Virus record (IMG/VR): IMGVR_UViG_3300046507_000773
Location: 1-64,000 of that record
DNA length: 64,000 bases
Strand: one strand, 5' to 3'
Numbering within the stretch: the first letter of the stretch is position 1; each line of letters starts with the position of its first letter. Both the position numbers and the translations under genes were made by a program. This document shows, piece after piece, positions 1 to 64,000 of this stretch. Below the pieces are notes generated by a model. That model was not told where the DNA came from. It made no database searches and saw nothing but the letters and a program-made list of their open reading frames with translations.

Positions 1-1
1 T

Positions 2-229
2 GGCAATAACATCGGCGACGATAGGATCGGTTACTACAGTGCTAGCTGGACCTGTCGAGTCACTAAAACAACAACCACCGTGATTGGTTACACGCCAACG
101 GAAACCCATTATTACACGGATTACTACTACCAAGCGTATTCGGTGAACTTTGCCGGAAACGGATCTGTTGTTCAAGACAAAATCACAGCGCTTAACATTC
201 GGGCCGTTCGCCTAGTGAAGGTCGCTTAA
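2..229 (+). CDS. Partial (3' end) DUF1566/Lcl-like C-type-lectin-fold protein, probably tail-fibre associated
   Basis: Open frame from the window edge to TAA at 227-229. It ends ...YQAYSVNFAGNGSVVQDKITALNIRAVRLVKVA*, matching the DUF1566 C-terminal pattern. Not in the ORF track because it has no start in the window. Confidence 0.65.
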   Translation, partial: GNNIGDDRIGYYSASWTCRVTKTTTTVIGYTPTETHYYTDYYYQAYSVNFAGNGSVVQDKITALNIRAVRLVKVA

Positions 230-243
230 CGAAGGAAACTACC

Positions 244-1059
244 ATGCCTCTGATGTCCGCACGACCAAGGCGCAAACTCAGTAGTCCCAACACGCTCACA
301 CTGGGCAACGAAAACTCAGTTGACGTGTACGCGCGCGCCATTGCAAATGGCTGGGACAAGGTTTCTCCATTGTCTGTTATCGTCACTGGCGATATCGGCT
401 CCAATTCAACGGCAACTCCCGCCCTGCTGTTTAGTGGCTCGTATCCCGACGTTACGCTTACCATCAACGCAGGTGTCTATGTTTGTGGTCGCGGCGGTTT
501 GGGCGGTGCCGTGGGTCAGGCTGGTCAGGTTGGTGGCAATGCTATCCAAACAACCGGCAAAATCAAGATCGATAACAAAGGCGTCATTGGTGCCGGTGGA
601 GGTGGTGGCGCCGGTAACTGGACTAACTCCTATTCGGCCAGCGGCGTAACTTACGGTGGTGATGGAGCTGGTTTGCCAGTCTTGGTTCCTCGTACTGGTG
701 CTGCCACGCCTTCTGCGACTAAGACCAATGGCGGTACTGGCACGCGCGGTTATTCATCCGGCGGTGGCGGTTACGTCAACGGCGGTGTAGGCGGCGCTCC
801 TGGTTCGGTCGGCGGTACGGGTCCAAGTGGAGGCGGAGGCGGTCTCGGTGGTAACGGTGCTGCAAGTCAGGGTGTGGGTCCTGGTACCACCTTTACTGAC
901 CCAGGCGGCAATGGACAAAATGGTCCAGGTACGACTGACAGTGATCCGACGTACAACGACTATGGAAGCTGGGCAGGTGGCGTATCTGGTAAATCCATCG
1001 TCGGCATTGCTAACGTGACCTACGTCACGCAAGGCACCATCTACGGACCTACGTCATGA
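244..1059 (+). CDS. Glycine-rich tail-fibre/virion-associated protein
   Basis: 271 aa with GGxGG/GAGGGGG runs and motifs GRGGLGG and IDNKGVIGAGGGGGAG typical of Gly-rich phage fibre proteins. RBS GAAGGA. Confidence 0.7.
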   Translation: MPLMSARPRRKLSSPNTLTLGNENSVDVYARAIANGWDKVSPLSVIVTGDIGSNSTATPALLFSGSYPDVTLTINAGVYVCGRGGLGGAVGQAGQVGGNAIQTTGKIKIDNKGVIGAGGGGGAGNWTNSYSASGVTYGGDGAGLPVLVPRTGAATPSATKTNGGTGTRGYSSGGGGYVNGGVGGAPGSVGGTGPSGGGGGLGGNGAASQGVGPGTTFTDPGGNGQNGPGTTDSDPTYNDYGSWAGGVSGKSIVGIANVTYVTQGTIYGPTS

Positions 1060-1691
1060 GAAAAGTTCCTACCCTCATTACCGTCGATGACTTCTACGAC
1101 AATCCAATGGGAGTGCGAGAACTTGCGCTCTCTCTGGAGTTTGCTAAGTCGCCCCGTACGAACTATCCTGGTTCCCGTACGGGGCACTTGCAAGAAGTCG
1201 CACCAGAGTTCTACCAGATGTGGGAGGAGAAGTTCTTCGATATCTTTGGTGGCATGCATAACGGCGAATGGCGTTTCTCGACGCAATTCCAACTCATCCC
1301 GGCTGATCTTGAAGACCCTGAGATCAACGAGGGTTGGACACATTGCGACGATACGCAAGACATCGGTGGCGTGATCTACCTGAATCCTGAACCAGACTAC
1401 GAAGCGGGTACCAGCTTCATGCGTCCAAAGGCTGGCCTGAACCCTCAGGTTAATGCTCACCTTCGTTTTCGTAACGATTACTATGGCGGACGCAACAACA
1501 TCACGAAGGAAGAGTTCATTCGTGCCAAAGCCTTTCACAATGGCAAGTACGAAAACGATATCGTCGTGTCCAATGATTTCAATCGCATGATTGCTTTCAA
1601 CTCCCTTAAACCGCATAAGCAAAGCAAGTTTGGCCGCCCAGGTGAACTTCGCCTGACTCAAGTCTTCTTTGCGAAAATGATCAAGGAATGA
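1056..1691 (+). CDS. 2OG-Fe(II) oxygenase (DUF6445-like)
   Basis: N-terminal VDDFYDNP and YPGSRT, HxD (HCD), GGVIYLNP, AGTSF, NRMIAF, distal His (PHK) and RLTQVFF. Confidence 0.8.
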   Translation: MRKVPTLITVDDFYDNPMGVRELALSLEFAKSPRTNYPGSRTGHLQEVAPEFYQMWEEKFFDIFGGMHNGEWRFSTQFQLIPADLEDPEINEGWTHCDDTQDIGGVIYLNPEPDYEAGTSFMRPKAGLNPQVNAHLRFRNDYYGGRNNITKEEFIRAKAFHNGKYENDIVVSNDFNRMIAFNSLKPHKQSKFGRPGELRLTQVFFAKMIKE

Positions 1692-2008
1692 AAATGGCTG
1701 AAGAAGTATCGAAAGAATTGATTCGTTTTGCCATCGAATCGAAGGATGAGTCCGCAGGCACCATTGTCGTGTGTTACTGGATGGTGGGACAGAACTTCCT
1801 GTTCCGCAGCAACATCCAGTTACCCATCGATCCGGACACGAGTGCGATTCCTTCGGGCCAAGCACTCATTGATCTCATCTTGCTGCATGCGCCGGTAGAG
1901 TACTTCACCGACCAGCTCAAGCGTTACAAAGCGGCAGTCTTTGTTGACTACAGCGAGATCGATCGTTTGATCGCTGAGGGCAAAGGAAAAATCCCTACCG
2001 GCAACTAA
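1688..2008 (+). CDS. Hypothetical protein, last gene of the tail-fibre-like module
   Basis: 106 aa, ATGA-coupled, followed by a terminator. Confidence 0.75.
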   Translation: MKMAEEVSKELIRFAIESKDESAGTIVVCYWMVGQNFLFRSNIQLPIDPDTSAIPSGQALIDLILLHAPVEYFTDQLKRYKAAVFVDYSEIDRLIAEGKGKIPTGN

Positions 2009-2018
2009 CCGGCATAAC

Positions 2019-2044
2019 GCCCACCCTGAAAGGGGTGGGCTTTT
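2019..2044 (+). terminator. Intrinsic terminator
   Basis: GCCCACCC/GGGTGGGC stem followed by TTTT. Confidence 0.8.
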
Positions 2045-2082
2045 ATGATGTTCTTTTTATTCGATTCCAAGTTATTATAGGC

Positions 2083-2092
2083 ACATATTCTG
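2083..2092 (+). promoter_or_regulatory. Variant early-promoter-like motif (ACATATTCTG)
   Basis: Resembles the repeated ACATATCACG motif and sits in an AT-rich gap just after a terminator. Confidence 0.4.
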
Positions 2093-2135
2093 CTAGTGAG
2101 ATTGACCTAATCTCGTTATCCTAGGAGAAATTTTC

Positions 2136-2228
2136 ATGTGTCAAAAACTGAAGGAATCAGTGGCCTTTCACTTGCTCGTCCAGGGTGCAGTTGCCTGGTG
2201 CATCTGCGCTAGCTTCGTCTACCGCTAA
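2136..2228 (+). CDS. 30-aa hydrophobic peptide
   Basis: AGGAG RBS. MCQKLKESVAFHLLVQGAVAWCICASFVYR*. Below the ORF-track cutoff. Confidence 0.6.
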   Translation: MCQKLKESVAFHLLVQGAVAWCICASFVYR

Positions 2229-2266
2229 TTCCAACTATCGCCGCTGCCCTCGGAAAGAGGGCTTGT

Positions 2267-2752
2267 ATGACGCTTATTCACAAAAAGAAAGGTTTTATGA
2301 AATCCGTACTCAACTTCATCAAGTTCGTCCTCGTCCTCGTGGTTCTGTTCTTCGCGACGATCCTGGCGTTCTTTTTCCGCTTGACTATGTTCGTTGGCGT
2401 GGGGCAAGGACCCTACCTCTCGATCGTCACGTGGATGCAGTCACTCATTCCACTGAACATCGTGGAGTGCCAGCCATACCAGTATCCGGTCACCCCTGAA
2501 TTCAAGAGTCAAGGTCACATCCGCTTTACCGCCAAGCGAACCCATGACAAGAAAGGGAATCCGCTCAAGATCGAAGAAGTCGATGCGATGCTCTACATTG
2601 CCCGCGTGAACTTCCCGCATCGTCTCCTGGACCCATCTGAAGCATCCTTGCGTCAACTGCGTTACGCTTTGCAAAAGCGCAGTCTCATGACGCAGCGTCT
2701 GTACGTGTACACCGCAGAAAACGATCAAATGGATCGCACCATCGACATCTGA
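2267..2752 (+). CDS. Hypothetical membrane protein
   Basis: 161 aa with a long N-terminal hydrophobic helix. Confidence 0.75.
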   Translation: MTLIHKKKGFMKSVLNFIKFVLVLVVLFFATILAFFFRLTMFVGVGQGPYLSIVTWMQSLIPLNIVECQPYQYPVTPEFKSQGHIRFTAKRTHDKKGNPLKIEEVDAMLYIARVNFPHRLLDPSEASLRQLRYALQKRSLMTQRLYVYTAENDQMDRTIDI

Positions 2753-2769
2753 AACAAGGACCGCTGCAA

Positions 2770-3003
2770 ATGAAACACCTCCGCGCTTTTCTCTTTTACA
2801 TCGTTCTTTTCAGCTTCATGCTGCTTGCCGTATTCATGGTGACGATTGGTCTGTGGATACTTGCCCTGGGCTGGTGGTTCGGGGAATGGATAGGTGCACT
2901 CAACCCTGGGACCGATACCGAAAAGAGATATGCGCTGACTAGGCTTACCGATGCTTTCCACAAGTATCTTGAACTCAACCCATTTATCAAAGACAAAGAC
3001 TAA
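2770..3003 (+). CDS. Small membrane protein
   Basis: 77 aa with a hydrophobic N-terminal half. Confidence 0.7.
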   Translation: MKHLRAFLFYIVLFSFMLLAVFMVTIGLWILALGWWFGEWIGALNPGTDTEKRYALTRLTDAFHKYLELNPFIKDKD

Positions 3004-3012
3004 GGAGTTATC

Positions 3013-3570
3013 ATGAACAATCAAGCACAAATCGTTGCACTGCGCGGCTTCCTGGACAACATGAACCATCTGGCCATCCAGATCAAGGATGACCTCGAAG
3101 ACCTGGCAGCAAAGGGTACGCCGACCGATGCCCAGCAGGTGAACCTGGCCCTGCTGAAGGAAAACATCGACGAAGCACAGGAATTGCTGAACAAGTTCGA
3201 GAACCCGGACATCACTGACCTGAGCCAGGCCAGCGAAGCACTGAAGGGCATGACTGCCAGTAAGCCGGACGAGCAGCACAACCCTGGCACTCAGCCGCCG
3301 GAAGAAGTCAAGCTGGACCCCGAACTGGCGGCTGAGATCGATCGCGCGACTCCGCGGATTACGGCTGGTAACCGTAACCCCGATCTGAATCGTGGTACGG
3401 TTGAAATCATGATCGTCAAGATCACCGGCAGCGCTGAACGCCTGGAGCATGCAGAAGAAGTGAGCGAGAAAGCCAAGCCCCGTACGGACGGCCTCACCCA
3501 GGCAGACATCGACAACTTCGGTACCGGCATTTTCAGCCTCGATAAGGCCGAGGGTACCGGACTGAACTGA
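3013..3570 (+). CDS. Hypothetical protein (helical/coiled-coil N-terminus)
   Basis: 185 aa, AAGGAG RBS, strong phage codon bias. Confidence 0.8.
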   Translation: MNNQAQIVALRGFLDNMNHLAIQIKDDLEDLAAKGTPTDAQQVNLALLKENIDEAQELLNKFENPDITDLSQASEALKGMTASKPDEQHNPGTQPPEEVKLDPELAAEIDRATPRITAGNRNPDLNRGTVEIMIVKITGSAERLEHAEEVSEKAKPRTDGLTQADIDNFGTGIFSLDKAEGTGLN

Positions 3571-3750
3571 TCAATTTCTAAGCAGAAAGAGGCAAAAATA
3601 CTGCGATCTCTTCTGTTATAGAAACCCCTCAAAAACTGTCCAGCTAAATGCCTGTCAGTCCAGGAGTATGACTCTGTATTTGATTATAAGGACTTATACA
3701 AGTCAAACTCCTATCCTAGTTATTCCATCAAAAGAAAGAAGGAGAAACAC

Positions 3751-6700
3751 ATGAACATCATCTACACTCCGGAAATGCAAGCCGCAATCACGCTGTTCCA
3801 TCGTCGCTATGCAAAAGCGATGATGCTGGTGCATGACGATTACAACGTCAAGATGCTCGAAGGCATCCGTGAACACTTCGCAACCGTCGTCGGCAACAGC
3901 GCGCAGGCGTTCAACGAGCACGCGCACAAGAACATCGCGCAGATCACCGAGGAACTGCGCAACGGCGCAGAACCGACTCGTCCGAATAACTTGCTGTTCC
4001 GCCTGCTGGATCAGTTCTACCTGATGCTGAAGGAAAATGCTGAACTGGAAGTGGCGGCCGTCTTGTCGCCGGAACCGGTCAACGGCGTCATGCTCAAGAT
4101 TGTCGACGAAGCGGTTCGTGCCCTGATGGGTACGTTCCAGGATCGTGAGCAGGTCAAGGTGCTGCTCGATACCATCATCGCAAGTCCACTCATGGCCAAG
4201 CGGATTTTCGAGAGGATCGCAGCCACGTATTGGGCCCGCACCGAAAGCAACCTGGCTGATGCCTTGAAGCAGCAGGTCTACGGGGGCGATCGCACCGGCA
4301 TGCGCGGTCAGTTCTCCACGGCAGTGGCGCACGATGCTCAGGCGCTGCACAGGAAGGCAGAAGCCCAAGACCACCTGAACACGGTGGCTGATGCCATCCA
4401 GGGTGAAGACGAACTGCACGCTGCAGCACGTCTGTTCGACGGCACTGTCCTGGTCCATGTGATCGGAATCGGTCATCCGGCAGCAATCGAGGACATCGGT
4501 CAGCGCGTGCAAATGGCTGCCCCGAATGCAACCCGCGTACATGCTTTGGTCTATCATGGCGTAACGATCGACCGCGTCCGTCAGTTCTATCGCACCACCA
4601 TGGACGATGGCGCCAGTACCTTCCTGAAAGATGAACTGGCCAAGGAATCCCCGAAGATCATGAACCTGATCGTGCATCCGTATCCGCTCGGCGACGGTGC
4701 GGCCGAACAGGAACACGACAATAACGTCGGCTATTCGAACATCATCCAGCAAGCGGTGTTCGAACTGGGCGGTACTGTCTACCACATCGGCATGAATCAG
4801 ATTGATGACCTGAGGAAACTGACGGAAGCCGTGGGTGCAGCGGCAGGTGGTGTAAAGTCGGCCCGTGAAGTAAAGCCGGAAACGAAAGCGAACATGGTCG
4901 AGATCCAGCAAACCATCGATAACTACGATGGCTCTGTTGTGTTGCATTTCGTGGGCGAATCCGATCCGACCATCATCAGCGAAAAAATGCTGAAGTTCCA
5001 TGAAGTGATGAAAGATCGCCCAGTCTACCTGATCGATTACCAGGGTACGGATGTGGTGCGCTCGCACCAGCACCTCATGAACCAGATGGACTACCTGACC
5101 GATGTGTTGCTTAAGCATCCGAATGTTGTTCATTACATTATCGCTCCAGCCGGTATTGTCGTGAAGGACACTGCGGCGCGCGGCGGTGTGGATTCGTTCG
5201 AGGGTGAACTGTCCGTGCGGGTGTATCTGCAAGCTGTTGCTGTTGGCTTGAACAACTTGTGCGTTCCGGTCACTGTGCTGGATGATCGACGCCTGAACGA
5301 GCCATCGATGTTCCTCGGCAACCTCGCATGGACCATCAAGGCACGCAAACGCAGCGTTAACTTGCATGTGAGCCAGGCCGAAGTCGGTAGCTACAGTGCC
5401 GAACCGAAGTTTGGTCCGGAAACGCCGATGTCGGTGCGACTGGCTTTCGACGGCGTGCTGGTGGCACACGCTGCCGGTGTGACCGATCCCGATGAGCTAC
5501 AGGTGTTGCAAAGCCGTTTGGAGAAGACCATCCCCAATGGCCGCGTGATGGTGGTGAGCTATCCGTGTTCCGATGTTCAGGATGACCAGCAGAGCTTCAT
5601 CAATCTGATGGAAAACCTGAGCCGCAGTATCATCGAGGGCCAGATGGACATGGTCAACATCGTGGTGCCTAACAAAGAGGTGACCATGGCGGACGTTTCT
5701 GCAATCGGTCACGCACAGGCGCTCAGCAAGATCATCAACACGGCCGGTGTTCCGGCAGTGATTGTGATCATCAACGACGATGTGAGCGACCGCAAGCTCG
5801 AGGCCGACGTGGCATTCGTCATCAAGCAGGGTAAGTTCGTCCTGCAACCTACCTCGCGTGAGAAGAGCTTCGGCGTTCTGTCGCTGATCGCGCAGGGTTC
5901 GGGTAAGCAAGGCGAACGTGTCATGCCGGACAAGTCGCAAGGCGAACCTGAAGTGGGTCGGCCGGGCTGGTATGATCGTCCGGCTCCTGCTTTGACTCCG
6001 GTTGACGAGCGGCTCAATCCTCGTACTCTCGGCGAAGTGGAGCGTCGTGAGCCCGACTTTTCGCAGGCCGTGGTTTCGTTCGATGGTGTCGTTGTTTTGC
6101 ATACCTACAGCAACGGCAAACTCCAACTGCTGAGTGAACGGGTGCATGTCATTCGTGACACGCTGCAGCAAGCGCGCCTGTACACGCTCCCCTACGACGG
6201 CTATGCCTCGTCTGAAATTCTGGACAGGGTGAACGAAAACTTCCACACGGGCGAGCCGATCTGGACAGAAGGGAAAGACGGCGTCAAGGTGGCACACGTC
6301 ATTCTTTTCAACGGCAAACTCGAGCCGGCCCGCATTAGCTCACCGACGACGATGGTAGAACTGGAGTTGCACCATCTGCTCCAGGGCGTCCACATGCATG
6401 ACCGTCGCGCCATGTTCTTCGATGACGAAGACTTCACTTCGCACGAGAAGCTCGTCGAAGCGTTGAACAAGGTCGTCGAATATGCCATGGAAAAGTCCGT
6501 GCAAGATCCTGCTGCAGCCGAACAAGCTGCCCAGGTCGCCGAAGCCATCGGCGATGCTCGGACCGAACAGGCGAATCCCGGCCTCCAGAAGTTCATGGAA
6601 AACTCCGCGAACCTTGAAGAGAACATCGCAGGCGTCATTAAGCAGTTCCTCGATTCGTTGCCGGAAGAAGAACGGTCCCAGTTGGTTGGCACCATGAATG

Positions 6701-6768
6701 ATGGCATATTGGTGTCGAGCGCACTCGATCGCCTGATTAACATGGGCGTGATCGAAAACCGTCAGTAA
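3751..6768 (+). CDS. Large hypothetical protein with four internal domain repeats
   Basis: 1005 aa, AAGGAG RBS. Repeated (F/Y)DGxVxxH...Y motif. Confidence 0.85.
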   Translation: MNIIYTPEMQAAITLFHRRYAKAMMLVHDDYNVKMLEGIREHFATVVGNSAQAFNEHAHKNIAQITEELRNGAEPTRPNNLLFRLLDQFYLMLKENAELEVAAVLSPEPVNGVMLKIVDEAVRALMGTFQDREQVKVLLDTIIASPLMAKRIFERIAATYWARTESNLADALKQQVYGGDRTGMRGQFSTAVAHDAQALHRKAEAQDHLNTVADAIQGEDELHAAARLFDGTVLVHVIGIGHPAAIEDIGQRVQMAAPNATRVHALVYHGVTIDRVRQFYRTTMDDGASTFLKDELAKESPKIMNLIVHPYPLGDGAAEQEHDNNVGYSNIIQQAVFELGGTVYHIGMNQIDDLRKLTEAVGAAAGGVKSAREVKPETKANMVEIQQTIDNYDGSVVLHFVGESDPTIISEKMLKFHEVMKDRPVYLIDYQGTDVVRSHQHLMNQMDYLTDVLLKHPNVVHYIIAPAGIVVKDTAARGGVDSFEGELSVRVYLQAVAVGLNNLCVPVTVLDDRRLNEPSMFLGNLAWTIKARKRSVNLHVSQAEVGSYSAEPKFGPETPMSVRLAFDGVLVAHAAGVTDPDELQVLQSRLEKTIPNGRVMVVSYPCSDVQDDQQSFINLMENLSRSIIEGQMDMVNIVVPNKEVTMADVSAIGHAQALSKIINTAGVPAVIVIINDDVSDRKLEADVAFVIKQGKFVLQPTSREKSFGVLSLIAQGSGKQGERVMPDKSQGEPEVGRPGWYDRPAPALTPVDERLNPRTLGEVERREPDFSQAVVSFDGVVVLHTYSNGKLQLLSERVHVIRDTLQQARLYTLPYDGYASSEILDRVNENFHTGEPIWTEGKDGVKVAHVILFNGKLEPARISSPTTMVELELHHLLQGVHMHDRRAMFFDDEDFTSHEKLVEALNKVVEYAMEKSVQDPAAAEQAAQVAEAIGDARTEQANPGLQKFMENSANLEENIAGVIKQFLDSLPEEERSQLVGTMNDGILVSSALDRLINMGVIENRQ

Positions 6769-6775
6769 TACCCTG

Positions 6776-6815
6776 CAGTAAAACCCTACTGGACTCTCAC
6801 ATCCAGTAGGGTGTA
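6776..6815 (+). terminator. Hairpin after the 1005-aa gene
   Basis: ACCCTACTGGA/TCCAGTAGGGT 11-bp stem with no clear U-tract. Confidence 0.5.
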
Positions 6816-6851
6816 GTAAAACCCTCAACTTTTCTTTTACAAGGATTCACC

Positions 6852-7259
6852 ATGGCACTCCAACAATACGTCTTCGCAGCAGCCGGTATCGTTTTCCTCC
6901 TGATCGCTCTTTTCACCATCCGCCGCGGGATGGCAAAAGGCGAGCGTTTCGATTTCAAGATCAAGTTCCACAGTGAAGCCCATCCGATTGGCTGCCACGG
7001 TATGCTCTACGTGGATTGCCCGGCCAAGAACATGAAGGGACAACCGATCGCCTTCGTCCTCATTGGCGTCCCCGCCACCCCGAATCTTTCCATGGGCTTC
7101 ATGAAGAAGCTTTGGACCGAAGCAGAACTCGCAGGCTACGCACCCCTGGCCGTTAAATCCTACGTCGGCGTCGCACCGATCACGGGTCCGAACCGCCCGG
7201 TTGGTGTTCCTGTAAAGCCAACCGCACACGTACCGGTGCAAAATCCTGAAGTGGCCTAA
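6852..7259 (+). CDS. Hypothetical protein with N-terminal TM helix
   Basis: 135 aa, AAGGA RBS. Confidence 0.75.
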   Translation: MALQQYVFAAAGIVFLLIALFTIRRGMAKGERFDFKIKFHSEAHPIGCHGMLYVDCPAKNMKGQPIAFVLIGVPATPNLSMGFMKKLWTEAELAGYAPLAVKSYVGVAPITGPNRPVGVPVKPTAHVPVQNPEVA

Positions 7260-7269
7260 GGAATAGGTC

Positions 7270-7584
7270 ATGTTAGGGGCCCTCATCGGTCTACCCGAGC
7301 CGAGCATCAATATCGGTTTCGCTTCCCACATGGAACTACAACACGCCCACGGGCGCGCCTGGTTTCACATGCCAGGTACCGGGCTGGTAGCTAAGCCATT
7401 TGTCGTCGATAAACCCCGCTTGATGAAAAACGCGACACTCGACATCGTTGATCAATTGTTCGAGCAAATCGTCAAACTCGGTGTGGAGCCGCACTCCATC
7501 GAGTTCGTCGATGATAATTATCGTTACGTTTATCATTACGGGAATCGTCGACCCGTTTTTAAACAACGCAGGTTTTCACCATGA
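7270..7584 (+). CDS. Hypothetical protein
   Basis: 104 aa, in operon order. Confidence 0.7.
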   Translation: MLGALIGLPEPSINIGFASHMELQHAHGRAWFHMPGTGLVAKPFVVDKPRLMKNATLDIVDQLFEQIVKLGVEPHSIEFVDDNYRYVYHYGNRRPVFKQRRFSP

Positions 7585-8228
7585 ATAGCGAAATCAAACC
7601 TGACTTTACTTTTGAAGGAATCAAAGTTGATGAGGAAGGAAAGATGTTCGCTACTGGAGTAAAGTTTCGCGAACCGCTCTGGGAACAACATCCAAACCCT
7701 AGCAAAGGAATTGACATGGGTAACAACATTTTGAGTGCGCGTTTCCGGGACAGCATACCGGGTTCGCGTGTGACGGAAGGGACAAAGGGTTTTTCGCCGC
7801 CCGATCCGCAAGGAATGGTATCGAAGAGCTTTCCGCTGCGACCTTATCAGGAAGATGTCGCTAAGCGGATAGCTGCGGAAGGACGTCGCTTTGGCGACTT
7901 CATGGCGCGCAATGGCACTTTCGGTGCACGGCCCTCGAGCCGGTTTTCATACAACGCCTACGAGTTGCCAAAGCTCATCGTGGACTTTGAGGCGAATGTA
8001 CTGGACGGAAGAGACCTGAACATTCTGGCTCAGTACATCAATCAAGATACGGAATACGTTTCGAACATGTTCCCGATTTCCAATCCGAAACGTCATCTGC
8101 AAATCTCGATGCACCACATGCGTAATGCGCTGGGTAAAGCCGAGGCACTCTACTCCATGGCCCGGCCAATGCCAAAACTGCGACTGTTGACCGTTGCGAT
8201 GAAAGCTGCCTTCCCTGTAAAGGGGTAG
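7581..8228 (+). CDS. Hypothetical protein
   Basis: 215 aa, ATGA-coupled, followed by a terminator. Confidence 0.75.
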   Translation: MNSEIKPDFTFEGIKVDEEGKMFATGVKFREPLWEQHPNPSKGIDMGNNILSARFRDSIPGSRVTEGTKGFSPPDPQGMVSKSFPLRPYQEDVAKRIAAEGRRFGDFMARNGTFGARPSSRFSYNAYELPKLIVDFEANVLDGRDLNILAQYINQDTEYVSNMFPISNPKRHLQISMHHMRNALGKAEALYSMARPMPKLRLLTVAMKAAFPVKG

Positions 8229-8238
8229 GGCAGCATAA

Positions 8239-8270
8239 GGGGGAGGCTTCGCGGCCTCCTTCTTTTTTTT
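8239..8270 (+). terminator. Intrinsic terminator
   Basis: GGGGGAGGC/GCCTCCTTC stem followed by a T8 tract, preceded by GCATAA. Confidence 0.85.
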
Positions 8271-8334
8271 GCCCGATTACCTTTAATAGTGTTTTTTATA
8301 CAGGACACGAAGTTTATGTAACCAAATTTCAACC

Positions 8335-8344
8335 ACATATCACG
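8335..8344 (+). promoter_or_regulatory. Early-promoter-like motif ACATATCACG
   Basis: Exact 10-mer repeated in five intergenic gaps. It resembles the phiKZ TATTAC early promoter. Confidence 0.7.
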
Positions 8345-8389
8345 GTTACGAGAGCTCACCAGAGTTCCAACACTAGGAAAGGAAACATC

Positions 8390-9379
8390 ATGCAATGGCA
8401 ATATTGGGCAGCAATTGGTTTGACTGCAGTCCTTTACATCAGTCTTTATCGCTCCGGGTTCTTCAGGTTCTCTAAAGAGCCGCAATTCAATGACATCCTC
8501 TACCAGCGAGGCGATGTCGCCTACGTGTCGCCCACGGCAATCATGCGTGCGCCCTTGCCCAAGTTCGATCCCGAGCGCGTCAAGGAAGACAACGTCGATC
8601 GCCTGGTTCGTCTTCGCATGGTCGAAGTCGCTCAGTCGCTTCTCGATCCTGCGTCCAACATCAAGGACGAAGAAGACCGCAAGCAATTGCGGCGCTACGC
8701 TACGGTGCAGTCGGCAATCCTTGGCCTGTCGATTCCGAAGTCGTTCATTCTGATCGACAAGGAAACCAAGCATCTCTTCATGTCGGTGCTGTCGCGTCTG
8801 GAACTGGTGAGTGTCGAGCGCGTTCCCGTGGGCTCGGACAAAGTCGACGATACCCATGAGCTTGCCTGGATCAACGTGGACATGCATAACGCAATCCTCG
8901 AACGAGAGCGTAAAGCACTCCTGGCCCAGTACAGCAGCGTCGATCATCTGGTCCAGCAAGAGTTCTTGCGCCAAATGGGAAGGAACGAGTACGATTACTT
9001 CCACATGTTTGCTACTCGCTGCCGGCGGCGCTTTAGCCCGCAGCAAAAGCAAAAGGTCGACGACGCAGGCATCAAGTCCGTCATCACTGCCTACGCTGCT
9101 CGCACGGGACTGAAGATTCCGCGCAGCTACGTCTCGTACGATCCGATCTCGGTTCTCTTGATGAACTGGGATGATCTTCCGAAACCGGAAGCGCAGGTCT
9201 ACGACTTCCGTAAGGGAGCAAATGTTCCGCGCTGCGAATGCGGCAACATGATGGGCCTCATGTACACTGGCTTGGTTTGCGATGCCTGTGATACATCAGT
9301 AATGCCTCCTATGGAGGGTTTCAAACCAGTTCCAGCAATCTGGCAATCCTACCCAAAAGCAGAAGGAAAGAATGGCTAA
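8390..9379 (+). CDS. Membrane-anchored protein with C-terminal RNAP beta'-type zinc finger
   Basis: N-terminal TM helix. C-terminal CECG-x8-G-x2-CDAC-x3-V. Confidence 0.7.
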   Translation: MQWQYWAAIGLTAVLYISLYRSGFFRFSKEPQFNDILYQRGDVAYVSPTAIMRAPLPKFDPERVKEDNVDRLVRLRMVEVAQSLLDPASNIKDEEDRKQLRRYATVQSAILGLSIPKSFILIDKETKHLFMSVLSRLELVSVERVPVGSDKVDDTHELAWINVDMHNAILERERKALLAQYSSVDHLVQQEFLRQMGRNEYDYFHMFATRCRRRFSPQQKQKVDDAGIKSVITAYAARTGLKIPRSYVSYDPISVLLMNWDDLPKPEAQVYDFRKGANVPRCECGNMMGLMYTGLVCDACDTSVMPPMEGFKPVPAIWQSYPKAEGKNG

Positions 9380-10028
9380 GCTTAAAGAGGGCGTCTTCAT
9401 TTCGTTTGAAGGCGCTGATGCTTCCGGTAAGACAACCAATACGTTCTTCTTCATTGAAGAACTAAGGCGTCGCGGGTATGAGGTAGTGCACACCCGCGAA
9501 CCGGGTGGTAGTCCAGTCGGTGAACAAATTCGTGCGTTGCTTCTTACCACGAAGATGGACAAAGATTCGGAAGCACTTCTTTTTGCTGCAAGCCGTCGTT
9601 GTAACATCATGCAAACGATCCTGCCCAATGTAGAAGAGGGCAGGGTTGTTGTGTGCGAGCGCTTTGCTGATTCGTCTTTCGCGTATCAGGGAGTCGCTCG
9701 TGATAATCGGGAACGTATCCTCGCACTGGAGCAATGGACAGTCGAGAACTACAAACCGAAGTACACGATCTTCTTGGATATCACTGAAGAAGAAAGTGAA
9801 CGGCGCTTGGCACTTCGCCGTAATACCACAGAGCTTGACATCTTCGAACTGGAAGCACAGAAGTTTCGTCAAGCTGTGTACAAGGGCTATCAGGAGCGGG
9901 TAGCCCAATTCCCAGAGCGTATCGTAAAGATTGACGCAATGGGTGCTTTAGACGTGGTCCAGGCTAACTTGGTCACCTGGATCGATACCGTGTTTGTACC
10001 AAACCATCCTCTCGCAGAAGAAAAATGA
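9372..10028 (+). CDS. tmk: Thymidylate kinase
   Basis: FISFEGADASGKTT P-loop, TREPGG, LLFAASR, ERFADSSFAYQG. Confidence 0.95.
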   Translation: MAKLKEGVFISFEGADASGKTTNTFFFIEELRRRGYEVVHTREPGGSPVGEQIRALLLTTKMDKDSEALLFAASRRCNIMQTILPNVEEGRVVVCERFADSSFAYQGVARDNRERILALEQWTVENYKPKYTIFLDITEEESERRLALRRNTTELDIFELEAQKFRQAVYKGYQERVAQFPERIVKIDAMGALDVVQANLVTWIDTVFVPNHPLAEEK

Positions 10029-10441
10029 AATCGTCCTTTAAGACCGGCCGTCAGCGCCGTACCAACCAACAGAAACTGAAACGCAGCAAAGCAGCGCTGG
10101 CGAGTCGCAAAGCAAACCGTGAGATGGAGCAGAAGAACACCATCCACATCAAGGGTAGCGTGACGAAGGGTGTCACTCGTTACCGCACCCAGTCCCGCTG
10201 GTCGGCTTTCAAAGCGTGGGCTGGCGAAAAGCTGTCCAAGTTCCGTGGCCTCTTCAAGACGAAGAAACAAAAGGAACAGGACCGTCTGTGGGAAATGCAC
10301 ATGGGTCAAGGACTGGGCCTGAATCGTTTCCTCAAGGAAGAAAACAAACCGGCATCGCCCGGTGGTGGTAGTGACGGTCGTTACTATCGTGAAGCCATCG
10401 ATCCGCCGCCGGTACCACACATCGAAGGCATCTACGGATGA
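10025..10441 (+). CDS. Basic hypothetical protein
   Basis: 138 aa, K/R-rich, ATGA-coupled. Confidence 0.75.
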   Translation: MKSSFKTGRQRRTNQQKLKRSKAALASRKANREMEQKNTIHIKGSVTKGVTRYRTQSRWSAFKAWAGEKLSKFRGLFKTKKQKEQDRLWEMHMGQGLGLNRFLKEENKPASPGGGSDGRYYREAIDPPPVPHIEGIYG

Positions 10442-10695
10442 CGACCGATTACACTGGCGGGCGCACCCAAGCGTGGGCCTGTCCTGGTAGCTGTGCAATG
10501 GAACTCGTAGCGGGGGTGTGCTGCGCATCCTCCTGCGAGTATTACGACAACTTCGTGAAGCAACAAAGGGAGGCTTCAAATGGCATCGAAGGCACAACTG
10601 GAACGGGAACACCTGGAAGAGATGAAACGCATGGCAAAGGAGTGCGGGATCAAGTTCGTGACCCCCAAAGCTCCGCCGATGGCGCCTCGTCCTAA
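10438..10695 (+). CDS. Cys-rich small protein (3' part uncertain)
   Basis: ATGA-coupled, CPGSC...CCASSC. It overlaps the next ORF by 116 nt. Confidence 0.5.
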   Translation: MTTDYTGGRTQAWACPGSCAMELVAGVCCASSCEYYDNFVKQQREASNGIEGTTGTGTPGRDETHGKGVRDQVRDPQSSADGASS

Positions 10696-10765
10696 CTGGC
10701 TGCCCAAGCCCACGATGGTTATCGTGGATTACATCACGAAGCTGCTTCCTGAGCGTCGTGTATAG
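10580..10765 (+). CDS. Small hypothetical protein
   Basis: 61 aa, GGAGG RBS, coupled to the next gene. Confidence 0.7.
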   Translation: MASKAQLEREHLEEMKRMAKECGIKFVTPKAPPMAPRPNWLPKPTMVIVDYITKLLPERRV

Positions 10766-11117
10766 CGTTTATCAAGAAGAGCCGGGTGGCACCTTTGAAG
10801 CCGATGGCGTGCTCTACGATTTGAATGGCATTTTGCGAGACACCGCAAGACTCCCAGTCAATCACATTGCACTGTCGAAGGTAGCATGGGCTTTAAATAG
10901 CCGCCCGCTCGACCCACAACGTGTTGAGGATGCGGACTACAGTGTCCCCGTCCTCATTACCCTTTATGCTGGCCGAAATCCGAAGTATAAAGGCAAGCCG
11001 CTTGTAGTTGACGGAGAACATCGCTGTGTCAAAGCGATCCGTGACAAACGAGTTACGATCGGATACCGTTTGGTGTCCGAAGCAATCATGAAGCGCCACA
11101 TCGTTAAGAAAGCTTGA
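10758..11117 (+). CDS. ParB/sulfiredoxin-like N-terminal domain protein
   Basis: ADYSVPVLI and VVDGEHRCVKA motifs. Confidence 0.7.
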   Translation: MYSVYQEEPGGTFEADGVLYDLNGILRDTARLPVNHIALSKVAWALNSRPLDPQRVEDADYSVPVLITLYAGRNPKYKGKPLVVDGEHRCVKAIRDKRVTIGYRLVSEAIMKRHIVKKA

Positions 11118-11118
11118 A

Positions 11119-11451
11119 ATGGATGTCACCCGTTTGTTCGTAACAAAAGAAACAGGAAAAACTGGCCGTTACCGTTACCGCCGTGGTTGGTTCGGTAAAG
11201 TCATTTTGCAAATCGAAGTGGGCATCCATCGTCATCCAATCGGAATTGATTCGAAGACGCTTTACCCGGTCGAAACGAAGTGGCGCGATGCAAGGCAGGA
11301 AGAAGTTGGGCTCTTCCATCCGCACGCAAATGCAGGCATGCAGTATCAGGATTACACCACACACTTTTTCATGCGCCTGACAGCAGCGGGCGTTCATGCA
11401 GTTAGCGAAGGACGCGAAGAACGCGCCTTGGCCACCGAGAGGAAAGAATGA
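11119..11451 (+). CDS. Hypothetical phage protein
   Basis: 110 aa, GRYRYRRGWFGKVILQIE. Confidence 0.7.
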   Translation: MDVTRLFVTKETGKTGRYRYRRGWFGKVILQIEVGIHRHPIGIDSKTLYPVETKWRDARQEEVGLFHPHANAGMQYQDYTTHFFMRLTAAGVHAVSEGREERALATERKE

Positions 11452-12080
11452 AGTTTATCGCACAACACGTATTTGACGCCGGCATGCGTGCCGACGTACT
11501 GTATTCCGAAGTCCGGCACATGAATGATCCGGCTGGTCGTTTGACCATCCAGTCGTACGGTAGTCGTACCAGCAGTCAAGGCATGCGTGCCACGGCATTC
11601 GATCTGAACGGCCCGGCAGACTTCCTCGACATGAAGCGAGGCGAAGTCGTCTTTGCCATGCAAGAAGCGCTCACGCGCCTTCTGAACAAGAGCCTGGACC
11701 GTTTGTCGATCCACGGCCTGAAAACGATCCAGTTGGAAGACTTCGGCCAACACACCGTTACCGAAGACAAGGTCTACGCGATCTGGGATTCGATCGACTT
11801 CGAACTGCTGCGTACCCGTCTGGAGCAATACGCCGCCATCGAAAACAAGCCGCGTGCTTACCTGGAGAAGAAACCAAAACTCTTCATCTGGACGCCGATC
11901 CGTGATACGAACCACACCGTCGGCATCGTGCACAACACGAAAGAAGAAGCGTTTGCCGTCGCAAGCGAGCTCGTGAAGAACTACCGCGGCGAGGGCAATC
12001 CGTTCGTCGGTTGGGGAACTGACGACTACACCTTGACCACGAAAGACATGGGTCAAGCTTTCGTGATCCAGTACGAATAG
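11448..12080 (+). CDS. Hypothetical protein
   Basis: 210 aa, ATGA-coupled. Confidence 0.75.
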   Translation: MKFIAQHVFDAGMRADVLYSEVRHMNDPAGRLTIQSYGSRTSSQGMRATAFDLNGPADFLDMKRGEVVFAMQEALTRLLNKSLDRLSIHGLKTIQLEDFGQHTVTEDKVYAIWDSIDFELLRTRLEQYAAIENKPRAYLEKKPKLFIWTPIRDTNHTVGIVHNTKEEAFAVASELVKNYRGEGNPFVGWGTDDYTLTTKDMGQAFVIQYE

Positions 12081-12088
12081 GAAAAAAC

Positions 12089-12301
12089 ATGAAGCACTTT
12101 GTCTATTTCATCTCTGGTGTTCTTGTCGCCAGTTTCGTGCAACTCGGCATTCCGGCTGCTAAAGCCTGGGGCCTGCAGGAGCAACTCAAGAAAGACCGTG
12201 CCAAGTACCAGCTCTATCTGGACTGCCGCGACAAAGAAAAAACCAAGTACGCCACTTACGAGTGTCTGCGTCTGAACAACCTGGGCTTCGAACAGCTCTA
12301 A
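12089..12301 (+). CDS. Small protein with signal peptide/TM
   Basis: 70 aa, hydrophobic N-terminus, two Cys. Confidence 0.7.
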   Translation: MKHFVYFISGVLVASFVQLGIPAAKAWGLQEQLKKDRAKYQLYLDCRDKEKTKYATYECLRLNNLGFEQL

Positions 12302-12312
12302 GGAAAAAGAAC

Positions 12313-13359
12313 ATGAAACAGTACTACGACACCGTGAACTTCATTCGCGAAACCGGTGACCAGCTGGAAAACCGTACCGGTATCGATGCGATCACGGTAC
12401 CGGGCGTTGCAATGTATTTCCGCATGAAGGACGGCTTCCCGATGCTGGGTGGTCGCTTTACGCCCTTCAAGTCCATGATCGGTGAACTGTGTGCATTCTA
12501 TCGCGCTTGCACCAGCGCTGCTCAATTCCGTGAGCTGGGCAGCAAGGTCTGGGATAAGAACGCCAATGATCTTGGCGTCGACAATTCGAACGCCTGGCTG
12601 CGTAACCCGTTCCGTGAAGGCGAAGACCACCTGGGCCCGATCTACGGTGACATGTGGCGCGCATGGCCCGGCTACAAAGTTATCGGCCGTCCTTCGATCG
12701 ATGAACCCGATGAAGCACATATGCGCTATGACGAGATCATAGCGCAGATCGAAAAGGACGGCTGGGAGCACATCGGTTACGCCGAGGTCGGCTCACCCGG
12801 TACACCGAAAGGTCTTCTGTATTACAAAAAGATCGATCAACTGGGTGACGCGATCCGTACCGTCATCAAGAACCCGAACAGCCGCCGCATCCTGTTCCAT
12901 GCCTGGAATCCGGCCGTGCTGGACGAAGTCTCGCTGCCTGCCTGTCACCTGCTGTATCAGCTGCTGCCGAATCCGAAAACGAAGGTGCTGAACCTGTGCG
13001 TGTACCTGCGCTCCAACGACATCGGCCTGGGTGCTCCGTACAACATCTCGCAAGCTGCGGCTCAGTTGCACTTCATCTCTCGTCTGACCGGCTATACGCC
13101 TGGCACTATTTCGTACTTCGCTGCTGATGCCCACGTCTACGTCAATCAGCTTGAATGGCTGGACGAACAGCTGGAACTGTGGAATGCGGGTCAGCGTTAC
13201 GAACTGCCGCGCATCGAAATCAGCGACCGGGTGCCGGACTGTAGTCATGATGCAGAAAAAGCAGTGGCCTGGCTTACTGAAGTAGAACCATCGGACTTCA
13301 TCCTGCACGACTACCAGTACCACACCCTGAAAACCCCAACCCCTCCCATGGCGGTGTGA
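12313..13359 (+). CDS. thyA: Thymidylate synthase (ThyA type)
   Basis: NPNSRRILFHAWNP, LPACH catalytic Cys, YLRSNDIGLGAPYN, DAHVYVNQ. Start reassigned to ATG 12313 after AAGGA. Confidence 0.95.
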   Translation: MKQYYDTVNFIRETGDQLENRTGIDAITVPGVAMYFRMKDGFPMLGGRFTPFKSMIGELCAFYRACTSAAQFRELGSKVWDKNANDLGVDNSNAWLRNPFREGEDHLGPIYGDMWRAWPGYKVIGRPSIDEPDEAHMRYDEIIAQIEKDGWEHIGYAEVGSPGTPKGLLYYKKIDQLGDAIRTVIKNPNSRRILFHAWNPAVLDEVSLPACHLLYQLLPNPKTKVLNLCVYLRSNDIGLGAPYNISQAAAQLHFISRLTGYTPGTISYFAADAHVYVNQLEWLDEQLELWNAGQRYELPRIEISDRVPDCSHDAEKAVAWLTEVEPSDFILHDYQYHTLKTPTPPMAV

Positions 13360-13360
13360 C

Positions 13361-13603
13361 ATGATTGGACACGATCGTACGATTAACCCTATCATCGCCG
13401 GCGTGGAGCGTTTCTGGGGAGAAATCAGGCAAGCGACTCTCGAAGCGGTGCAAGAGGGCATCTTGAATGACAAGCGTGATCGTGCACACATGTCGACCAA
13501 ACGGCACAAGTGCGAAGTCATTCCCCGAAAGCGCAAAAGCAAAGTTAAAGCATCTCCTTTGCTTGTAAAGCTTGTGACCGCCAATACCAAAAAGGAGCAC
13601 TAG
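13361..13603 (+). CDS. Small basic hypothetical protein
   Basis: 80 aa, in operon order. Confidence 0.65.
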   Translation: MIGHDRTINPIIAGVERFWGEIRQATLEAVQEGILNDKRDRAHMSTKRHKCEVIPRKRKSKVKASPLLVKLVTANTKKEH

Positions 13604-13604
13604 C

Positions 13605-13910
13605 ATGGGTATCGTCACGTTTGGTATGCAAAGGTTTAGCGATCCTTTTCCACGTCGTTCCGAACGCATTGACTTTGAGGCGCAAGCAGAAGCCGTGGAA
13701 GAAGTGCAGGAAACGGAAAAGCGTCGGGCGGCCCAAGTATCGAAGAAAGGACACAAGAAAAAGGTCTTTCACAAGAGCGACAAGCCCGACGTGAAGACCT
13801 CTTCTTTGCTCACCCGCATGATGGAACCGGTGGTTGATCCGCACAAGAAAGAGCGTGACGCGGAGTTCCGCAAGAACCCTTTCCGAGGGCTCGATAGGGG
13901 ACGCTGGTAA
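13605..13910 (+). CDS. Small charged hypothetical protein
   Basis: 101 aa, AAGGAG RBS. Confidence 0.7.
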   Translation: MGIVTFGMQRFSDPFPRRSERIDFEAQAEAVEEVQETEKRRAAQVSKKGHKKKVFHKSDKPDVKTSSLLTRMMEPVVDPHKKERDAEFRKNPFRGLDRGRW

Positions 13911-13973
13911 GGAAATAATTGCACTCTCATCCTACGTAGCGGTAAGAACTTTTAACCAAACGAAGGATGAGAG

Positions 13974-15071
13974 ATGCAGTTGAATTTCGATGACGAGGAC
14001 ACCCTCGTCACCAACCAAGCAGCACCGGAAGGTGCTTCCGCAGCAGACGTCGCTAAGCGTGTGAACGTCAGCGAGAAGCGCATCATCAACGGTAAAACGG
14101 ACGTGAACCAGCTGGTTCCGTTCAAGCACAAGTGGGCCTGGGACAAGTATCTGGCAGGTTGCGCAAACCACTGGATGCCGCAAGAAGTGAACATGCAGCG
14201 CGATATCGAACTGTGGAAAGATCCGAAAGGTCTGTCCGATGACGAACGTCGCCTGGTCAAGCGCAACCTCGGCTTCTTCGTGACCGCCGACTCGCTGGCA
14301 GCCAACAACATCGTGCTGGGCACCTATCGCCACATCACGTCGCCGGAATGCCGCCAGTACCTGCTGCGTCAAGCTTTCGAAGAAGCGATCCACACCCACG
14401 CCTACCAGTACATCGTCGAGTCGCTCGGCCTGGACGAGAAGGAAGTCTTCAACGCGTACAACGAGATCCCGTCGATCCGTAATAAGGACCAGTTCCTGAT
14501 TCCGTTCATCGACGTTTTGACCAACCCGGAATTCAAAACCGGCACGATCGAAGCGGATCAGACGCTCCTGAAGTCCCTGATCGTTTTCGCCTGCATGATG
14601 GAAGGCCTGTTCTTCTACGTGGGCTTCACGCAGATCCTGGCACTGGGTCGTCAAAACAAGATGGTCGGCGCCGCCGAGCAGTATCAATACATCTTGCGCG
14701 ACGAATCGATGCACTGCAACTTCGGCATCGACCTGATCAACTCGATCAAGGCAGAAGACGATCGCCTGTTCACGCCGGCATTCCAGGAAGAGATCAAAGC
14801 CCTGTTCCATCAGGCTGTTGAACTCGAATGCGCTTACGCTGACGACACCATGCCGCGTGGCGTGCTGGGTCTGAATGCAGGCATGTTCAAAGCGTACCTG
14901 CGCTTCATCGCCAACCGTCGTGCTGTGCAGATCGGCTTGCCGCCGCTCTTCGCACAGGAAGAAAACCCGTTCCCGTGGATGGCCGAGATGATCGACCTGA
15001 AGAAGGAGCGTAACTTCTTCGAAACCCGTGTTACCGAATATCAAACCGGTGGCGCACTGAACTGGGATTAA
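13974..15071 (+). CDS. nrdB: Ribonucleotide reductase class Ia beta subunit
   Basis: [23 protein letters not shown] (radical Tyr retained), [23 protein letters not shown]. Confidence 0.97.
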
Positions 15072-15081
15072 ACCCTGCTAA

Positions 15082-15116
15082 GGCACCGGCTCTCTCACGG
15101 GGGCTGGTGCTTTTTT
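15082..15116 (+). terminator. Intrinsic terminator
   Basis: GCACCGGCTC/GGGCTGGTGC stem, T6 tract, then TATGCCG. Confidence 0.85.
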
Positions 15117-15139
15117 ATGCCGCAACAGGAGGTTATGAA

Positions 15140-15445
15140 ATGGATGACAACAAAAGGGTAGAGCTTCTTACCAAAGTCACTCTTGGTATTACGGAAAAGG
15201 TCTTGGAAACCAATCCGGAATTGGAAGAGAAGATCTGGGCTAACCTTAATGCTGGCCAGAATCTTCGCTTTACCATCAAGGTCGGTAATAATAAAGCCCA
15301 CTTTGAAATCGATGACAAACAAATCGAGGTCTGCTATGATCTCGTGACAATGGAATGGGCGTGTCCTTTTTACGATCCGATCGAGAAGATCGACGACGTA
15401 ATCGCAACTGCTGCAGCATGGCTCGCTAAACAAAGTTTTAAATAG
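15140..15445 (+). CDS. Hypothetical protein
   Basis: AGGAGG RBS upstream of MDDNK. Confidence 0.7.
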   Translation: MDDNKRVELLTKVTLGITEKVLETNPELEEKIWANLNAGQNLRFTIKVGNNKAHFEIDDKQIEVCYDLVTMEWACPFYDPIEKIDDVIATAAAWLAKQSFK

Positions 15446-15454
15446 GAGAGTAGC

Positions 15455-15772
15455 ATGTGGAAGAAGGATTATGAAGAAACCGAGAAAGTACAAATGAAAA
15501 CGCTGACCAAATGTCTGTATGTTTTCCTGGGAGCTGCTGGAGCTCTCGGTATCGCTGCAGGAATACTTGCGACGCAGTCCAATGCAAAGGCCGCTGTCAC
15601 GGACATTGCTCAACCAAGGGACATCGAGCAATTCATTTTCAAGACCATCGACGGTCGTAAGGTCCAGGTAAATTCTTGGAGAGACGGCAATAACAAATGT
15701 ACTGCTCTTACCGCTGAGTCAGGTTCGAACACGTATGCGCCGGCCGTTGCTCTTTCATGTGTTAAACTGTAG
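15455..15772 (+). CDS. Hypothetical exported/membrane protein
   Basis: Hydrophobic N-terminal segment and a paired Cys near the C-terminus. Confidence 0.7.
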   Translation: MWKKDYEETEKVQMKTLTKCLYVFLGAAGALGIAAGILATQSNAKAAVTDIAQPRDIEQFIFKTIDGRKVQVNSWRDGNNKCTALTAESGSNTYAPAVALSCVKL

Positions 15773-15782
15773 AGGATAAAAA

Positions 15783-16526
15783 ATGTCGTGGCTTAACGGA
15801 CAAATTCTGGGACCGAAAGATCTTCTCAAGAAGGGATTCGATATCGGTTCTAAATTCAAATTCATGGAAGATGTGAAACTGTGGGTCGACCACGGTAACG
15901 TCTACCAATCCATTCCGGCGAAAGTAGTCGGTGTCTTCCTGGGGGCAGAAGGGCGCACGCATTACAAGTTGGCACTGGAAATCGAAGGCACTGGTCTTTA
16001 CAGTGTTATCGAAGCACCGTCGGCAGATATCTCGGATAAGAACGTCATGAACTGGACGGGACCCGACTGGGAAGCAGATGCTGAAGCCGTCAAACAGCAC
16101 TTGGGAGTGACGGAGTCTAAGCTCTCCTTAGCTCCTGTGATAACCGATATCGGCAGGAAGATCGCTCTGGCCCGCACTTACATGGGTACGGTAACAACTC
16201 TTGCCCTGTTGTCTACTAAGGACGAGAATTACGCTTTCGTTATTGCACGGGTCTTAGCAGAAGCTGAAGCGTCCGATCACTACCCGGAGCGCATCGCGTA
16301 CGAGTGCGAGGATCGTCAGTTGCGCGATTGGTCTCTCACGTTTTTGGGGCGCAGAGTAGATCTCACTACCCGCGGGCCTGAAGATCGACTTCTGCGGGTG
16401 ACTTACCAAAGTCCATCAGGTCGACCTGTTGAAGAAAGTCGAACCTACCTGAAACCCAGTCAGGGCGACAAGATTGTCAAAGAAATCTACACTTACTTGT
16501 CAACGGGTAATCTTCCCAGCGAGTAA
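15783..16526 (+). CDS. Hypothetical protein
   Basis: 247 aa, GAGGA RBS. Confidence 0.75.
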   Translation: MSWLNGQILGPKDLLKKGFDIGSKFKFMEDVKLWVDHGNVYQSIPAKVVGVFLGAEGRTHYKLALEIEGTGLYSVIEAPSADISDKNVMNWTGPDWEADAEAVKQHLGVTESKLSLAPVITDIGRKIALARTYMGTVTTLALLSTKDENYAFVIARVLAEAEASDHYPERIAYECEDRQLRDWSLTFLGRRVDLTTRGPEDRLLRVTYQSPSGRPVEESRTYLKPSQGDKIVKEIYTYLSTGNLPSE

Positions 16527-16590
16527 CCATGCTTATCCCATGAGTAGTTGCCAATAGGCACTTTGACTAACTAACCAAAACAGGATTGGC

Positions 16591-17121
16591 ATGGCCTGGG
16601 AAGCAACACACGGGTATTCGAAGCACCCGCACTACAAGCGTTGGGATGACATGATCCAGCGCTGCTATAATTCGAAAGATGTAAAGTTCGAGCTCTACGG
16701 CGCTAAAGGCATTATTGTCGCCGCAATCTGGGATCGTCGTAATCCCTTAGGTGTAGGCAACTTCATCACCTGGCTCGAACAGCAATTGGCAAAGCGTCCC
16801 GAAGAAGAAAAGGACAAACCTTTCAAGGTCGCCCGCCGCAAGGTCACGGATATCTATTCGCCGGAAACTTGCTACATTACGACCAATGTGGATGCATGCC
16901 AAAAACGTAGTACCTGTATCCTCACTTTCGAAAAGGTAGTCGAACTTCGTCGCTTCAAGAAAGCAAACCCAAGCATGACTTTGATTGACATGTGCATCAA
17001 GTTCGGTATCACGCACAAGTACACTCTGAGCCGCTGCTTGAAAGGTATTTCGTGGCCCAATGTTGATTCGGTGGAACCGCCCATCGCTGATCTTGGGGGC
17101 AACGGGAAAAAGAAAGCATAA
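16591..17121 (+). CDS. HNH homing-endonuclease-like protein, degenerate active site
   Basis: HPHYKRWDDMIQRCYN...LYGAKGI...W...F N-terminal signature, YSPETC, and a C-terminal HTH-like segment. Confidence 0.7.
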   Translation: MAWEATHGYSKHPHYKRWDDMIQRCYNSKDVKFELYGAKGIIVAAIWDRRNPLGVGNFITWLEQQLAKRPEEEKDKPFKVARRKVTDIYSPETCYITTNVDACQKRSTCILTFEKVVELRRFKKANPSMTLIDMCIKFGITHKYTLSRCLKGISWPNVDSVEPPIADLGGNGKKKA

Positions 17122-17124
17122 GAC

Positions 17125-17154
17125 GAGGGACTTCGGTCCCTCTTCTTTTTTTTT
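17125..17154 (+). terminator. Intrinsic terminator
   Basis: GAGGGAC-TTCG-GTCCCTC followed by a long T tract. Confidence 0.9.
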
Positions 17155-17284
17155 GTTTCCGTGACAATGAATGATATGTGTTGTCAATTAAAAACACACC
17201 GCATTCGACACCATATGTCGTAACCCACGAAGGATGCTCGAAAGCATCTCTAACCTAATTCTGCCCGCCAAACCAGGAATGCCC

Positions 17285-17665
17285 ATGTCCTCCGAACTTA
17301 ACCTCATTGATGTCAACTCCCCGCACCTCATCGAGGTCTCGGACGAGCAGGCGCGCCGTTTCGATGTCACGGGTTTCGACACCGCAAACAATCCGCACAA
17401 CGCCGATCGCCAGGGTTTTCAGGCCCGCTTCGGTCGCACCACCCTCGTCTTCCAAAGTCACGTACCCAAGGAAGGCGAAACTCCCGACGGCATTACCGAT
17501 GAAGTGCTGTTTGCCATCCTGGAAAAGCGTCTGGAGTCGTACAACTGCGTGATCGAGAAATGCCCGATCAACAGTGAAGCTTTGCTGCACCTGCAGCTGG
17601 CCCATGGCCTCATTCGTCAACGCACTTTGCGCGACGAAACGCTGGTCACTGGCCCCAAGTATTAA
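17285..17665 (+). CDS. Tad1-like (Thoeris anti-defence 1) nucleotide-sponge homolog
   Basis: TLVFQ...KE...GITDEVLFAILEKRLESY...N..AL.HL..A...R..R follows the Tad1 pattern as recalled. Start placed at ATG 17285 by RBS spacing. Confidence 0.6.
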   Translation: MSSELNLIDVNSPHLIEVSDEQARRFDVTGFDTANNPHNADRQGFQARFGRTTLVFQSHVPKEGETPDGITDEVLFAILEKRLESYNCVIEKCPINSEALLHLQLAHGLIRQRTLRDETLVTGPKY

Positions 17666-17695
17666 TCGTAAGTAAGAACTACCTTTCCAATAATT

Positions 17696-17725
17696 ACTCC
17701 TCACTCTAATGGAGTGAGGAGTTTT
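17696..17725 (+). terminator. Terminator-like hairpin
   Basis: ACTCCTCACTC/GAGTGAGGAGT 11-bp stem followed by TTTATGCC. Confidence 0.75.
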
Positions 17726-17748
17726 ATGCCCACTTGAAGGAATTATCA

Positions 17749-18168
17749 ATGAATCAACTCGAACGCCCAATCGTCATCAAACACTTTGTGACGGAAGAAC
17801 AGCCCTTTAACATGATGCAGAAAGCTGCCATGATGGAAGTCGGCAACATGCTGACCAAGTTCATCAAGAAAGCTTGGGCTGAAGGTTTTTACTTCACCGT
17901 TACGCCGTTCCGTGACCACGTCAAGGGCGTCATGATCTACCACGGCTTGCGTGCCTACGTCCTCAAACCTGTCGTTGGCGTAGCGAAGTTCAAGCAAGCA
18001 GAACGCATCCAACAACTGGGGAAAGACCTGCACCACTATCTGCAAACGGCAGTGCAATTCAACCTGATCGTTGAGATCGAATCGGACACCAGCCAAGTCT
18101 ACTTCCGCCACGTAGACCGTCCGATTGTGATTCACTTCCGTTCGTCGACCGCGATCAAGCCCGACTGA
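17749..18168 (+). CDS. Hypothetical protein
   Basis: GAAGGA RBS before MNQLERP. Confidence 0.75.
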   Translation: MNQLERPIVIKHFVTEEQPFNMMQKAAMMEVGNMLTKFIKKAWAEGFYFTVTPFRDHVKGVMIYHGLRAYVLKPVVGVAKFKQAERIQQLGKDLHHYLQTAVQFNLIVEIESDTSQVYFRHVDRPIVIHFRSSTAIKPD

Positions 18169-18182
18169 AAAGAAATTTGGGC

Positions 18183-18192
18183 ACATATCACG
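18183..18192 (+). promoter_or_regulatory. Early-promoter-like motif ACATATCACG
   Basis: Exact repeat preceded by AGAAATTT. Confidence 0.7.
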
Positions 18193-18239
18193 TTGGTGTA
18201 GTAACCCAAATAAAAGAAACTTTGAAAGGAAATGCCGCA

Positions 18240-18887
18240 ATGAACCGCAATGATAAGTTCAACATCGAGATCGGAAATCTCAACTACAAGCCTGTCGGTA
18301 CGAGCTTTCTGAACGAACACATCTGGTCGCGTCAGAACCCGGCCTTCGGTCCGATGCACGTTCTCGTCGTCGGCTACCTGGCTGACATGCAAGGTCACCC
18401 GATCCTGCAAACCGGCTACGGCGCCTACGTCAATGATAACCAGCACAGCGAAACGATGTCGCTGTCGTTCGGCGACATGAAGATTCTCCAGGTGGAGTTC
18501 TTCGAAGATCCGAACCTGGCTGTCGATACGACCGGCGCCCACGTGATGGCACTGAACGACATCCTCGCACTCTTCGACGAGTTCGCACTCTCCCACAAGA
18601 ACGTGATGTACGCTAACGACACCCGTGAATTCACGGCGCAGACCATCACCTTCCCGGTGCGTCACCTGCTGCGTACCTTCTTGCAAGCCGCCGAAAAGCA
18701 AGAAGCGAAGAATTGCGTGTCGGTCTACCGCGAGATCAACCGCACGATCTTCGAAGTGAGCGTGCTGCCGCAAGAAGGCGGCCTGGCTGTTCGCTTCCAA
18801 CTGGTGGCGCCGCCGACTGACCGGGAAGCGCCGGAACAAGAAGCACCGGAGCAGGAACCGAAGCCGATCGAAACTGAAACCGAGTAA
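18240..18887 (+). CDS. Hypothetical protein
   Basis: GAAAGGA RBS before MNRNDK. C-terminal EAPEQ repeat. Confidence 0.75.
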   Translation: MNRNDKFNIEIGNLNYKPVGTSFLNEHIWSRQNPAFGPMHVLVVGYLADMQGHPILQTGYGAYVNDNQHSETMSLSFGDMKILQVEFFEDPNLAVDTTGAHVMALNDILALFDEFALSHKNVMYANDTREFTAQTITFPVRHLLRTFLQAAEKQEAKNCVSVYREINRTIFEVSVLPQEGGLAVRFQLVAPPTDREAPEQEAPEQEPKPIETETE

Positions 18888-18912
18888 TTACCCACAGCCT
18901 GAAAGGAACCCC

Positions 18913-20583
18913 GTGAACACCGCAACCCAACCTAATCAGTTCCCGCCCAAGCATCCCCAGTTTATTCTGGCCGCTGACAAGTCCTTCTTCGAAGACTTCC
19001 GTTTCGGTCAGAACAAGGACCAGCGCCTGGGCGAAGGCATTACCCGTGTCGAGGCGATCAGCTTCTACCAGGGCATTGCCGGCCACACCGTCCTGCGTCG
19101 CCGCTACGAACTGGACCTGGCCACCACCACCCTGCCGTACCGCCAATACCTGCCGTACGACGTGTTCGGCCGCATGAACCGCCAGTTCAAGCGCGAGTAC
19201 TTCGCCTATCGTCGCACCCCGCAAGCTGGCGAATCGGAACTGCATGGCAAAGTATCGGTCGGCATCGGCGGCCACATCGATGGTCATCGTACCTTCTTCA
19301 GTGAAGTCGGCGCCCTGGACCTGTTCAACACCGTCGCTGGCTCGGCTCTGGCTGAACGCGTGGAAGAACTGAAGGTCTACAAGAAGCAAGGACCGGAAAC
19401 CCTGGAACTGACCGGCGGCGAGAAAGCCCAGCAGCTGGCCATGTGGGCCAAGCCGAACCCGAACGTCAACATCCTGGTCGACAACGGCGACAACGTCGGC
19501 CAGCGCCACTTCGCCATCGTCAACTTCATCAACGTGCCGGAGGAATACGAACTGGACATCGCTGAAGAAGAACTGGAAGCCCTGGGCTTCTTGACTTACG
19601 ATGAACTGACGAGCAAGAACGCCGACGGCTCGGCCAAGTACAACCTCGAAGGCTGGACCAAGATCTGCCTGGAATACTTCGAGAAGGGTGCTTCCGGCAA
19701 GACCGGCGTGCAAGCCGACATGACCGACATCCAGCGCGGCCTGCAAGCCCAGCAACTGTCCTCAGCCACCAAGCAAGACCAGCAAGCGGCAATCGAAGCG
19801 CGTCGCGAACGTGCGGACAAGATCCGTACCGGCAGCTACGATGGTGAAGGCGAAGCCATCGGTCGCGACCAGATCGAGCAGCAAGCCCACGCAATGGGCG
19901 TCGATAGCCATACCGCCCTGACCGACAATCCGAACGTCGGCGAAGATGGTGTCGTGAAACCCTACGTGGATGTCCAGGACGCGGGCGTCGCTACCCGTAC
20001 CGTTCCGGCCAGCAACAACGTACCGGTCGGCGACAATCGCGCTGTGACAGCAGCGCAAGTCATCCAGGGCGACACGGGGGCAACCAAGCAGTTCGAAGAA
20101 GCCGTGAGCACGCCGATTCCGGCAACGGGTGAACTGGGTGCCAATCCGGAAAACCAGCCTGGCGGCGCCGGTTCGCTCACGCTGGAAGGTCACGGTGAAG
20201 AAGTCGATACCGGCCAAGGTCAATCGAACGAACCGCACGGCGGCTGGCTGAATCACCAGCAGGCAGGCCAAGTGGCGGACGCGCTGACGGCAAGCAACAC
20301 CGAAGACTTCAAGGATGGTGTCAACACCTTGCTGCCCTCGACCGGCGACCTGGTGCCCGATCCTGCCCATCAACCGGGTGGTTCGGGTTCCCTGACCCTG
20401 CACAACGAAGACGCTGACAAAGCAACTTCGAACATGCCGGGCCAGATCAACACCGAAGCAAACAAGTCCGACACGCCGCAGACTGGCCTGCCGGTGCAAG
20501 ACCCGCTGGTCGACAATGATCCGAACAAGGAACTGATCACCGATCCTTCGACGATCCCGACGAGCGACAAACCGGCCGAGTAA
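18913..20583 (+). CDS. NUDIX-like phosphoesterase (COG4112-like) with long acidic disordered tail
   Basis: YRQYLPY, YRR...GESELHGKVSVGIGGHID, NVGQRHFAIV. The C-terminal ~250 aa are low complexity. Confidence 0.75.
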   Translation: MNTATQPNQFPPKHPQFILAADKSFFEDFRFGQNKDQRLGEGITRVEAISFYQGIAGHTVLRRRYELDLATTTLPYRQYLPYDVFGRMNRQFKREYFAYRRTPQAGESELHGKVSVGIGGHIDGHRTFFSEVGALDLFNTVAGSALAERVEELKVYKKQGPETLELTGGEKAQQLAMWAKPNPNVNILVDNGDNVGQRHFAIVNFINVPEEYELDIAEEELEALGFLTYDELTSKNADGSAKYNLEGWTKICLEYFEKGASGKTGVQADMTDIQRGLQAQQLSSATKQDQQAAIEARRERADKIRTGSYDGEGEAIGRDQIEQQAHAMGVDSHTALTDNPNVGEDGVVKPYVDVQDAGVATRTVPASNNVPVGDNRAVTAAQVIQGDTGATKQFEEAVSTPIPATGELGANPENQPGGAGSLTLEGHGEEVDTGQGQSNEPHGGWLNHQQAGQVADALTASNTEDFKDGVNTLLPSTGDLVPDPAHQPGGSGSLTLHNEDADKATSNMPGQINTEANKSDTPQTGLPVQDPLVDNDPNKELITDPSTIPTSDKPAE

Positions 20584-20702
20584 TTCGGCACAGCCCCACT
20601 TCCATTTCGGGAGTGGGGCGTATGAACGTATTAAGGATAGGTAACATGGTGCAAAACAAGAAGACTGCCTTTGAAGAAGGAGTCAAAAACTAGGGAAAGA
20701 AA

Positions 20703-21044
20703 ATGAATGCGCGTGTGATTTCGAACCGATGCAAGATCGCAACTAGCGGCTACCTATTAGAAGGCTTTCATGATGATCCAGACATCTTGGAAGGTGGTAC
20801 CGTGACTATCAGTAATCTGCTACATCTGGATGGCAGTCCTGTGACGATTGATTTGCCCCGATTCGAATTAGCACCCGAACAAAAGGAAGAAATCGGCCGT
20901 TGGTTTCTTCTCACGTTAAAGCGTTCTGATTTGAAAAATCCCTTCGAACATTATTTCAACGGATTCCGTGTTTCCACTACGGTCTTAACGACGCCGCGAG
21001 TTGTTGAGAAACCGTGGAGACTTTACGACGTAAGCATTAACTGA
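20703..21044 (+). CDS. Hypothetical protein
   Basis: 113 aa. Confidence 0.65.
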   Translation: MNARVISNRCKIATSGYLLEGFHDDPDILEGGTVTISNLLHLDGSPVTIDLPRFELAPEQKEEIGRWFLLTLKRSDLKNPFEHYFNGFRVSTTVLTTPRVVEKPWRLYDVSIN

Positions 21045-21056
21045 AAGGAAAGTGTC

Positions 21057-22400
21057 GTGAGTAATGACAATGTTTTGGGTACCAATAAAAAGCTGGAACT
21101 GTGGCGCAGTCGTTTGATCGATCTGCTGAAAGATGCAGCGGCCGATGACGTGTTTCTGTCGATGTCCACCGTCGCGGAAGGTCAACCCATCACCTATCCG
21201 TTTGACCGCGCCGCAGTTCAGGCGATGAGTGAAGACGGCCAGTGCAGCTACGAATCGATTTCCTTGCTCGATCAGGAACCGGTTGTCATCGACGAGGAAC
21301 GTGCAGTGGTTGCCAATGTTTTCGTGGTGGCCACGGAAATGCAGAAGTTCGAGAACAAAGAGCGCGTACCCCTGGACCGTGAAGAACTGCACGCCAAGCC
21401 GTCGATAAATGTGATGGTGTACTCGACCGGCACCGGTACTGGCGTCGCTTACGTGACCCACCAGATCGCCGAGTTCCTCTCGTACCGCGGCTGGGACGAA
21501 GTGTATCTGCACGCCACCCACACCATCGACGCCGTTCGCACCATGATGAAGAGCGGCAGTGGTCCGTACACCCATCCCCGCAAAGGCGATGATTCGGCAA
21601 CCTGGGACATCCCGATTACGGTCGCGATGGACGAAGGTGCCAAGAACGAGAACCGAGACCTGCACGAAGTCGTGGTGCGTGAAGCAGTACCGGAATGGCT
21701 CAATGACATCATGCCGGGCTCGCATGCTGATGCAGTCCAGCAGGTCAACGGCCGCTTCCAAACCGACGGACACTTCGGCAAGGAAGCGGTGATCTTCAAC
21801 ATGAATCCGGGCGAACCGTTCTTCATCGTCTTGGGTCGTGATCCGCAAGCGCCGTACCTGGTCGAGCAGTGGGCAACTGACCGCCAACAGATCGAACCGG
21901 AAGATCCGAAGATCCTCAATGCACTGAACATCGCTTCCATGATGCGTCAGTACAAAGACGATAATCCGACGATCGGCATGCCCAAGCTGAAGTTCGAGCA
22001 GTACCTGGAAAAAGAACTGATCATTATCCCGAACCGTGAAAAGCCGTACACGGAAGAAGAGATCCTGATCATGGTGCAAGAAGTTTTGCATCGTGCAGTT
22101 CTGTCGGGGGTGAACGTGCACATCCAGCACAACACGGCGATCATCCACCTGGCCGTCGAAAACGCAGTCGAGCAGCAACTGGCAAACGTCAGCAAGCTCT
22201 CGGCCGCAGCTGGCAAGGATGTGCTCATCATCATCTACGAAGAGGACATGCCGGTGAAAGCCTGGGGGAGCCATGACCTTCTGTATTCGCACTTCGGTAA
22301 GGACGTGGCCGACAAGATCACGTACTACCGTCCTGGTGAATACGAGGACATGCGGGCAGCGGATGAACTGATCGTACCGGATGCTCCGGCTACGCATTAA
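21057..22400 (+). CDS. Multidomain hypothetical protein with a degenerate P-loop-like module
   Basis: 447 aa. INVMVYSTGTGTGVAYVTHQIAEFLSYRGW resembles the 57-59 kb family. Also EPFFIVLGRDPQAPYLV. Confidence 0.8.
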   Translation: MSNDNVLGTNKKLELWRSRLIDLLKDAAADDVFLSMSTVAEGQPITYPFDRAAVQAMSEDGQCSYESISLLDQEPVVIDEERAVVANVFVVATEMQKFENKERVPLDREELHAKPSINVMVYSTGTGTGVAYVTHQIAEFLSYRGWDEVYLHATHTIDAVRTMMKSGSGPYTHPRKGDDSATWDIPITVAMDEGAKNENRDLHEVVVREAVPEWLNDIMPGSHADAVQQVNGRFQTDGHFGKEAVIFNMNPGEPFFIVLGRDPQAPYLVEQWATDRQQIEPEDPKILNALNIASMMRQYKDDNPTIGMPKLKFEQYLEKELIIIPNREKPYTEEEILIMVQEVLHRAVLSGVNVHIQHNTAIIHLAVENAVEQQLANVSKLSAAAGKDVLIIIYEEDMPVKAWGSHDLLYSHFGKDVADKITYYRPGEYEDMRAADELIVPDAPATH

Positions 22401-22491
22401 TTTTTCATCGTTGTACCTATTGTTATGTACGAGAATGTCGCTATCCTTCGTCGTTGGAGGTGGTTGCTATCTAGTGCTCCTAATCCAGACC

Positions 22492-22605
22492 TGATCCGTC
22501 TGAAGAGCCGTTAAAGTCGGCAGCGGTTTCCTTAAAGATATCGCTTGGGCTTGGACCCACGAAAGTTGGGGGAGGTACGCCATTACTTCCCCCTTCTAAC
22601 GGACA
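22492..22605 (+). ncRNA. Candidate type I hammerhead ribozyme with expanded stem II
   Basis: Stem I TCCGT/ACGGA; core CTGAAGA (22500-06); G22507-C22560; GAAA (22561-64); stem III with a 10-bp GGGGGAGGTA/TACTTCCCCC helix; CTA cleavage triplet at 22596-98. Confidence 0.7.
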
Positions 22606-22626
22606 TTTTTCTAAAGGAGAATCGAA

Positions 22627-22815
22627 GTGGCCGAAGATGCAAAGAAGGAAAAGAAACTGTTTGAAGGTCGACAGGCTGACACAGTTCAACGCGGCGTGTG
22701 TGCCAACCTGGCAAACATGCGTGCCAAAGATATCGTGATTGCACTCTCCATCGCACGGGAGCACAATCCAGAAGTACAAAAGGCGCTCGACGAAATTTCT
22801 GCAGTCAAGCGCTAA
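22627..22815 (+). CDS. 62-aa hypothetical protein between two structured RNA elements
   Basis: AAAGGAGA RBS, GTG start, normal composition. Confidence 0.75.
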   Translation: MAEDAKKEKKLFEGRQADTVQRGVCANLANMRAKDIVIALSIAREHNPEVQKALDEISAVKR

Positions 22816-22829
22816 CAGTCTTTGAAGTT

Positions 22830-23050
22830 GAGAGTTGAGCCGTACGGGTGCCCTTCCCCGCACTGGAGCCTCTTAATGGAAGAGAGTCTCACTCGTTTTC
22901 TCTAAGGTGCTGGCTTCCTTGCGGCGGTCGCTGGTAACTTGGCCTGAAAGGTCTCCTTTCCCTCCCCCAGGTCCTAGATGAGAAGACGAGTGCCCATGCT
23001 CACGGCCCAACCGTGAGAGAGACAGGGAGGTAACTTGGATAACTCCCACC
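22830..23050 (+). ncRNA. Candidate structured non-coding RNA
   Basis: 13-bp long-range helix 22890-902/22980-92, 7-bp hairpin 22999-23017, GGTAACTTGG twice, no RBS-led ORF, ends at a UUCG hairpin. Confidence 0.55.
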
Positions 23051-23062
23051 TATAACCAATGG

Positions 23063-23092
23063 GTCCCTCGGTCTTCGGATCGAGGGGTCTTT
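23063..23092 (+). terminator. Terminator-like hairpin
   Basis: CCCTCGGTC-TTCG-GATCGAGGG followed by TCTTTATGCCG. Confidence 0.75.
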
Positions 23093-23221
23093 ATGCCGAA
23101 TTTTTTTGTTTGCAGCATAAAAACCCCCACCAGACGGTGGGGGAATATGCCGTACATTTACAAGATGCGTTTTATACCAGGCATCCATATCACTTGGATG
23201 TGGCAAAGGAAAGAACAGCAG

Positions 23222-23707
23222 ATGACTAACACAAAAAACTATCCACCTATGGTGGTGCTCGAACTTGAGCGTACGTTCCCGTGGTTGCTGGACATTGCGG
23301 CAGACTTAGAAGGTCAGTGCACCGTTGATGAGTTGCTCAATCATCTCTTTGAATTTCTGCGAGATGAGATCAACATTACGGATGCTACCAAAATGCTCAG
23401 ACTGGGATATCGTTTCCCAGAGCACGGCGAGAACGAGGAAGAGCAAAAGAAAAAGGATGAAGAGCAGATCAAAACGTTTGTCAACGTACTGCGTGAAATC
23501 AAAGATGCGCTTGTCAGAGCACAAGTCATCACGGCGTTCGAGACGACGCCTTATCGTTTCCACCGAGCTTTTGGTAATGGCTCCATAGTGCTTGTGCGTG
23601 CTGACCTAGCACCACTCAAGGGGAAGCTTATGGAAACGCCACCACGGCCCGTAGAAAGGGTGTGGGAGACTACATTTGGTCGAGATATGGAGTATCGGAT
23701 TGCTTAG
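23222..23707 (+). CDS. Hypothetical protein, dispersed member of the 42.6-43.8 kb paralog family
   Basis: VVLEL...PYRFHRAFGNGSIVLVR. CCATATCACT motif ~30 nt upstream. Confidence 0.75.
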   Translation: MTNTKNYPPMVVLELERTFPWLLDIAADLEGQCTVDELLNHLFEFLRDEINITDATKMLRLGYRFPEHGENEEEQKKKDEEQIKTFVNVLREIKDALVRAQVITAFETTPYRFHRAFGNGSIVLVRADLAPLKGKLMETPPRPVERVWETTFGRDMEYRIA

Positions 23708-23984
23708 GGATGTTGGGGAGTTCCGCGTCCCAGTTACCCAAGAGATGATGGCAATCGGCGGCAAACTTAATGATGCCGTTTGTCACAGTGTAGTGGCAAA
23801 GTGCTGACGGGCGAAGTGCTGGTTCAAACGTCGGCGCATCTACACTACCATTCCAATTCCACATCTGACCGAAGTGGTTGGGACGGTTAATAAAGACTGG
23901 ATGATATCTGTCGCAAGCAGGACACCAGTGGAGCAGCAAATCGTCGCCGACTTGATGCAGCTTACTTGAAAGTGCGCGAATCAT
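23670..23984 (-). CDS. DUF6527-like Cys/His protein
   Basis: CPAC..YH, WNWNG...PTFEP, CHYTVTNG, DCHH. GAGG RBS. 104 aa. Confidence 0.75.
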   Translation of the reverse strand: MIRALSSKLHQVGDDLLLHWCPACDRYHPVFINRPNHFGQMWNWNGSVDAPTFEPALRPSALCHYTVTNGIIKFAADCHHLLGNWDAELPNIPKQSDTPYLDQM

Positions 23985-24056
23985 GGAGTGGCCTCGATGG
24001 AGGTAATACAGCTGTTGGGGATAGAGCACCGATCTCCTTTTAAAAGAATTTTGACG

Positions 24057-24066
24057 ACATATCACG
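24057..24066 (+). promoter_or_regulatory. Early-promoter-like motif ACATATCACG
   Basis: Exact repeat preceded by AAGAATTTT. Confidence 0.7.
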
Positions 24067-24159
24067 ACAGTGTCAAGTAAGTAGTAAAACCCCTGACCAA
24101 TTACAAGAGGGATATATTCCCCCTCCATAGAATTTGAACAAAAAGTTGAAGATTTCTCG

Positions 24160-24753
24160 ATGCCAACAATACTTTCCTTAATGCAAGACGACGCGCGGTT
24201 TGCCATCAGCTACATGCGGATGGTAGCAGCCCTGTCAGTCTTTGCTTTGACGGGTCGCAACCCGCTTGATCAACTTCATGAACTTGTCGCCTACACTGTA
24301 AGAAACGGTGTTCGCGCAGTCCCTTCTCGCATTGATCCGGAGCGTCTTCGGTTTCACTGGGAGAAAGATCCACTTCTTTTTGCCCGTGGTCGTATTCAGA
24401 TCACGGTGTATTACCGCATCACGGATGAGGGACCGGATGCTATCCAGCATGAGGATACACCTTGGCCCGATGTCTACTGCGGCGAGTTCTTCTTAATCGT
24501 CGAGAAGACGCGCGAACACTACGGCATTAAAGCGATTACGTTACAAGACGTAGAGGAATTTGAAATGCCAGTTCCTAATAATCGCTGGAGAATAACGAAC
24601 CATGCTGAATTTGCAGACAGCTGGGAAGAAGCACAGGCAAAGATGCGACATCAAGTCTTAGAGTTGCCTGGAACGAATGTGCCTCGAGAAGAGGCAACAG
24701 AAGCGATATTTGAAACGCTTCGAATGAACCTGCCTAGCAAGCAGCTCTTTTAG
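24160..24753 (+). CDS. Hypothetical protein
   Basis: 197 aa. Confidence 0.7.
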   Translation: MPTILSLMQDDARFAISYMRMVAALSVFALTGRNPLDQLHELVAYTVRNGVRAVPSRIDPERLRFHWEKDPLLFARGRIQITVYYRITDEGPDAIQHEDTPWPDVYCGEFFLIVEKTREHYGIKAITLQDVEEFEMPVPNNRWRITNHAEFADSWEEAQAKMRHQVLELPGTNVPREEATEAIFETLRMNLPSKQLF

Positions 24754-24763
24754 GGAGATGTAG

Positions 24764-25045
24764 ATGAGTACGATGGATAGCTTTCACTTTACGTGCTTGC
24801 GTTTCCCTAGCAAGGAAAAGCGTGACGGCGTGCGTAAAACCATGGTCGTCTTTGGTTCTGATTCAAAGCCTGTTCCCAATGAAGACGACTACATCGCAAC
24901 AGGTACAGATGAAGAAGGTTTCTATTTCGTGATGTTCCGTGATAAGGAACAAACGGAAGACACCGTTTTCACGTACTTGTCCGATGGTGCAATTCTGAAG
25001 AACAACGTCAATCCCAAGTCCTACAAGGACATTTTCAATCAGTAG
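24764..25045 (+). CDS. Hypothetical protein
   Basis: 93 aa, GGAG RBS. Confidence 0.7.
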   Translation: MSTMDSFHFTCLRFPSKEKRDGVRKTMVVFGSDSKPVPNEDDYIATGTDEEGFYFVMFRDKEQTEDTVFTYLSDGAILKNNVNPKSYKDIFNQ

Positions 25046-25102
25046 TACCGGTAAGGTTGAAGGGCCCTACCGTTTCATAAACCCACAGAAGAAGGAATTA
25101 GC

Positions 25103-26308
25103 ATGAACAGCAATAACGTCAAAGAACTCGCTTTCGTCACCATCACCATGCGCCCGCTGGACAGCACCGATGCGACGAAGGCTGACTTCGAAGTCCAGAT
25201 GACCAACACCAACACCGCTGGCATCAAGGTTGTCAAGTTCGACTTCAAGCCCGATCCGCGCCTGGGTCGCAAAGATTTCCCGATCAACCGCGACCGCGCC
25301 GAAAGCCTCGTCATCCACGCCATGGAAGAACTGATCGGCGGCCTGCCGGACGACGTACGCAACGAGTATGACGTGCACTTCGCTACCGCTGACGTGTTCG
25401 ATCGCTTGCTCGTCGTGGCCAGCGTCAAGGTCAAGGATTTCTCGATGCTGCCCGATCCGATCGAATCGCCCTTCGGCAAGATCGAGTTCATCGCCAAGCC
25501 GACCAAAGAAACCTTCACGTCGCTTTCCGATCTTCCCAGCATGGCTTTCACGGCGATGCGCAAGTCGACCTGCGACGTCATGCCGATCTACATCCGTCTG
25601 ACTCCGGTGACCGATATCCCGGCAATGTCTGATGGTTTCGGCATGGGCTACGGTCGGATGGGTAATATCCCTGAAGGCAAGAAGGTGGTCGATCGTACCC
25701 AGGCCATCTTGAAAATGGCCGGTCAGCTGAAGGACGCACTCGATCCGTACGACATGGAAATCACGCCGGAAAATACGGCGCCCAGGGCCCGCTTCGACGG
25801 CAGCAATCCGCAGCCGGAACCGGATCGTCGCACGTTCGTGCAGGCTGCATATGCTCAGTTGGCAGAGAACATCGTTCAGCGCATGTACGAGATCGACTAC
25901 GGCAATGATGTGGCCGACTTCACCATGAGCAAGGGCGGCCGCATTCAGCGCGAGGAAGACAAGGACCATAGCTTCGTCATGTCCCTGCATCTGGGCGGCT
26001 ACTATGTCCTGCACATCCTGTCGGGTGAATACCTCAAGACCCGCCGTCCTGTGCAACACAGCTACGCCGGCTACCCGCGCGGCGATGTCCATGGCAACCT
26101 GCTCTTCAACGGCGAGAAGCGCGGCTTCAGCATCGGTTTCGCAGCGCACAATCGCTACGCTGTGCCGATGAATCTGAAGGAACTGATGGACCCGCCAAAA
26201 CTGCTGGCCGTCATCAACAAGGCAGTCGAGCGTCATCTGCAACCGCTGAACCTGGCGCAGTTCATCGATACCTCGACCATCCAGTTCGACCAGGACGACG
26301 GCAAGTAA
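25103..26308 (+). CDS. Hypothetical protein
   Basis: 401 aa, AAGGA RBS, strong codon bias. Confidence 0.85.
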   Translation: MNSNNVKELAFVTITMRPLDSTDATKADFEVQMTNTNTAGIKVVKFDFKPDPRLGRKDFPINRDRAESLVIHAMEELIGGLPDDVRNEYDVHFATADVFDRLLVVASVKVKDFSMLPDPIESPFGKIEFIAKPTKETFTSLSDLPSMAFTAMRKSTCDVMPIYIRLTPVTDIPAMSDGFGMGYGRMGNIPEGKKVVDRTQAILKMAGQLKDALDPYDMEITPENTAPRARFDGSNPQPEPDRRTFVQAAYAQLAENIVQRMYEIDYGNDVADFTMSKGGRIQREEDKDHSFVMSLHLGGYYVLHILSGEYLKTRRPVQHSYAGYPRGDVHGNLLFNGEKRGFSIGFAAHNRYAVPMNLKELMDPPKLLAVINKAVERHLQPLNLAQFIDTSTIQFDQDDGK

Positions 26309-26318
26309 TTGCTGCATG

Positions 26319-26354
26319 AAAAATAGGGGGCCTTCGGGCTCTCTATTTTTTTTT
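26319..26354 (+). terminator. Intrinsic terminator
   Basis: AAAATAGGGGGCC-TTCG-GGCTCTCTATTTT followed by a T tract. Confidence 0.85.
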
Positions 26355-26408
26355 GTTTCTTCAGGTGAAATATATGTAGCAATAATAACCATTCCTGAAG
26401 GGACAGCC

Positions 26409-26690
26409 GTGGACCAGAAACTCATCACCGATACCGTCGTGGTATCTGCCTATGTACAAATCGTGGGCAGCAAAAGCAAGAAGCGTTTGACCACTTCGGA
26501 GATCTTCCGAGCAGTGGTGAAAGTGCCCAAGGGTTTTAGTGAGCACGACAAGAAAATGTGGATCGAGACTGAAGCGACCAGTCAGTTCCACGAAGAGTTC
26601 CGTAAGCGCCTCGCAGCGCAACCGACACTCAAGCATCAGATCGGTTCGACGAAATGGGAAGTCAATTTGCTCTCGTACAGTCACGAGTAA
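26409..26690 (+). CDS. Hypothetical protein
   Basis: GTG start after GAAGGGA. Confidence 0.65.
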   Translation: MDQKLITDTVVVSAYVQIVGSKSKKRLTTSEIFRAVVKVPKGFSEHDKKMWIETEATSQFHEEFRKRLAAQPTLKHQIGSTKWEVNLLSYSHE

Positions 26691-26791
26691 TAGGGGAGGC
26701 CAGTTGGCCTCTCTTATGCCGTTCTTTCTATTTTTAACAAGAGCATCTAATGTAGTGAGTAAGCCGCCGTAGAAGCAATCGAGATAAAACC

Positions 26792-26801
26792 ACATATCAC
26801 G
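26792..26801 (+). promoter_or_regulatory. Early-promoter-like motif ACATATCACG
   Basis: Exact intergenic repeat. Confidence 0.7.
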
Positions 26802-26847
26802 AACTTGATGCTAACCCACAAGTGTCAAGAATCAACTAACAATAGGA

Positions 26848-27129
26848 ATGAGAATGTCCAGGACTTGCCCGCACGTACAGATGAACATCACGGTCATCGA
26901 CAACGTTACCAAACTGCCGCTCGCAGATTCGTTTGATTGTCAGGTGGATGTGGAAATTCCGCCTTACGCTTACGGTCATCCGGTACTCAAGCGCGTGTAC
27001 ACGGAAGCAGCTGCGCAATTGATGTTCCTCACGAGGTTCATCAATCGAGGTAACGACGAGAACTTCAGGGACAAGGATTGGGGACTCGACATCAAGTACA
27101 CGGATATTCAGTATCCGGAAAGGAATTGA
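26848..27129 (+). CDS. Hypothetical protein
   Basis: 93 aa. Confidence 0.65.
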   Translation: MRMSRTCPHVQMNITVIDNVTKLPLADSFDCQVDVEIPPYAYGHPVLKRVYTEAAAQLMFLTRFINRGNDENFRDKDWGLDIKYTDIQYPERN

Positions 27130-27130
27130 A

Positions 27131-27748
27131 ATGGAGAAGAAAGATTTCCCGAAGCTGAGCGATATGCTCGAAGGAAGTCTCAAGGGTCGTGGCGAAGTCG
27201 AGCGCATCCACTTCGAAAGCACGCCGGGAAAGGGTGAAGGTCTGTGGCCGCCGCGCGTTTGGGGACATCCGGTGATTGTTGATTCGGGTCCGCTCCTGGA
27301 TATCAGCAATCTGATGCGTGTCCAGGAAATGCTCAACGGCGGTTTCCGTCGCGGGGACCTGTCAGTGATGGTCGCACATCACCGCCCTTTCAGAGAATCG
27401 AAGACTGACATGACTTCGTTCATGGCACTTTGCAGTCCTGATCCCGAACTGTTCATGGAACGTCTCATGGAGCAGCGCATGAAGGACGGCCTCTACGATT
27501 TCGAGCACTTTGACGAGAAGGGGTTCAAGGAATCGCTCGAGCGAATGATGGAACGCCTCAACGCAGGTGATACCAAAAACTTCATTACGATCGATTCGTT
27601 GGGCGAATTCGAACCAGGCGATGAAGTTACTGTTAGCTACCAGGCTATCGGTGGTAAGCGCCGCAAGAGCAAGAAAGACAAGAACGTCAGCAAGAAAAAG
27701 AAACTCAAGGCCAGCCGTTTGGCCAAGGGTTTGATCAGCAAACTCTGA
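27131..27748 (+). CDS. Hypothetical protein with a DnaB-like GGFRRGD motif and a basic tail
   Basis: MLNGGFRRGDLSVMVA resembles helicase MLQGGIRRGDEGVIGA. Confidence 0.75.
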   Translation: MEKKDFPKLSDMLEGSLKGRGEVERIHFESTPGKGEGLWPPRVWGHPVIVDSGPLLDISNLMRVQEMLNGGFRRGDLSVMVAHHRPFRESKTDMTSFMALCSPDPELFMERLMEQRMKDGLYDFEHFDEKGFKESLERMMERLNAGDTKNFITIDSLGEFEPGDEVTVSYQAIGGKRRKSKKDKNVSKKKKLKASRLAKGLISKL

Positions 27749-27760
27749 AAGGAATTCAGG

Positions 27761-28231
27761 ATGGAAAATCTCCAACCCATTAAAGTCGTGCTCGCTACCG
27801 CAGGTGTGCCGACAGCCGCTGGCCACATCTACACCCAAAAGGCTCTGGAAAACGTTGTCAAGGGCCAGAAGAAGTTCTACCACGGCGAAGACAAGACTGG
27901 TGGCTACAACCTCCAGGACAAGGCCAAGACGCCGGTCCAGGCCATTTTGAGTATGGGTGAAAAGGAAGAGAAGCTCGCCCAACTTCTGTCCATCAACATC
28001 GGTAATGTCACGCATCGCGTGAGCAATCTCGAGATGGACGGGAATAAGCTCGTGGGCAAGATCGAGTACTGCGGAGCAAAAGGCGACGATGTGATCCGCG
28101 CCATGCTGGACAACGAACAACGTCCCGTCTTCGGTATCCGGGCACTGTGCGACAAACAGCCCAACGGCGTGCTGAATAACATCAGCGTCATCTCTTTTGA
28201 TCTCGTCAACTTCGAGGATAAACATGCCTAG
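27761..28231 (+). CDS. Prohead-protease-fold protein (T4 gp21/phiKZ gp175-like), probably inactive
   Basis: INIGNVTHRVSNL.MDG..LVGKI, FGIRA, ISFDLV. The expected catalytic His and Ser are absent. Confidence 0.6.
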   Translation: MENLQPIKVVLATAGVPTAAGHIYTQKALENVVKGQKKFYHGEDKTGGYNLQDKAKTPVQAILSMGEKEEKLAQLLSINIGNVTHRVSNLEMDGNKLVGKIEYCGAKGDDVIRAMLDNEQRPVFGIRALCDKQPNGVLNNISVISFDLVNFEDKHA

Positions 28232-28457
28232 GGCCAATCTTCCCCAGCCCGACTACCTGGATCTGTGTCGCCTCCTAGGGCCATATCAGCCCATTGAACC
28301 TCTGGACAAGATCATGGAAGGTCCGGTCATGAGAGTGGTGGGCGTCGATCCGGGTAGCGATAGCTTTTCCATCACCGCAGTTTCTTACAACAGCAAAACG
28401 GGGACCGTGACCGACGTCACGAGCTTTACCGAAATCAAAAATAACGAAGGACAGTAA
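28224..28457 (+). CDS. Small protein with an RNase H/RuvC-like first strand
   Basis: MRVVGVDPGSDSFSITAV in a 77-aa ORF. Confidence 0.55.
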   Translation: MPRANLPQPDYLDLCRLLGPYQPIEPLDKIMEGPVMRVVGVDPGSDSFSITAVSYNSKTGTVTDVTSFTEIKNNEGQ

Positions 28458-28834
28458 TGTACCGCGACCGCTATAGCTACCATGACGATCAACCCAAGGT
28501 CGTCATGATTGAAAACGACGAACTGGGCGAAGCACGTTTCACGAAACTCAAGGAAGAGTTCAAGAACGTAAAGCTCACGCCTGAAATGCAACGTCGTTAC
28601 GACAACATCGTCACGGTGTTCTCGTACCGCCTCGACCTGTCCAAGCAGGCGAAGTTCCCGCGTCAGTTCCAAGGTGCCGCTCAGCGCCTGGAAAAGTTCA
28701 AGTCCGTCGCTTTCTTCATGGATGCTTTCCAAGCACTCCTGGACGAATCGAAGAAGGCAGCAGCCGATGAACTGGAACGCAAGCGCACGCAGCGCAAAGC
28801 GCGTGAAAGCAAACCACGTTCCTGGGGCTGGTAA
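28457..28834 (+). CDS. Hypothetical protein
   Basis: 125 aa, TAATG-coupled. Confidence 0.75.
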   Translation: MYRDRYSYHDDQPKVVMIENDELGEARFTKLKEEFKNVKLTPEMQRRYDNIVTVFSYRLDLSKQAKFPRQFQGAAQRLEKFKSVAFFMDAFQALLDESKKAAADELERKRTQRKARESKPRSWGW

Positions 28835-29253
28835 TGATCGTCCAAGGAGAAGCCTGCCTATCCAAAGAGATTCCCTTGACATTACTCGCTCAAGCCGAGT
28901 TGATGAACAAGGAGTTCGTGGGTTCGACAGATTACAAGGTCGAACCTTACGAGCACAAGGATCGCCGTCCGCACAGTGTCGAATGGCGTTTCAAAATCGT
29001 GCACAAGCTCACCGGAGAATGCTTGACTCGCAACCTGGTGCCTGAAGGGGCCGACGCACACACGTACATGCTTTTCATCCATGCGGCAAAGGAACATGGT
29101 AATCGCATGCATGACGAAGGTGAAGCAGATTGCCTGAACCTTCTGTACCAGCACTTCGCCAAGGTTTTGGCTATCAAGCCACACTTGCAGCTTCGGACCA
29201 AAGAACGTGCCATCGCGGAATTTAAGGCTGACAATCCGCACCTTTTCAAATAG
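28834..29253 (+). CDS. Hypothetical protein
   Basis: 139 aa, TAATG-coupled. Confidence 0.75.
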   Translation: MIVQGEACLSKEIPLTLLAQAELMNKEFVGSTDYKVEPYEHKDRRPHSVEWRFKIVHKLTGECLTRNLVPEGADAHTYMLFIHAAKEHGNRMHDEGEADCLNLLYQHFAKVLAIKPHLQLRTKERAIAEFKADNPHLFK

Positions 29254-29262
29254 GAGACAGTC

Positions 29263-29652
29263 ATGTTCATCAGTACGCCTGCAATTCAAAAGCTGAGGGA
29301 CGAATGCGAAAATCCGGAAATTGCCAAGTTCATTGGCGTTCCGGTTTGGTTCTTCACGCTGATCGACGGTAAGGGTGGGGTGGCAAGTGTCAATGCTGTC
29401 ATTACTCGCATCCAGCCTGGTGACGATCCCAACGGTGCTTTCACGGTGGACCTGGGGATCGATACCTCGGTCGAAGGTATCTACCTGGTGCTGACCGATC
29501 TCGTCGTCAAGAGCTTGGTCCTCGAGAATCGCAAGGATGGTGGCCCGATGGAGCGCTCTGCCCTTGCACTCGAAGCAGACCTCGAAGAAGTAAGTGACAT
29601 CATCAATGCCCCGCGCTATGGTGAACTGTCACTCGTACAGAAACCCGAATAA
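29263..29652 (+). CDS. Hypothetical protein
   Basis: 129 aa, AGGAG RBS. Confidence 0.75.
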   Translation: MFISTPAIQKLRDECENPEIAKFIGVPVWFFTLIDGKGGVASVNAVITRIQPGDDPNGAFTVDLGIDTSVEGIYLVLTDLVVKSLVLENRKDGGPMERSALALEADLEEVSDIINAPRYGELSLVQKPE

Positions 29653-29664
29653 CGAAGGAAAGCA

Positions 29665-30546
29665 ATGATTAAGAGCGATAAGTGGATCAAGTCCAAGTGC
29701 ATGTTGCCCTTGGCGGTTGCGCATTACATGGTGCGTGGTTCGGCCTTCGATGGTCCGTTCCGAAAGCACGAATTTATCTACGGCGATGCGACCACCGACA
29801 TCGACGCGGAGTTCGACAAAATCGTCAACCGTGTTTCGCAGGAGAACAACGTCATCAGCGGTTCGACGCAACTGGAATACGTTGGCGACATCCAGGTCAA
29901 CGACTTCCAGCCGATGATCGAACCTTTCGTGCCGACGCAAATCCGGACTGCTGGCCATGACCGACATGTCCGCATGCTGGCGATGCCGCGCAATACGCCG
30001 CAAGAAATGCTGGCCCGCACGCTCCTGGATTTCGATGGCGACGACGAATTCGAAAAGCGTAAGATCATCTCGCGTGGTCTGACGAGCTTCGGTTACGATG
30101 TGACGCTGGCTGAAGAAGCTGCAATCTTCACCAACGTCAACTGCGCCGTCATCGATCCGCTGAACTTTACGGAAGACACGCTGCAGCGCGTCATTGCGAA
30201 AGACGGCTACTTCCTCATGCCGCCCAACAGCTACCTGCTGGGTTACACGAAGGAGTACTTCCGCATGCCGCGTAATGTCATTGCCGTCGCGCTGGGCAAG
30301 TCGACTTACGCTCGTGCCGGCGCCATCGTGAACGTCACACCGATCGAACCGGGCTTTGAAGGTACCGTCGTCATCGAGATCGCCAACGCGACCAGCCTGC
30401 CGATGAAGGTCTACGCCAACCAGGGTATCGCACAGTTCCTCTTCTTCGAATCCGACGAAGACTGTGAAACCTCCTACGCTGACCGTAATGGTGGCGAAGG
30501 TGGCAAGTACCAGGGCCAACGCGGCCTGGTGACTCCGCGGGGCTAA
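29665..30546 (+). CDS. dcd: dCTP deaminase with two N-terminal insertions
   Basis: [61 protein letters not shown]. Confidence 0.92.
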
Positions 30547-30547
30547 T

Positions 30548-30958
30548 GTGAAAGCGCTCAAGATTGCTCTTGAAGGCGTCGCTCTTAATGAACTGCGTGT
30601 CTCTCTTGAAGAGCTGGCCGAAGTTCACGAGGGTGGCGTCGTGGCGTTCGATCTGGACGGTACCCTGGCAGAGTACGATGGCTGGAAAGGCGAGATGCAT
30701 ATCGGAGCTCCAGTTCCGAAGATGGTCGCGCGCTGGAAAGAATATCGTGCCAAGGAAGTCGTCTGCGTGATCTTCACGGCACGTTGGTCGGACGATCCTG
30801 CGAAAGAAATGGCGATGAAGCAAATCCAGGCCTGGGCTCTCCAGAACCTGGACGAGATTCCGCCGATCACCAACGAGAAGACCCCGAACATCGTTCGCAT
30901 CTACGATGACCGGGCACGACAGGTTCTCGAAAACGAAGGCGTCGTAGTCGGCGAGTAA
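30548..30958 (+). CDS. HAD-superfamily phosphatase (PNK-phosphatase-like)
   Basis: AFDLDGTLA, IFTAR, TNEK, YDDRA. Confidence 0.85.
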   Translation: MKALKIALEGVALNELRVSLEELAEVHEGGVVAFDLDGTLAEYDGWKGEMHIGAPVPKMVARWKEYRAKEVVCVIFTARWSDDPAKEMAMKQIQAWALQNLDEIPPITNEKTPNIVRIYDDRARQVLENEGVVVGE

Positions 30959-31018
30959 GTAACCACGGGGAGTGCTGTTGGGCAGCGCTTCCCGTTTTAT
31001 GATGAAAGGAAAAGTAAC

Positions 31019-31285
31019 ATGAACATGCGTCCTGATCAAATCCAGGATTTCTTCAAGAATTTCCTGCGTCATTTGCAGTACGAAGGAGAATTGCCAACTG
31101 AGCTGCGTGAACAACTTCACGGCGCTACGCAGGTCGGACTGCTTACGTCTCCTACGCTCTTTGTCATCCGGTTTCTCGATAGTAATCATCATCCGGTGGC
31201 TTATCAGTACAAAATCCGCGATCCTAACACGCCCGCACCGGAAGTGGAACGTGCTCAGGGTAACTGGGAACTGGTGCCGGAATGA
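31019..31285 (+). CDS. Hypothetical protein
   Basis: 88 aa, GAAAGGA RBS. Confidence 0.7.
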   Translation: MNMRPDQIQDFFKNFLRHLQYEGELPTELREQLHGATQVGLLTSPTLFVIRFLDSNHHPVAYQYKIRDPNTPAPEVERAQGNWELVPE

Positions 31286-31467
31286 GTAACGGTTCTTTTA
31301 ATCGAGCAGAGCCTACTGCCACAGGTGGCGAGCTCAAGAAGTACCAGGGTGATTTATCTCCCAATACTGATCCCAACTACGACGCTGAAATGGAAACGAC
31401 CATGCAGCAAGCCGAGGCTCGTGGTGAATACAATCCGTGGAACAAAGGAGAAGAAAAAGATGACTGA
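31282..31467 (+). CDS. Small acidic hypothetical protein
   Basis: 61 aa, ATGA-coupled. Confidence 0.65.
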   Translation: MSNGSFNRAEPTATGGELKKYQGDLSPNTDPNYDAEMETTMQQAEARGEYNPWNKGEEKDD

Positions 31468-31897
31468 AGAAAAGAAACGTGAACGCCTGTATCTGCGTTC
31501 CAAGTCGATCAAGATTACTGCCGGGTCGGATTTCACGAAAACCGTTCTCGACGCAGCTTGCTACCTGACCAAGCAGCTGAACGATCTGTCCTCCATCACG
31601 GAGCAGCCCAGTATCGAAACCATGCGCGCAGCCATCATGCCGGCGTACACGATGATCGCTTCGCAGCTGGGCGACTTCCTGAACATCCCGGACATGACTG
31701 AAGCTCGCTTGACGGGCCTGTCGGTGGACATGAACCCGTGCTTGGGTACGTACAGCTTCGACGTGAACTACAAACTCGATAGCGGCAAGTACCAGCCCTA
31801 CAGCGTCAAGGTATCGTCGCCCGATGGCAACGTCTTCTTGCGTGTCCGTGAAGCAAAAGGCGTCGAGGCAGCTTTCGAATTCATGCAGCAGATCTAA
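31460..31897 (+). CDS. Hypothetical protein
   Basis: AAGGAG RBS before MTEEKKR. Confidence 0.75.
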   Translation: MTEEKKRERLYLRSKSIKITAGSDFTKTVLDAACYLTKQLNDLSSITEQPSIETMRAAIMPAYTMIASQLGDFLNIPDMTEARLTGLSVDMNPCLGTYSFDVNYKLDSGKYQPYSVKVSSPDGNVFLRVREAKGVEAAFEFMQQI

Positions 31898-31983
31898 TTT
31901 TTATCATGTTGCCGTATTAAATAGATAACGCCTTTGTCGCGTAGTGCACTCCAGTGGGGAGTGCCTTTTTTAGGAGAAGTGCC

Positions 31984-32730
31984 ATGAGTACCAACGTAAT
32001 TGCAACGATCCCTTTCCTCCAAGGTCAAATGGAGATCATTGATTTTCCGACGGACGTGAAGAAATTTGCGGAGTTTCCCGATGGTCGCTTCCTCGTGCTC
32101 GATGGCACCGGTCGCAACATGGGGCCTCAGCACTTTATCCGTATCGACACGTTAGCACACCACTCGACGGTATCGTCGCTTGCGGGTAAGAAAATCCTTG
32201 ATGCCAATATTCAGCTGCTGGCCTGGGTAAAAGACAAATACGGCTTCGAAGCTTCTATTGGAGGTAAGAGTTTGGAGCGTGCTTTAGTTCGCACGATCCA
32301 CCCAGCAAAAGCAAAGGGTCGTCCAAGCGTGCCCAATGCCATTTATGGCGTAAGTCGTCCGAATGCAGGTTCTATCATCGAAATGCGCATGCCGCGTGGT
32401 ATTTCGATGTTGGCATATGGCACCGGGGAACAAATCCCGGAGATCGAAGACACGAAAAAGAACTTTGTCGGTAATTTGAAGTTTGTAGGACGTAAGCAGC
32501 GTTTTCGTATCGGCCACAACAACCAATTTGATTGGTGTGATCAGATTCTTGCTCAACCTGGCGACAAGCTGGATGAACGAGTTGAAGAGGCTTCTCGCTA
32601 TCTCCCTACGCTCATTTCGCCGGCAGATACAATCAGTGAAATGCGCTACTATTTCGAACAAGCGTTCCCCTGGGCCGCAACCTTGTTGGGAGACATCACC
32701 ATCGATTCTCCCTTGACGCTTGTGAAGTAA
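31984..32730 (+). CDS. Hypothetical protein
   Basis: AGGAG RBS before MSTNV. Confidence 0.75.
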   Translation: MSTNVIATIPFLQGQMEIIDFPTDVKKFAEFPDGRFLVLDGTGRNMGPQHFIRIDTLAHHSTVSSLAGKKILDANIQLLAWVKDKYGFEASIGGKSLERALVRTIHPAKAKGRPSVPNAIYGVSRPNAGSIIEMRMPRGISMLAYGTGEQIPEIEDTKKNFVGNLKFVGRKQRFRIGHNNQFDWCDQILAQPGDKLDERVEEASRYLPTLISPADTISEMRYYFEQAFPWAATLLGDITIDSPLTLVK

Positions 32731-32748
32731 CCTTTACCGAAGGATATC

Positions 32749-33327
32749 ATGACTCCGCTTATTCCCATTTACAGTGACGAGAGCAAGAAGTTTTTCGTCG
32801 ATCCGGCTCTCCATAAGCCCTACGAGCGCCAGGTGTCGGGCGACATCAGCGTGACCACGAACTTCCTCAAGTTCGGCGAACGTTTCGACCTGATGGATAT
32901 CTCGAGCGCAACCGAGATGTTCGTGACCGGCATCCGTGACGTGACCGATACGATCGATCCGGCGGTGACACTGGAAAAGATCCTGGTGTCGTTCGGTGAC
33001 CTGGGTACTGCAATTTTCGATGTACGCAACCAAGTGTTCGCATCCATGCACTTTCCGCAGGGGGCCAGTTTCGATACCGTCAATCTCGATTTCAGTACCA
33101 CGAAGAAGTTCGAGAACATCGACATTATCCCGAACCCGCCGGTGGGTGACACGTTCCGCATCAAAGTCACGGGCCATGTGAACCTGCGGACTGGCGACAC
33201 GTTCCTGACGGCCATTCTGGAAGCGATGCCGGCCGGTGTGAATATTCCGCGACCCAGTCTCGAAGGGTACACCCTGCAAGCAAATGCGACCAACATCGCG
33301 CGTTTGGCGACGCCGCTGACTGCCTAG
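32749..33327 (+). CDS. Free-standing paralog of the central domain of the major capsid protein
   Basis: Aligns by eye end-to-end to MCP residues ~222-441 encoded at 46960-47619. Confidence 0.85.
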   Translation: MTPLIPIYSDESKKFFVDPALHKPYERQVSGDISVTTNFLKFGERFDLMDISSATEMFVTGIRDVTDTIDPAVTLEKILVSFGDLGTAIFDVRNQVFASMHFPQGASFDTVNLDFSTTKKFENIDIIPNPPVGDTFRIKVTGHVNLRTGDTFLTAILEAMPAGVNIPRPSLEGYTLQANATNIARLATPLTA

Positions 33328-33331
33328 TCGC

Positions 33332-33354
33332 AAGGGGGCTTCGGCCCCCGTTTA
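33332..33354 (+). terminator. Terminator-like hairpin
   Basis: GGGGGC-TTCG-GCCCCC followed by GTTTATGCCG. Confidence 0.75.
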
Positions 33355-33425
33355 TGCCGGGAAATTCTTGGCCCTTTTTACCTATGGCTGGTATCGAATG
33401 TAGTACCAACCAACAAGGAGAAAAC

Positions 33426-33875
33426 ATGAGTACTTACGACAATGGCTTGACTGTCATCGTCAAGGGCGGCACCGCTTCCGGCAAAACGACTGTGGCAGCT
33501 TTCATCGGGCAGAAACTGCAAGAAGCTGGCTTTTCTCACATCGAGTACGACTGGCAAGAACAGCTCGTTCCTGGTGCGATCGAAGACAAGCTGGAGTCGC
33601 TTGCCGCTCGTCGTTCTGACGACAAGTTCTTCCAGAAGCCGATTCGTATCATCGAAGAACAAGAGCATCGCCGGCCCGTTCACAATGAAGAAAAGTTCAG
33701 TGAATACACTTACGAGCCACTCGTGACGCCCTCGGATTATGCAGCCGAAGCCGTACTCGACAGTCTGCGCGCTCGTAAAGGCGTGGGCAGTGAACTCGAC
33801 GGATACGACCAGGAAACCCTGGGTAGCATCTGTAAGGACATCAAGGAGATTATCTCCGAGTCCATGGGCAAGTAA
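33426..33875 (+). CDS. Small P-loop (Walker A) protein related to the 57-59 kb family
   Basis: VIVKGGTASGKTTVAAFIGQKLQEAGFS. Confidence 0.75.
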   Translation: MSTYDNGLTVIVKGGTASGKTTVAAFIGQKLQEAGFSHIEYDWQEQLVPGAIEDKLESLAARRSDDKFFQKPIRIIEEQEHRRPVHNEEKFSEYTYEPLVTPSDYAAEAVLDSLRARKGVGSELDGYDQETLGSICKDIKEIISESMGK

Positions 33876-34035
33876 AGCAGCATAAGACGGGGGCCGAGTG
33901 CCCCCGCTTTCTGCCCGTAGTAAATACAAAAATATATCGACTACCCGAAGTATATTCAGTTCCTTAAAACAGATGTTTGAAACGTTCCAAGAGATCGTAG
34001 CTTAGTACCCACCATCTAGTCAAAAGGAGTGAGCA

Positions 34036-34422
34036 ATGAAGCTTCAGGGTGAAAGTGAATTAAAGAACGTTGAAGTTGTAAAACTCAATGAAGGAGAACA
34101 TTTTGCCGGGGTCGTACTCGGCAATGGAGAAGGACCCGATTACTACCTCGTGTTGCTACCGCATGAACTTCACGATGCCACGTGGGCAGATGCCTTAGAG
34201 TGGGCCGCAAGCTTCGAAGGAACGTTGCCCAATAGGCGCGAGCTTTCGCTTCTGAAAGCCAACTTGGCCGAAAAGTTCGAGCCCGTTCAGTACTGGTCTT
34301 CGGAGAAGAATGAGCACCGTAAGCGAGAAGTGTGGATACAGCACTTCCGCAACGGTAATCAAACTTCCTATGGCCAGTGCTTCCGTGGATCGGCGCGCGC
34401 TGTTCGCCGGGTGCTGATGTAA
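34036..34422 (+). CDS. DUF1566/Lcl-like domain protein
   Basis: W.DA..WA...G.LP.RREL.LL, YWSSE, W.Q.F..G.Q, ARAVRR. Confidence 0.85.
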   Translation: MKLQGESELKNVEVVKLNEGEHFAGVVLGNGEGPDYYLVLLPHELHDATWADALEWAASFEGTLPNRRELSLLKANLAEKFEPVQYWSSEKNEHRKREVWIQHFRNGNQTSYGQCFRGSARAVRRVLM

Positions 34423-34432
34423 TATCGGTACC

Positions 34433-34467
34433 AAAAAAGAGAGTTTGGGGATACTCTCTTTTTTTTT
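34433..34467 (+). terminator. Intrinsic (possibly bidirectional) terminator
   Basis: AAAAAAGAGAGT/ACTCTCTTTTTT stem. Confidence 0.8.
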
Positions 34468-34487
34468 GTTTGAAAGAATTTATAACG

Positions 34488-34497
34488 CCATATTACG
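34488..34497 (+). promoter_or_regulatory. Early-promoter-like motif CCATATTACG
   Basis: Contains TATTAC, preceded by AAGAATTT. Confidence 0.7.
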
Positions 34498-34555
34498 CGC
34501 TTGAGATGTAACCAATGTTTCTTCTATAAACCGCTTTTGATAGGAAATCAAAATC

Positions 34556-35872
34556 ATGAAACGTCCAGTTAAACGCAAGTCCCATTTCAAGATCAAAGTC
34601 ACGCGCCGTGACTTGGCTCGTGCAGAGCTGAAGAAGTTGACGCAATACATGCGCGCAAGCTTCCACTCCCCACAGGGTCTCAAGATGGGCATTATCGAGT
34701 CGATGACGATCTATCGTTCGAAGTCGGTGCGATCCCTGGCCAACATCAGCAACTTCGCAGGTTCGATGCGTGCTCGCCGCCGACTGATCGTTCGTGCGAA
34801 GATGCACAGTGCTGTTGTCGGTGAGACTCGCCCGCGTATCGATATCGCCCCCGTGACCGGTAGTCGCCGCCGCAAGAATCGTTCGGTGCTCAAGACGCGT
34901 CTCAAAGACCAGCAAACGATCATGACCAACATGAATACCGAGCTGGAAGCTGCACGCGAGCGACACCTCAAGCTTCCCAGGGGGTTTGGCGATATTGATA
35001 CCGAACTCTTCAGTGCTCCTATTTCACGCGGCTACGCCATTGACGTAGATACGATCGCGGCGCGCCAACAGGTCAAGAGTGAAATCAAAGACGGTACTCG
35101 TCCGATGCCGACGCCGGAAGAGATGGACGCGATGCAGCGTCGAGGTTCTCCTCACTTCAGTTTCCGCGGCGTGATCAACTCGATCAAGAATGATCCGTCA
35201 AGTATCTCCACCATGGAGCAGAATCTTCGTACTCGCAGAAAGGTGATCGAGAATCTGGACAAGGGCATGCCGCTGACCGAAGCGTATAAGGACGCTATCG
35301 GTGCCAATGGCAAGATTACCAGTATCGAAGAACCGGCAAAGGAATACAAGTACGGCGTAGAGCTGAACATGAACATGTCGGCGATGCCCCAGGTGCAGGA
35401 AGATGAGATCTTCATCAACCAGCGCCAGGCCGATACGCTCGGAGAAGTGAAGAAATCGCTCGAAGACAAGAACCCTCTTCCGATCACCCGCGGGCACTAT
35501 GGTGACCTGATGGCGGCATCGCAGTATCCGGGTATGAGGCGCATTGCTGACGAGCTCTTCAAGAACGGTGTCGAGTTCATCGAAGCTTCTGATCCACGCG
35601 CCAAGCTGGCCGACTACTCAGTGTGCTTCATGTACCCGCACACCATCACTGCTCTCGACATATCGAAAGACACGACGCAAAGCGAGATCGACAAGTTCAA
35701 ACCTTTTGACGATATCGCGAACTGGCCCAGTCTGGAGGACCAATTGCAGCAGTTGCGTCTGAACAGTCTGAAGCATCTCGATCCCCAAAACGTCGTCAAT
35801 AGCGTCCAAAAATGGATGGATGGCGACAACAATAAAGAGGAAGGAAATCCGAACAATGAAGACCAAGACTAA
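34556..35872 (+). CDS. Hypothetical protein with a very basic N-terminal third
   Basis: 438 aa. Confidence 0.8.
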   Translation: MKRPVKRKSHFKIKVTRRDLARAELKKLTQYMRASFHSPQGLKMGIIESMTIYRSKSVRSLANISNFAGSMRARRRLIVRAKMHSAVVGETRPRIDIAPVTGSRRRKNRSVLKTRLKDQQTIMTNMNTELEAARERHLKLPRGFGDIDTELFSAPISRGYAIDVDTIAARQQVKSEIKDGTRPMPTPEEMDAMQRRGSPHFSFRGVINSIKNDPSSISTMEQNLRTRRKVIENLDKGMPLTEAYKDAIGANGKITSIEEPAKEYKYGVELNMNMSAMPQVQEDEIFINQRQADTLGEVKKSLEDKNPLPITRGHYGDLMAASQYPGMRRIADELFKNGVEFIEASDPRAKLADYSVCFMYPHTITALDISKDTTQSEIDKFKPFDDIANWPSLEDQLQQLRLNSLKHLDPQNVVNSVQKWMDGDNNKEEGNPNNEDQD

Positions 35873-36644
35873 AGAACATGCCATTGGCTACTTAGCGTCC
35901 CTGCTTAGCCAATCTGGCAAGAACGATCTGGAGGCCAAGAATACGGCGGGAGACCTCGTCTTTAAACTGGCCCCGGTACTGATCGTTAAAGATGTGACTG
36001 CCAGTTACGTTAAAGGACTGTGCCACCGCGTTAGTACGGCCAACGCGGAACTGAGCACGGTGCTGAGTTATCACAACTACCTGCAAGCTGCCGCTATCAT
36101 CCTCGGCTACGACGGCTGGCATCCACTCATGAAGGCTGTCGATAAGAGCGATCTTATCCCGGTGGACGTTGAACGCGATGTTGTTCCTTTGACGCACCGG
36201 AACAAGGCCAGTCAAGTGCGCGGTGGCTTGCATGCCCTGGCCAAGGGTACTCACATCACCTGGAAAGACATGCGCGACACCTTGCGTAAGTTGGCAAGTC
36301 ACGACATGCATTCCATGATTGATGCCGTCATGATGGAAATGCAGATGAAAGTCGGCATTACCTCGGCAAGTGATGAGCGGGGCGACATGCTTTTCGCGAT
36401 CTTCCCTGATCCGAGTTCGGACATGGGTGACGACTGGTTCATGATCCTTGGCGAGAAGTACCGCCCGCCGCAGGAACGTGATGGCGAATACAAGACGGCA
36501 ATGATCGCTGTCCAAACGTATCCGCTTTCCAACCGCATCGCTCACATCGAAGGCGGCAAGATCGACGAGTACTCGTCGGTATCGATCAAGGAAATGGTCG
36601 AGGCTACCCGTAAAGCCCGTCAAGCACAAAAACAAACTGCATAA
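35856..36644 (+). CDS. Hypothetical protein
   Basis: Contains LSYHNYLQAAAIILGYDGWHPL, a helical motif seen in phage/plasmid proteins. Confidence 0.75.
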   Translation: MKTKTKEHAIGYLASLLSQSGKNDLEAKNTAGDLVFKLAPVLIVKDVTASYVKGLCHRVSTANAELSTVLSYHNYLQAAAIILGYDGWHPLMKAVDKSDLIPVDVERDVVPLTHRNKASQVRGGLHALAKGTHITWKDMRDTLRKLASHDMHSMIDAVMMEMQMKVGITSASDERGDMLFAIFPDPSSDMGDDWFMILGEKYRPPQERDGEYKTAMIAVQTYPLSNRIAHIEGGKIDEYSSVSIKEMVEATRKARQAQKQTA

Positions 36645-36667
36645 CTTCACTAGGAAAGTGAGAAGCT

Positions 36668-37072
36668 GTGAAACAAGAAGACATCGATAAGCTCAAACTG
36701 AACGCCTCCCTGGTCTTGGAACAACTGGGGGAAATTTTCGAAGAGCGCAATGAACTGCCCAATAAAGCAGTCACGTTGGAAAGTGCAGAAATCGGTACTC
36801 ACGTCATTATGCGCATGACGATGCACGATGTTCGTGATGGCAAGATGGTGCCTACGCCTGAGCATCCGGGTAAGCCCATGTGCCTGCTCGGCAAGCCGCC
36901 CTATGTCCATCCCACTAAAACGTTCTCTGGGGCGCTTTGTTTCGTCGGGGACCGTGTGGACCAGTACCACCTGCTAGAGCTCCCTGAGGGCTCGTATCGT
37001 GCCATGGCGGAGATATTCTACGACTTCCTCGTGCACGGTGAAAAGCCTGGTACTGATTTGCCGAAAGCATAA
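36668..37072 (+). CDS. Hypothetical protein
   Basis: 134 aa. Confidence 0.7.
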   Translation: MKQEDIDKLKLNASLVLEQLGEIFEERNELPNKAVTLESAEIGTHVIMRMTMHDVRDGKMVPTPEHPGKPMCLLGKPPYVHPTKTFSGALCFVGDRVDQYHLLELPEGSYRAMAEIFYDFLVHGEKPGTDLPKA

Positions 37073-37141
37073 GCTGTTTTTACCGCATCATCTTATCAAC
37101 TGAGTAGGCGAAGCCTCTCAACAATTAATTGGAAGAACACC

Positions 37142-37852
37142 ATGACCGCAGTCAAGAAGACCGCTCATCTGACCGATGCACAGCTCAAGCGCGAGCGTCA
37201 ATCGGAGTACAATGCAATTCTTTCAGGTCGCTTTATTAAGACCGTGTATTACGAAACCCCAGATAAGAAGAAGAGCACCAAGAAAAACCGTTCTCTCTAC
37301 ATGCGTACTGCCGTGTCGAACGTCATGAAAAACATGGCGCAAAACCGTCACGACTCGCTGTGGGCTGAAGTGTGGAACGATTTGACTGGCGAACTCATCG
37401 CTACCGTCGGTCGAGACATCATGGGTAAGGTCGAAGCAACTCAGTACTTCGATCCGGTCACCGGCAAGAAGCTGCGTGCTCAAGCCCGTAAGGTTTCGGT
37501 TGTCGCTGTCGGCATCACTGCAGAGCAGACCGAGAAAGTCAACCAGCTGATCTTGATGCTGCATTTGTTCGAGAGCAGCCCGGCAGCACAGGTGTTCGTG
37601 CAGGATGGTGTGTTCTACGCCGACGAACTGGGCACCATGGCGCTGAACGAAGTCTATCGCAACGTCATCGAAGACTTGCTCGAACAGATCGACACCACGA
37701 TCTTCATGGGCGAAACCAGCTTCTTCGATAAGAAGGTATTGAAGTACTTCGAAGAAGCAAGTTCGTACAAAATTGTCCAAACTACTGAAGGTTACGATGT
37801 CACTCTGTCGGAAACCTTTGCTATCCGTCGCCGCATTTTTCAACGCTCCTAG
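37142..37852 (+). CDS. Hypothetical protein
   Basis: 236 aa. Confidence 0.8.
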   Translation: MTAVKKTAHLTDAQLKRERQSEYNAILSGRFIKTVYYETPDKKKSTKKNRSLYMRTAVSNVMKNMAQNRHDSLWAEVWNDLTGELIATVGRDIMGKVEATQYFDPVTGKKLRAQARKVSVVAVGITAEQTEKVNQLILMLHLFESSPAAQVFVQDGVFYADELGTMALNEVYRNVIEDLLEQIDTTIFMGETSFFDKKVLKYFEEASSYKIVQTTEGYDVTLSETFAIRRRIFQRS

Positions 37853-37866
37853 GAAAGAGGGCTAAC

Positions 37867-38370
37867 ATGAAGGTTTATACCCCGGCGGGTTATTTCGAAA
37901 ACCGTCCATTGTTTTCCAATCTGCTCGACGTCGTGATGGGCGTGAATCGGCAGATGTATCGGTTTCACAACAATGGCATTACCGTGCCCTATAAGCTTCG
38001 CATCACTGAAGAAGAAACGATGATCGACGGCGAGCACTGCGTTGGCTACCGCTTCACCTTCAAGGAAACGGGATTCACGGTGCTCCTGATGGTGGAGAGC
38101 TACATCGTGACGGATAATGTACCGCATCCGCAGTTCTCGCTTCGCATGAGTGCTGTCGAGGCTTTGCCGGTCATTGCTCGCAAGGTTCCCGGCTTGGGCA
38201 TGGTTGGTGTTTCTGTATTTGACACTACGCGTCCGCCCGACCACATGTTCACGATGGAAGAACGTGAATACATCCACAACGTCATTCTCGACTACCTGTA
38301 CGAGGGCAAAACGCCTGCAGACATTCGTCGCGAGAATTCTCCCCTGAAACTCGTTACCAACAACTCCTAG
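37867..38370 (+). CDS. Hypothetical protein
   Basis: 167 aa. Confidence 0.75.
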   Translation: MKVYTPAGYFENRPLFSNLLDVVMGVNRQMYRFHNNGITVPYKLRITEEETMIDGEHCVGYRFTFKETGFTVLLMVESYIVTDNVPHPQFSLRMSAVEALPVIARKVPGLGMVGVSVFDTTRPPDHMFTMEEREYIHNVILDYLYEGKTPADIRRENSPLKLVTNNS

Positions 38371-38381
38371 GAAAGAGAGTT

Positions 38382-38669
38382 ATGCGCCTTACTACTCCTG
38401 TGCTTTACAATGGCCGCACCGTCGAATTGGCCATGGGTTTTGACAACCACAACCAGGGTTACTTCATGACCGTCGCCCCCACTGACGAAGATGAAGACAA
38501 CCCGGACGCTGACGAAGAAACCGGCATGATCTACAGCAACCTCGACGACAAGGCGCTGAAGTTCCCGGCAGTCACCGAAGACCTGTCGCACTACAAGAAG
38601 GTTCTGCGTGACATGAACATCGACGTGCCGTCCGAGTTCTTTGGCAAAGTTCTGGCAGCATGTGACTGA
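38382..38669 (+). CDS. Small acidic hypothetical protein
   Basis: MGFD...QGYFMTV...MIYSNLDD. Confidence 0.75.
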   Translation: MRLTTPVLYNGRTVELAMGFDNHNQGYFMTVAPTDEDEDNPDADEETGMIYSNLDDKALKFPAVTEDLSHYKKVLRDMNIDVPSEFFGKVLAACD

Positions 38670-38735
38670 GTTCCGTTTGAAAGGGAGTTGGCTTGCGAGG
38701 CCGCTCCCTTTCTTTTTTATTTGGGAGAAAAAGAA

Positions 38736-39308
38736 ATGCTGATTCAAATGCAGCGCAAACTGGTCAACGGTTTGCATCATATCGGGCTGGGTTCGTTGGG
38801 TCAGCTCGTCATGCCGAAGGAAGACAAAGAAAAGCTGGCCGAATTGGTAAAGGGTGTCAAGACGGCCCACGACTTTGTGAAGGGCATGGAAAAGACCGCA
38901 CTCGAGAAGTATCCAGATACCGCTATCTGGTTCGTGGAAGCGAAGGTAAAGACCCTGCCTGGCGCCATGCTTATCTTTAACGACGCGATCTACAACTTGT
39001 TCACGGTATTGAAAACGGAAGAACGTTTCTTCGACTTCTTCCGCAAATTCGTACTGAACGATGAATCGTACAAGGCCATCGTGCTCTTTTTCGCTACGAT
39101 TCAGACGCTCCTGGAAAATTACGGTGCGCTCGATGATGATGGTGGCCCTAAGCTTACCAAGGAAGAAGACGAGGCCCTCGATCTCATGGTGGTGCGTACG
39201 CTAGTGGGTAAGCTCGGTACTTCGCTGTCGAGCAGGTACACCGGCGAACAACTGACTTACGCCCTGATCGAGGCCCTTGACGACGACGTGAAAGGTCAGC
39301 CGGCATGA
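38736..39308 (+). CDS. Hypothetical protein
   Basis: GGAG RBS before MLIQMQ. Confidence 0.75.
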   Translation: MLIQMQRKLVNGLHHIGLGSLGQLVMPKEDKEKLAELVKGVKTAHDFVKGMEKTALEKYPDTAIWFVEAKVKTLPGAMLIFNDAIYNLFTVLKTEERFFDFFRKFVLNDESYKAIVLFFATIQTLLENYGALDDDGGPKLTKEEDEALDLMVVRTLVGKLGTSLSSRYTGEQLTYALIEALDDDVKGQPA

Positions 39309-39649
39309 ACCTGCGTCACATGAAGGAGCACATCGCAGCAGTGGTGGCGCAAATTGCTAAGGATCGTGGTGTTGAAACGAACATCATCGTGTCCCACAAT
39401 GTCGTTCATCGCGACATGGCTTTGCTGCGCTACCAAACCCCGGACAATAAGAAAGATGTCCGGTTTGTGAAGGTGGAAGCCAATCCCCAGGGTAAGCGCT
39501 GGACCCTGACGTTTTGCTTTAACTTGCAAGGCGCTAGCGATGGCTCAAACCGCATTGAAGTGGCGGGTGATGAGATTGTACCCATTACCGCTGTTGTTAT
39601 CCGCAAATACCTCGACGACGGCGTGGTACCTGAAGAACAAACCCTTTAA
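39305..39649 (+). CDS. Hypothetical protein
   Basis: 114 aa, ATGA-coupled. Confidence 0.75.
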   Translation: MNLRHMKEHIAAVVAQIAKDRGVETNIIVSHNVVHRDMALLRYQTPDNKKDVRFVKVEANPQGKRWTLTFCFNLQGASDGSNRIEVAGDEIVPITAVVIRKYLDDGVVPEEQTL

Positions 39650-39663
39650 GAAGGAGGAACCAA

Positions 39664-40155
39664 ATGGCAGAGAAAACTCAATTGCAATACAGTGGCGATA
39701 TCCGTCTCATGCACGAGCGCGTGGGCTTCGGAATGAATCACGAGATCCTGCGTGAAATCATTCGTTCGCTTTGCCGCGGCATTGATGTGTTCGCCGCCAC
39801 TATGGGTAAGGTCGAATCCATGGTGCGTGAAATGCCCGACTACGAATCGAAGGTCGGTATTTCCGGTTACGTCTTCCGTATCCTGCCCTCGTGCAATCCG
39901 AATGATACGTTCGGCTATCGACTGTACGTTCGTTCCAATCGTGAACGCATCCCGACCATGCGCTTCATCCCGATAAGCTTTTCTCCACTCGATGGAAAAA
40001 TCAATACCGTCGGACCGGCTGAAGAACTGACGATGGGCGAGATGGACCTGCATGCTGCTGTCAATGACTTCAATCGTCGTCGTTCTGCCGCGTTAATGGA
40101 TCGTGTCGTCGCAGCGGCCGAGAAACAAAGCGAGCGATCGCCCAACACGAAATAA
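39664..40155 (+). CDS. Hypothetical protein
   Basis: 163 aa, AGGAGG RBS. Confidence 0.8.
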   Translation: MAEKTQLQYSGDIRLMHERVGFGMNHEILREIIRSLCRGIDVFAATMGKVESMVREMPDYESKVGISGYVFRILPSCNPNDTFGYRLYVRSNRERIPTMRFIPISFSPLDGKINTVGPAEELTMGEMDLHAAVNDFNRRRSAALMDRVVAAAEKQSERSPNTK

Positions 40156-40165
40156 AGGAACTGTA

Positions 40166-40693
40166 GTGTCCACAAGAAAGAAAGCGGGTACGCTCGGCAA
40201 GAAGCCGGAAACTACGCCAGCAGTAGAAGGTCAGCGTCAATTACCACCAGGTTTGACGACGATGTTCACGGACCATTCGTTTGAACGAGCAGACGCTCTG
40301 AAAGAGATCCCCAAGAAAAGCCTTGAAAAGCTGGGGAAGCACAAAGGTTCTTTGCGTGATTGGGCCAACATTCAGTTTCGTTTGGCATTCGGACTGTTTC
40401 TTGTCAAAGCAGTTCTCGAAATGGAAGACGAAGCAGCGTCTGTTGTGCTCCCGCTTAACGAAGCAGTACTCGTTAATCGTGCCGTCATGCATCGTGCAAA
40501 GATGCGTATCGCCAATAAGCACGAGTGGGCAGCAACGCCGATGGAAGTTGAGATGATCGATGAAGGACTCGATTACATCAACCAAATCCAGGATCAGGTT
40601 ACGCCTGAAGAAATCAAGACGGCATTTGAAAATGCCAAGCAGGGCTTCGAGACGTCCATGTTGACCATGGCGATTCGAATGAACAAACGGTAA
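40166..40693 (+). CDS. Hypothetical protein
   Basis: GTG start after AAAGGAA. Confidence 0.7.
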   Translation: MSTRKKAGTLGKKPETTPAVEGQRQLPPGLTTMFTDHSFERADALKEIPKKSLEKLGKHKGSLRDWANIQFRLAFGLFLVKAVLEMEDEAASVVLPLNEAVLVNRAVMHRAKMRIANKHEWAATPMEVEMIDEGLDYINQIQDQVTPEEIKTAFENAKQGFETSMLTMAIRMNKR

Positions 40694-40749
40694 TTCAATT
40701 AAGGCCTCATTCCCACAGTGGGGCAACTATCTAGGAAGGATAAAAAGAA

Positions 40750-41703
40750 ATGACTCTCGTAGTTTTCAAGAACGGAATTCTCGCCACCGATTCGCGCCGC
40801 ACGCACGTGTGTTCCAGAACCCACTCGAACAAGTGTCCTTACTGCGAAAAGCCCGCTGTCTCGGTAAAGGACGATGCGGACAAACTTTTCGTCGTTCGAA
40901 AGAAAGGTTCCATCAAGTTTCGTAACGTCACCATTCTCGCGTACGCGTGTGCTGGCGATGTCGAGATGATTAACCGCATTAAAGGGGTCCTTCGTCTGCA
41001 CGATGATCTCGAAGCGGTGTACAAGAGCTACCTCGCTATTCATGGTACGCATACCAAGAACGAGCGCACCTGCACTGTCATGCTCATCGGCGTGGAACAC
41101 AACTTCATCGTTCGCATCCCCGAACAAGGCAGTCTGGATGTGAAGGTTTTCGAGAAGGACAAGTTCCTCGCCATCGGTTCCGGCACGCAGGGGGCACGCT
41201 GGATCAATAAGCTCATGCCTGAAGCATGGGCACCGCTCATTATCAACATGGTGATGGAGGACGACATTGGCGTTGGCGGTACGATCTCGTACGTGGATCT
41301 GAATGAAGAGATAGAGGAAGGCAGTCTGCGTCCTCCAGTCATGCTTCATGTCCCGAACGATCCGAAAGCCATGATTGAACGCGCCAACAAGGTCTTCAGC
41401 ATGGGTGAAGCTGTCGAAGCGGAAAATGAAGTGGTCAAGGTTCGCAAGGAAGCAGGTTATCCTGAAGTCTGGGATTTGCCGATCTCCGACCTGGGGCTGA
41501 AAGTGCATACGCTCAACAACTTGATGACTGAAGGCGGCATTACCCATGTCGCTGAACTCATCATGTTCACGCCGCAAACGCTCCTGAAGATCCCCAAGAT
41601 CGGCAAGGTGGCACTGCAAGAAGTCCACGCCCGCCTGAAAGATCGTAAGCTCACCCTGGGCACCGATACCAACAGCTGGCCGAATCACAAGAAGGCAAAG
41701 TAA
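40750..41703 (+). CDS. HslV/Ntn-hydrolase-like peptidase fused to an RNAP alpha-subunit C-terminal domain
   Basis: Thr at position 2 (MTLVVF..GILATDSR), FLAIGSG. The C-terminal 80 aa align to the alpha-CTD through LTLG....SWP. Confidence 0.85.
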   Translation: MTLVVFKNGILATDSRRTHVCSRTHSNKCPYCEKPAVSVKDDADKLFVVRKKGSIKFRNVTILAYACAGDVEMINRIKGVLRLHDDLEAVYKSYLAIHGTHTKNERTCTVMLIGVEHNFIVRIPEQGSLDVKVFEKDKFLAIGSGTQGARWINKLMPEAWAPLIINMVMEDDIGVGGTISYVDLNEEIEEGSLRPPVMLHVPNDPKAMIERANKVFSMGEAVEAENEVVKVRKEAGYPEVWDLPISDLGLKVHTLNNLMTEGGITHVAELIMFTPQTLLKIPKIGKVALQEVHARLKDRKLTLGTDTNSWPNHKKAK

Positions 41704-41705
41704 CA

Positions 41706-42044
41706 GTGGATCGACTTATCGACGTCGACGTGGTTAGTCGCATGTATCCGGGTCAGATGGTGCAGCTTTACCTGATGGCTTCGTGGCTCTATTACTGGCA
41801 GGATGATTCTGTCATGACGGATCATGCGTTTGACTACATGTGCAAATGCTTGTTGGCTGAGTTCGATAACTTCGAGCACATTCACAAGCATTTAATCGAC
41901 AAGGAAAGCTTAGAAGCTGGAACGTGTCTTTTAGCCAAAGATGCGTTTCCTCAGCGCGTCAGGCATGCTGCTGATGGTTTGTTGCGCTCCATTGCAACAG
42001 ATGGCTTCTGGGACGATGTCGAGCCCCGGTTAAAACCAGCATAA
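41706..42044 (+). CDS. Stand-alone NAD-dependent DNA ligase subdomain Ia-like protein
   Basis: YLMASWLYYWQDDSVMTDHAFDYMCKCL resembles LigA Ia (YY..D.P.isD.eYD.L). Confidence 0.65.
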   Translation: MDRLIDVDVVSRMYPGQMVQLYLMASWLYYWQDDSVMTDHAFDYMCKCLLAEFDNFEHIHKHLIDKESLEAGTCLLAKDAFPQRVRHAADGLLRSIATDGFWDDVEPRLKPA

Positions 42045-42046
42045 AG

Positions 42047-42075
42047 AAAGGGGGCGTCAAGCTCCCTTTTTTTCT
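42047..42075 (+). terminator. Intrinsic terminator
   Basis: AAAGGGGGC/GCTCCCTTT stem followed by a T tract. Confidence 0.8.
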
Positions 42076-42098
42076 TTGGAAAAAAGAAATTACAAGAC

Positions 42099-42108
42099 AA
42101 ATATTACT
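42099..42108 (+). promoter_or_regulatory. Early-promoter-like motif AAATATTACT
   Basis: TATTAC core after an AAGAAATT tract. Confidence 0.6.
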
Positions 42109-42147
42109 GTAGGGTTATTATGCCCGATTTACAGTGAAAGAAAATAA

Positions 42148-42627
42148 ATGAAACTCATCCCATCCAAAACGAAGGAAACGATCGAAAGCGGCGTCGGTCG
42201 TTTTGCTACAAAGACACTACGAGCGATGCATCCTGACGAAGCAATGCAGTTCCTGGGCGCTTACTGCGTCTTCCCGGAGCTCTATCAGGACATCTGCAAT
42301 GCCGTCAACCACGCAATTGAGAACGAGAAGCGCCGTGACAAGTACTTTGTCTATGTTCGCGATGATCGCGTGCCGTACTTCAGCGTCCATTGCAGCATGG
42401 TCGCCAGCCACAAAGTCATCAAGGTAACGATCACCCGTCATCTGCCTGCGCCTGCATCCCGCTTCAAGTGGGCCAGCTACGAACACCAGAGCAAGGTCGC
42501 CGATATCTTCCTGCGCATCACGAATGACGGCTTGATTGCCGACATCTGCGATCGCAATGAAGTGCCGAAATACAATCCGGCCAACCTCATCACGATTCTG
42601 GATCGAAGCGAGGCTTCCTACCACTAA
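42148..42627 (+). CDS. Hypothetical protein
   Basis: 159 aa. Confidence 0.75.
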   Translation: MKLIPSKTKETIESGVGRFATKTLRAMHPDEAMQFLGAYCVFPELYQDICNAVNHAIENEKRRDKYFVYVRDDRVPYFSVHCSMVASHKVIKVTITRHLPAPASRFKWASYEHQSKVADIFLRITNDGLIADICDRNEVPKYNPANLITILDRSEASYH

Positions 42628-42636
42628 GGAGTCTTC

Positions 42637-43011
42637 ATGTATCGTTGGGTCATTCTGGATACCAAGGAGCAGGTCGAGAAGCTTACCCGCAAAGTACAAG
42701 CGGTGCCAAGTCACGATCTGTCGATAGAAGAAATTGTGTCCACCGTTGTGGCTTGTGCCATGAACGACGTGTCCCTCGAAGAAGACTTCTTTGATTACAA
42801 GCTAGCGCTAGGTAAGCGACTCGTTAAGTTGCCCTTGCCTGAGGTACACCGGATTGTAAGGGCGATAGAGAAGTTTGCGAGTTTCCTTTTCAAGAAGATT
42901 CGGGAACTCCATCTTCATTCCAAACACGGCGTTTTGTGGTACGAGTTCGCAGACTTGTTTCACGGCAGTATCGTTCTCAAAAGCATTGTCACCATGGAGG
43001 AACGCTTATGA
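42637..43011 (+). CDS. Paralog-family protein 1 of 3
   Basis: WVILDTKE...HGVLWYEF...HGSIVLK. Confidence 0.8.
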   Translation: MYRWVILDTKEQVEKLTRKVQAVPSHDLSIEEIVSTVVACAMNDVSLEEDFFDYKLALGKRLVKLPLPEVHRIVRAIEKFASFLFKKIRELHLHSKHGVLWYEFADLFHGSIVLKSIVTMEERL

Positions 43012-43421
43012 GGTACGAAGTTTTAATCTTGGATATCCAAGAACCCTTGGAGCGCTTTGTCGATTTGGTCGAAGCGCATCAAGTGGATATCCTTCCTGAC
43101 TTTGCCACAGAAGTCATTGAATCGGTGTTGGACTACGGGGCGGACAAGAAGACTGCCTGGGGTTCGATCGAAGAATACATCCGCGACACAGTCGAAGTGT
43201 ATTACCCGAACGAAGGGCTCGACAAGGATACTTTTCGAAGGCACATCACGACGCTTTGCCGAAGCGTGCACGATGGACTAAAACGCAGTAAAGCGTACGA
43301 CAACACCGGGGCGTTAGAAGCTACCTTTCTGCGCTACTTAGGCTACAACGTTGTTTTAAGGAAGATGACCGCCGATGAACTCAATGCTGTTAAACCACCT
43401 TACCGAGATCGTGGTCCTTGA
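43008..43421 (+). CDS. Paralog-family protein 2 of 3
   Basis: VLILDIQE...TGALEATF...GYNVVLR. GGAGG RBS. Confidence 0.8.
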   Translation: MRYEVLILDIQEPLERFVDLVEAHQVDILPDFATEVIESVLDYGADKKTAWGSIEEYIRDTVEVYYPNEGLDKDTFRRHITTLCRSVHDGLKRSKAYDNTGALEATFLRYLGYNVVLRKMTADELNAVKPPYRDRGP

Positions 43422-43806
43422 CTTTCATGACGATGCAGTCGAGTTCAAGGCCGCAGTCGGTGATGTTTCGAAACACTTAAAGACGCAAACTAAGGACGTT
43501 CTCAACGATCCTTACAACATCATCATTGGCATGATGCCTTGTTTCGATAACCTCTTTGCCGCAGAAACCTTCTTTAATGCTGCGGTGTACGAGTTCTGGA
43601 CCAAGCATCAGCATGTTGATGTGGCGTGGATGGAAAAGTACACGGACCAGATTTTGAAACTCTGTGGGAAAGTGCTGAACAAGATGCAAGTCTTGAACAT
43701 GTATAACCAGGAAGGTGAACTCCTGTACACGTTTGAATCACGCCTGGGTGACGGGATTGTGATGCGTCTGAAAGCGTTAAAGCCTGACCAATACCAACTC
43801 TTCTAG
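43375..43806 (+). CDS. Paralog-family protein 3 of 3
   Basis: IVVLDFHD...EGELLYTF...GDGIVMR. Confidence 0.75.
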   Translation: MNSMLLNHLTEIVVLDFHDDAVEFKAAVGDVSKHLKTQTKDVLNDPYNIIIGMMPCFDNLFAAETFFNAAVYEFWTKHQHVDVAWMEKYTDQILKLCGKVLNKMQVLNMYNQEGELLYTFESRLGDGIVMRLKALKPDQYQLF

Positions 43807-43816
43807 CGCGGCATAC

Positions 43817-43871
43817 GGCCCTCTACCGACCTTACTCCATTACGGGGTAGGGACGGTAGAGGGCTGGTTTT
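43817..43871 (+). terminator. Long hairpin ending the plus-strand accessory block
   Basis: GCCCTCTACCG/CGGTAGAGGGC stem flanked by CGGCATA and TTTATGCCG. Confidence 0.7.
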
Positions 43872-43904
43872 ATGCCGTACTTCTTTTTTTTTGCTTGAAG
43901 AGGC

Positions 43905-43948
43905 GGCATAAAAAAGAACTAGCCCAGCGCACGCACCGGACTAGCCCT
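43905..43948 (-). terminator. Minus-strand terminator of the helicase gene
   Basis: On the minus strand, CTAGTCCGG/CTGGGCTAG (G-U pairs valid only on this strand) followed by TTCTTTTTTATGCCG. Confidence 0.75.
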
Positions 43949-43972
43949 CTCAACTACTATACAATGATGGAA

Positions 43973-45535
43973 TTAAAATGCCATTGCCATTTCACCGACT
44001 GGAGTATCGAGCTCCCAGTCAGGGATTTCGTTACTGGAGCCAATCGGACCACCACCAACTTTGCTACGGCTACTGTCAGGGCCGTTCAAGTCATCCCGGA
44101 TTGCCCCGACAGGATAGAAGGGCAGCACGAGGTACTTGTACTTTTCTGGCAGGATGCCATTGACGCGATGCTTGCCACGTTGCAGCGTCAGGAAGGCGTC
44201 GCCATTGACGATTTCCTTGTGGATGTAGAGTTCCCAGTCCACTTCGTTGTCAAGCGACTGACACAAAGCGTACATGCCTTTGTTCTCGATTTGCTTCACG
44301 AAGTCCGTGGCGCCATCACGGGTCAAACGTTTAGCTTCAGTCGAGAGCTGGTGCGGAGTGATGAAAGCGATCTTACGCGGCGAGCAGAACGCACGAATGC
44401 GCTGGTACATGTTGCGAACGTCCGTACCAGTTGGGCCCACGGTACAGCCAGTCGTTGGTACCTGAGTCAGGTAGTCGACCATGCACAGGTGCACTTCGTA
44501 ACCTTGCGATTCGAATTCCAGCAGTTTGTCGCAGATGTGGCGGTAAGTCCAGAGCGTCGGGTTGACACTGATGATCTTGATGTGGTACCCGTTGACCCGG
44601 AGCTTCTCTTTGACGTACTGTGCGATGTACTTGGGATCGAGGCCAATCGTAACGGCTTTCTTGGTTGGGTCCTCGTTTTCCTTCAAGCTCATGTAGAGGA
44701 ACTCCATGTTCTTCTCGGCCGAGTCTTCGAACGTGAAACGAACGAGGAGTGGCTTCTTGAGCGGATTGATCATGTACGGTACGTTGTACAGAGCGATCTG
44801 CTTGAACATGGTCAGCGTAAAGCCAGTCTTGAAGTTGTGTTGCAGCGCGCCGATGACCCCTTCGTCACCACGACGGATGCCCCCTTGCAGCATTCGGTTC
44901 ACGCCCTGCCAGCCAGTCCTCATGATCGACTCACCCACTTCACTTGCCTGAACCTGGACGTAAGTCTGTGCGACAGCTTCTTCGTCATCGATGTCCAGCT
45001 CGTTAATAATAGCTGGGTCACGGATTACCGAGACGACGTTGCTTTCCTCGAGCTTTTGGGCAAGCTCAGCGAAAAACTTGTGGGTATCCTGAATTTCGTT
45101 CTTCTTGAACTTCATCCTGTACATAGCCTCTTCCATGATCTGGAAGGAGGTGGCTTCCCGCAAAGCCTCCTGCAGCGTGCGGCGCAGGTTCAATACGGTA
45201 CGCTTCAATGCGTTCTCATCGAGTTCGACGACCATGCTATCGTACAGGGCGTCGTAAGCACTCGTGTCTTCTCCGGTATCCACACGGAGGCGCTGCATGA
45301 GTTCGTTCAGTTCGTAGATGTGACCGTGTGGTGCGGAACACATCTGCATGGTGGTTTGACGAAGGCAGTCGATGATGTCATGTTCCTGCCCAACTCCCAA
45401 ATTCGACTCCAGGGCGGTGAACTTCATCTTACTAATTAAGTTACGGATGAGGTCACTGGAGCGTTCCGCATCATTCATTTGGCTCTCGCGGTAGAGCAAA
45501 GTGATGCTAGTGATAAGCAAAAGTTTGTTATTCAT
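43973..45535 (-). CDS. DnaB-like replicative helicase (phiKZ gp118-like)
   Basis: TGW..VNRML.GG.RRG, phiKZ-type Walker A GALQHNFKTGF, VDYL, ITPHQLS, LDNEVD, QRGKHR. Confidence 0.92.
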   Translation of the reverse strand: MNNKLLLITSITLLYRESQMNDAERSSDLIRNLISKMKFTALESNLGVGQEHDIIDCLRQTTMQMCSAPHGHIYELNELMQRLRVDTGEDTSAYDALYDSMVVELDENALKRTVLNLRRTLQEALREATSFQIMEEAMYRMKFKKNEIQDTHKFFAELAQKLEESNVVSVIRDPAIINELDIDDEEAVAQTYVQVQASEVGESIMRTGWQGVNRMLQGGIRRGDEGVIGALQHNFKTGFTLTMFKQIALYNVPYMINPLKKPLLVRFTFEDSAEKNMEFLYMSLKENEDPTKKAVTIGLDPKYIAQYVKEKLRVNGYHIKIISVNPTLWTYRHICDKLLEFESQGYEVHLCMVDYLTQVPTTGCTVGPTGTDVRNMYQRIRAFCSPRKIAFITPHQLSTEAKRLTRDGATDFVKQIENKGMYALCQSLDNEVDWELYIHKEIVNGDAFLTLQRGKHRVNGILPEKYKYLVLPFYPVGAIRDDLNGPDSSRSKVGGGPIGSSNEIPDWELDTPVGEMAMAF

Positions 45536-45658
45536 CGTGGGATTTATTCGTTATTTAATGACGCTAAGATTTCGTACAACAAGTTCTCTCTGTTGTTCGT
45601 TCATAGATAGAAGGCACTCTGATTTTAATTTAATCGCCTTACCTAAAGGAGCCCGGAT

Positions 45659-46237
45659 GTGAGTGTGAAAAGTAAAGTCATCGTGATCCCGCACTGGATT
45701 GCAGAATCCTTGAAGCGGGCTCAGATGCAGCCCAAAGAGTGCATCGACTATCGAAAAGTCAAACAAGTCGTCTCCACCGACGATCTGCTGACCCTGATAG
45801 CTGCACAGCAATTGACCCAAACGCTCATCGGCTCCCAGTGGAATCCGACGTCCGAGTGGGATCTCTGCGAACTCTGGCAACAGAGTATGAATGGTGGTAC
45901 GGAATCGGAGAAGTCCGAAGCCAACGCCCTGTTCGAATTGAGCCGCGCAGGCTACCTGGAAGAAGTGAAGGCTCGCTTGTTCACGGCCGGAACCAACGGC
46001 GATACTTATCGTCCCGACTACGACAAACCCTTTATTATCTATGACCTGATGCCCGACGTCATCGGTATCGTGGTGCATCCGGGTTTCTTTTCGGAAAACC
46101 CAGCCAAGGAATTGAAGCTTTCCCTGGTTGAAGCAGTAATAAAAGTATTGTATGTGTACAATACTGCGTATCACGAGTTGGCTGCTACGCTCTGGTACAA
46201 ACGTTTCCTCGAACTGTTGGCGCCGAACGGCCGCTAA
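45659..46237 (+). CDS. Conserved hypothetical gene upstream of the MCP
   Basis: 192 aa, AAGGAG RBS. Occupies the position between helicase and MCP seen in phiKZ-like synteny. Confidence 0.8.
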   Translation: MSVKSKVIVIPHWIAESLKRAQMQPKECIDYRKVKQVVSTDDLLTLIAAQQLTQTLIGSQWNPTSEWDLCELWQQSMNGGTESEKSEANALFELSRAGYLEEVKARLFTAGTNGDTYRPDYDKPFIIYDLMPDVIGIVVHPGFFSENPAKELKLSLVEAVIKVLYVYNTAYHELAATLWYKRFLELLAPNGR

Positions 46238-46296
46238 CGACGAGGGTCACTTGCCCCAAAAGCAAATTTTTCACAAACTGAAATAAGGTAGATTCC

Positions 46297-48474
46297 ATGA
46301 ATCCGTTCCAAAACAAAACCAAGAAGCCGGCACTGCCGGATTCGCAAACCGCGGTCATGCTGCGCTCCACCCTGAGCCAGCTGAACAAGAACAGCTCGCT
46401 GCTGAGCTCGCAAGTTGCCCGCGGCGCCTTCGCCCTGGAAGGTCTGGACGACGAAACCGTCCTGGCCATGGACAACGCAGCTGAAGGCCTGAACGTCGCC
46501 CTGGAACAGATCTTCCAGGAAGCCGGCTTCAAAGCAACCCCGCAGCAGAAGCAGTCGGCAATGATCGCCGGCATGATGGGCGGCGACGTGGGCGCCTACC
46601 TGGGCCACGCTGTTTCCCTGGAAGGTTTCCAGGCCAAGAACACCGACGTCGTGATCGTCGGCGCCGCTGACGCAATCGCCTCGCGTCCGGCAATGGAAGC
46701 GTACGACGAGAAGGAACTGAAGAACTCGATCGCCTACTCGGTCGCGTACAACATGAACTCGCCGCGTCAAGACGCGTTCGGCGAAGCCTTCTTCCCGACC
46801 GTCGTCGTGAACCCGGACCAGGTCGGCTACCAGATCTCGATCCGCCTGACCTACGTCTACCCGGAAGTCCGCCGCAACATCGACGGCTCCGTCAACGACT
46901 TCAAGAAGCGCAACATCATCCAGGCAATCGTCGACCCGTCGATCCTGAAGACCGAGCAGCTGAAGGTCGTGCCGGTGTTCCGTAACGAATCGAAGGCCAA
47001 CTTCGTCGACGAAACCCTGCTGCCGCCGAAGAACATCACCTTCGAAGGCGAGACCATCACCACCAGCGCCCTGCGCTTCGACAACAAGTTCTCGCTGCTG
47101 GGCATCTCCCAGACCCCGGCCCTGCTGGAAACCGGCGTCATGGACAGCACCGACGCGCTGGACGCGGCGATCACGCTGAGCAACGTCTACATGTCGGTCG
47201 CCGGCAAAGTGGGCGGCGTCGACAAGACCGAGGTGTTCAAGTTCATGACGGCCAACATGCCGCTGTCGAACTTCATCTCGATGCAGCAAGACGACTACCG
47301 CATGATGCAAGTCACCTTCATGACCGAAGGCCTGCTGATGACCGGTAACACCAAGACCGTCGCTGGCGCCGCTTCGGGCGTGCTGGCCGACATCGCTGCA
47401 CAGAAGGTCTCGGTCCGTCTGGAACTGACCGTGAACGGCACCGTGAACGTCGAACTGGGTACCACCAACCTGATGGCATCGAAAGTGCGCGTCAAGTCGG
47501 TCACCGACGAAGACGGCAACCTGCTGTCGCTGACCTCGCCGGGCGTCGGCAAGGACATCGCGGACCTGTTCGCAACGGCTGAAGCCATCGGCTACGACCT
47601 GCAAGCGCAGCGTACCAACAGCAACCGTCGTCAGCGCGGCACCCTGCTGGGCCAGACGATCCAGAACCAGGTGTACAACGTGCCCCTGCGCTCGCCGATC
47701 ACCATCCCGCGTCCGCAAACCGTTGGCGATGCCAACGACGCCTCGGACCTGGCTGCACTGATCTCGACGACCCGCATCCGCATCTCGAACGCGGCCGTCG
47801 ACAAGCTGCTGGAAACCGCTGACCAGCTGAAAGAGCTGGTTGCCCAGAACGACCTGCTGGAAAACAACCTGCCGATCCTGGGTATCGCCCGTCACCTGGT
47901 GACCGCCTTCTACGACGAGTTCACCGTCGACGTGCAAGCGTCGATGAACAACCTGACCTCGTCCGAGAAGTACGACGACATCAGCGCCACGCTGATCAAC
48001 CAACTGCGCGACCTCGTGTATCGCATGCTGGTGAAATCGGCCTACCAGGCTGCTGCTGACGCGCTGGCTGGCGGCATCGCTCCGATGCCTGACGTCATCA
48101 TCGGTACCGATCCGAAGACCGCTCGCTACCTGATGGTTTCGGGCGACCTGCGCACCCTCGGCACCGAAGTGAACATCAAGCTGGTCACCACGCTGAACCT
48201 GCAGATGCGCGACACCATCATCGTCGCCTTCGGCCAGCCGAACGCCGGCGACGGTACGCCGAACCCGCTGCACTACGGCAACATGGTCTGGAAACCGGAA
48301 ATGACCCTGATCATGCCGACCCAGCGTAACGGCTCGAACTCGAAAGAGATCACCGTCACCCCGTCGTTCAACCACATCGTGAACGTGCCGATCATGGCCC
48401 GTATCTACGTGAAGGGCATCAGCGACGCGGTGGGCAGCAAAAGCACTGTTGCCTTCGAACAGGTCGGTCCGTAA
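46297..48474 (+). CDS. Major capsid protein (phiKZ gp120-like)
   Basis: 725 aa, extreme codon bias, N-terminal A/S-x-E maturation-type sites (ALE, SLE, AME), QDAFGEAFFPT, synteny. Confidence 0.92.
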   Translation: MNPFQNKTKKPALPDSQTAVMLRSTLSQLNKNSSLLSSQVARGAFALEGLDDETVLAMDNAAEGLNVALEQIFQEAGFKATPQQKQSAMIAGMMGGDVGAYLGHAVSLEGFQAKNTDVVIVGAADAIASRPAMEAYDEKELKNSIAYSVAYNMNSPRQDAFGEAFFPTVVVNPDQVGYQISIRLTYVYPEVRRNIDGSVNDFKKRNIIQAIVDPSILKTEQLKVVPVFRNESKANFVDETLLPPKNITFEGETITTSALRFDNKFSLLGISQTPALLETGVMDSTDALDAAITLSNVYMSVAGKVGGVDKTEVFKFMTANMPLSNFISMQQDDYRMMQVTFMTEGLLMTGNTKTVAGAASGVLADIAAQKVSVRLELTVNGTVNVELGTTNLMASKVRVKSVTDEDGNLLSLTSPGVGKDIADLFATAEAIGYDLQAQRTNSNRRQRGTLLGQTIQNQVYNVPLRSPITIPRPQTVGDANDASDLAALISTTRIRISNAAVDKLLETADQLKELVAQNDLLENNLPILGIARHLVTAFYDEFTVDVQASMNNLTSSEKYDDISATLINQLRDLVYRMLVKSAYQAAADALAGGIAPMPDVIIGTDPKTARYLMVSGDLRTLGTEVNIKLVTTLNLQMRDTIIVAFGQPNAGDGTPNPLHYGNMVWKPEMTLIMPTQRNGSNSKEITVTPSFNHIVNVPIMARIYVKGISDAVGSKSTVAFEQVGP

Positions 48475-48593
48475 TCCAGTACCGATAGTGATGGTACAGC
48501 TCTTGGATGGATTTGCAATCTTCCATCCTTGAGCAAAGGAGACTTCCCCAAGGAGTCTCCTGTACCTGATCTAGTGAAAGCTTTTGGGGCTTG

Positions 48594-48633
48594 TTGCTCT
48601 CACTCTGGGGAAACCTGGGGTGAGAGCAATTTA
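48594..48633 (+). terminator. Hairpin/terminator downstream of the MCP
   Basis: TTGCTCTCACTCTGGG-GAAA-CCTGGGGTGAGAGCAA followed by TTTATGCCG. Confidence 0.75.
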
Positions 48634-48702
48634 TGCCGCCTATGCTCTTTTTACAGTAGCATGCTATCTAGTAGACACTACTCCACATGGAAGGACTATT
48701 AG

Positions 48703-49446
48703 ATGGATACTCTGGTTTATACGCTGTTTCCCCCAGTACCGGTTATCGCTGAGGGCGCCACACAAGAACAACGTGAGAGCATCAAGATCGGCGCAGGCAT
48801 CGTTTTAGAGAAGGCCAAGTCAATGGCAAATACCGTGGAGCGTATTCGCGTCCACAACGATGCAATCGGTAAGATCATCGAAGTGAAGGAAAACCTTCAA
48901 AGGTACATCGGCCAACTTCAAGCCGCGTTTGAAGAAGGCTTTGTCAATAAGGTTGCACTTCGTCCTTACTACGCACAAGAAACGGTCATCATTAAACAGA
49001 GCATGGAAATGTTCTTACTGACCGATAGCTTCATCCGCTCGGTCAAGGACCTCGTTGAGAAAACGCGCCCCAAGGATGCCGAGGAATGGAATCCGCGGAT
49101 AGCGGCAGTGACGGACCCTGTGATTCGTCGCGCCCTTCTGGCTAACGAGATGATTCGTGGCATGGAGAACGTAACGATTCTCGATAGCCCCCACATCCGT
49201 GTTCGCGGCCAGATCTTTATGACGGTTGCTAATCCGCCTAAAGAAGCAGGTGTCGCCGATCCAGCCACCTTCGGTATGTTCCTCTTTGCCCCGCAGCAAA
49301 TCAAGGATCTTACGCCGGAAGAGTTCCCCATCGTTCATCCGTTTTTCAAGGACAGCCCAGAGCCTGCTCGGGAGTTCTCGTTCAACTACGATCTGATGGT
49401 GAACCAGTCAGTGATGAAGTACTTTCGCGTCGAAGGACTGATGTGA
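48703..49446 (+). CDS. Hypothetical protein
   Basis: 247 aa. Confidence 0.75.
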   Translation: MDTLVYTLFPPVPVIAEGATQEQRESIKIGAGIVLEKAKSMANTVERIRVHNDAIGKIIEVKENLQRYIGQLQAAFEEGFVNKVALRPYYAQETVIIKQSMEMFLLTDSFIRSVKDLVEKTRPKDAEEWNPRIAAVTDPVIRRALLANEMIRGMENVTILDSPHIRVRGQIFMTVANPPKEAGVADPATFGMFLFAPQQIKDLTPEEFPIVHPFFKDSPEPAREFSFNYDLMVNQSVMKYFRVEGLM

Positions 49447-49505
49447 CATAAGGCCCGCACCCTTAATAGGTGCGGGCTGTATGCCGGATGGAAGATTTTT
49501 CAACC

Positions 49506-49515
49506 ACATATCACG
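49506..49515 (+). promoter_or_regulatory. Early-promoter-like motif ACATATCACG upstream of the nvRNAP operon
   Basis: 18 nt (TTTCAACCACATATCACG) identical to the copy at 8327-8344. Confidence 0.75.
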
Positions 49516-49583
49516 TACTTGCTATCGGGATTGATAGAGATTAGTAAGCAATAATAACAGATCCTAGAATGAACTCTTAGATA

Positions 49584-50771
49584 GTGGTTTGCGAGAGCGT
49601 CATGATGAATCAAACGGAGTCCATCCTTAACTCCCACTTCGGTGCACCGGTCCTGCATCAAGTGGGGTTTCGAAAAACTGCACAGGCTTTTGCAAGTCCT
49701 GTTGAAATCACGGAGTCTTACTTTAACTACACCAGGTCACCTTTGACCATTGTGAAACGAAACGGGCTAGTCATTCCGCTCGATCCGGAACCCAGCCTAG
49801 GTTTTGATGAGAACCTAGTCATCCGGATTGAGATCGTTATTCGTAACGGAACGATTCCCGCACTCAAGAAACAATTAAGTGTCCTGGAAGAAGCAGATGA
49901 AAAGGCGATGCACTTGCTTCGGCAAGCCGTCGAGAACACAACAATCAGCCCAGTAAATGGAGGAATCCGCGTAACCCTCGACTATCCGCTGGCTCTGGCG
50001 GAGTTAAAAAAATATGGGGGTACAGTCTATTATGGAGAGCTGGACATAGTCGCCTCGCTCGATCCTCCCGAAACCGTCATCCCGCACCCTTACAGCGAGC
50101 GTGGCAGGCGGGAGAACATTGCGGCCGCGTCAGTGGCTGATGATAAAGGGGAATCCTTCGGGTACTCTGTATTTATCATTGATAACGAGGGGAAGTACGG
50201 ACCACGTTATCTCAACATCGGGGGAAGTGTCTACAAGGTTACGCCAACTCGGGACTTCACAAAACGAGACGGCATCTATGTTGCCTCCACAAGACCGGTG
50301 GAAGGCGATATGCTCGTAACAGGTGTCGAGGTGACCCGACATGCGTTCGAGGGTGCAGAAGACAGCGTAGGCTTGTATAGGACGTATGACGAAGCACTAA
50401 ACCTTGGAGATTTGACAACGGCGCGGAAGAATTCGTTGGCTCAGCTTGAGCACGACAATTTGACATTGCAGCGAGAGATCGCTAACATGAAATCTGCGCA
50501 GAGTCAAGAGGCAGCTGAAAACGATCGAGTCATGCGGGACCTAACAAGCCAGCATGAACGAGAGAAACTAGCTCTTGAAGAGAAACGACTGAAGTCCGAG
50601 TCAGAAGCAAAAGAGCGCGAAGCAGTGCTTGAACGCCAACGACAAGAAATGAAGGACTACTACGAGCAGCGGTCGCTTAACCGGAAAGACAATAGTGAGG
50701 TGGTGAAAGTCCTGCCAGCCATTATTGTTGGAATCGGTGCAGCAATTGCAGTATTGATGAAGATTTTTTAA
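49584..50771 (+). CDS. Conserved phiKZ-like protein with coiled coil and C-terminal hydrophobic tail
   Basis: 395 aa (start may be 49602/49605). Sits immediately upstream of the nvRNAP subunit. Confidence 0.8.
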   Translation: MVCESVMMNQTESILNSHFGAPVLHQVGFRKTAQAFASPVEITESYFNYTRSPLTIVKRNGLVIPLDPEPSLGFDENLVIRIEIVIRNGTIPALKKQLSVLEEADEKAMHLLRQAVENTTISPVNGGIRVTLDYPLALAELKKYGGTVYYGELDIVASLDPPETVIPHPYSERGRRENIAAASVADDKGESFGYSVFIIDNEGKYGPRYLNIGGSVYKVTPTRDFTKRDGIYVASTRPVEGDMLVTGVEVTRHAFEGAEDSVGLYRTYDEALNLGDLTTARKNSLAQLEHDNLTLQREIANMKSAQSQEAAENDRVMRDLTSQHEREKLALEEKRLKSESEAKEREAVLERQRQEMKDYYEQRSLNRKDNSEVVKVLPAIIVGIGAAIAVLMKIF

Positions 50772-50779
50772 GTAAGGGA

Positions 50780-52426
50780 GTGAGCATGGGAGATAGAGAG
50801 CTAGGGCGTCTCATCGATTTACATACGCCTAAGCTGAATCCTCGCACTGCCAAAGGCCTTGCTGTGGAGCATTTGCAGAAACCTGAACTGTACATCGATC
50901 AGGTGATGCGCTCCGCAGCAAAAGGTTTCCCTGTTGGGTTGCACTACCTCGGCTTTTCCCACACGACGCCGATGGAAGAGTTCAACGAGCAAAAGCGTCG
51001 ACCCAGCAGTAACCGTGGCAATAAGAAGCAGTACGACATTGCGCGCTCGGACGTGTACATGGTGAAGTTCCACTTCCGCTGGCAACCACCGGGCTTACCC
51101 CCGGAAGACTTGCCGCCGCGGTATATCTCTTTGCCGTTTGTCGGCGAAGCAGGTACGATCTATATCAGTGGAAGCCGGTTTGTCATCTCGCCAATCATGG
51201 CAGACCGGGTGATCTCTGTGGGCGAATCGGATGTCTTTGTGCGGTTGCTCCGTGCGAAGCTGACGTTCAAACGCATGGGTCACCACTACCGCATCAACGG
51301 TCAGATCGAGACCGTCAACGTGGTGTGGTCGGAAATCCATAACGGCCGTAGCAAAACAAAGGGGACCAGCGGGGCAGGCAAAGCAAAAACGACGATGATG
51401 CATTACTTGTTGGGCAAGTACGGCTTCACCGAAACGTTTGCTCGCTTCGGGAAATGTTATCCGGTTATTGGTGGACCGGAGATCAACGCCAACAATTACC
51501 CGGCATCGGAATGGACCATCTGTTCCAGCAGCGAAGTCAAACCGCGCAATGCATCGCGTGGCAGCTATGCGCCTTCCACCGTGCGCCTGGCAATTCGCAA
51601 TGAAGAGTTCACCCCAACCGTCAAGTCGATGGTGGCTGGATTCTTCTACATCGCCGACTACTTCCCGCATCGCGTGATTCCCGAGACGCGCTATGTGGAC
51701 TCGCAGCGTCTGTGGATGATCCTGATGGGTCACATTCTGTTCTCTTCGCTTTCCATGGAAGGACAGTTGTACGACAACATCGCGGACCATTACCATTCGC
51801 TTGACTACTACATCGACATCATCGTCGATCAGCAGTTGCGAGAAATCGGTATCGCAGTCGATAACGTGTACCACCTGTTCCATGTCATCATCGAGAATTT
51901 CGACAAGTGGGTTGTGAACTCCGGTGACAAGATGACGAGTGTGTACGACAAGGAGCTGAACGTTCGTCACTTCTTGTTGCACGATATCACTTCGTCGATC
52001 ATGAACATGAACTTCCGTCTGAATGCAGCGGCCAAGAAGGAGCTGACCAAGAAGGAAATCATCAAGATCATGGACGCTACCTTGCGTTCTGGCACGATCT
52101 TCCTGATCACGAAGAAGCACGGCGAAGTGTCAACCCTGTCGTCTCCGGGTGACAACATGGCATTCAAGATGACGGCCATGCTGATCCCGCAGTCGGAATC
52201 GAACAAGCAGTCCAAACGTAATGATCGAGGCATCCTCACCGATCCCTCGAAGCGGTTCCACGTATCGGTGATCGAGATCTGCTGTTACTCGAACCTACCG
52301 AAGAGTGGACCAGACGGCCGCCAACGTCTCAATCATTGCGCTCGTCTTGACGATCGTAATGTGGTGCAAAGGAATCCTGTATTCGTGCCTATTCTGGATG
52401 AAGTGCAGGAACTCATTAAGCGGTGA
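50780..52426 (+). CDS. Non-virion RNA polymerase beta subunit, N-terminal half (phiKZ gp123-like)
   Basis: 548 aa. YISLPFVGEAG.IYISGS.FVISP, HVSVIE.C.Y.NLPKS.PDGR.RLN, synteny. Confidence 0.85.
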   Translation: MSMGDRELGRLIDLHTPKLNPRTAKGLAVEHLQKPELYIDQVMRSAAKGFPVGLHYLGFSHTTPMEEFNEQKRRPSSNRGNKKQYDIARSDVYMVKFHFRWQPPGLPPEDLPPRYISLPFVGEAGTIYISGSRFVISPIMADRVISVGESDVFVRLLRAKLTFKRMGHHYRINGQIETVNVVWSEIHNGRSKTKGTSGAGKAKTTMMHYLLGKYGFTETFARFGKCYPVIGGPEINANNYPASEWTICSSSEVKPRNASRGSYAPSTVRLAIRNEEFTPTVKSMVAGFFYIADYFPHRVIPETRYVDSQRLWMILMGHILFSSLSMEGQLYDNIADHYHSLDYYIDIIVDQQLREIGIAVDNVYHLFHVIIENFDKWVVNSGDKMTSVYDKELNVRHFLLHDITSSIMNMNFRLNAAAKKELTKKEIIKIMDATLRSGTIFLITKKHGEVSTLSSPGDNMAFKMTAMLIPQSESNKQSKRNDRGILTDPSKRFHVSVIEICCYSNLPKSGPDGRQRLNHCARLDDRNVVQRNPVFVPILDEVQELIKR

Positions 52427-52465
52427 CCCACGCCGTAAAGTAGTTAATGATAAGGAAAAGAAACC

Positions 52466-54511
52466 ATGATGTTCAATCAATCGAATGACCTGCCGTTCGA
52501 TCCCGTCAACCTGCAAGTCCAGCCGATCAACTTCAGCTTGCAGAATCCGCCGTACGTGCCGAACAACGTGAATACCCACGAAGCGTTGTACGATTACGTT
52601 CCGGCGATCTGCGCGCTGCTGGCCAACGAAATCCAAACCAAGGCCACGGCAAGCAATACGAACTTCCTCCGGGTGTTCATGTACAACCAGTGCGCTCCGA
52701 ACAACTTCGCTACCGAAGCGTTCGACCAGCTGGTGCATGCAACCCTGGACTTCGTCGTCTACATCCTGACCCCGCCGGTATCCATCCAGAACCCGTCGGT
52801 CGAAGCGGCTATCGAGTACGCCGTCCCCGAGATGGTGTACATGATGGCTGCCTACAACTGCCAGCAATACCCGCGTCTGGGTAGCGAGGTGCCGCAGCAA
52901 CTCGTTGGTACGCTGAAGGCGCTGATCGAACAGTACCACTTCGTCAGCAAGGAAATCGAGAACCTCAAGCGCGGCGGTCAGAAGTCGAACAACGCCAGCA
53001 TGGGTAATCGCTCGGCGTTCGGTGGTCGTGGTTCGTTCGGTGGTGGTCAAGCCAACAACAACAACCGCGGCTCGTTCGGCGGTGGTGGACAGCAGCAGCA
53101 AAGCAGCTTCGGTGGCTTCGGCAATCGCAACAACAACCAGAACGCCAACACCAATCGCAGCTTCGGCGCCAGCTCGGGTCTGTTCAGCAATACCAGCAGC
53201 ACCCCGATGGGCTTTGGCAAGCAAACCAATTCGTTCGGTGGCGGCGCGTCGCAGCCTGCTACCCAAATCGAAACCAAGCAAACCACCGGCAGCAAGTATC
53301 CGCAGCCGAACTTCAGCAAAGGAACCAACATGCAGCCTGCAGCACAAGCACCGCAGCAATCGCTGGCCGAAGAGCTGTCGTTCGAATCGCCGGCCGGCCC
53401 GTCGAACGAGGACTACACCGCCACCGACTGGGTACCGTCCAAGCGTTACCCGTACTTCCCGGCGTTTAACCCCGCTACCATGACCCTGTCGTACGAAATC
53501 CAGGCCGACGGGACCACTCATCCGATCTTGAAGAAAAGGGACCCGAATATGGAATACGACCGCCACGCTTTGCCGAGTGTTTTCGGTAACGCGCCGGAAA
53601 GCTACGACCTGAGCCGCACGGCTCAATCGCTGCAACGTATCCAGAAGGGCACGCTTGCCATCAACAGCGAAGCAGCCCTGGCTGCAGCGCCGGTCGAAGA
53701 AGGTCAGGAAGAGCCGAAAACGGTTCTGAATCACCCGGAATGGTTCATCGAGACGTCGCTGACCGGCGCCTGGCTCGTGACCCAGCTGGCTCGTCTGGAA
53801 CTGGACCAGTCCCCGGACGTGTTCCGTGCCAACGCGATGGTGACTTCCCCGATCATCGTGACCCCGGCCGAGAAGGAAACCGTCTCGATCCTGTCCAAGT
53901 GCATGACCTACAAGGGCCTGCGCGAACAGATGGAAGCTGCGTACACCCGGATGACCCCGGAACTGTACCAGGCTCTGAACACCCGGATCACCCGGATCGT
54001 GAACCAGAGCATCCGTCTGGAGATGGGCATTCCGAAGCTGTCGATGACGGACTTCCGTACCGACATCGTCGAAGTGCTCGAGTACATGGAAGAGCGTTAC
54101 GGCAAGGACGTGCTCAACGCGTTCACCTCGCGTCAGGAAGCGCACATCAAAGAAGCGATGGCAACCCTGGACGACGAAGCCTCGGCCAAGATGGTCGACA
54201 GCTTCCTGGCTGGCAAGAAGTTCCCGAACGACATCGCGCCGACGATGCTCTGCCTGGCAACCAACTTCAGCCTGACCGTCGTGAACGTGCGTTCGTTCGA
54301 CCTCGAGCTGGAACTGGGCAACGATGGCCTGGGTTCGGCAGTCACGCCGGAAGCTGTACCGGAAATCCATGAGCTGGTCAAGGGTCTGTTCACGGCGCCG
54401 CACGCCGAGATGGTGCATCGTCACCTGATCCGCACGCAAGACGGCCGCGTCATGGAAGCTGCGCAAGGTGCGCTGGGTGACGGTTACTACACCCTGTCGC
54501 TGGTCGAGTAA
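52466..54511 (+). CDS. Conserved-block protein with an FG/N/Q-rich disordered insert
   Basis: 681 aa with strong codon bias. Low-complexity segment at about residues 170-290. Confidence 0.85.
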   Translation: MMFNQSNDLPFDPVNLQVQPINFSLQNPPYVPNNVNTHEALYDYVPAICALLANEIQTKATASNTNFLRVFMYNQCAPNNFATEAFDQLVHATLDFVVYILTPPVSIQNPSVEAAIEYAVPEMVYMMAAYNCQQYPRLGSEVPQQLVGTLKALIEQYHFVSKEIENLKRGGQKSNNASMGNRSAFGGRGSFGGGQANNNNRGSFGGGGQQQQSSFGGFGNRNNNQNANTNRSFGASSGLFSNTSSTPMGFGKQTNSFGGGASQPATQIETKQTTGSKYPQPNFSKGTNMQPAAQAPQQSLAEELSFESPAGPSNEDYTATDWVPSKRYPYFPAFNPATMTLSYEIQADGTTHPILKKRDPNMEYDRHALPSVFGNAPESYDLSRTAQSLQRIQKGTLAINSEAALAAAPVEEGQEEPKTVLNHPEWFIETSLTGAWLVTQLARLELDQSPDVFRANAMVTSPIIVTPAEKETVSILSKCMTYKGLREQMEAAYTRMTPELYQALNTRITRIVNQSIRLEMGIPKLSMTDFRTDIVEVLEYMEERYGKDVLNAFTSRQEAHIKEAMATLDDEASAKMVDSFLAGKKFPNDIAPTMLCLATNFSLTVVNVRSFDLELELGNDGLGSAVTPEAVPEIHELVKGLFTAPHAEMVHRHLIRTQDGRVMEAAQGALGDGYYTLSLVE

Positions 54512-54519
54512 TCGACATA

Positions 54520-54553
54520 CGAGCCCACTCCCGAATCTGGGGGTGGGCTTTTC
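54520..54553 (+). terminator. Intrinsic terminator
   Basis: AGCCCACTCCC/GGGGGTGGGCT stem followed by TTTCTTTT. Confidence 0.8.
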
Positions 54554-54612
54554 TTTTCTGCTTTGTAGAAAGTTGCTTTTTCTGCAAGGAAATATTTATT
54601 AGAGGAAACAAA

Positions 54613-55224
54613 ATGAGTCAATCGCCGCAAGAATGCCATGGTCTGCAACGTCACCTGTGGGACCAAGTTGTTAAAGCCCACGGTTACCCGGAAGGCTACG
54701 AAGGCAAAGACACTGACGCTACCTTCAACCAGCCGCATCATCACAGCATTTCGCTCTTCCACGCTTTGCAGAAGATCGTGGACGGCGACACCAAGTACGC
54801 CGGTACCAAAATCGAGATGGCGCGTGATCCGGTCTATCTTCGCGATGCATTCAAGCTCGTGAGCACGGGCTACGTTGGCGTCGAAGACGAGAAAAACCCC
54901 AACGTGCGTCGTGTCGAAATCTCGGCAATGGTCTATCCGGAAGACACTTCGTTCATCTCGGCCGCCAAGAAGAGCGATGAGAGCGAAGAAGAACGAAAGA
55001 GCTCGAAGATGGCTGTGAAGACGGAAGCGCGCATTCCCGTCATGTTCATGACCAATATCAACAAGAAGGAACTGAAAGACCTTTCGGTGACTCGCCACTA
55101 CCAGGCCGACAAACCGTCGCGTGTCTACGCCGGCATGACCAACCGCGTACTGGAAACGCTGCCGCAAGATATCGTCAACTTCCTGTACGACGGCACTTTG
55201 CCGGCGGAACCCAAGCTCAACTAA
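54613..55224 (+). CDS. Hypothetical protein
   Basis: 203 aa, GAGGA RBS. Confidence 0.8.
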   Translation: MSQSPQECHGLQRHLWDQVVKAHGYPEGYEGKDTDATFNQPHHHSISLFHALQKIVDGDTKYAGTKIEMARDPVYLRDAFKLVSTGYVGVEDEKNPNVRRVEISAMVYPEDTSFISAAKKSDESEEERKSSKMAVKTEARIPVMFMTNINKKELKDLSVTRHYQADKPSRVYAGMTNRVLETLPQDIVNFLYDGTLPAEPKLN

Positions 55225-55236
55225 AGGGGGGCTGTC

Positions 55237-56763
55237 ATGGCTAAGAAAGAGAAGGGTAGCGTCAACGAGCCGACGCGCGAGGTGTTGGATCTCCGAGATC
55301 AAGGCGGGATTGACATTCGCACCAGCGTTGGCGACGAGGGACCTGTTCCCATTACCGGTAGCGTGGGCGTGGTGGTGCTAGGTAAAGATCCCGAGCGTTC
55401 GGCTATCATGGCGGACGTCATCCACAGCCAGCTGCAAAAGCTCGGCTTGCCGATGGTGGAGCGTCACGAGTTTCACGATGTGGGCAAGAGCCACACGATC
55501 GAATACGATGAACCGTCGGTCATGGACATCATTGGTCGTCGTGATCCCAAGCTTTACGGGACGGCAGTTGTGGTTGCACATGACAACTTCGGCCACAGAC
55601 TGGTGGGTAGCCAGCAAAATCAAATCGTCGGCGATATGGTCAAGCGTTCGGACCTGGTCGCCAACAATGAAAGCAAGGTGAGTCGTATCGGACATATCGA
55701 AGAATCGGACGACACTCGTCGTATCTTCGGTAAAAAGGTCGACAAAACCATCACCGATCTTGCTGACCGGGCGCACAACGAAATCTCGGAAGCCGTCACC
55801 AACATTCTGATCGATGGCGTTTATCGTCTCGAACCGAATGTGGCACCGATCAATCGTCTGCTCGCTGTCCAGGCTTTCGTCAGCCGGACAGGTGTGGGTG
55901 CGGCAGCTTACGATGGCTATCGCCGTGTGGAAAACATGCTGATGGCCGCAGAGCGCGTCGAGAACCATATCGACGAACGGGCGGATTCGGGCTTGTTTGA
56001 ACTTTCCTCGTACGGACTGGATCATCAGTTGCGTTCGAATCTGAAACTGGAAAACCAGATCTCGCATCCGAACCCGACGGAAGAAGACGATGAAATGAAT
56101 GCTCGTGTCTATGACGAGCTGGGGCATCTGATGTGTTCTTACCTGGATGTGCATCAGGACAACACGATGCGTCAAGTGAAAGGTCAGTTCCCGTACGACG
56201 GTAGCCTGATCAATCCAGCCTCCGTCGGCCTGCCGAGCGAAATCGACGGCAAGAAAGTCGAAGCGCGTTTCGTCTCGCACCCGGACGAACTGCGCTACAT
56301 CCTCGACCAGAGCAACGTCAACCTGAACGAGGTGGCGAAGAACAAGATCATCGATACGTTCTTCGCACGCGAGAATGCCAATCCGCCGATCTCGGGTGCT
56401 CGCACCTTTGCGCCGGGCCAGGGCTTCAATCGCGATTTGGCAAAGCTCGAAGGCATCGTCGAGGATCTGCGCAAGATGAACGAAAAGCGTATCGATCCTG
56501 CGGCAACCCTGGAAAAGCATCTCCAGAATCCCAAGGAGCCGAGTGCGGCAGAAAATGCCTGGGCCCAGGGCGTGGTTGACCGTGTGAACAAGAAGATCGC
56601 GGAAGACGCAGCCACGACCTCGGAGACGATCGAAGATCTGCTGGAAGATGCATCCGAACTTCCGATCAACGTTACCGTTCATGAGAATGGCATCAGCATG
56701 ACCAATACGAAAGATGGACCCATGCTCACGCTTCGTAATGGCGTGAAGGTCGGACGTTTCTAG
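55237..56763 (+). CDS. Hypothetical protein with an N-terminal module of the 57-59 kb family
   Basis: VGVVVLG...IMADVIHSQLQKLGL...PSVMDIIGRRDP. Confidence 0.8.
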   Translation: MAKKEKGSVNEPTREVLDLRDQGGIDIRTSVGDEGPVPITGSVGVVVLGKDPERSAIMADVIHSQLQKLGLPMVERHEFHDVGKSHTIEYDEPSVMDIIGRRDPKLYGTAVVVAHDNFGHRLVGSQQNQIVGDMVKRSDLVANNESKVSRIGHIEESDDTRRIFGKKVDKTITDLADRAHNEISEAVTNILIDGVYRLEPNVAPINRLLAVQAFVSRTGVGAAAYDGYRRVENMLMAAERVENHIDERADSGLFELSSYGLDHQLRSNLKLENQISHPNPTEEDDEMNARVYDELGHLMCSYLDVHQDNTMRQVKGQFPYDGSLINPASVGLPSEIDGKKVEARFVSHPDELRYILDQSNVNLNEVAKNKIIDTFFARENANPPISGARTFAPGQGFNRDLAKLEGIVEDLRKMNEKRIDPAATLEKHLQNPKEPSAAENAWAQGVVDRVNKKIAEDAATTSETIEDLLEDASELPINVTVHENGISMTNTKDGPMLTLRNGVKVGRF

Positions 56764-56859
56764 TTCAGTAACTAATGGTAAAAAAGCTAGCCTCTATTCA
56801 TCTTACGTAGAGGCTAGCAGTTGGGCCTGTCGTACATCTAAACGCTGGAAGGAATCCAC

Positions 56860-57183
56860 ATGCTGCACTTGAATCGCCCCATCGCCCAAACAATCGCGAT
56901 GATGGTCGACTTTACTGTGCTTTCACCTGAATACCACGGCACCGACATCCATGTTGTCCCAGACGCCCTGCAGGGAAGGCCTGTATCGATCTTTACTGCA
57001 CCAACTGCATCACCGAATAAAAGTGTCGTGATTTACGAGCCGACATTTGATGAAACCGTCTACGATGGCATCAATGTTTCGTTCATCAAGAATCATGCCA
57101 GTCTTCTGGATGATAATTTCAGAGGACCAGACGTAGCGAATATTGCCAGGCAACTCGTGGAATTCCTTGCACATTCTGCGTAA
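56860..57183 (+). CDS. Hypothetical protein
   Basis: 107 aa, GAAGGA RBS. Confidence 0.7.
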   Translation: MLHLNRPIAQTIAMMVDFTVLSPEYHGTDIHVVPDALQGRPVSIFTAPTASPNKSVVIYEPTFDETVYDGINVSFIKNHASLLDDNFRGPDVANIARQLVEFLAHSA

Positions 57184-57305
57184 TGTTTGCTGTTTGTTAA
57201 TAAAATGCTATGTTAAAATTATTGACCACGCTATTTTAATGAAAGGAATAATTACTTCACCAGTTTTGTTTTACTTTACAGTAACTTAGAGAAGGAAGAA
57301 AACAA

Positions 57306-57626
57306 ATGACAGCAGTTCCAGGAAACATTCACGTCAACATCAGCGGCCAGGACAAGGATGCCCGCGATGTGGTGGCGACCATCGTCAACGATGCACTGAC
57401 CAAAGAAGGGTTCACGAATACCGCAATCGTGAACTCGCACGGCGAACCCATGGCTGGCGTGCACGCGCCGTCGGTGCTCGACGTGCTGAAAAGCCGTGAC
57501 CCGGAGTTCTTCGCAACCCCGGTGCAGATCTGGGCTGACTCGCCCGTCGCAGAAGCGATCGTGAATGCGATCGTGCCTACCGTCGTCGAAGCCGACGTTA
57601 CCATCAACGAAATCGACCCGAAATAA
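57306..57626 (+). CDS. P-loop-derived mini-protein, array member 1
   Basis: ALTKEGFTN...PSVLDVLKSRDP. Confidence 0.8.
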   Translation: MTAVPGNIHVNISGQDKDARDVVATIVNDALTKEGFTNTAIVNSHGEPMAGVHAPSVLDVLKSRDPEFFATPVQIWADSPVAEAIVNAIVPTVVEADVTINEIDPK

Positions 57627-57627
57627 A

Positions 57628-58155
57628 ATGACTTTCGAAAAATCCGAAGAAACTCCCAAGCAAGCTCCGCGTCCAGCATCGAGCACGATCCACATCAACA
57701 GCAACAGCCGCATCGGCGAGCGCGTGATCACCAACATCGTCGCTGAAGCGCTGAAGGAAAAGGGCTTCACCAACGTGGACGTGCGCAAGTCCCATGGCGA
57801 AACCCACGTCGTCAAGAACGGTATGGAACCGCTGTCGGATGATCCGACGACCGTCATGGACGCCCTGATCGCCCGCAACCCGTCGTTCATGAACAGCCGC
57901 GTGACCGTGCAGCCGAACGGCTACCATTACGGTGGCGACATCCCGCCGGACAGCGAATACCCGGCCGCCGGCCTGCCGATCGTCGGCTACAAGACCGCGC
58001 AGTACGCCGACACGAACATCATCGCTGTCGACGAAAAGGGCGGTGAGCAATACATCGCCCACGCCAATTCGCCGGAAGTTGCCAAGGCACTGATCCAAGT
58101 GCTGGAAAAGTCCGACGTCAAGATCCCGGTCGACGCCATCCAGGCGCCGTTCTAA
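57628..58155 (+). CDS. P-loop-derived mini-protein, array member 2
   Basis: ALKEKGFTN...TVMDALIARNP. Confidence 0.8.
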   Translation: MTFEKSEETPKQAPRPASSTIHINSNSRIGERVITNIVAEALKEKGFTNVDVRKSHGETHVVKNGMEPLSDDPTTVMDALIARNPSFMNSRVTVQPNGYHYGGDIPPDSEYPAAGLPIVGYKTAQYADTNIIAVDEKGGEQYIAHANSPEVAKALIQVLEKSDVKIPVDAIQAPF

Positions 58156-58199
58156 TACCAGATCGCGCTCTCCGCTACGAACACTCCCCGTAGCGTCTT

Positions 58200-58231
58200 G
58201 GAGCGCCCATAACTAGGGCGCTCCTTTTTTT
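58200..58231 (+). terminator. Intrinsic terminator with overlapping antiterminator
   Basis: GGAGCGCCC/GGGCGCTCC stem followed by T7. Upstream GCGCTC competes for the 5' arm. Confidence 0.8.
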
Positions 58232-58248
58232 GTTAAGGAAGGACTATA

Positions 58249-58671
58249 GTGAACGTCCAAAAGCAAGCAAACGGTATCGACATCGTTATCGAAGGTGGTA
58301 GCGATTACAACAACCACATGGTAGCGATGGTAGCTACCAGAGCCCTGCACGATGCAGGCTTTACCAATGCGCACCGCGTTTTCACTCCGACCGGTACCAG
58401 CGAAGTGCATCGCCTGGCGAATACTGATCAGTACGTTCCCTCGGTGCTGGACGTTATTCGTAAGCAAGACCCGTCGGTGTTCCGTACGCCGGTCGTCATG
58501 GCTGCGCATGATCCGAAACCTTTCCCCAAAGAGCGTCGGCGCCACGATCGCGCGCTCTTGCAAGCAGATTCCATCGCCGAAGCCCTGAGCGTGAGCGATG
58601 ACCCGGATGAAATCTGGGCAAACCTGCAAGACGGAGACAAGCACAGAATCGTGCGTGAACTGGTGCGTTAA
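58249..58671 (+). CDS. P-loop-derived mini-protein, array member 3
   Basis: ALHDAGFTN...PSVLDVIRKQDP. Confidence 0.8.
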   Translation: MNVQKQANGIDIVIEGGSDYNNHMVAMVATRALHDAGFTNAHRVFTPTGTSEVHRLANTDQYVPSVLDVIRKQDPSVFRTPVVMAAHDPKPFPKERRRHDRALLQADSIAEALSVSDDPDEIWANLQDGDKHRIVRELVR

Positions 58672-58701
58672 TCCAGGGATCAACTAAAGTGAGGTAACAC
58701 A

Positions 58702-59016
58702 ATGATGAATCGAGACCATCTGAGCATCGCAGTCAAAAGCCCGGCTGTCGTGGCTAATGATCTCATTGGCCGAATCATTAAAGACGCCCTGAAAGGTGGC
58801 GGCTTCAAGTCCGTTGAAGTCTACGACCAAAAAGGCGATCCCGTCCCGCCAAAACCCCTGGTGACGATGCTCGATGCAGTACGTTCGCTCAGCCCGAAAA
58901 CTTTTCAAACGCGTGTCGCTATTCGCACGAAGGATGAAGACCATACGGAGTTGACATTCACCGAACAACTGCAAGGCGTCGAACTGGAAACTGGTGAAAC
59001 TGTGGAACAAGACTAA
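58702..59016 (+). CDS. P-loop-derived mini-protein, array member 4
   Basis: ALKGGGFKS...TMLDAVRSLSP. Confidence 0.8.
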   Translation: MMNRDHLSIAVKSPAVVANDLIGRIIKDALKGGGFKSVEVYDQKGDPVPPKPLVTMLDAVRSLSPKTFQTRVAIRTKDEDHTELTFTEQLQGVELETGETVEQD

Positions 59017-59058
59017 CGGCCTATTCAATGGAGTAGCGTTAGCATATGGAGGTTTAAA

Positions 59059-59367
59059 ATGGTTGAAGATGACATCAACATCCTCATTACTGGAGGACCT
59101 GATTCGGGCAAGGCTGTTGCTGCTGTACTCATCAACAAAGCTTTGGCCGACAATGGCTTTTCAGACGTCATCATGCTTTCGGATAGTGGCAAAGCCATTT
59201 CCCCGATTGAAGCAGTACCGTCCATTCTGGACGTAATTAAGAACGGCACTCCAAGGCTGTTCGAAACTCCCGTGATTGTCCAGGAGATCAGAACGAAGGC
59301 ACCTTACTTTCAGCGTCCCGCACGACGATTAGAGCCCTCAGGGCCAATTCTGGAAGTAGAAGGGTAA
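59059..59367 (+). CDS. P-loop-derived mini-protein, array member 5 (Walker A nearly intact)
   Basis: ILITGGPDSGKA...ALADNGFSD...PSILDVIKNGTP. Confidence 0.8.
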   Translation: MVEDDINILITGGPDSGKAVAAVLINKALADNGFSDVIMLSDSGKAISPIEAVPSILDVIKNGTPRLFETPVIVQEIRTKAPYFQRPARRLEPSGPILEVEG

Positions 59368-59485
59368 TCCCGGTGTTCCGGGAACTTCGCACTAGGGAAA
59401 GAATAAAGAGTCTGCTAAAGCAGCATAAGAAGCCAGTGGAGGAAACTCCACTGGCCAGTATGACATCGATTAAGAGGGCTATGGA

Positions 59486-59941
59486 ATGACCGTCAAGTTC
59501 GAGATTACTAGTGAAGCAACATCAGCTGTGTGCGCAGAGTTTCAACAAGAGATCGTCCAAAAGATCCAGTACTGCTTGGTCCATACGCCGGATGCTATTA
59601 CCCGTGAGAATCTGCATCAGATTGCATGGAAGACGAACATTGCCGTTCGTAAGAATGATACCGCATCGCTCATTACGATCCACCGTTTTGTTAATGAGAG
59701 TTACGACAAGCTTGCAGAAGCTGAACATGTTTCGCTTTCGATGAAAGTGCAACAGAGAATGAACGTGATCAATACCCTGGTCAACGGCATGCTCAAAGAC
59801 CACCCAACAGATCAACGCCTTCAAGAGCGCATCTTGACAATCGTGTACCCAATTGAGCAAGTCAAGTCCGATCCCGAGAAGTTTATTCGTTTAGCCAATG
59901 TCGCCATCACCCAGCTGACTACGTTAAGCCGTTCATTGTAA
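59486..59941 (+). CDS. Hypothetical helical protein
   Basis: 151 aa, convergent with the portal gene. Confidence 0.75.
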   Translation: MTVKFEITSEATSAVCAEFQQEIVQKIQYCLVHTPDAITRENLHQIAWKTNIAVRKNDTASLITIHRFVNESYDKLAEAEHVSLSMKVQQRMNVINTLVNGMLKDHPTDQRLQERILTIVYPIEQVKSDPEKFIRLANVAITQLTTLSRSL

Positions 59942-59951
59942 AGCAGCATAA

Positions 59952-60006
59952 GCCCCGCTACGCCACCTTTCCTATTATAGGATTGGTTGGCGTAGCGGGG
60001 GCCTTT
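59952..60006. terminator. Hairpin between convergent genes
   Basis: GCCCCGCTACGCCA/TGGCGTAGCGGGG stem flanked by GCATAA and TTTATGCCG. Confidence 0.75.
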
Positions 60007-60036
60007 ATGCCGGACTACTTCTTTTTTGCTTTGATA

Positions 60037-62874
60037 TCAGCTTGCCTGCTCGTCATCAGTCTTGCCTTTATCGTCGCCGTCCTTTGGTGGTTCTTCGCCT
60101 TCTGGTTTCGCTGCAGCTTCGTCTGCTGCCGGTTCACCTTCAGCACCACCTGCTGCGTCAGGAGTCGCAGGTTCAGCAGTTGCATCAGCGCCGTCATTCA
60201 GACCGCCACCGAGGTCACTGCCCAAGTCAAACCCATCATTCCCGCCACCGCCACCGAACTCATCGTCCGTAGTGCTACCGCCACCGCTCTGGTCATCGGT
60301 GCTACCGCCACCAGATGCTTCCATGTCGCCAACCTTCGCTTGCAGCACTTCATTGGATGCACGCTTGATTGGTTGCAGGTTGACCATGAACGAAGTCAGG
60401 TGCTTAGTGAGGGACTCGATGTGTTCCATCGCGCCGTTGTACAGTTCCATCGTCGGCGAACCGTCTTCGTTGGTTTCCGTGATGGAGGACAGTTCAGGCA
60501 AGATGCCGTTGTCTGCCATGTACTTCTGCATGAAGCGTGCCTTGACGATTGCACGAACCATGCCGGTCTGGTTTGCCACGTCGCCACCGGACTCGCTCGT
60601 GTAGAACGCGTCAGCAATGATGTGGTCCAGTGCAGCATCCAGCGCTTTGCCATAGACTTCCATGGCTGCCAGTTGGTTTTCCAGCGTGACCGAATTCGGA
60701 CGCGGCAGGTTTGCTTCGAAGCCAGCGATGAATTGCTTCAGGAATTCCGTGATGATGAACATCTCCACTTCTTCCTTCTTGACACTCTCGGACATCTGCT
60801 TGTCCTTCATGTACTCTTCGATGCGGGTTTCCAGCTTGTCCTTGTTCTTGACGAGGATTTCCAGCAGCGCTTTCCACAGGTTTTCCGAAGCACCCATGTA
60901 TTTGCGCATGTGGTCAGACAGTTGCGGCGTGAAGACGTCCTGGATGTTGATCACCTGCTTACTCAGCAGGATGTTGTTCGACACCGCAGTGGTTGCGAAC
61001 TCGATGGGAATGCCCGAGTCCACGAGTTCCGGCGGAACGCCCGAACTCATGATGCTGTCTTTACGCAGGCTGTCGGCCAGGTCCGTGTCGGGCTTGACGT
61101 ACTGGTTCGACTTTTCACCGAAGTCCACACGAACGTCCGGCATGCCGGGGTGACCTTCCGTGATGAATTCCAGGGAGGCCAGGTTCAGGTGGTCGACGAT
61201 GTCAGTCGGACTCGTCATGCCAACAGGTGGCAGCGTCTTCTGACGGGAACGCACGACTTCGTGACGGATGATTTCTTCGCTCCTGAACGGGTCAGGATCT
61301 TTCTCATCGAGTTTGATCTTGACTTCGGTGCGGCCGATGGAATTTTTGATACCGGCCATGACGTTCGAGAACAGAAGCGCCGAACGCAGACCGTTCGTCA
61401 CCTTCATCTGGTCCAGCATGGATTCACCCACGCCGTTCTCGTCGTATTCAAAAGCGATGTACGTCACGAGTTCAGCTGGCAGGAACACCAGCTGCGTATG
61501 TTGCTTAGCCAGAGCGCGGGCGAACATGATGCGGTAGATCGATTCGCGCTTGGCAATCGACGCACCTTCACCATACGCACCGTTACGAAGACGCGCCAGC
61601 AGTTCTTGCTCGACCATTTCACCGAACACACGAGCCGAGAAGTCCAGGTGTTGCTGGTTCATCGGATCGAACCCGTTCATCTCGCCCTTGACCTTATTGA
61701 GCATGACAGACGGGAAGGACGATGCACTCGACAGACGCGAACCCATGTCCAAGTTCTGCTGGTATTCAGAAGCGTTGGTAACTGGATTACCTTCGCCGTC
61801 CGTGATCATGAAGTAACCCAGGTGCTGCGAGACGTTACCGGGCATGAAGACCGGCAGCAGTGCTTGCGGTGGGATATGCATGACCAAAGGTTCGCCAACA
61901 GCACGGCGATTCAATTGGTCTTGCGTCTTCAGGGTCGTGATCGGATTGTACTTGAACGCACGGTTCTTGTAGATCAGATCGACCAGCTGACGATCGTTCA
62001 TCATCGGGTTCTTGTGCGACTCCATGGCAGCACGATGGCCACCACTACCCAAAGCCTGCTGGATCTTCTGTTCACGCAAGCGCTGGTTCAAGCGCGGCAC
62101 GTTCAGGATAGCAGGGTTGTCGCAGACGGTGATGAACGTCTCTTGTGCTTTACCTTCGAACGCCAGGGAGAGCGTGACGTTCTGATCGATGTTCTGGTGC
62201 TTGGTATAGCCACCAAAACTCTCGAGCGAAATACTCGACATCGAAGTCGGTGTCGGCGCTTCTTTAACAACCGGGCCCAGGATCGACAGCGGACGGATGT
62301 TGCCTTTGTCGTCGAAATGATCCTTGATCATCTCCATCGAAATCTGGCGACCACCATTGATTACGTCGTCCAGAGTGTTCTCCGGAATAACAGCAATGGG
62401 ATAAGCGCCTTCGTCGAAAATTGCTTTACCGAGGATATCGGCGAGCTTCGGCGTTATTTTATAGTCCTTTTCCAGATGGGCTTTAATCGCAGCCATCATT
62501 TCGGAGGAAACCTCCGGCGGTAAGAGCCCTTCTGCCGATGTGTAATTCAGCTCGACAGTAACCATGTCTTTCGGTGCCAGGACGGAGCTCACCAGGATTT
62601 GCTTGGTGCGTTTCAGGTCCGGCAATACCTGAAGGACGGTTTTAGCATCGATGATGTCTTGTGCTTTCCGCTGGCCAATTTGTTTCAACTGGCTGACATC
62701 TGGGGTGTGCGGCGAAAGGTTCCCTTTGTCGTCGTACGTTGCAGAATTATTGCCACGGATTGTCTTACTCAGGATGGCCGCCATTTCCGGGTTTTGTCGC
62801 GTGAGCTTCATCACCGGGAAATGTTCACCCTGGTTGGCACTCTGTAAGGCCTGTTTGAAAGTTTCACCAGCCAT
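60037..62874 (-). CDS. Portal protein (phiKZ gp129-like)
   Basis: 945 aa. ILVSSVLAPKDM, GAYPIAVIPE, GEPLVMHIP...PV..PG....HLGYF, S/A-x-E sites, acidic Gly-rich tail, divergent from the gp128-like gene. Confidence 0.85.
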   Translation of the reverse strand: MAGETFKQALQSANQGEHFPVMKLTRQNPEMAAILSKTIRGNNSATYDDKGNLSPHTPDVSQLKQIGQRKAQDIIDAKTVLQVLPDLKRTKQILVSSVLAPKDMVTVELNYTSAEGLLPPEVSSEMMAAIKAHLEKDYKITPKLADILGKAIFDEGAYPIAVIPENTLDDVINGGRQISMEMIKDHFDDKGNIRPLSILGPVVKEAPTPTSMSSISLESFGGYTKHQNIDQNVTLSLAFEGKAQETFITVCDNPAILNVPRLNQRLREQKIQQALGSGGHRAAMESHKNPMMNDRQLVDLIYKNRAFKYNPITTLKTQDQLNRRAVGEPLVMHIPPQALLPVFMPGNVSQHLGYFMITDGEGNPVTNASEYQQNLDMGSRLSSASSFPSVMLNKVKGEMNGFDPMNQQHLDFSARVFGEMVEQELLARLRNGAYGEGASIAKRESIYRIMFARALAKQHTQLVFLPAELVTYIAFEYDENGVGESMLDQMKVTNGLRSALLFSNVMAGIKNSIGRTEVKIKLDEKDPDPFRSEEIIRHEVVRSRQKTLPPVGMTSPTDIVDHLNLASLEFITEGHPGMPDVRVDFGEKSNQYVKPDTDLADSLRKDSIMSSGVPPELVDSGIPIEFATTAVSNNILLSKQVINIQDVFTPQLSDHMRKYMGASENLWKALLEILVKNKDKLETRIEEYMKDKQMSESVKKEEVEMFIITEFLKQFIAGFEANLPRPNSVTLENQLAAMEVYGKALDAALDHIIADAFYTSESGGDVANQTGMVRAIVKARFMQKYMADNGILPELSSITETNEDGSPTMELYNGAMEHIESLTKHLTSFMVNLQPIKRASNEVLQAKVGDMEASGGGSTDDQSGGGSTTDDEFGGGGGNDGFDLGSDLGGGLNDGADATAEPATPDAAGGAEGEPAADEAAAKPEGEEPPKDGDDKGKTDDEQAS

Positions 62875-62906
62875 TATTACAACCTCTTTAGTTTTTAGGG
62901 ATAGTC

Positions 62907-64000
62907 GTGACTACCAACAACAGCTATCAAGACTACATGGATTCGGTGCTACAGTTGGCAGAGACGATTGTTATCAAATCGTCCGCTGCTGCTGAAGCGC
63001 TTAATCAGAAATTGGTAGAAGATTACGGGGCAAGTGTTGTTGACTCCCGCTACCCCTCTACCTGGAAGTATTACCTGAATCTTGCAGGTGAGTACCACCC
63101 CACCGATACCGTAATGACGGTCGTGTCAATGGATACATTGGAAAAAATAACTTTTTCCAAGACGAACCTCAAATTGCACCGAGCGACGGCTCGCGGCTAT
63201 GCGTTCGGTACCCGTCAATACAATTTGTTGGTATCCCAATACCCGGAACAATCTCTGCTCATCAAGGGCATCTTGAACCCGGTGGATATCGACGATGCCA
63301 TCGCAGCCGATGATGGCAAGATCCTTGGATACCCAGTAGGACTCGTAGAAGAAAACGAGTACTCCTTAATTGCCAAACTCCAGACGTGGGTAAATGGTTT
63401 TCGTGCCCGTTACGTGAACGAGCAGTTTAGTATCTCTGATTCCCTCTACACTTCATCGTGGATGGGCATCATGTACATGAACTTACCTGGCGCAATTGCA
63501 GGCTTGCGAAAGGAAGCTTGTCACACGAACGAAGCGCACAGCTACCACGTTAAACAGTACCTGGCAAGTCACGGACACCTGGACCAGTACATGGACCAGC
63601 TGACCACGAAGCAAGCTTTGTGGCTCTACCGTAACATCAGATACCTGCGCAACAACACGGGTAAGCAAGAGAACTTCGAGTGGCTCATAGAGCATATCAT
63701 GACCGAGCGTAACCTGCCCTTGGCAGAGTACAACATGCATCACGATGTCTCGGTAATGGCGGGTCACAGCGATTCGTCCATGATGCGCATGATGGCACTT
63801 GAGGCGCCGGTGGAAACTGGCTCACTCTATCCGGACATCAAATTTAAGAAGGTGCCGCTTAACCTCGGCTACAACTTGACTGACGATGATCCGGTGACGC
63901 TTGGCACCGTACTGGCGAAAGAAGATCGTTTTGCCAGGATGAACGCGAAGATCCGTTCAGTTGCACAGCCCCAGATTCAAGAGGCCATGGAGAACTCGCT
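62907..64000 (+). CDS. Virion structural protein (phiKZ gp128-like), partial at the window end
   Basis: GTG start after TAGGGA, open to the end. TWKYYLNLAGEYH, HSYHVKQYLASH, LWLYRNIRYL. Not in the ORF track because it has no stop in the window. Confidence 0.8.
   Translation, partial: MTTNNSYQDYMDSVLQLAETIVIKSSAAAEALNQKLVEDYGASVVDSRYPSTWKYYLNLAGEYHPTDTVMTVVSMDTLEKITFSKTNLKLHRATARGYAFGTRQYNLLVSQYPEQSLLIKGILNPVDIDDAIAADDGKILGYPVGLVEENEYSLIAKLQTWVNGFRARYVNEQFSISDSLYTSSWMGIMYMNLPGAIAGLRKEACHTNEAHSYHVKQYLASHGHLDQYMDQLTTKQALWLYRNIRYLRNNTGKQENFEWLIEHIMTERNLPLAEYNMHHDVSVMAGHSDSSMMRMMALEAPVETGSLYPDIKFKKVPLNLGYNLTDDDPVTLGTVLAKEDRFARMNAKIRSVAQPQIQEAMENS

Follow-up and report, generated by a model that had tools for sequence, protein, structure and literature searches.

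The window, meaning the whole 64,000-nucleotide stretch of DNA that was analysed, is the first 64 kb of a 226.8-kb viral contig from a rhizosphere metagenome. A megablast of the region against a collection of phage isolates gave no match, so that the phage is new at the DNA level. Its 725-amino acid major capsid protein (MCP) matches Pfam family PF25620 at E=3.7e-193, and is 50% identical to that of Burkholderia phage FLC9 and about 42% identical to those of Ralstonia phages RP12 and RP31; this is therefore a phiKZ-like jumbo phage, probably (by inference) of a betaproteobacterial host. Some 13.0 kb before the MCP gene (end to start; 13.5 kb start to start) lies a small ORF that encodes a homolog of only the insertion (I) domain of that protein, with a Shine-Dalgarno-like site just before it and terminator-like hairpins just after (Table 1). 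It is probably co-transcribed with the gene upstream, while the gene directly downstream encodes a small P-loop protein that is a possible functional partner. The window also holds a second MCP-derived gene, directly after the MCP gene itself, and an ORF tentatively related to Tad1.

Table 1. Features of the window discussed in the text
Feature	Position	Strand	Description and basis
Upstream gene	31984..32730	+	About 248 aa, start inferred; no family match; ends 18 nt before the I-domain ORF; preceded by a terminator-like site at 31946-31964; replaced by an unrelated 135-aa gene in the syntenic relative L002
Shine-Dalgarno-like site	32740..32744	+	AAGGA, 4 nt upstream of the ATG; read directly from the sequence
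Stand-alone I-domain ORF	32749..33327	+	192 aa, ATG start; sequence, profile and predicted fold match only the I domain of phiKZ-type MCPs
Terminator-like hairpins	33334..33382	+	GGGGGC-TTCG-GCCCCC at 33334-33349 and a second stem at 33356-33372 followed by a T-run; consensus scans and sequence reading only
Small P-loop gene	33426..33875	+	149 aa, Walker A GGTASGKTT; 91% identical in L002
Major capsid protein gene	46297..48474	+	725 aa, phiKZ type; I domain at residues about 221-446
P/A-core gene	48703..49446	+	247 aa; HK97 P/A core only, without N-arm or I domain
Tad1/gp184-like ORF	17234..17665	+	143 aa; tentative

An I domain encoded on its own

Using BLASTP, amino acids 4-86 of the 192-aa protein align with residues 224-306 of the window's own MCP at 36% identity (E=1e-13). 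PF25620 matches the protein at E=2.4e-22 (79 bits against a cutoff of 27), though only over profile positions 145-267 of 635, and no other Pfam family, including the Tad2 family PF11195, was matched; PHROG 3231, the major head protein, matches at E=3.7e-19. By tblastn, amino acids 2-190 align end to end with the MCPs of Klebsiella, Serratia and Erwinia jumbo phages at 25-27% identity, and among PDB sequences the protein matches phiKZ gp120 residues 262-335 and three other jumbo-phage MCPs. An HMM built from stand-alone relatives aligns over positions 3-182 of 183 with residues 221-446 of the window MCP, and end to end with the I domain of every MCP tested. The phiKZ capsid structure divides gp120 into an N-arm (164-204), I-domain linkers (205-247 and 473-484), the I domain (248-472) and the P/A core (485-727) (PMC11297242). 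With the numbering calibrated on gp120 of phage PA7, the stand-alone protein runs from about residue 250 to about residue 470, and is thus exactly the I domain; nothing in it corresponds to 164-247 or 485-727. Both MCP termini (propeptide and N-arm; P/A core and C-arm) are absent, and it is therefore not itself an MCP. An AlphaFold2 model built on an alignment of relatives, with pLDDT 94.4 and pTM 0.89, is a single beta-rich domain which, in the PDB, superposes only on the phiKp24 and phiKZ MCPs (E=2e-12 and 3e-11; query-normalised TM 0.73-0.77 over about 220 columns); the next hit is noise.

The observation made in the first-pass annotation, of a free-standing counterpart of MCP residues about 222-441 with its own ribosome-binding site and terminator, is confirmed by these alignments: the range and the peptide pairs it set side by side are right (MAFFT), and its distance of 14 kb is fair, though the terminators remain consensus matches only. 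Its interpretation is supported only in part. The inference of a discrete folded domain kept by selection holds and can be sharpened to the I domain, whereas calling the gene a copy is misleading, as discussed below; of its three suggested roles, a decoy for capsid-sensing immunity gains circumstantial support, a decoration or minor capsid protein is disfavoured, and an assembly modulator remains possible.

Decay in relatives, which had been named beforehand, together with lack of expression, as grounds for refuting the observation, was not found. A syntenic relative on a 99.5-kb Logan contig (L002) has an ortholog of identical length, 88.5% identical in protein and 81% in DNA, with 62 synonymous against 22 non-synonymous codon differences (dN=0.081, dS=0.94, dN/dS=0.086). 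This places it among the best-conserved genes of a region whose proteins are typically about 60-80% identical. In contigs from other rhizosphere samples there are no indels in the ORF, and 17 of the 20 listed variant sites fall at third codon positions.

The P/A-core gene aligns with MCP residues 490-708 (BLASTP, E=2e-8) and has an ortholog of the same length, P0154, with 59% identity on the relative's contig. Its AlphaFold2 model (pLDDT 83.8) has as its top Foldseek hits the phiKZ and phiKp24 MCPs (E=2e-8 to 4e-8), followed by other HK97 capsid proteins and encapsulins. This phage therefore keeps two separate MCP-derived genes, one per structural block, in addition to the full MCP. The Tad1/gp184-like ORF was found by tblastn with the Tad1-like C-terminus of P0019, one of the fusion proteins described below (E=1.3e-9 in a small database); direct comparison with Tad1 PDB chains gives only E=0.5, so that this homology is transitive and tentative.

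A family of stand-alone and fused I-domain proteins

An exhaustive HMMER search of 1.8 billion cluster representatives returned 174 hits, about a third of which are stand-alone proteins of 165-225 aa that begin and end at the same motifs as the window protein, an N-terminal IPxY..ES..FVD and a C-terminal GY.L.A.R.N.NRR; they make up more than 45 stand-alone clusters at 50% identity. The window protein fits the HMM of this family over positions 3-180 of 183, covering amino acids 1-185 of 192 (E=1.2e-55). Of 47 aligned members, 28 match PHROG 36436, annotated as of unknown function (best E=9e-9); the window protein itself matches that PHROG only weakly, at E=0.0017 over amino acids 2-78. Two apparent multi-repeat relatives, P0076 and P0137, proved to be Ig/cadherin-repeat proteins and were set aside as false positives. 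A word-indexed profile search found few members, a search for related loci with a narrow alignment returned only the window's own contig and one MCP, and ESM Atlas searches added nothing beyond "viral hypothetical" and generic P-loop hits.

Members are also found in cultured phages. RP12 ORF214 and RP31 ORF211 are listed as predicted ORFs of 229 aa. By fold, Foldseek against BFVD found 201phi2-1 B3FIW9 (E=7.6e-14, TM 0.76/0.77, rmsd 3.1), RP12 A0A1L7N135 (TM 0.71/0.61), two proteins of Edwardsiella phage pEt-SU and a 315-aa Phabio protein, along with weaker matches to proteins of PhiPA3, Psa21, PhiEaH1 and FBKp24. B3FIW9 was confirmed to correspond to 201phi2-1 gp106 (188 aa; HMM E=3.9e-21). 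The distribution is patchy: no stand-alone copy was detected by tblastn in FLC9, the closest isolate, and no phiKZ protein appeared among the significant BFVD fold hits. Literature searches found no description of stand-alone or fused I-domain proteins, of 201phi2-1 gp106, of RP12 ORF214 or of PHROG 36436, though the I domain itself is known and Pfam recognises the similarity.

In a careful IQ-TREE analysis of 45 I domains, the MCP-borne domains and the stand-alone or fused ones separate on one branch (support 79/63, and 82% of bootstrap trees), with the window protein placed beside P0002, P0004 and P0005 (100/97). Forcing it together with the resident MCP costs 45.8 log-likelihood units (AU test p=0.0017); it is thus not a recent copy of that gene, but a member of an old and widespread family. 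An earlier AU test on a 139-row quick tree was uninformative (p=0.70), since the constrained search there found a better tree than the unconverged free search. The stand-alone members share deletions of gp120 segments about 368-380 and about 425-447 and have longer branches than MCP I domains. Conservation of the published I-I contact residues (phiKZ R296, D366, K415 and D424) is uninformative, because they vary even among MCPs.

Several relatives carry the I domain fused to other modules. Four clusters (P0019, P0035, P0017 and P0021) have it at the N-terminus, followed by a domain that matches phiKZ gp184 (E=3.4e-16) and Tad1 structures (E=1.4e-11), while P0063 has a Tad2-like domain in front of it (PF11195, E=8.5e-8, above the gathering score). 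In P0007, P0010, P0012 and P0115 a small P-loop module precedes it. The fusion-bearing contig L010 shares flanking genes with the window and with L002, so that these loci are syntenic, and the gene directly downstream of the window ORF also encodes a small P-loop protein; however, hhalign gives 95% probability over only 33 Walker A columns, which is not enough to claim specific homology, and this link is a lead only.

In 201phi2-1, gp106 is encoded directly after the nuclear-shell protein chimallin (gp105) and before the nvRNAP subunit gp107, and a family member lies two genes from chimallin on another contig, L017, whose chimallin gave no tblastn hit in the phage collection. RP12 ORF214 sits beside RtcB, PRPP synthase, a nicotinamide/nicotinate phosphoribosyltransferase and an RNA ligase. 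Elsewhere the genes lie in arrays of small, same-strand, unannotated genes, and never in a head-morphogenesis cluster. RP31 ORF211 is absent from the 32 virion proteins identified by LC-MS/MS, and gp106 lacks the note of identification by mass spectrometry that virion proteins carry in the 201phi2-1 record; both are arguments from absence, made through homologs of the window protein.

Possible roles and comparison with known systems

What the analysis establishes is the identity of the protein, compact and soluble-looking, as a complete I domain and nothing else, its predicted fold, its maintenance by purifying selection, its membership of an old, fast-diverging and patchily distributed family in nucleus-forming and related jumbo phages, and the associations just described; lacking the HK97 core, it cannot build capsomers. 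Its expression within the infected cell, its absence from the virion as an abundant part, its binding of any partner and every step of the mechanisms below are inferred. The reading tentatively preferred, though short of even odds, is that it is an intracellular mimic of the most exposed part of the capsid protein, used in counter-defence. It would most likely occupy a host factor that recognises the MCP, such as a capsid-sensing immune sensor of the kind shown for Thoeris ThsB, which is activated by phage major capsid proteins (PMC12578639), without providing the assembled-capsid context needed for activation; in relatives the same domain would tether Tad1-like or Tad2-like signal sponges to that site. 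The patchy, accessory-like distribution, the fast divergence between lineages, the early or accessory gene contexts, the apparent non-virion status and the two independent fusions to unrelated Thoeris sponge families favour this view, but it rests on association alone, with no expression, localisation or interaction data for any member and no RNA run listed. The window gene's own neighbourhood has no recognisable anti-defence gene, no precedent is known for a capsid-domain paralog acting as an immune decoy, and the high conservation between the window and L002 is not what a rapidly racing decoy would typically show. Absence from virion proteomes is also weak evidence, since the RP31 list is short and a few copies per particle would be missed. 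A bolder and unlikely form of this view, which the data nonetheless leave standing, is that jumbo phages excise the exposed domain of their own capsid protein as a soluble mimic that engages a TIR/Thoeris-type or other capsid-sensing receptor, and in some lineages tether gcADPR or cyclic-nucleotide sponges to the place where the alarm signal is made; this would be the first case of a virus using a domain of its own capsid protein as an immune decoy and targeting module.

The main rival, somewhat more doubtful, is an adaptor or assembly modulator that binds the phage's own MCP through the natural I-domain contacts, and would either chaperone or time assembly or anchor itself, and in relatives a fused cargo such as Tad1 or Tad2, to procapsids for delivery into the next cell. 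The known binding partners of an I domain are other MCP parts: symmetric I-I pairs are the main inter-capsomer contact in phiKZ and Goslar, and I domains also pack on a neighbor's linkers and P domain (PMC11297242; Goslar preprint). The non-essential minor capsid protein gp184 of phiKZ is Tad1; its N-terminus is wedged in the shell, and its C-terminus is freed by the head protease and thought to be injected at the next infection (10.1101/2025.11.23.690004), so that capsid-mediated delivery explains the Tad1 fusions, with the same order of N-terminal anchor and C-terminal cargo, equally well. The P/A-core gene kept next to the MCP gene is also in keeping with this. On the other hand, homologs were not detected in the RP31 virion and are not tagged in 201phi2-1, the I domain lies on the outer capsid surface whereas packaged cargo is inside, the segments missing from stand-alone members are next to the published I-I contact residues, and the patchy distribution does not fit a core assembly role. 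The remaining readings appear unlikely. Since penton-hexon contacts are I-I dimers, the portal vertex, where the penton is missing, should (by inference) expose unpaired I domains, and a free I domain might pair with them as a low-copy plug that stabilises that vertex, or help orient capsids on the phage nucleus; five to ten copies per virion could escape proteomics, and the proximity to chimallin is suggestive, but this is pure inference, the patchy distribution argues against a core docking function, and ChmB is the protein proposed to act in capsid docking. An abundant decoration or cement protein would suit a surface domain that self-pairs, but is disfavoured by both virion data sets and by the position of the genes outside structural modules. 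A dominant-negative weapon that caps the I-I interface of a co-infecting relative's MCP would fit the fast divergence, patchy distribution and variable neighboring genes, but there is no evidence of specificity for foreign over self MCP, and the protein is about as distant from every MCP I domain as from its own. That it is a functionless remnant of a duplicated MCP gene, suggested only by its being a partial MCP homolog, is refuted, as far as sequence evidence can go, by the dN/dS, the intact length in the relative and in other strains, the exact domain boundaries, the confident model and the size of the family.

Capsid proteins are now known triggers of bacterial immunity, but how large phages hide or blunt that signal is open, and this family gives a concrete candidate that is present in genetically tractable model phages (201phi2-1 and RP12) and has natural fusions to two unrelated Thoeris sponge families. 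Even if the role turns out to be structural or in assembly, it would show that an HK97 insertion domain can live and evolve as an independent protein; together with the stand-alone P/A core, this bears on how insertion domains and decoration proteins of capsids arise. It also gives an annotation to PHROG 36436 and to dozens of "hypothetical" jumbo-phage genes.

The closest known structure is the I domain of the phiKZ-type MCPs themselves (gp120 248-472; PDB 8Y6V, 8BFL; PF25620), with the same fold, homologous sequence over the entire length and the same boundary motifs; the stand-alone protein is about 30-40 aa shorter, is encoded without propeptide, N-arm, linkers, P/A core or C-arm, and falls in a separate clade. 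The stand-alone proteins of 201phi2-1, RP12 and RP31 and PHROG 36436, of 188-229 aa, recognised by HMM, tblastn and fold matches, annotated as hypothetical or of unknown function and with no described function, are only 16-31% identical to it and have different neighborhoods, with chimallin and nvRNAP in 201phi2-1 and NAD and RNA-repair genes in RP12. In phiKZ gp184 the N-terminal part is not an I domain, and the protein sits on the inner capsid surface; the window protein has no Tad1 domain, which is seen only in its fused relatives. The T4 vertex protein gp24 and the size-redirecting capsid homolog Ccm of SaPIbov5 are likewise duplicated capsid-protein genes put to a new use (Ccm, PDB 7RWZ, appears among the fold hits of the window's P/A-core protein), but those keep the whole HK97 fold and co-assemble into shells, while here only a peripheral insertion domain is kept, which cannot occupy a lattice position. 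The proposed logic is the same as for phage proteins that stop an immune sensor from being activated by a virion protein, such as DSAD1 against the tail-tube sensor DSR2 (PMC11087589). No sensor is known for phiKZ-type MCPs, and DSAD1 is not described as a homolog of the trigger, whereas here the candidate blocker is an excised domain of the trigger itself.

A second capsid-derived gene and other genes of the window

Directly after the gene for the phiKZ-type major capsid protein (MCP) lies a second MCP-derived paralog, which covers only the HK97 P/A core (MCP residues 490-708; BLASTP E=2e-8). It is conserved at 59% identity in the relative, and its AF2 model matches the phiKZ and phiKp24 MCPs as well as other HK97 proteins. 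Further small genes near I-domain genes show faint MCP-like matches and are possibly more MCP-fragment genes: one on contig L011 matches PF25620 profile positions 69-103 (E=5e-6, below cutoff), while one on contig L010 matches the I-domain HMM at E=0.0015. A few other genes of the window can be annotated, as listed in the table, though most of its large ORFs have no Pfam match.

Positions of capsid-related, fusion and other genes in the window and in related sequences
Sequence	Position	Strand	Feature
Window	48703-49446	+	MCP-derived paralog, 247 aa
Window	17234-17665	+	Tad1/gp184-like ORF, 143 aa
L011	10001-11455		P0019, fusion of I domain and Tad1/gp184-like domain
L017	769-1674		P0063, fusion of Tad2-like PF11195 domain and I domain
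Window	33426-33875		Small P-loop protein
L010	3655-4578		P0007, fusion of P-loop module and I domain
Window	32248-34213		Region compared with a related strain (runs X3, X4)
L011	214-834		Protein of 206 aa with faint PF25620 match
L010	4604-5443		Protein of 269 aa with faint I-domain HMM match
NC_041911.1	196759-204001		RP12 ORF209-ORF214
Window	244-1059		gp38-like tail-fibre adhesin
Window	12262-13359		Thymidylate synthase
Window	13974-15071		Ribonucleotide reductase small subunit
Window	29665-30546		dCTP deaminase-like protein
Window	40750-41703		Protein with RNA polymerase alpha C-terminal domain

The I-domain locus and the I-domain trees

A small P-loop protein is encoded directly downstream of the I-domain gene. 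Relatives (P0007, P0010, P0012 and P0115) fuse a small P-loop module to the I domain, at a locus that shares flanking genes with the window and with contig L002, though the similarity between the P-loop parts is limited to the Walker A region. In a related strain (runs X3, X4), the upstream gene region differs by about 13% (99 differences in 747 bases, with a compensating +1/-1 indel pair at 32489/32493), while the 3' part of the I-domain gene plus the P-loop gene differ by about 2%; in L002 the upstream gene is replaced by an unrelated 135-aa gene. There is a recombination or replacement hot spot just upstream of the I-domain gene.

The quick IQ-TREE search on 139 I domains was not converged, since a constrained search found a tree 25 log-likelihood units better. 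Conclusions from that quick tree alone should not be trusted, and the careful 45-row analysis was used instead.

Links to Thoeris sponges and to RP12

Natural fusions join the MCP I domain to a C-terminal Tad1/gp184-like domain (P0019, P0035, P0017 and P0021) and to an N-terminal Tad2-like PF11195 domain (P0063); contig L017, which encodes the latter, carries chimallin two genes downstream of the fusion. The 143-aa ORF of the window resembles the Tad1/gp184-like C-terminus of P0019 (tblastn E=1.3e-9 in a small database) but reaches only E=0.5 when compared directly with Tad1 structures; it is a possible stand-alone Thoeris sponge or gp184 equivalent. In RP12, the I-domain gene ends a run of genes for an RNA ligase, a hypothetical protein, nicotinamide/nicotinate phosphoribosyltransferase, PRPP synthase and RtcB, a gene set which, in our own reading of the annotations, is reminiscent of NAD-salvage and RNA-repair counter-defence modules.

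What the first reader, a model, noticed from the sequence alone, without database searches (positions are those of the whole stretch)
40750..41703. Ntn/HslV-type protease fused to an RNA polymerase alpha-CTD
Seen: an N-terminal Thr nucleophile, ATDSR and AIGSG, a CxxC-containing insert, then LPISDLGLKVHTLNNL...LLKIPKIGKVALQEV...L..R.LTLG....SWP. Known: this aligns residue by residue with E. coli alpha 256-322. The UP-element contacts R265, K298 and S299 read H, V and A here. Alpha-CTD is the docking surface for many activators and NusA. Inference: a bait-and-cleave enzyme that lures alpha-CTD-binding host regulators to a protease.
Basis: partly seen in the sequence, partly recalled or inferred. 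Interest (0 to 1): 0.8.

Follow-up and report, generated by a model that had tools for sequence, protein, structure and literature searches.

The report
Phage proteasome-like peptidase fused to alpha-CTD
A giant phiKZ-type phage from rhizosphere soil encodes a proteasome/HslV-like threonine peptidase whose usual lysine-rich tail is replaced by a copy of the C-terminal domain of the bacterial RNA polymerase alpha subunit; this fusion was found in only one small phage clade and its target is untested.

Summary
ORF 40750-41703 (+, 317 aa) has a proteasome-beta/HslV-type N-terminal-nucleophile domain at residues 1-~235. An AlphaFold model has pLDDT about 95, and Foldseek matches 20S beta subunits at probability 1.0. 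T2, D14, K45, G69 and G143 (in a nearly invariant G-S-G) are invariant in 63 relatives. Residues 236-312 match Pfam RNA_pol_A_CTD above its gathering score and align with E. coli alpha 248-323, where R265, K298 and S299 read H, V and A.

The fusion is real. Contigs from several metagenomes bridge the junction, a 64%-identical ortholog keeps the architecture, and the CTD is the best-conserved part. Among 1.84 billion representative proteins only this clade has both domains.

About 60 relatives lack the CTD. Most of those with a tail of 15 residues or more have a Lys/Pro/Ala-rich basic one. The nearest alpha-CTD relatives where context is readable are multi-CTD proteins of other large phages, not host RpoA. 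The residues that contact activators and sigma in E. coli are not kept.

I therefore favour an outward-facing anchoring module, most likely for DNA or DNA-bound complexes, on an active peptidase. I classify it as a new variant of a known kind.

The parts
40733..40739 (+). Ribosome-binding site AGGAAGG, 10 nt before the ATG. An in-frame TAA at 40741-40743 rules out any N-terminal extension or propeptide.
   Evidence: sequence; open frame begins at 40744
40750..41703 (+). Whole gene: 317-aa fusion protein, stop codon included.
   Evidence: A 100% identical copy lies on IMG/VR contig IMGVR_UViG_3300046507_000773 of 226,810 bp.
40753..41349 (+). Proteasome-beta/HslV-type Ntn-hydrolase core, residues 2-200. 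Predicted nucleophile Thr2 (40753-40755), Asp14 (40789-40791), Lys45 (40882-40884), oxyanion Gly69 (40954-40956), G143-S144-G145 (41176-41184), G176-G177.
   Evidence: PHROG 1040; invariant columns in 63 sequences; profile hit to proteasome beta; AF2 pLDDT about 95; Foldseek PDB and BFVD
40801..40869 (+). Family-specific insertion of about 15 extra residues between the Asp17- and Lys33-equivalents. It holds the invariant C29-x-x-C32 (40834-40845). Its role is unknown; metal binding or covering of the active site are possibilities.
   Evidence: C29 and C32 invariant in 63/63; modelled with pLDDT 83-91. The insertion-site analogy to connectase comes from PMC8665760.
41362..41454 (+). Long C-terminal helix of the peptidase family (residues 205-234) plus a short linker. 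It is also present in CTD-less relatives and is not derived from RpoA.
   Evidence: helix 205-234; conserved 'DP..' helix in relatives; residues 179-240 alone give no RpoA match
41455..41685 (+). RNA polymerase alpha-CTD-type helix-hairpin-helix domain, residues 236-312 = E. coli alpha 248-323. H253 (41506-41508) = R265; V287-A288 (41608-41613) = K298-S299. The flanking motifs YPxVWD and LGTDTxxWP are shared with phage-borne alpha-CTD modules.
41686..41700 (+). Short basic C-terminal tail HKKAK, conserved as HKKA in the 64% ortholog.
41706..42044 (+). Downstream 112-aa gene. Its GTG start lies 2 nt after the stop, so it is probably co-transcribed or translationally coupled. It matches PHROG 19233 of unknown function and is conserved next to the ortholog in L001.

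Best explanation
The gene encodes an active N-terminal-threonine peptidase of the proteasome-beta/HslV superfamily. It belongs to a family common in jumbo and other large phages.

Shown:
- Thr is exposed simply by removal of the initiator Met, as in HslV, and no propeptide is possible.
- The residues equivalent to proteasome Thr1, Asp17, Lys33 and Gly47 are invariant, and the G-S-G is nearly so.
- In this small clade the family's usual Lys/Pro/Ala-rich C-terminal tail has been replaced by an alpha-CTD-type helix-hairpin-helix domain.
- That domain resembles a set of alpha-CTD modules circulating in large phages.

Inferred: the C-terminus of proteasome-like subunits points away from the ring, so the alpha-CTD is displayed outward on a flexible arm and acts as the enzyme's anchoring or targeting module. 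The most likely target is DNA (AT-rich minor groove or backbone) or DNA-bound complexes. The peptidase would then act on DNA-associated proteins of the host nucleoid or of the phage's own replication and transcription compartment, in the way Lon couples DNA binding to proteolysis. The substrates are unknown.
For: - Catalytic competence. T2, D14, K45, G69 and G143 are invariant in 63 family members, and S144/G145 nearly so. All homologs align from residue 1. The fold is confirmed.
- Tail-for-domain swap. Of 60 CTD-less relatives, 38 have tails of 15 aa or more, and 34 of those have pI above 9 with K/P/A-rich composition. The likely ortholog P0003, on a related 269-kb phage contig, ends in such a tail.
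- The CTD is under the strongest constraint. Identity to the ortholog is 82% against 59% for the peptidase core, dN is 0.14 against 0.33, and omega is about 0.2.
- The window CTD is net basic (12 K+R against 9 D+E) whereas E. coli alpha-CTD is acidic (11 against 15). It keeps V264, N268, G296, K297 and E302 of the DNA-contact set, and N294 reads K.
- Elsewhere alpha-CTD repeats are attached to a T5orf172-type domain (P0106), which fits use as a generic DNA-binding module.
- The activator and sigma contact determinants are not conserved.
- C-terminal extensions of proteasome homologs face outward (PMC8665760).
- The phage has its own phiKZ-type RNA polymerase: a gp123 homolog scores E=2.8e-76. 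From my own knowledge, that enzyme has no alpha subunit and phiKZ does not need the host polymerase, so luring host activators is less obviously useful.
Against: - R265, the key UP-element contact in E. coli, is His in both orthologs. K298 and S299 are Val and Ala. Canonical UP-element binding is doubtful.
- A DNA-binding role for the basic tails is inferred from composition only.
- High conservation of the CTD and of the subfamily-specific YPxIWD and LGTDT motifs would equally fit a specific protein partner.
- The CTD part of the AF2 model is low-confidence (pLDDT 45-69), so no electrostatic surface could be computed.
- There are no expression, localisation or activity data. Oligomeric state is unknown.
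- No HslU-like unfoldase was seen among the large ORFs of the window.
Confidence: 0.4

Rival explanations
1. Bait-and-cleave. The alpha-CTD mimics the host polymerase's docking domain, captures host proteins that normally bind alpha-CTD (class I activators, NusA, Spx-like factors, or immune sensors watching RNAP), and hands them to the attached peptidase.
For: - A genuine alpha-CTD fold scores above the Pfam threshold.
- Loss of the DNA contacts R265, K298 and S299 would suit a decoy that should not stick to DNA.
- The CTD is the most conserved part of the protein.
- Phages are known to attack or use alpha-CTD, for example Rac-induced cleavage of alpha in phiKMV-like phages (PMC7552054).
Against: - The E. 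coli 261 and 287 determinants, used by sigma-70 region 4 and CAP, are not kept.
- The domain is nearer to phage-borne alpha-CTD modules (53-55 bits) than to E. coli RpoA (35 bits). It is not a close copy of a host alpha.
- CTD-less relatives carry basic tails rather than protein mimics.
- The phage encodes a homolog of a phiKZ nvRNAP subunit, so it may not depend on the host polymerase.
- The host and its alpha sequence are unknown.
Confidence: 0.2
2. Transcription-machinery targeting. The alpha-CTD docks the peptidase onto RNA polymerase or promoter complexes, so that components of the transcription apparatus are cleaved for host shut-off or for the early-to-late switch. Docking could be to sigma region 4, a resident alpha-CTD, NusA, or the phage's own alpha-less polymerase.
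For: - alpha-CTD naturally sits beside sigma region 4 and other alpha-CTDs at promoters (established knowledge).
- There is precedent for proteolytic removal of alpha-CTD during phage infection (PMC7552054).
- The phage polymerase lacks alpha (my own knowledge; gp123 homolog).
Against: - The sigma-contact residues D258 and E261 read S and G.
- No evidence places the protein at polymerase.
- The same argument from basic tails in relatives applies.
Confidence: 0.15
3. Site-specific processing enzyme. The insertion with the invariant CxxC lies between the Asp17 and Lys33 equivalents, close to the S3/S4 site where connectase carries the lid that confers sequence specificity. The protein could be a monomeric or small-oligomer, sequence-specific protease or transpeptidase, with the alpha-CTD as a substrate adaptor.
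For: - Invariant C29/C32 in an insertion of about 15 residues.
- Connectase uses an insertion at S3/S4 to cover the active site, and several proteasome homologs are predicted not to form rings (PMC8665760).
- No unfoldase partner was seen in the window.
Against: - Helices H1-H4, which make ring contacts, appear to be present in the model.
- Foldseek best matches are ring-forming beta subunits.
- Nothing identifies a substrate.
Confidence: 0.1
4. Multivalent competitor. The ring only serves as a scaffold that displays 6-14 alpha-CTDs. These block UP elements or soak up partners, and proteolysis is irrelevant.
For: Stand-alone phage proteins with 2-3 tandem alpha-CTDs exist. This suggests that multivalency matters for this module.
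Against: The complete catalytic set is invariant across the family, and the core is under purifying selection with omega about 0.23. Both argue that the enzyme activity is used.
Confidence: 0.1
5. Artefact: an assembly chimera or a chance ORF.
For: None found.
Against: - Contigs from runs X1, X2 and X3 bridge the domain junction.
- A 98% variant and a 64% ortholog have the same architecture on other contigs.
- omega is about 0.2.
Confidence: 0.01

Closest known systems
HslV (ClpQ), the peptidase of the bacterial HslVU protease
   Same: - Proteasome-beta fold.
- Thr nucleophile exposed directly after the initiator Met, with no propeptide.
- Equivalents of Asp17, Lys33 and Gly47 and the G-S-G motif are present.
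- Databases name the phage family 'peptidase HslV family'.
   Different: - It does not reach the HslV models. Pfam Proteasome gives no hit. TIGR03692 hits only a relative, at E=0.075.
- It has an extra insertion of about 15 residues with an invariant CxxC, an extra long C-terminal helix, and a C-terminal appendage.
- No HslU partner gene was seen.
- Foldseek ranks 20S beta subunits first.
Phage and bacterial proteasome-like homologs (PPH, AAH, RPC and others; Fuchs, Alva and Lupas 2021, PMC8665760)
   Same: - Proteasome homologs carried by phages, without a propeptide.
- C-terminal extensions are proposed to face outward as interaction sites.
- Structural neighbours are uncharacterised proteins of Noxifer, ME3, USC-1 and CcrBL9.
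   Different: - None of the described groups is reported with an alpha-CTD. A search of that paper's text for 'RNA polymerase' and 'fused' found nothing.
C-terminal domain of the bacterial RNA polymerase alpha subunit (RpoA residues about 249-329)
   Same: - Pfam PF03118 is matched above threshold.
- Identity to E. coli alpha-CTD is 38% over 68 residues.
- The helix-hairpin-helix Gly296, Asn268, Lys297, Trp321 and Pro322 are conserved.
   Different: - It is not attached to the alpha N-terminal assembly domain.
- R265, K298 and S299 read H, V and A.
- The 261 and 287 determinants are changed.
- It is net basic instead of acidic.
Phage-borne alpha-CTD modules: uncultured large-phage proteins with 1-3 alpha-CTD copies (P0042, P0046/P0154, P0035, P0038; P0073 and P0080 on short contigs)
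   Same: - They are the best-scoring single-domain relatives, at 53-55 bits against 35 for E. coli alpha.
- They share the flanking motifs YPxIWD and LGTDTGxW, Gly at position 261 and a hydrophobic residue at 298.
- They are encoded among small genes of a 272-kb contig and a 100-kb contig.
   Different: - They have no peptidase domain.
- Most keep Arg265.
- They come from a different phage lineage that shares only this module with the window.
- They are uncharacterised too.
Lon protease (working analogy only)
   Same: A protease that also binds DNA and degrades DNA-associated regulators (established knowledge).
   Different: Lon has an unrelated fold (AAA+ with a Ser-Lys dyad) and is a single polypeptide with its own unfoldase. 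This is no homology claim.
Phage attacks on alpha-CTD: LUZ19 Rac-induced cleavage of alpha; T4 Alt/ModA ADP-ribosylation of R265
   Same: They show that alpha-CTD function is a recurrent phage target (PMC7552054; T4 from established knowledge).
   Different: Those phages modify or remove the host's alpha-CTD. Here the phage carries its own copy.

Membership tests
Proteasome-beta / HslV Ntn-hydrolase superfamily | alpha-beta-beta-alpha sandwich fold of proteasome beta subunits | tested here: met
   AF2 pLDDT about 95 over residues 1-230. Foldseek against PDB: the 50 listed best hits are all 20S proteasome subunits (nearly all beta), E down to 6.7e-7, probability 1.0, TM by target 0.5-0.57.
Proteasome-beta / HslV Ntn-hydrolase superfamily | N-terminal Thr nucleophile with the Asp17, Lys33, Gly47 and Ser129 (G-S-G) equivalents | tested here: met
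   T2, D14, K45, G69 and G143 are invariant, and S144/G145 are at 90% or more, in 63 sequences. The alignment to proteasome beta is collinear. An in-frame stop 2 codons upstream forces Met-Thr.
Proteasome-beta / HslV Ntn-hydrolase superfamily | Peptidase activity and ring assembly | not testable with these tools
   Needs biochemistry or cryo-EM. No multimer prediction was available.
HslV proper (TIGR03692 / partner of HslU) | Sequence membership in the HslV equivalog model | tested here: not met
   The window protein gives no hit. Relative P0003 scores 12.7 bits against a cut-off of 157.75. Pfam Proteasome gives no hit. The family profile scores HslV chains only at E 0.5-1.2.
HslV proper (TIGR03692 / partner of HslU) | Adjacent or co-encoded HslU AAA+ unfoldase | tested here: inconclusive
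   No AAA+ family was found among the large ORFs of the 64-kb window. The other 160 kb or so of the phage genome and the host were not examined. The Salmonella jumbo phage pSal-SNUABM-04 is reported to encode HslV only (PMC7823757).
RNA polymerase alpha C-terminal domain (Pfam PF03118) | Profile match above the curated gathering score | tested here: met
   29.8 bits against 23.8, E=5e-7. RpoA chains in PDB score down to E=2.8e-7. The ESM Atlas structure match has TM 0.92 over residues 239-304.
RNA polymerase alpha C-terminal domain (Pfam PF03118) | UP-element/DNA-contact '265 determinant' (R265, N268, C269, G296, K298, S299) | tested here: not met
   The window reads H, N, N, G, V, A. Only N268 and G296 are kept.
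RNA polymerase alpha subunit (RpoA) | N-terminal dimerisation/assembly domain (PF01000, PF01193) preceding the CTD | tested here: not met
   No such Pfam hits. NCBIfam rpoA models match only the C-terminal part (residues 175-228 onward to about 305-315) and score far below their cut-offs. Residues 179-240 alone give no RpoA match.
Phage-borne alpha-CTD module set (defined here, provisional) | YPx(I/V)W(D/N) before helix 1, Gly at E. coli position 261, LG(T/M)(D/N)(T/I)xxW after the last helix | tested here: met
   All three are present in the window and P0002. They are shared with P0035, P0038, P0042, P0046, P0073 and P0080.

The most novel reading that the evidence does not exclude
Large phages carry their own alpha-CTD modules as molecular mimics of the host polymerase's docking domain. 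In this protein the mimic is wired to a proteasome-like peptidase, making a 'capture and destroy' device for host factors that recognise alpha-CTD, whether transcription activators, NusA-type factors or immune sensors. It would be the first viral protease whose substrate selector is a copy of a host RNA polymerase domain.
Probability: 0.2. Interest if true: 0.85.

Novelty: new variant of a known kind. Interest (0 to 1): 0.62.

Why it matters
Proteasome-like peptidases are widespread in large phages, and I found no published study of their function. This one has a recognisable appendage that hints at where such enzymes act.

An alpha-CTD outside RpoA, carried by a phage whose own polymerase has no alpha subunit, is unexpected. 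Together with the tandem alpha-CTD proteins found in other large phages, it points to an undescribed class of phage modules that either bind DNA or imitate the host transcription machinery.

Either outcome opens a testable route to a new host-takeover or counter-defence mechanism, whether the enzyme is a DNA-tethered protease or an RNA-polymerase-mimic bait. The protein is small (35 kDa) and easy to express and mutate.

Tried and rejected
1. AlphaFold on the single sequence gave pLDDT 34 and was unusable. It was replaced by the run on alignment A1.
2. A combined alignment of full-length homologs plus alpha-CTD fragments (A2) was misaligned by MAFFT, as checked, and was discarded. The CTD part of the model therefore stayed shallow and low-confidence.
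3. HMMER extended some RpoA alignments back to query residue 179, which suggested homology to the end of the alpha N-terminal domain. Residues 179-240 alone give no RpoA hit, and that segment is conserved in CTD-less relatives. I rejected this.
4. Erwinia phage RAY gp116, reported as a nuclear-localised 'HslVU family' protein, looked like localisation evidence. It is a 569-aa HslU-type ATPase and does not match the family profile, so I did not use it.
5. megablast and tblastn against 50,697 isolated phage genomes found no fusion. They found only RpoA in mislabelled bacterial records for the CTD and a weak hit in Xanthomonas phage RTH11 for the peptidase. More distant family members do find Noxifer, SPN3US-like and phiK7B1-like phages.
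6. The search for related loci with alignment A1 failed because no stretch was conserved enough.
7. Sigma-70 promoter and terminator scans around the gene were not enriched over shuffles. The palindrome CCCACAGTGGG upstream is not repeated in the window.
8. PADLOC gave no defence-family match for the protein.
9. Literature searches for phage-encoded alpha-CTD or PF03118 in phages found nothing relevant.
10. All neighbouring genes are hypothetical, so context gives no functional clue.

Full report
**What is there.** The window is part of a 226,810-bp IMG/VR viral contig. It belongs to a phiKZ-type jumbo phage.
- It carries a PhiKZ-type major capsid protein at 46297-48474 (PHROG 3231).
- It carries a DnaB helicase with its nearest DNA match in Ralstonia phages RP12/RP31.
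- It carries a clear homolog of phiKZ gp123, a subunit of the non-virion RNA polymerase, at E=2.8e-76 to PDB 7OGP.
- The DNA is found in several rhizosphere metagenomes.

ORF 40750-41703 (+) encodes 317 aa. An in-frame stop lies two codons before the ATG and a good ribosome-binding site precedes it. The protein must therefore begin Met-Thr.

**N-terminal domain.**
- PHROG 1040 'peptidase HslV family' matches residues 1-191 at E=2.9e-10.
- An exhaustive HMMER search of 1.84 billion representatives gave 246 hits. About 60 of the listed hits are 196-292-aa proteins that align from their first residue.
- In the 63-sequence alignment A1, the invariant residues are T2, D14, C29, C32, K45, G69, G143 and G177. 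S144 and G145 are nearly invariant.
- These correspond to proteasome Thr1, Asp17, Lys33, Gly47 and the G-S-G of Ser129 (mapping supported and by PMC8665760).
- The A1 profile hits 20S beta subunits at E=2.6e-4 and HslV only weakly.
- With A1 as input, AlphaFold gives pLDDT about 95 for residues 1-230.
- Foldseek returns only 20S proteasome subunits (nearly all beta) from the PDB, at probability 1.0.
- From the viral library Foldseek returns uncharacterised proteins of Noxifer, Acinetobacter phage ME3, Vibrio phage USC-1 and Caulobacter phage CcrBL9.
- tblastn with distant family members finds the family in Noxifer, SPN3US-like Salmonella phages, Proteus phage 7 and phiK7B1-like Pseudomonas phages, where it is annotated 'HslV family'.

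The domain does not reach the curated HslV or Pfam Proteasome models. It carries an insertion of about 15 residues with the invariant CxxC between the Asp and Lys. I therefore file it in the superfamily, not in HslV proper.

**C-terminal domain.**
- Pfam RNA_pol_A_CTD is matched above its gathering score.
- Almost all sequence matches to solved structures are RpoA.
- The ESM Atlas model superposes on alpha-CTD clusters with TM 0.92.
- I checked the residue mapping against the real E. coli rpoA fetched.
- The sigma-contact residues D258 and E261 read S and G.
- The CAP-contact residues E286, V287, E288, R317 and L318 read P, Q, T, D and T.
- The domain is net basic.

**Is the fusion real and how common is it?**
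- Contigs from three metagenome runs cross the junction.
- A 98% variant (P0001) and a 64% ortholog on a syntenic 99.5-kb contig (P0002, L001) have the same architecture.
- Between window and ortholog, the CTD is 82% identical (dN 0.14) and the peptidase core is 59% identical (dN 0.33). Both have omega about 0.2.
Only P0001 and P0002 have both.
- No ESM Atlas cluster combines them. No isolated phage has the fusion.

**Two comparisons that bear on function.**

First, the CTD-less relatives. 38 of 60 have C-terminal tails of 15 aa or more. 34 of those are strongly basic and Lys/Pro/Ala-rich. This composition resembles histone-H1-like and SPKK-type DNA-binding tails; that resemblance is my inference from established knowledge.

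P0003 sits in a related 269-kb phage contig, at a loosely comparable distance from a shared dCTP-deaminase-like gene. It ends in such a tail. The alpha-CTD thus occupies the place of a basic tail.

Second, the alpha-CTD itself.
- Its best single-domain relatives are not RpoA. They are proteins with one to three alpha-CTD copies that share the flanking motifs YPxIWD and LGTDTGxW.
- Where context is available, these lie among small genes of a 272-kb contig and a 100-kb contig.
- Those two contigs are related to each other but share only this module with the window.
- One of them has a second alpha-CTD gene.
- K298 to a hydrophobic residue, E261 to Gly and R317/L318 to D/T are traits of the whole set of domains. 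R265 to His is particular to the window clade, apart from one further domain, P0032_d2.

**Interpretation.** Shown: a catalytically complete Ntn peptidase, a bona fide alpha-CTD fold, a real and selected fusion, and replacement of a basic tail.

Inferred: the CTD faces outward (PMC8665760) and targets the enzyme. I favour DNA or DNA-bound complexes as the target, with confidence 0.4. The reasons are the tail swap, the basic charge, the loss of activator and sigma determinants, and the use of alpha-CTD repeats with a T5orf172-type domain (P0106).

The loss of R265, K298 and S299 is real evidence against canonical UP-element binding. A connectase-like site-specific enzyme (0.1) and a pure multivalent competitor (0.1) cannot be excluded.

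**Novelty.** Both domain families are known, and phage proteasome homologs have been catalogued (PMC8665760). The literature searched here describes no alpha-CTD fusion and no phage-borne alpha-CTD module. I class it as a new variant of a known kind, of above-average interest.

Noticed in passing
L008:10001-10819, L009:10001-11077 and L009:3707-4258; also P0035, P0038, P0073, P0080: Uncultured proteins carry one to three alpha-CTD-type domains with shared YPxIWD and LGTDTGxW motifs behind short unknown N-terminal domains. Where context exists they sit in large phage contigs of 272 kb and 100 kb. I found no description of phage-borne alpha-CTD modules in the papers searched.
   Followed up: partly
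window 40834-40845 (C29-x-x-C32) within the insertion 40801-40869: A CxxC pair is invariant in all 63 family members, but no third or fourth metal ligand is conserved. It lies in an insertion between the catalytic Asp and Lys, close to the S3/S4 site where connectase has its specificity lid. Possible roles are an inter-subunit metal site, a redox switch or an active-site cover. It remains unexplained.
   Followed up: partly
window 41706-42044 (+): A 112-aa gene starts with GTG two bases after the fusion gene's stop. It matches PHROG 19233 (unknown function, E=1e-24), with a faint resemblance to a PHROG labelled DNA ligase. It is conserved downstream of the ortholog in L001 but not next to the CTD-less P0003.
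   Followed up: no
window 50780-52426 (+): Homolog of phiKZ gp123, a subunit of the non-virion RNA polymerase (PDB 7OGP, E=2.8e-76). The phage therefore has its own phiKZ-type polymerase, which from my own knowledge has no alpha subunit.
   Followed up: partly
window 52466-54511 (+): In this 681-aa protein, residues 36-177 match PDB 9rp3 'Gp316/JADA' at E=1.2e-6. The rest matches PHROGs of unknown function.
   Followed up: no
window 41331-41333: A co-occurring strain variant, seen in runs X3 and X4 and equal to P0001, lacks 3 bases here. This removes one Pro of the RPPV stretch at residues 194-197, before the long C-terminal helix. It also carries about 40 substitutions in the stretch examined.
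   Followed up: partly
P0106 (314 aa) and BREX PglW models: alpha-CTD-type domains also occur behind a T5orf172 domain (P0106). They give weak matches to an internal region, around residues 760-865, of the BREX kinase PglW: NCBIfam E=0.18 for the window protein and PADLOC E=0.004 for P0046. This hints that the module is reused in mobile-element and defence proteins.
   Followed up: no
window 12262-13359, 13974-15071, 29665-30546: Nucleotide-metabolism genes: thymidylate synthase, the small subunit of ribonucleotide reductase, and a dCTP-deaminase-like gene. The last is shared with the related 269-kb phage contig (L002).
   Followed up: no
L010:1353-3062 (Erwinia phage RAY gp116): The RAY 'HslVU family' protein reported to localise to the phage nucleus is a 569-aa HslU-type ATPase, not a peptidase of the family studied here. 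Some jumbo phages therefore carry the ATPase-like half and others the peptidase-like half.
   Followed up: partly

What the first reader, a model, noticed from the sequence alone, without database searches (positions are those of the whole stretch)
57306..59367. Tandem array of five mini-proteins showing graded decay of a Walker A loop
Seen: all share I.(I/V).(G/S)-loop-helix-AL...GF(T/S/K)(N/D/S)...(P/T)(S/T)(V/I/M)(L/M)D(V/A)....P..F...V. The loop goes from GGPDSGKA (59059) to GGSDYNNH, GQDKDARD, SPAVVAND and SNSRIGER. Each ~75-aa module covers only the start of an NMP-kinase-like fold. The array interrupts the conserved core block. Inference: an expanded family of phosphate or nucleotide binders, or hetero-oligomer subunits, with diversified specificity, possibly sponges.
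Basis: partly seen in the sequence, partly recalled or inferred. Interest (0 to 1): 0.6.

Follow-up and report, generated by a model that had tools for sequence, protein, structure and literature searches.

The report
Mini P-loop-derived protein family array
Five neighbouring genes of an uncultured phiKZ-like jumbo phage encode small acidic proteins that are cut-down relatives of nucleotide kinases; most copies have lost the nucleotide-binding motifs but are still conserved by selection, so this is an unannotated family rather than decaying junk.

Summary
Five adjacent + strand genes (57306-59367) encode mutually homologous proteins of 102-175 aa.

New findings:
- **More copies.** A sixth copy forms the N-terminus of the 508-aa ORF 55237-56763. 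A seventh (33426-33875) has a canonical Walker A.
- **Large unannotated family.** It has at least 291 clusters at 50% identity and no Pfam, PHROG, NCBIfam or PDB name.
- **Coupled motifs.** Only 18 of the 149 best representatives keep GxxxxGK[ST]. Of those, 17 also keep a Glu at the end of strand 3 (Walker-B-like), against 8 of 120 degenerate members.
- **Kinase likeness.** The profile of motif-bearing members matches the N-terminal half of small-molecule P-loop kinases (1y63, E 6e-5).
- **No ongoing decay in m1-m4.** Three related phage contigs hold 1:1 orthologues. dN/dS is 0.06-0.45 (portal 0.09), and m1, m3 and m4 each keep a recognisable loop (m2 less so).
- **Structure.** A homodimer model passed its controls at low pLDDT. 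Monomer fold searches were blank.

The function is unknown. My best reading is one phosphate-binding copy plus conserved pseudo-P-loop paralogues that act as dimeric binding or adaptor modules. The sponge idea is neither supported nor excluded.

The parts
57306..57626 (+). m1, 106 aa, degenerate loop SGQDKDAR, no strand-3 Glu
   Evidence: ORF. Family profile E 2.4e-29. Orthologues in L022, L009 and L025. dN/dS 0.16 against L022.
57628..58155 (+). m2, 175 aa, loop NSNSRIGER, with a C-terminal extension of about 75 aa. Its start lies one base after the m1 stop, so translational coupling is likely.
   Evidence: dN/dS 0.45. Orthologue clade supported 100/99.
58200..58224 (+). Intrinsic-terminator-like hairpin (9-bp stem, 8 GC pairs, T run) between m2 and m3. 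It may split the array into two transcription units.
58249..58671 (+). m3, 140 aa, GTG start, loop GGSDYNNH. The YNNH part is kept in all four lineages.
   Evidence: dN/dS 0.09.
58702..59016 (+). m4, 104 aa, loop KSPAVVAND. The pattern KSP....ND is kept in all four lineages.
   Evidence: dN/dS 0.06.
59059..59367 (+). m5, 102 aa, near-intact Walker A GGPDSGKA (Ala in place of Ser/Thr) plus a Glu at the end of strand 3 (PVIVQE)
   Evidence: The L009 orthologue has the canonical GSPHSGKS. The L025 orthologue has a loop one residue shorter. The homodimer model passed.
55237..56763 (+). m6, 508 aa. The family module lies at residues ~40-125 (window ~55354-55611) with a degenerate loop, fused to a C-terminal part of about 380 aa without known domains.
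   Evidence: Profile hit E 1.1e-7 and 2.3e-13. Orthologues of 484, 323 and 488 aa.
33426..33875 (+). m7, 149 aa, a distant copy with canonical Walker A GGTASGKT and a strand-3 Glu (PIRIIE)
   Evidence: Weak uridine-kinase and AAA_18 hits below the curated cut-offs.
56860..57183 (+). 107-aa ORF between m6 and m1. It is not a family member but is conserved in the syntenic contigs.
59486..59941 (+). 151-aa ORF between m5 and the portal-like gene. It is not a family member but is conserved in the syntenic contigs.
59952..60002 (.). Long GC-rich inverted repeat between the convergent 151-aa ORF and the portal-like gene, probably a two-way terminator
   Evidence: Read directly from the sequence printed. 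The scan did not list it because its loop exceeds 8 nt.
60037..62874 (-). 945-aa portal-like virion structural protein, the right border of the insertion
   Evidence: phrog_3004 E 2.7e-217. 48.5% identity to Burkholderia phage FLC9.
52466..54511 (+). Conserved 681-aa protein, the left border of the variable region, followed by a terminator-like hairpin at 54521-54550
   Evidence: Homologous to FLC9 gp89; takes the place of RP12 ORF091 by position and size.

Best explanation
**What is shown.** The array belongs to a large, unannotated family of small acidic phage proteins. They are built on an ~80-residue module: strand 1, loop, helix 1, strand 2, helix 2, strand 3. This module is a truncated derivative of the P-loop kinase core. 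A minority of members keep a canonical Walker A in the strand-1/helix-1 loop together with a Walker-B-like Glu at the end of strand 3. Most members have lost both.

**State of the copies in this phage.** m7 is fully intact. m5 is nearly intact (GK followed by Ala, Glu kept). m1-m4 and the fused copy m6 are pseudo-P-loop forms. All five array genes are old paralogues with 1:1 orthologues in three related phage contigs. They evolve under purifying selection. m1, m3 and m4 keep a loop of their own (m2 only loosely).

**What is inferred.**
- The module works as a dimer whose sheet is completed by the partner's strands.
- The intact copies bind a phosphate-bearing ligand, most simply a nucleotide, at the P-loop near the dimer interface.
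- The degenerate copies no longer bind phosphate through that loop. They have been kept as ligand-independent binding or adaptor subunits, either as homodimers that present their variable loops and C-terminal tails, or as heterodimer partners of the intact copy.
- They act inside the infected cell rather than in the virion.
For: - **Homology and extra copies:**
- **Family size and lack of annotation:** 291 representative clusters at E <= 1e-3, 58 at <= 1e-10. No Pfam, PHROG, NCBIfam or PADLOC hit and no source names.
- **Motif census:** 18 canonical Walker A, 11 scored GxxxxGK-other (four of them m6-type proteins matched in another register), 120 degenerate. Glu at profile column 76 occurs in 17/18 against 8/120.
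- **P-loop kinase ancestry:** the Walker-A subfamily profile against PDB gives 1y63 at E 6.2e-5 over residues 2-60, cytidylate kinase at 6e-4 and APS kinases at 2.5e-3. The recurrent sub-threshold Pfam hits of members are almost all P-loop families. Atlas structure neighbours of residues 1-54 are MinD/ParA and thymidylate kinase N-termini. In the AF2 model, helix 1 starts at the Walker Lys.
- **Selection:** against L022, dN/dS is 0.16, 0.45, 0.09, 0.06 and 0.15 for m1 to m5, with portal at 0.09. In the strain variant, 8 of 10 coding SNPs are synonymous. m1, m3 and m4 loops are recognisable in four lineages. Orthologue clades are supported 100/99 for m2, m3, m4 and m6.
- **Dimer:** ipSAE 0.45 against a best control of 0.15. 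That mark was reached by 20 of 30 proteins solved as pairs of one chain and by 1 of 23 solved as single chains. The runs share at least 86% of contacts, and the partner's pLDDT is 58. Contacts are strand 1 with strand 1' (antiparallel), and strands 1 and 2 with strand 3'.
- **One intact copy per array elsewhere:** the L009 m5 orthologue, the first member in L014, and the FLC9 gp81 N-terminus.
- **Not virion:** RP31 ORF181 is absent from the 32 virion proteins of PMC5468394 Table S3.
Against: - No ligand, partner or phenotype is known for any member.
- The monomer models (pLDDT 78-82) form almost no sheet and match no solved fold (Foldseek none at E <= 1e-3; best VIA Z 2.7). The P-loop fold is therefore inferred from sequence only.
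- The dimer model has low pLDDT (58) and used my own alignment, so its calibration holds only roughly.
- The Walker A / Glu coupling is not corrected for phylogeny. On supported branches only 2 independent pairs exist, so that test has no power.
- Degenerate copies occur alone in RP12 and RP31 and as singletons in L027/L028 contigs that hold only part of a genome. An intact partner is therefore not obligatory.
- m5 itself lacks the Mg-coordinating Ser/Thr, and its L025 orthologue has a shortened loop. Even m5 may no longer bind nucleotide.
Confidence: 0.45

Rival explanations
1. The N-terminal module is mainly a dimerisation handle. The function lies in the variable C-terminal tails or domains that it presents in pairs: acidic tails, the 380-aa part of m6, the 500-aa part of FLC9 gp81, and the 178-404-aa L014 members. 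The P-loop remnant is then an evolutionary relic in most copies.
For: The module is at or near the N-terminus in nearly all 149 representatives, and total lengths range from 74 to 488 aa. The tails are strongly acidic and the family median pI is 4.4. The best-conserved residues are core or turn residues (L29, G33, F34, P65), not loop residues. The homodimer model passed its controls.
Against: Many members, including m1, m4 and m5, have almost no tail beyond the module. m1, m3 and m4 keep a recognisable loop, so the loops are not free to drift. The Walker A and Glu pair is kept together in about 12% of members, which argues for a ligand-linked function at least there.
Confidence: 0.25
2. The copies are sponges or binders for nucleotides or immune signalling molecules. 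The different loops give different ligand specificities, and the proteins serve as counter-defence.
For: The proteins are small, acidic, probably oligomeric phage accessory proteins. They sit in a tandem paralogue array at a variable genome site and are patchily distributed among related phages. The intact copies carry a phosphate-binding loop.
Against: Four of the five array loops have lost every phosphate-binding residue. The loops are conserved rather than diversifying among orthologues (dN/dS 0.06-0.45). Pfam, PADLOC and fold searches gave no match at all, so no likeness to a known sponge showed up; whether those libraries hold the known sponges was not checked. No defence-related context was seen.
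Confidence: 0.15
3. The copies are head-assembly or virion-associated accessory proteins, for example portal- or capsid-linked chaperones or internal proteins. This reading rests on their position between the major head protein and the portal-like gene.
For: The position between the head protein/RNAP block and the portal-like gene is conserved in six contigs or phages. Family members lie beside short major-head-protein paralogues in two loci: window 32749-33327 next to m7, and FLC9 gp87 inside the array.
Against: The family is absent from phiKZ, RSF1, LucasX and AgentSmith. In RP12, RP31 and the L027 contig the copies are singletons beside nucleotide-metabolism genes (DHFR, thymidylate synthase), not head genes. 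RP31 ORF181 was not among the 32 virion proteins detected down to 12.8 kDa. The site is a convergent operon end, a usual place for accessory insertions.
Confidence: 0.12
4. The degenerate copies are duplicates of a small P-loop gene that are decaying neutrally and have no function of their own.
For: There is a visible series from intact to unrecognisable loops. m5 orthologues differ in Walker A integrity: canonical, GK-Ala, and shortened.
Against: All copies are intact ORFs, and m1, m3, m4 and m5 have ribosome-binding sites. 1:1 orthologues persist across lineages whose portals are only 68% identical. dN/dS is 0.06-0.45, similar to the portal. Strain-level SNPs are 8 of 10 synonymous.
Confidence: 0.03

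Closest known systems
Small-molecule P-loop kinases (AK6/Fap7-like adenylate kinase 1y63, cytidylate, thymidylate, APS and uridine kinases)
   Same: Strand 1, Walker A, helix 1 and strand 2 align at sequence level for the motif-bearing members (E 6.2e-5 to 2.5e-3). The m5 strand-1 string INILITG is identical to that of 1y63. An acidic residue ends strand 3, as in a Walker B motif.
   Different: The module has only about 80 residues and three strands. It has no strands 4 and 5, no lid and no NMP-binding domain. Curated Pfam and NCBIfam cut-offs are never reached. About 80% of members have no Walker A at all. A strand-exchanged dimer is predicted instead of a monomeric three-layer fold.
Designed 'P-loop prototype' / phosphate-loop proteins (PDB 6c2u; PMC10119929, PMC7758060)
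   Same: Both are very short strand/P-loop/helix proteins that lack the rest of the NTPase domain. The prototypes need self-association and bind phosphate ligands (from my own reading of the work behind 6c2u; PMC10119929 and PMC7758060 were seen only as search listings). The family profile hits 6c2u weakly (E 0.008-0.4).
   Different: The prototypes are laboratory constructs inferred from consensus or ancestral sequences. This is a natural, diversified phage family with a second conserved motif (the strand-3 Glu) and mostly degenerate loops. The likeness is weak and limited to the loop-helix element.
Pseudoenzyme paralogues of NTPases (general phenomenon)
   Same: The catalytic or binding motifs are lost while the fold and purifying selection are retained. 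The degenerate copies occur side by side with an intact paralogue.
   Different: No partner, regulator role or activity is known here. The parent 'enzyme' is itself only a fragment of an NTPase domain.
Phage nucleotide sponges (Tad1, Tad2, Acb2 and similar)
   Same: Both are small oligomeric phage accessory proteins. The intact copies have a phosphate-binding loop.
   Different: No sequence or fold match of any kind was found. Whether those libraries hold the known sponges was not checked, so this is only weak evidence. Binding was not tested.

Membership tests
P-loop NTPase superfamily (NMP-kinase-like) | Walker A GxxxxGK[ST] between strand 1 and helix 1 | tested here: inconclusive
   Met by m7 (GGTASGKT). 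Nearly met by m5 (GGPDSGKA, with Ala in place of Ser/Thr). Not met by m1-m4 or m6. In the family, 18 of 149 representatives meet it.
P-loop NTPase superfamily (NMP-kinase-like) | Walker B: an acidic residue at the end of a hydrophobic strand | tested here: inconclusive
   A Glu at profile column 76 after P-[IV]-x-[IV]-x is present in m5, m7 and 17 of 18 Walker-A members. It is absent in m1-m4 and m6. Its role as a Walker B is inferred from position only.
P-loop NTPase superfamily (NMP-kinase-like) | Significant profile match at curated thresholds | tested here: not met
   All Pfam and NCBIfam hits lie below the curated cut-offs. A profile search of PDB is significant only for the Walker-A subfamily and only over the first ~60 residues.
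P-loop NTPase superfamily (NMP-kinase-like) | Five-stranded parallel sheet (order 2-3-1-4-5) in a three-layer alpha/beta/alpha domain with lid and NMP-binding parts | tested here: not met
   The module is about 80 residues with three strand segments, and there is no room for strands 4 and 5 or a lid. The monomer models match no solved fold. The dimer model suggests the order 2-3'-1-1'-3-2' (low pLDDT).
Phage signal/nucleotide sponges (Tad1, Tad2, Acb2 types) | Sequence or fold likeness to a known sponge family | tested here: inconclusive
   No hit of any kind in Pfam, PADLOC, PDB or BFVD fold searches. I did not confirm that these libraries hold the known sponges, and the monomer model is poor, so this is weak negative evidence only.
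Phage signal/nucleotide sponges (Tad1, Tad2, Acb2 types) | Binding of an immune signalling nucleotide | not testable with these tools
   This needs purified protein and ligand-binding assays.
Tautomerase-like beta-alpha-beta oligomers | Fold match and catalytic N-terminal Pro | tested here: not met
   The Atlas's own low-confidence model of m1 (pLDDT 0.51) aligns with tautomerase clusters at TM 0.54. However, m1 starts with Met-Thr-Ala-Val and no member shows a conserved Pro1. I treat it as a shape coincidence of a beta-alpha-beta unit.
TALE-like repeat proteins (BurrH) | Tandem 33-residue repeats with a significant per-repeat match | tested here: not met
   The whole-protein E-values of 2.6e-13 and 4e-8 come from summing 10-15 repeat matches, each with a per-repeat E above 80. 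The window proteins hold one module each.
phiKZ-like virion or inner-body proteins | Presence in purified virions | tested here: inconclusive
   The only data are for the RP31 singleton ORF181, which is not among the 32 proteins found by band-excision MS. No data exist for the array phages.

The most novel reading that the evidence does not exclude
The intact members are natural minimal P-loop proteins. An ~80-residue chain carrying both a Walker A and a Walker-B-like Glu would complete a working nucleotide site only by strand-exchanged dimerisation. That would make them a living counterpart of the designed 'P-loop prototypes'. The conserved degenerate paralogues in the array would be dedicated pseudo-subunits that heterodimerise with the intact copy to tune or retarget it during jumbo-phage infection.
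Probability: 0.2. Interest if true: 0.8.

Novelty: new variant of a known kind. Interest (0 to 1): 0.55.

Why it matters
If the intact members bind or turn over nucleotides, they would be among the smallest natural proteins with a two-motif P-loop site. They would then be a ready test case for ideas on how P-loop enzymes arose from short self-associating strand-loop-helix units. The array also gives a clean natural series within one genome: intact, half-intact and fully degenerate copies, all under selection. That series is suited to studying how a binding motif is lost while the scaffold is reused. For phage biology, it defines an unannotated accessory family (at least 291 clusters) that expands repeatedly at one variable site of chimallivirus-like genomes. 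Cultured phages are available for testing: FLC9, RP12/RP31 and FLC1-1B.

Tried and rejected
- **Megablast of the region against phages:** no match. tblastn of m5, m6, P0016 and P0035 found only weak FLC9 hits or nothing.
- **Monomer fold searches:** AF2 on 7 and on 65 sequences gave pLDDT 78 and 82 but almost no sheet. Foldseek against PDB found nothing at E <= 1e-3 for either model. VIA-align wide gave a best Z of 2.7. BFVD found only the RP12 family member. The Atlas search found own-family viral clusters plus weak P-loop N-termini. The fold question stays open.
- **BurrH/TALE hit:** rejected as a repeat-summing artefact.
- **Tautomerase likeness of m1:** rejected.
- **Family scans:** NCBIfam and PADLOC gave nothing.
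- **Phylogeny-corrected test of Walker A / Glu coupling:** only 2 independent pairs on supported branches, so it has no power.
- **A bona fide kinase in the own genome for profile-profile comparison:** none was found. The best AAA_18 hit is m7 itself, below the cut-off.
- **Expression:** no RNA run holds the region. Contigs from four rhizosphere DNA runs show no indels or joints in the array.
- **Literature:** no paper on this family was found.
Full report
**Setting.** The window is the first 64 kb of a 226.8-kb uncultured virus record (CheckV completeness 86%). Nearly identical sequence occurs in five rhizosphere metagenome runs. It is a phiKZ-like jumbo phage.
- The 945-aa protein at 60037-62874 (-) matches phrog_3004 at E 2.7e-217. 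It is 48.5% identical to its Burkholderia phage FLC9 homologue and 35% to those of Ralstonia phages RP12 and RP31.
- Upstream on the + strand lie the major head protein (46297-48474), a phiKZ-type RNA polymerase subunit (50780-52426) and a conserved 681-aa protein (52466-54511).

**Observation.** The five + strand ORFs are real and lie at the stated coordinates.
- Pairwise BLASTP gives 28-48 bits for most pairs. The weakest are m2-m5 at 25 bits and m2-m3 and m3-m4 at about 20 bits.
- A profile of the five, run over all six frames of the whole genome, recovers them at E 1e-32 to 1e-41 and finds only two more places.
- The first extra place is the N-terminus (residues ~40-125) of the 508-aa ORF 55237-56763 (m6). 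The second is a 149-aa ORF at 33426-33875 (m7), whose loop is a canonical Walker A, GGTASGKT.
- m1, m3, m4 and m5 have good ribosome-binding sites. m2 starts one base after the m1 stop.
- A strong terminator-like hairpin (58200-58224) separates m1-m2 from m3-m5. A long inverted repeat (59952-60002) closes the unit before the convergent portal-like gene.

**The family.** Pfam, PHROGs, NCBIfam and PADLOC give nothing at their thresholds. Because the family scans left the proteins open, I ran the exhaustive representative search with the seven-module profile.
- It found 291 clusters at E <= 1e-3 and 58 at <= 1e-10. Almost all are proteins of 90-180 aa with the module at or near the N-terminus, and a few reach 220-490 aa. 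One 7,048-aa repeat protein in the list is an artefact.
- No source gives any member a name.
- The proteins are acidic, with a median pI of 4.4.
- Among the 149 best representatives, 18 have GxxxxGK[ST], 11 were scored GxxxxGK-other (four of these are m6-type proteins matched in another register) and 120 have degenerate loops.
- The best-conserved positions are core and turn residues (L29, G33, F34, P65 in m5 numbering), not loop residues.

**Is it P-loop derived?** Three lines of sequence evidence say yes for the N-terminal half.
- The sub-threshold Pfam hits of individual members are almost all P-loop families: APS_kinase 8 members, AAA_18 7, AAA 6, nSTAND3 6 and KTI12 4.
- A profile of the Walker-A-bearing members alone hits solved P-loop kinases. 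The AK6-like Leishmania protein 1y63 scores E 6.2e-5 over residues 2-60. Cytidylate kinase scores 6e-4, and APS, thymidylate and adenylate kinases follow.
- Walker-A members carry a Glu at the end of strand 3 (P-[IV]-x-[IV]-x-E) in 17 of 18 cases, against 8 of 120 degenerate members (Fisher p 7.6e-15). This is where a Walker B acidic residue would sit. m5 and m7 have this Glu. m1-m4 and m6 do not.

The Fisher figure is not corrected for shared ancestry. On a tree built without the trait columns, each trait needs at least 9 changes. Only 2 independent pairs lie on supported branches, so the corrected test has no power.

**Structure.** The structural evidence is weak.
- AF2 models of m5 (pLDDT 78 and 82) place helix 1 exactly at the Walker Lys but form almost no sheet.
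- They match no solved fold: Foldseek found nothing, and the best VIA Z was 2.7.
- Atlas models align residues 1-54 with MinD/ParA and thymidylate kinase N-termini at TM about 0.4.
- The module has room for only three strands, so it cannot be a complete NTPase domain.

**Not decay in progress.** Three other contigs carry the same layout: m6-like, small ORF, m1, m2, m3, m4, m5, ~150-aa ORF, then the portal-like gene on the opposite strand. They are L022, L009 and L025.
- The orthologue sets of m2, m3, m4 and m6 in the window, L022 and L009 are supported at 100/99 or better on the tree.
- Against L022, dN/dS is 0.16 (m1), 0.45 (m2), 0.09 (m3), 0.06 (m4) and 0.15 (m5), compared with 0.09 for the portal.
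- A strain variant seen in three metagenomes differs by 10 coding SNPs in the array, of which 8 are synonymous.
- Three of the four degenerate loops are recognisable in all four lineages: GG[ST]xYNNH in m3, KSP....ND in m4 and G.DK..[KR]D in m1. The m2 loop is conserved only loosely.
- Only m5 shows erosion of the motif itself. It is canonical (GSPHSGKS) in L009, GK-Ala in the window and L022, and one residue shorter in L025, always with the Glu kept.

**Distribution and context.** The family is an accessory one.
- FLC9 has gp82-85 and gp88. The N-terminus of gp81 (622 aa) is a Walker A plus Glu copy lying next to the portal-like gene.
- A more distant contig (L014) has five members at the same site, the first one intact. 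The other four form their own clade (84/81), which points to an independent expansion.
- Another contig has a single intact copy at that site.
- RP12 and RP31 have one degenerate copy elsewhere, next to DHFR. FLC1-1B has two copies. phiKZ, RSF1, LucasX and AgentSmith have none.
- In another phage context, a singleton lies between an SNF2 helicase and thymidylate synthase.
- RP12 has no array between its 706-aa protein and the portal-like gene. The site is a convergent operon end.
- The RP31 copy (ORF181) is not among the 32 virion proteins reported in Table S3 of PMC5468394. This is weak evidence against a structural role.

**Oligomer.** The monomer models leave strand 1 and strand 3 unpaired, so I used the one complex job on an m5 homodimer.
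- It scored ipSAE 0.45 against a best control of 0.15, which passes the mark.
- That mark was reached by 20 of 30 proteins solved as pairs of one chain and by 1 of 23 proteins solved as single chains. The counts hold only roughly here because my own alignment was used.
- The runs share at least 86% of contacts. The partner's pLDDT is only 58.
- The lowest-error contacts pair strand 1 with strand 1' in antiparallel register (9:9, 10:8). They also place strand 3' against strands 1 and 2 of the other chain (8:73-75, 37-39:72-74).
- This gives an intertwined sheet of order 2-3'-1-1'-3-2', which keeps the kinase-like 2-3-1 order by exchange. It is a model, not a measurement.

**Interpretation.**
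- Shown: this is a large unannotated family of truncated P-loop-kinase-like modules. Loss of Walker A and of the strand-3 Glu go together. All five array genes are under purifying selection, and m1, m3 and m4 have loops conserved per paralogue. The array recurs at one variable site.
- Inferred: the module dimerises. The intact copies (m7, perhaps m5) bind phosphate or nucleotide. The degenerate copies are pseudo-P-loop binding or adaptor subunits with an intracellular role.
- The sponge idea remains possible for the intact copies but has no specific support.
- The neutral-decay reading is largely refuted.

**Caveats.** No experimental datum exists for any member. The fold is unresolved. Heteromer formation was not tested. 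Expression could not be examined because no RNA run holds the region.

Noticed in passing
window 32749-33327 (+), directly upstream of m7: This 192-aa ORF is a short paralogue of the major head protein. It matches Pfam PhiKZ_MCP at E 2.4e-22 and phrog_3231 at 3.7e-19. It is 36% identical over 84 aa to residues 224-306 of the window's own head protein (46297-48474). FLC9 gp87, which lies inside the FLC9 array, also resembles the head protein (24% over 224 aa, E 5e-7). So family members lie beside head-protein fragments in two loci.
   Followed up: partly
family profile against PDB entries 4cja and 4cj9 (BurrH): The module's helix-1 end, strand 2 and helix 2 stretch (AL..GF.NV....G......VLD) resembles the 33-residue TALE-like repeat of Burkholderia BurrH. 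The summed matches give a whole-protein E of 2.6e-13, but every single repeat match has E above 80. I judged it an artefact of summing repeats.
   Followed up: yes
RP12 ORF184/ORF185 (L017) and L027/L028: Singleton family members in other phages lie next to nucleotide-metabolism genes: DHFR in RP12/RP31, and an SNF2 helicase and thymidylate synthase in L027/L028. This rests on only two contexts, so it is a lead and not a pattern.
   Followed up: no
window 55237-56763 (m6), residues ~130-508: The C-terminal part of about 380 aa has no family match. There is one weak Pfam hit to the viral cysteine peptidase C107 (E 0.002, below the cut-off). The part is conserved in orthologues of 323-488 aa.
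   Followed up: no
window 56800-60000 in runs X1-X5: The same phage (99% identity or more) is present in five rhizosphere metagenome runs from different studies. A strain variant differs at 11 places in 3.2 kb: 8 synonymous, 2 conservative replacements and 1 intergenic. No indels or copy-number variants of the array were seen.
   Followed up: yes
window 29665-30546 (+): This 293-aa ORF has a dCTP deaminase-like / dUTPase domain (PF22769, E 6.2e-28).
   Followed up: no
window 34036-34422 (+): This 128-aa ORF downstream of m7 has a sub-threshold match to the Lcl C-terminal domain (PF07603, E 1.2e-6, 29.3 bits against a cut-off of 34.9).
   Followed up: no
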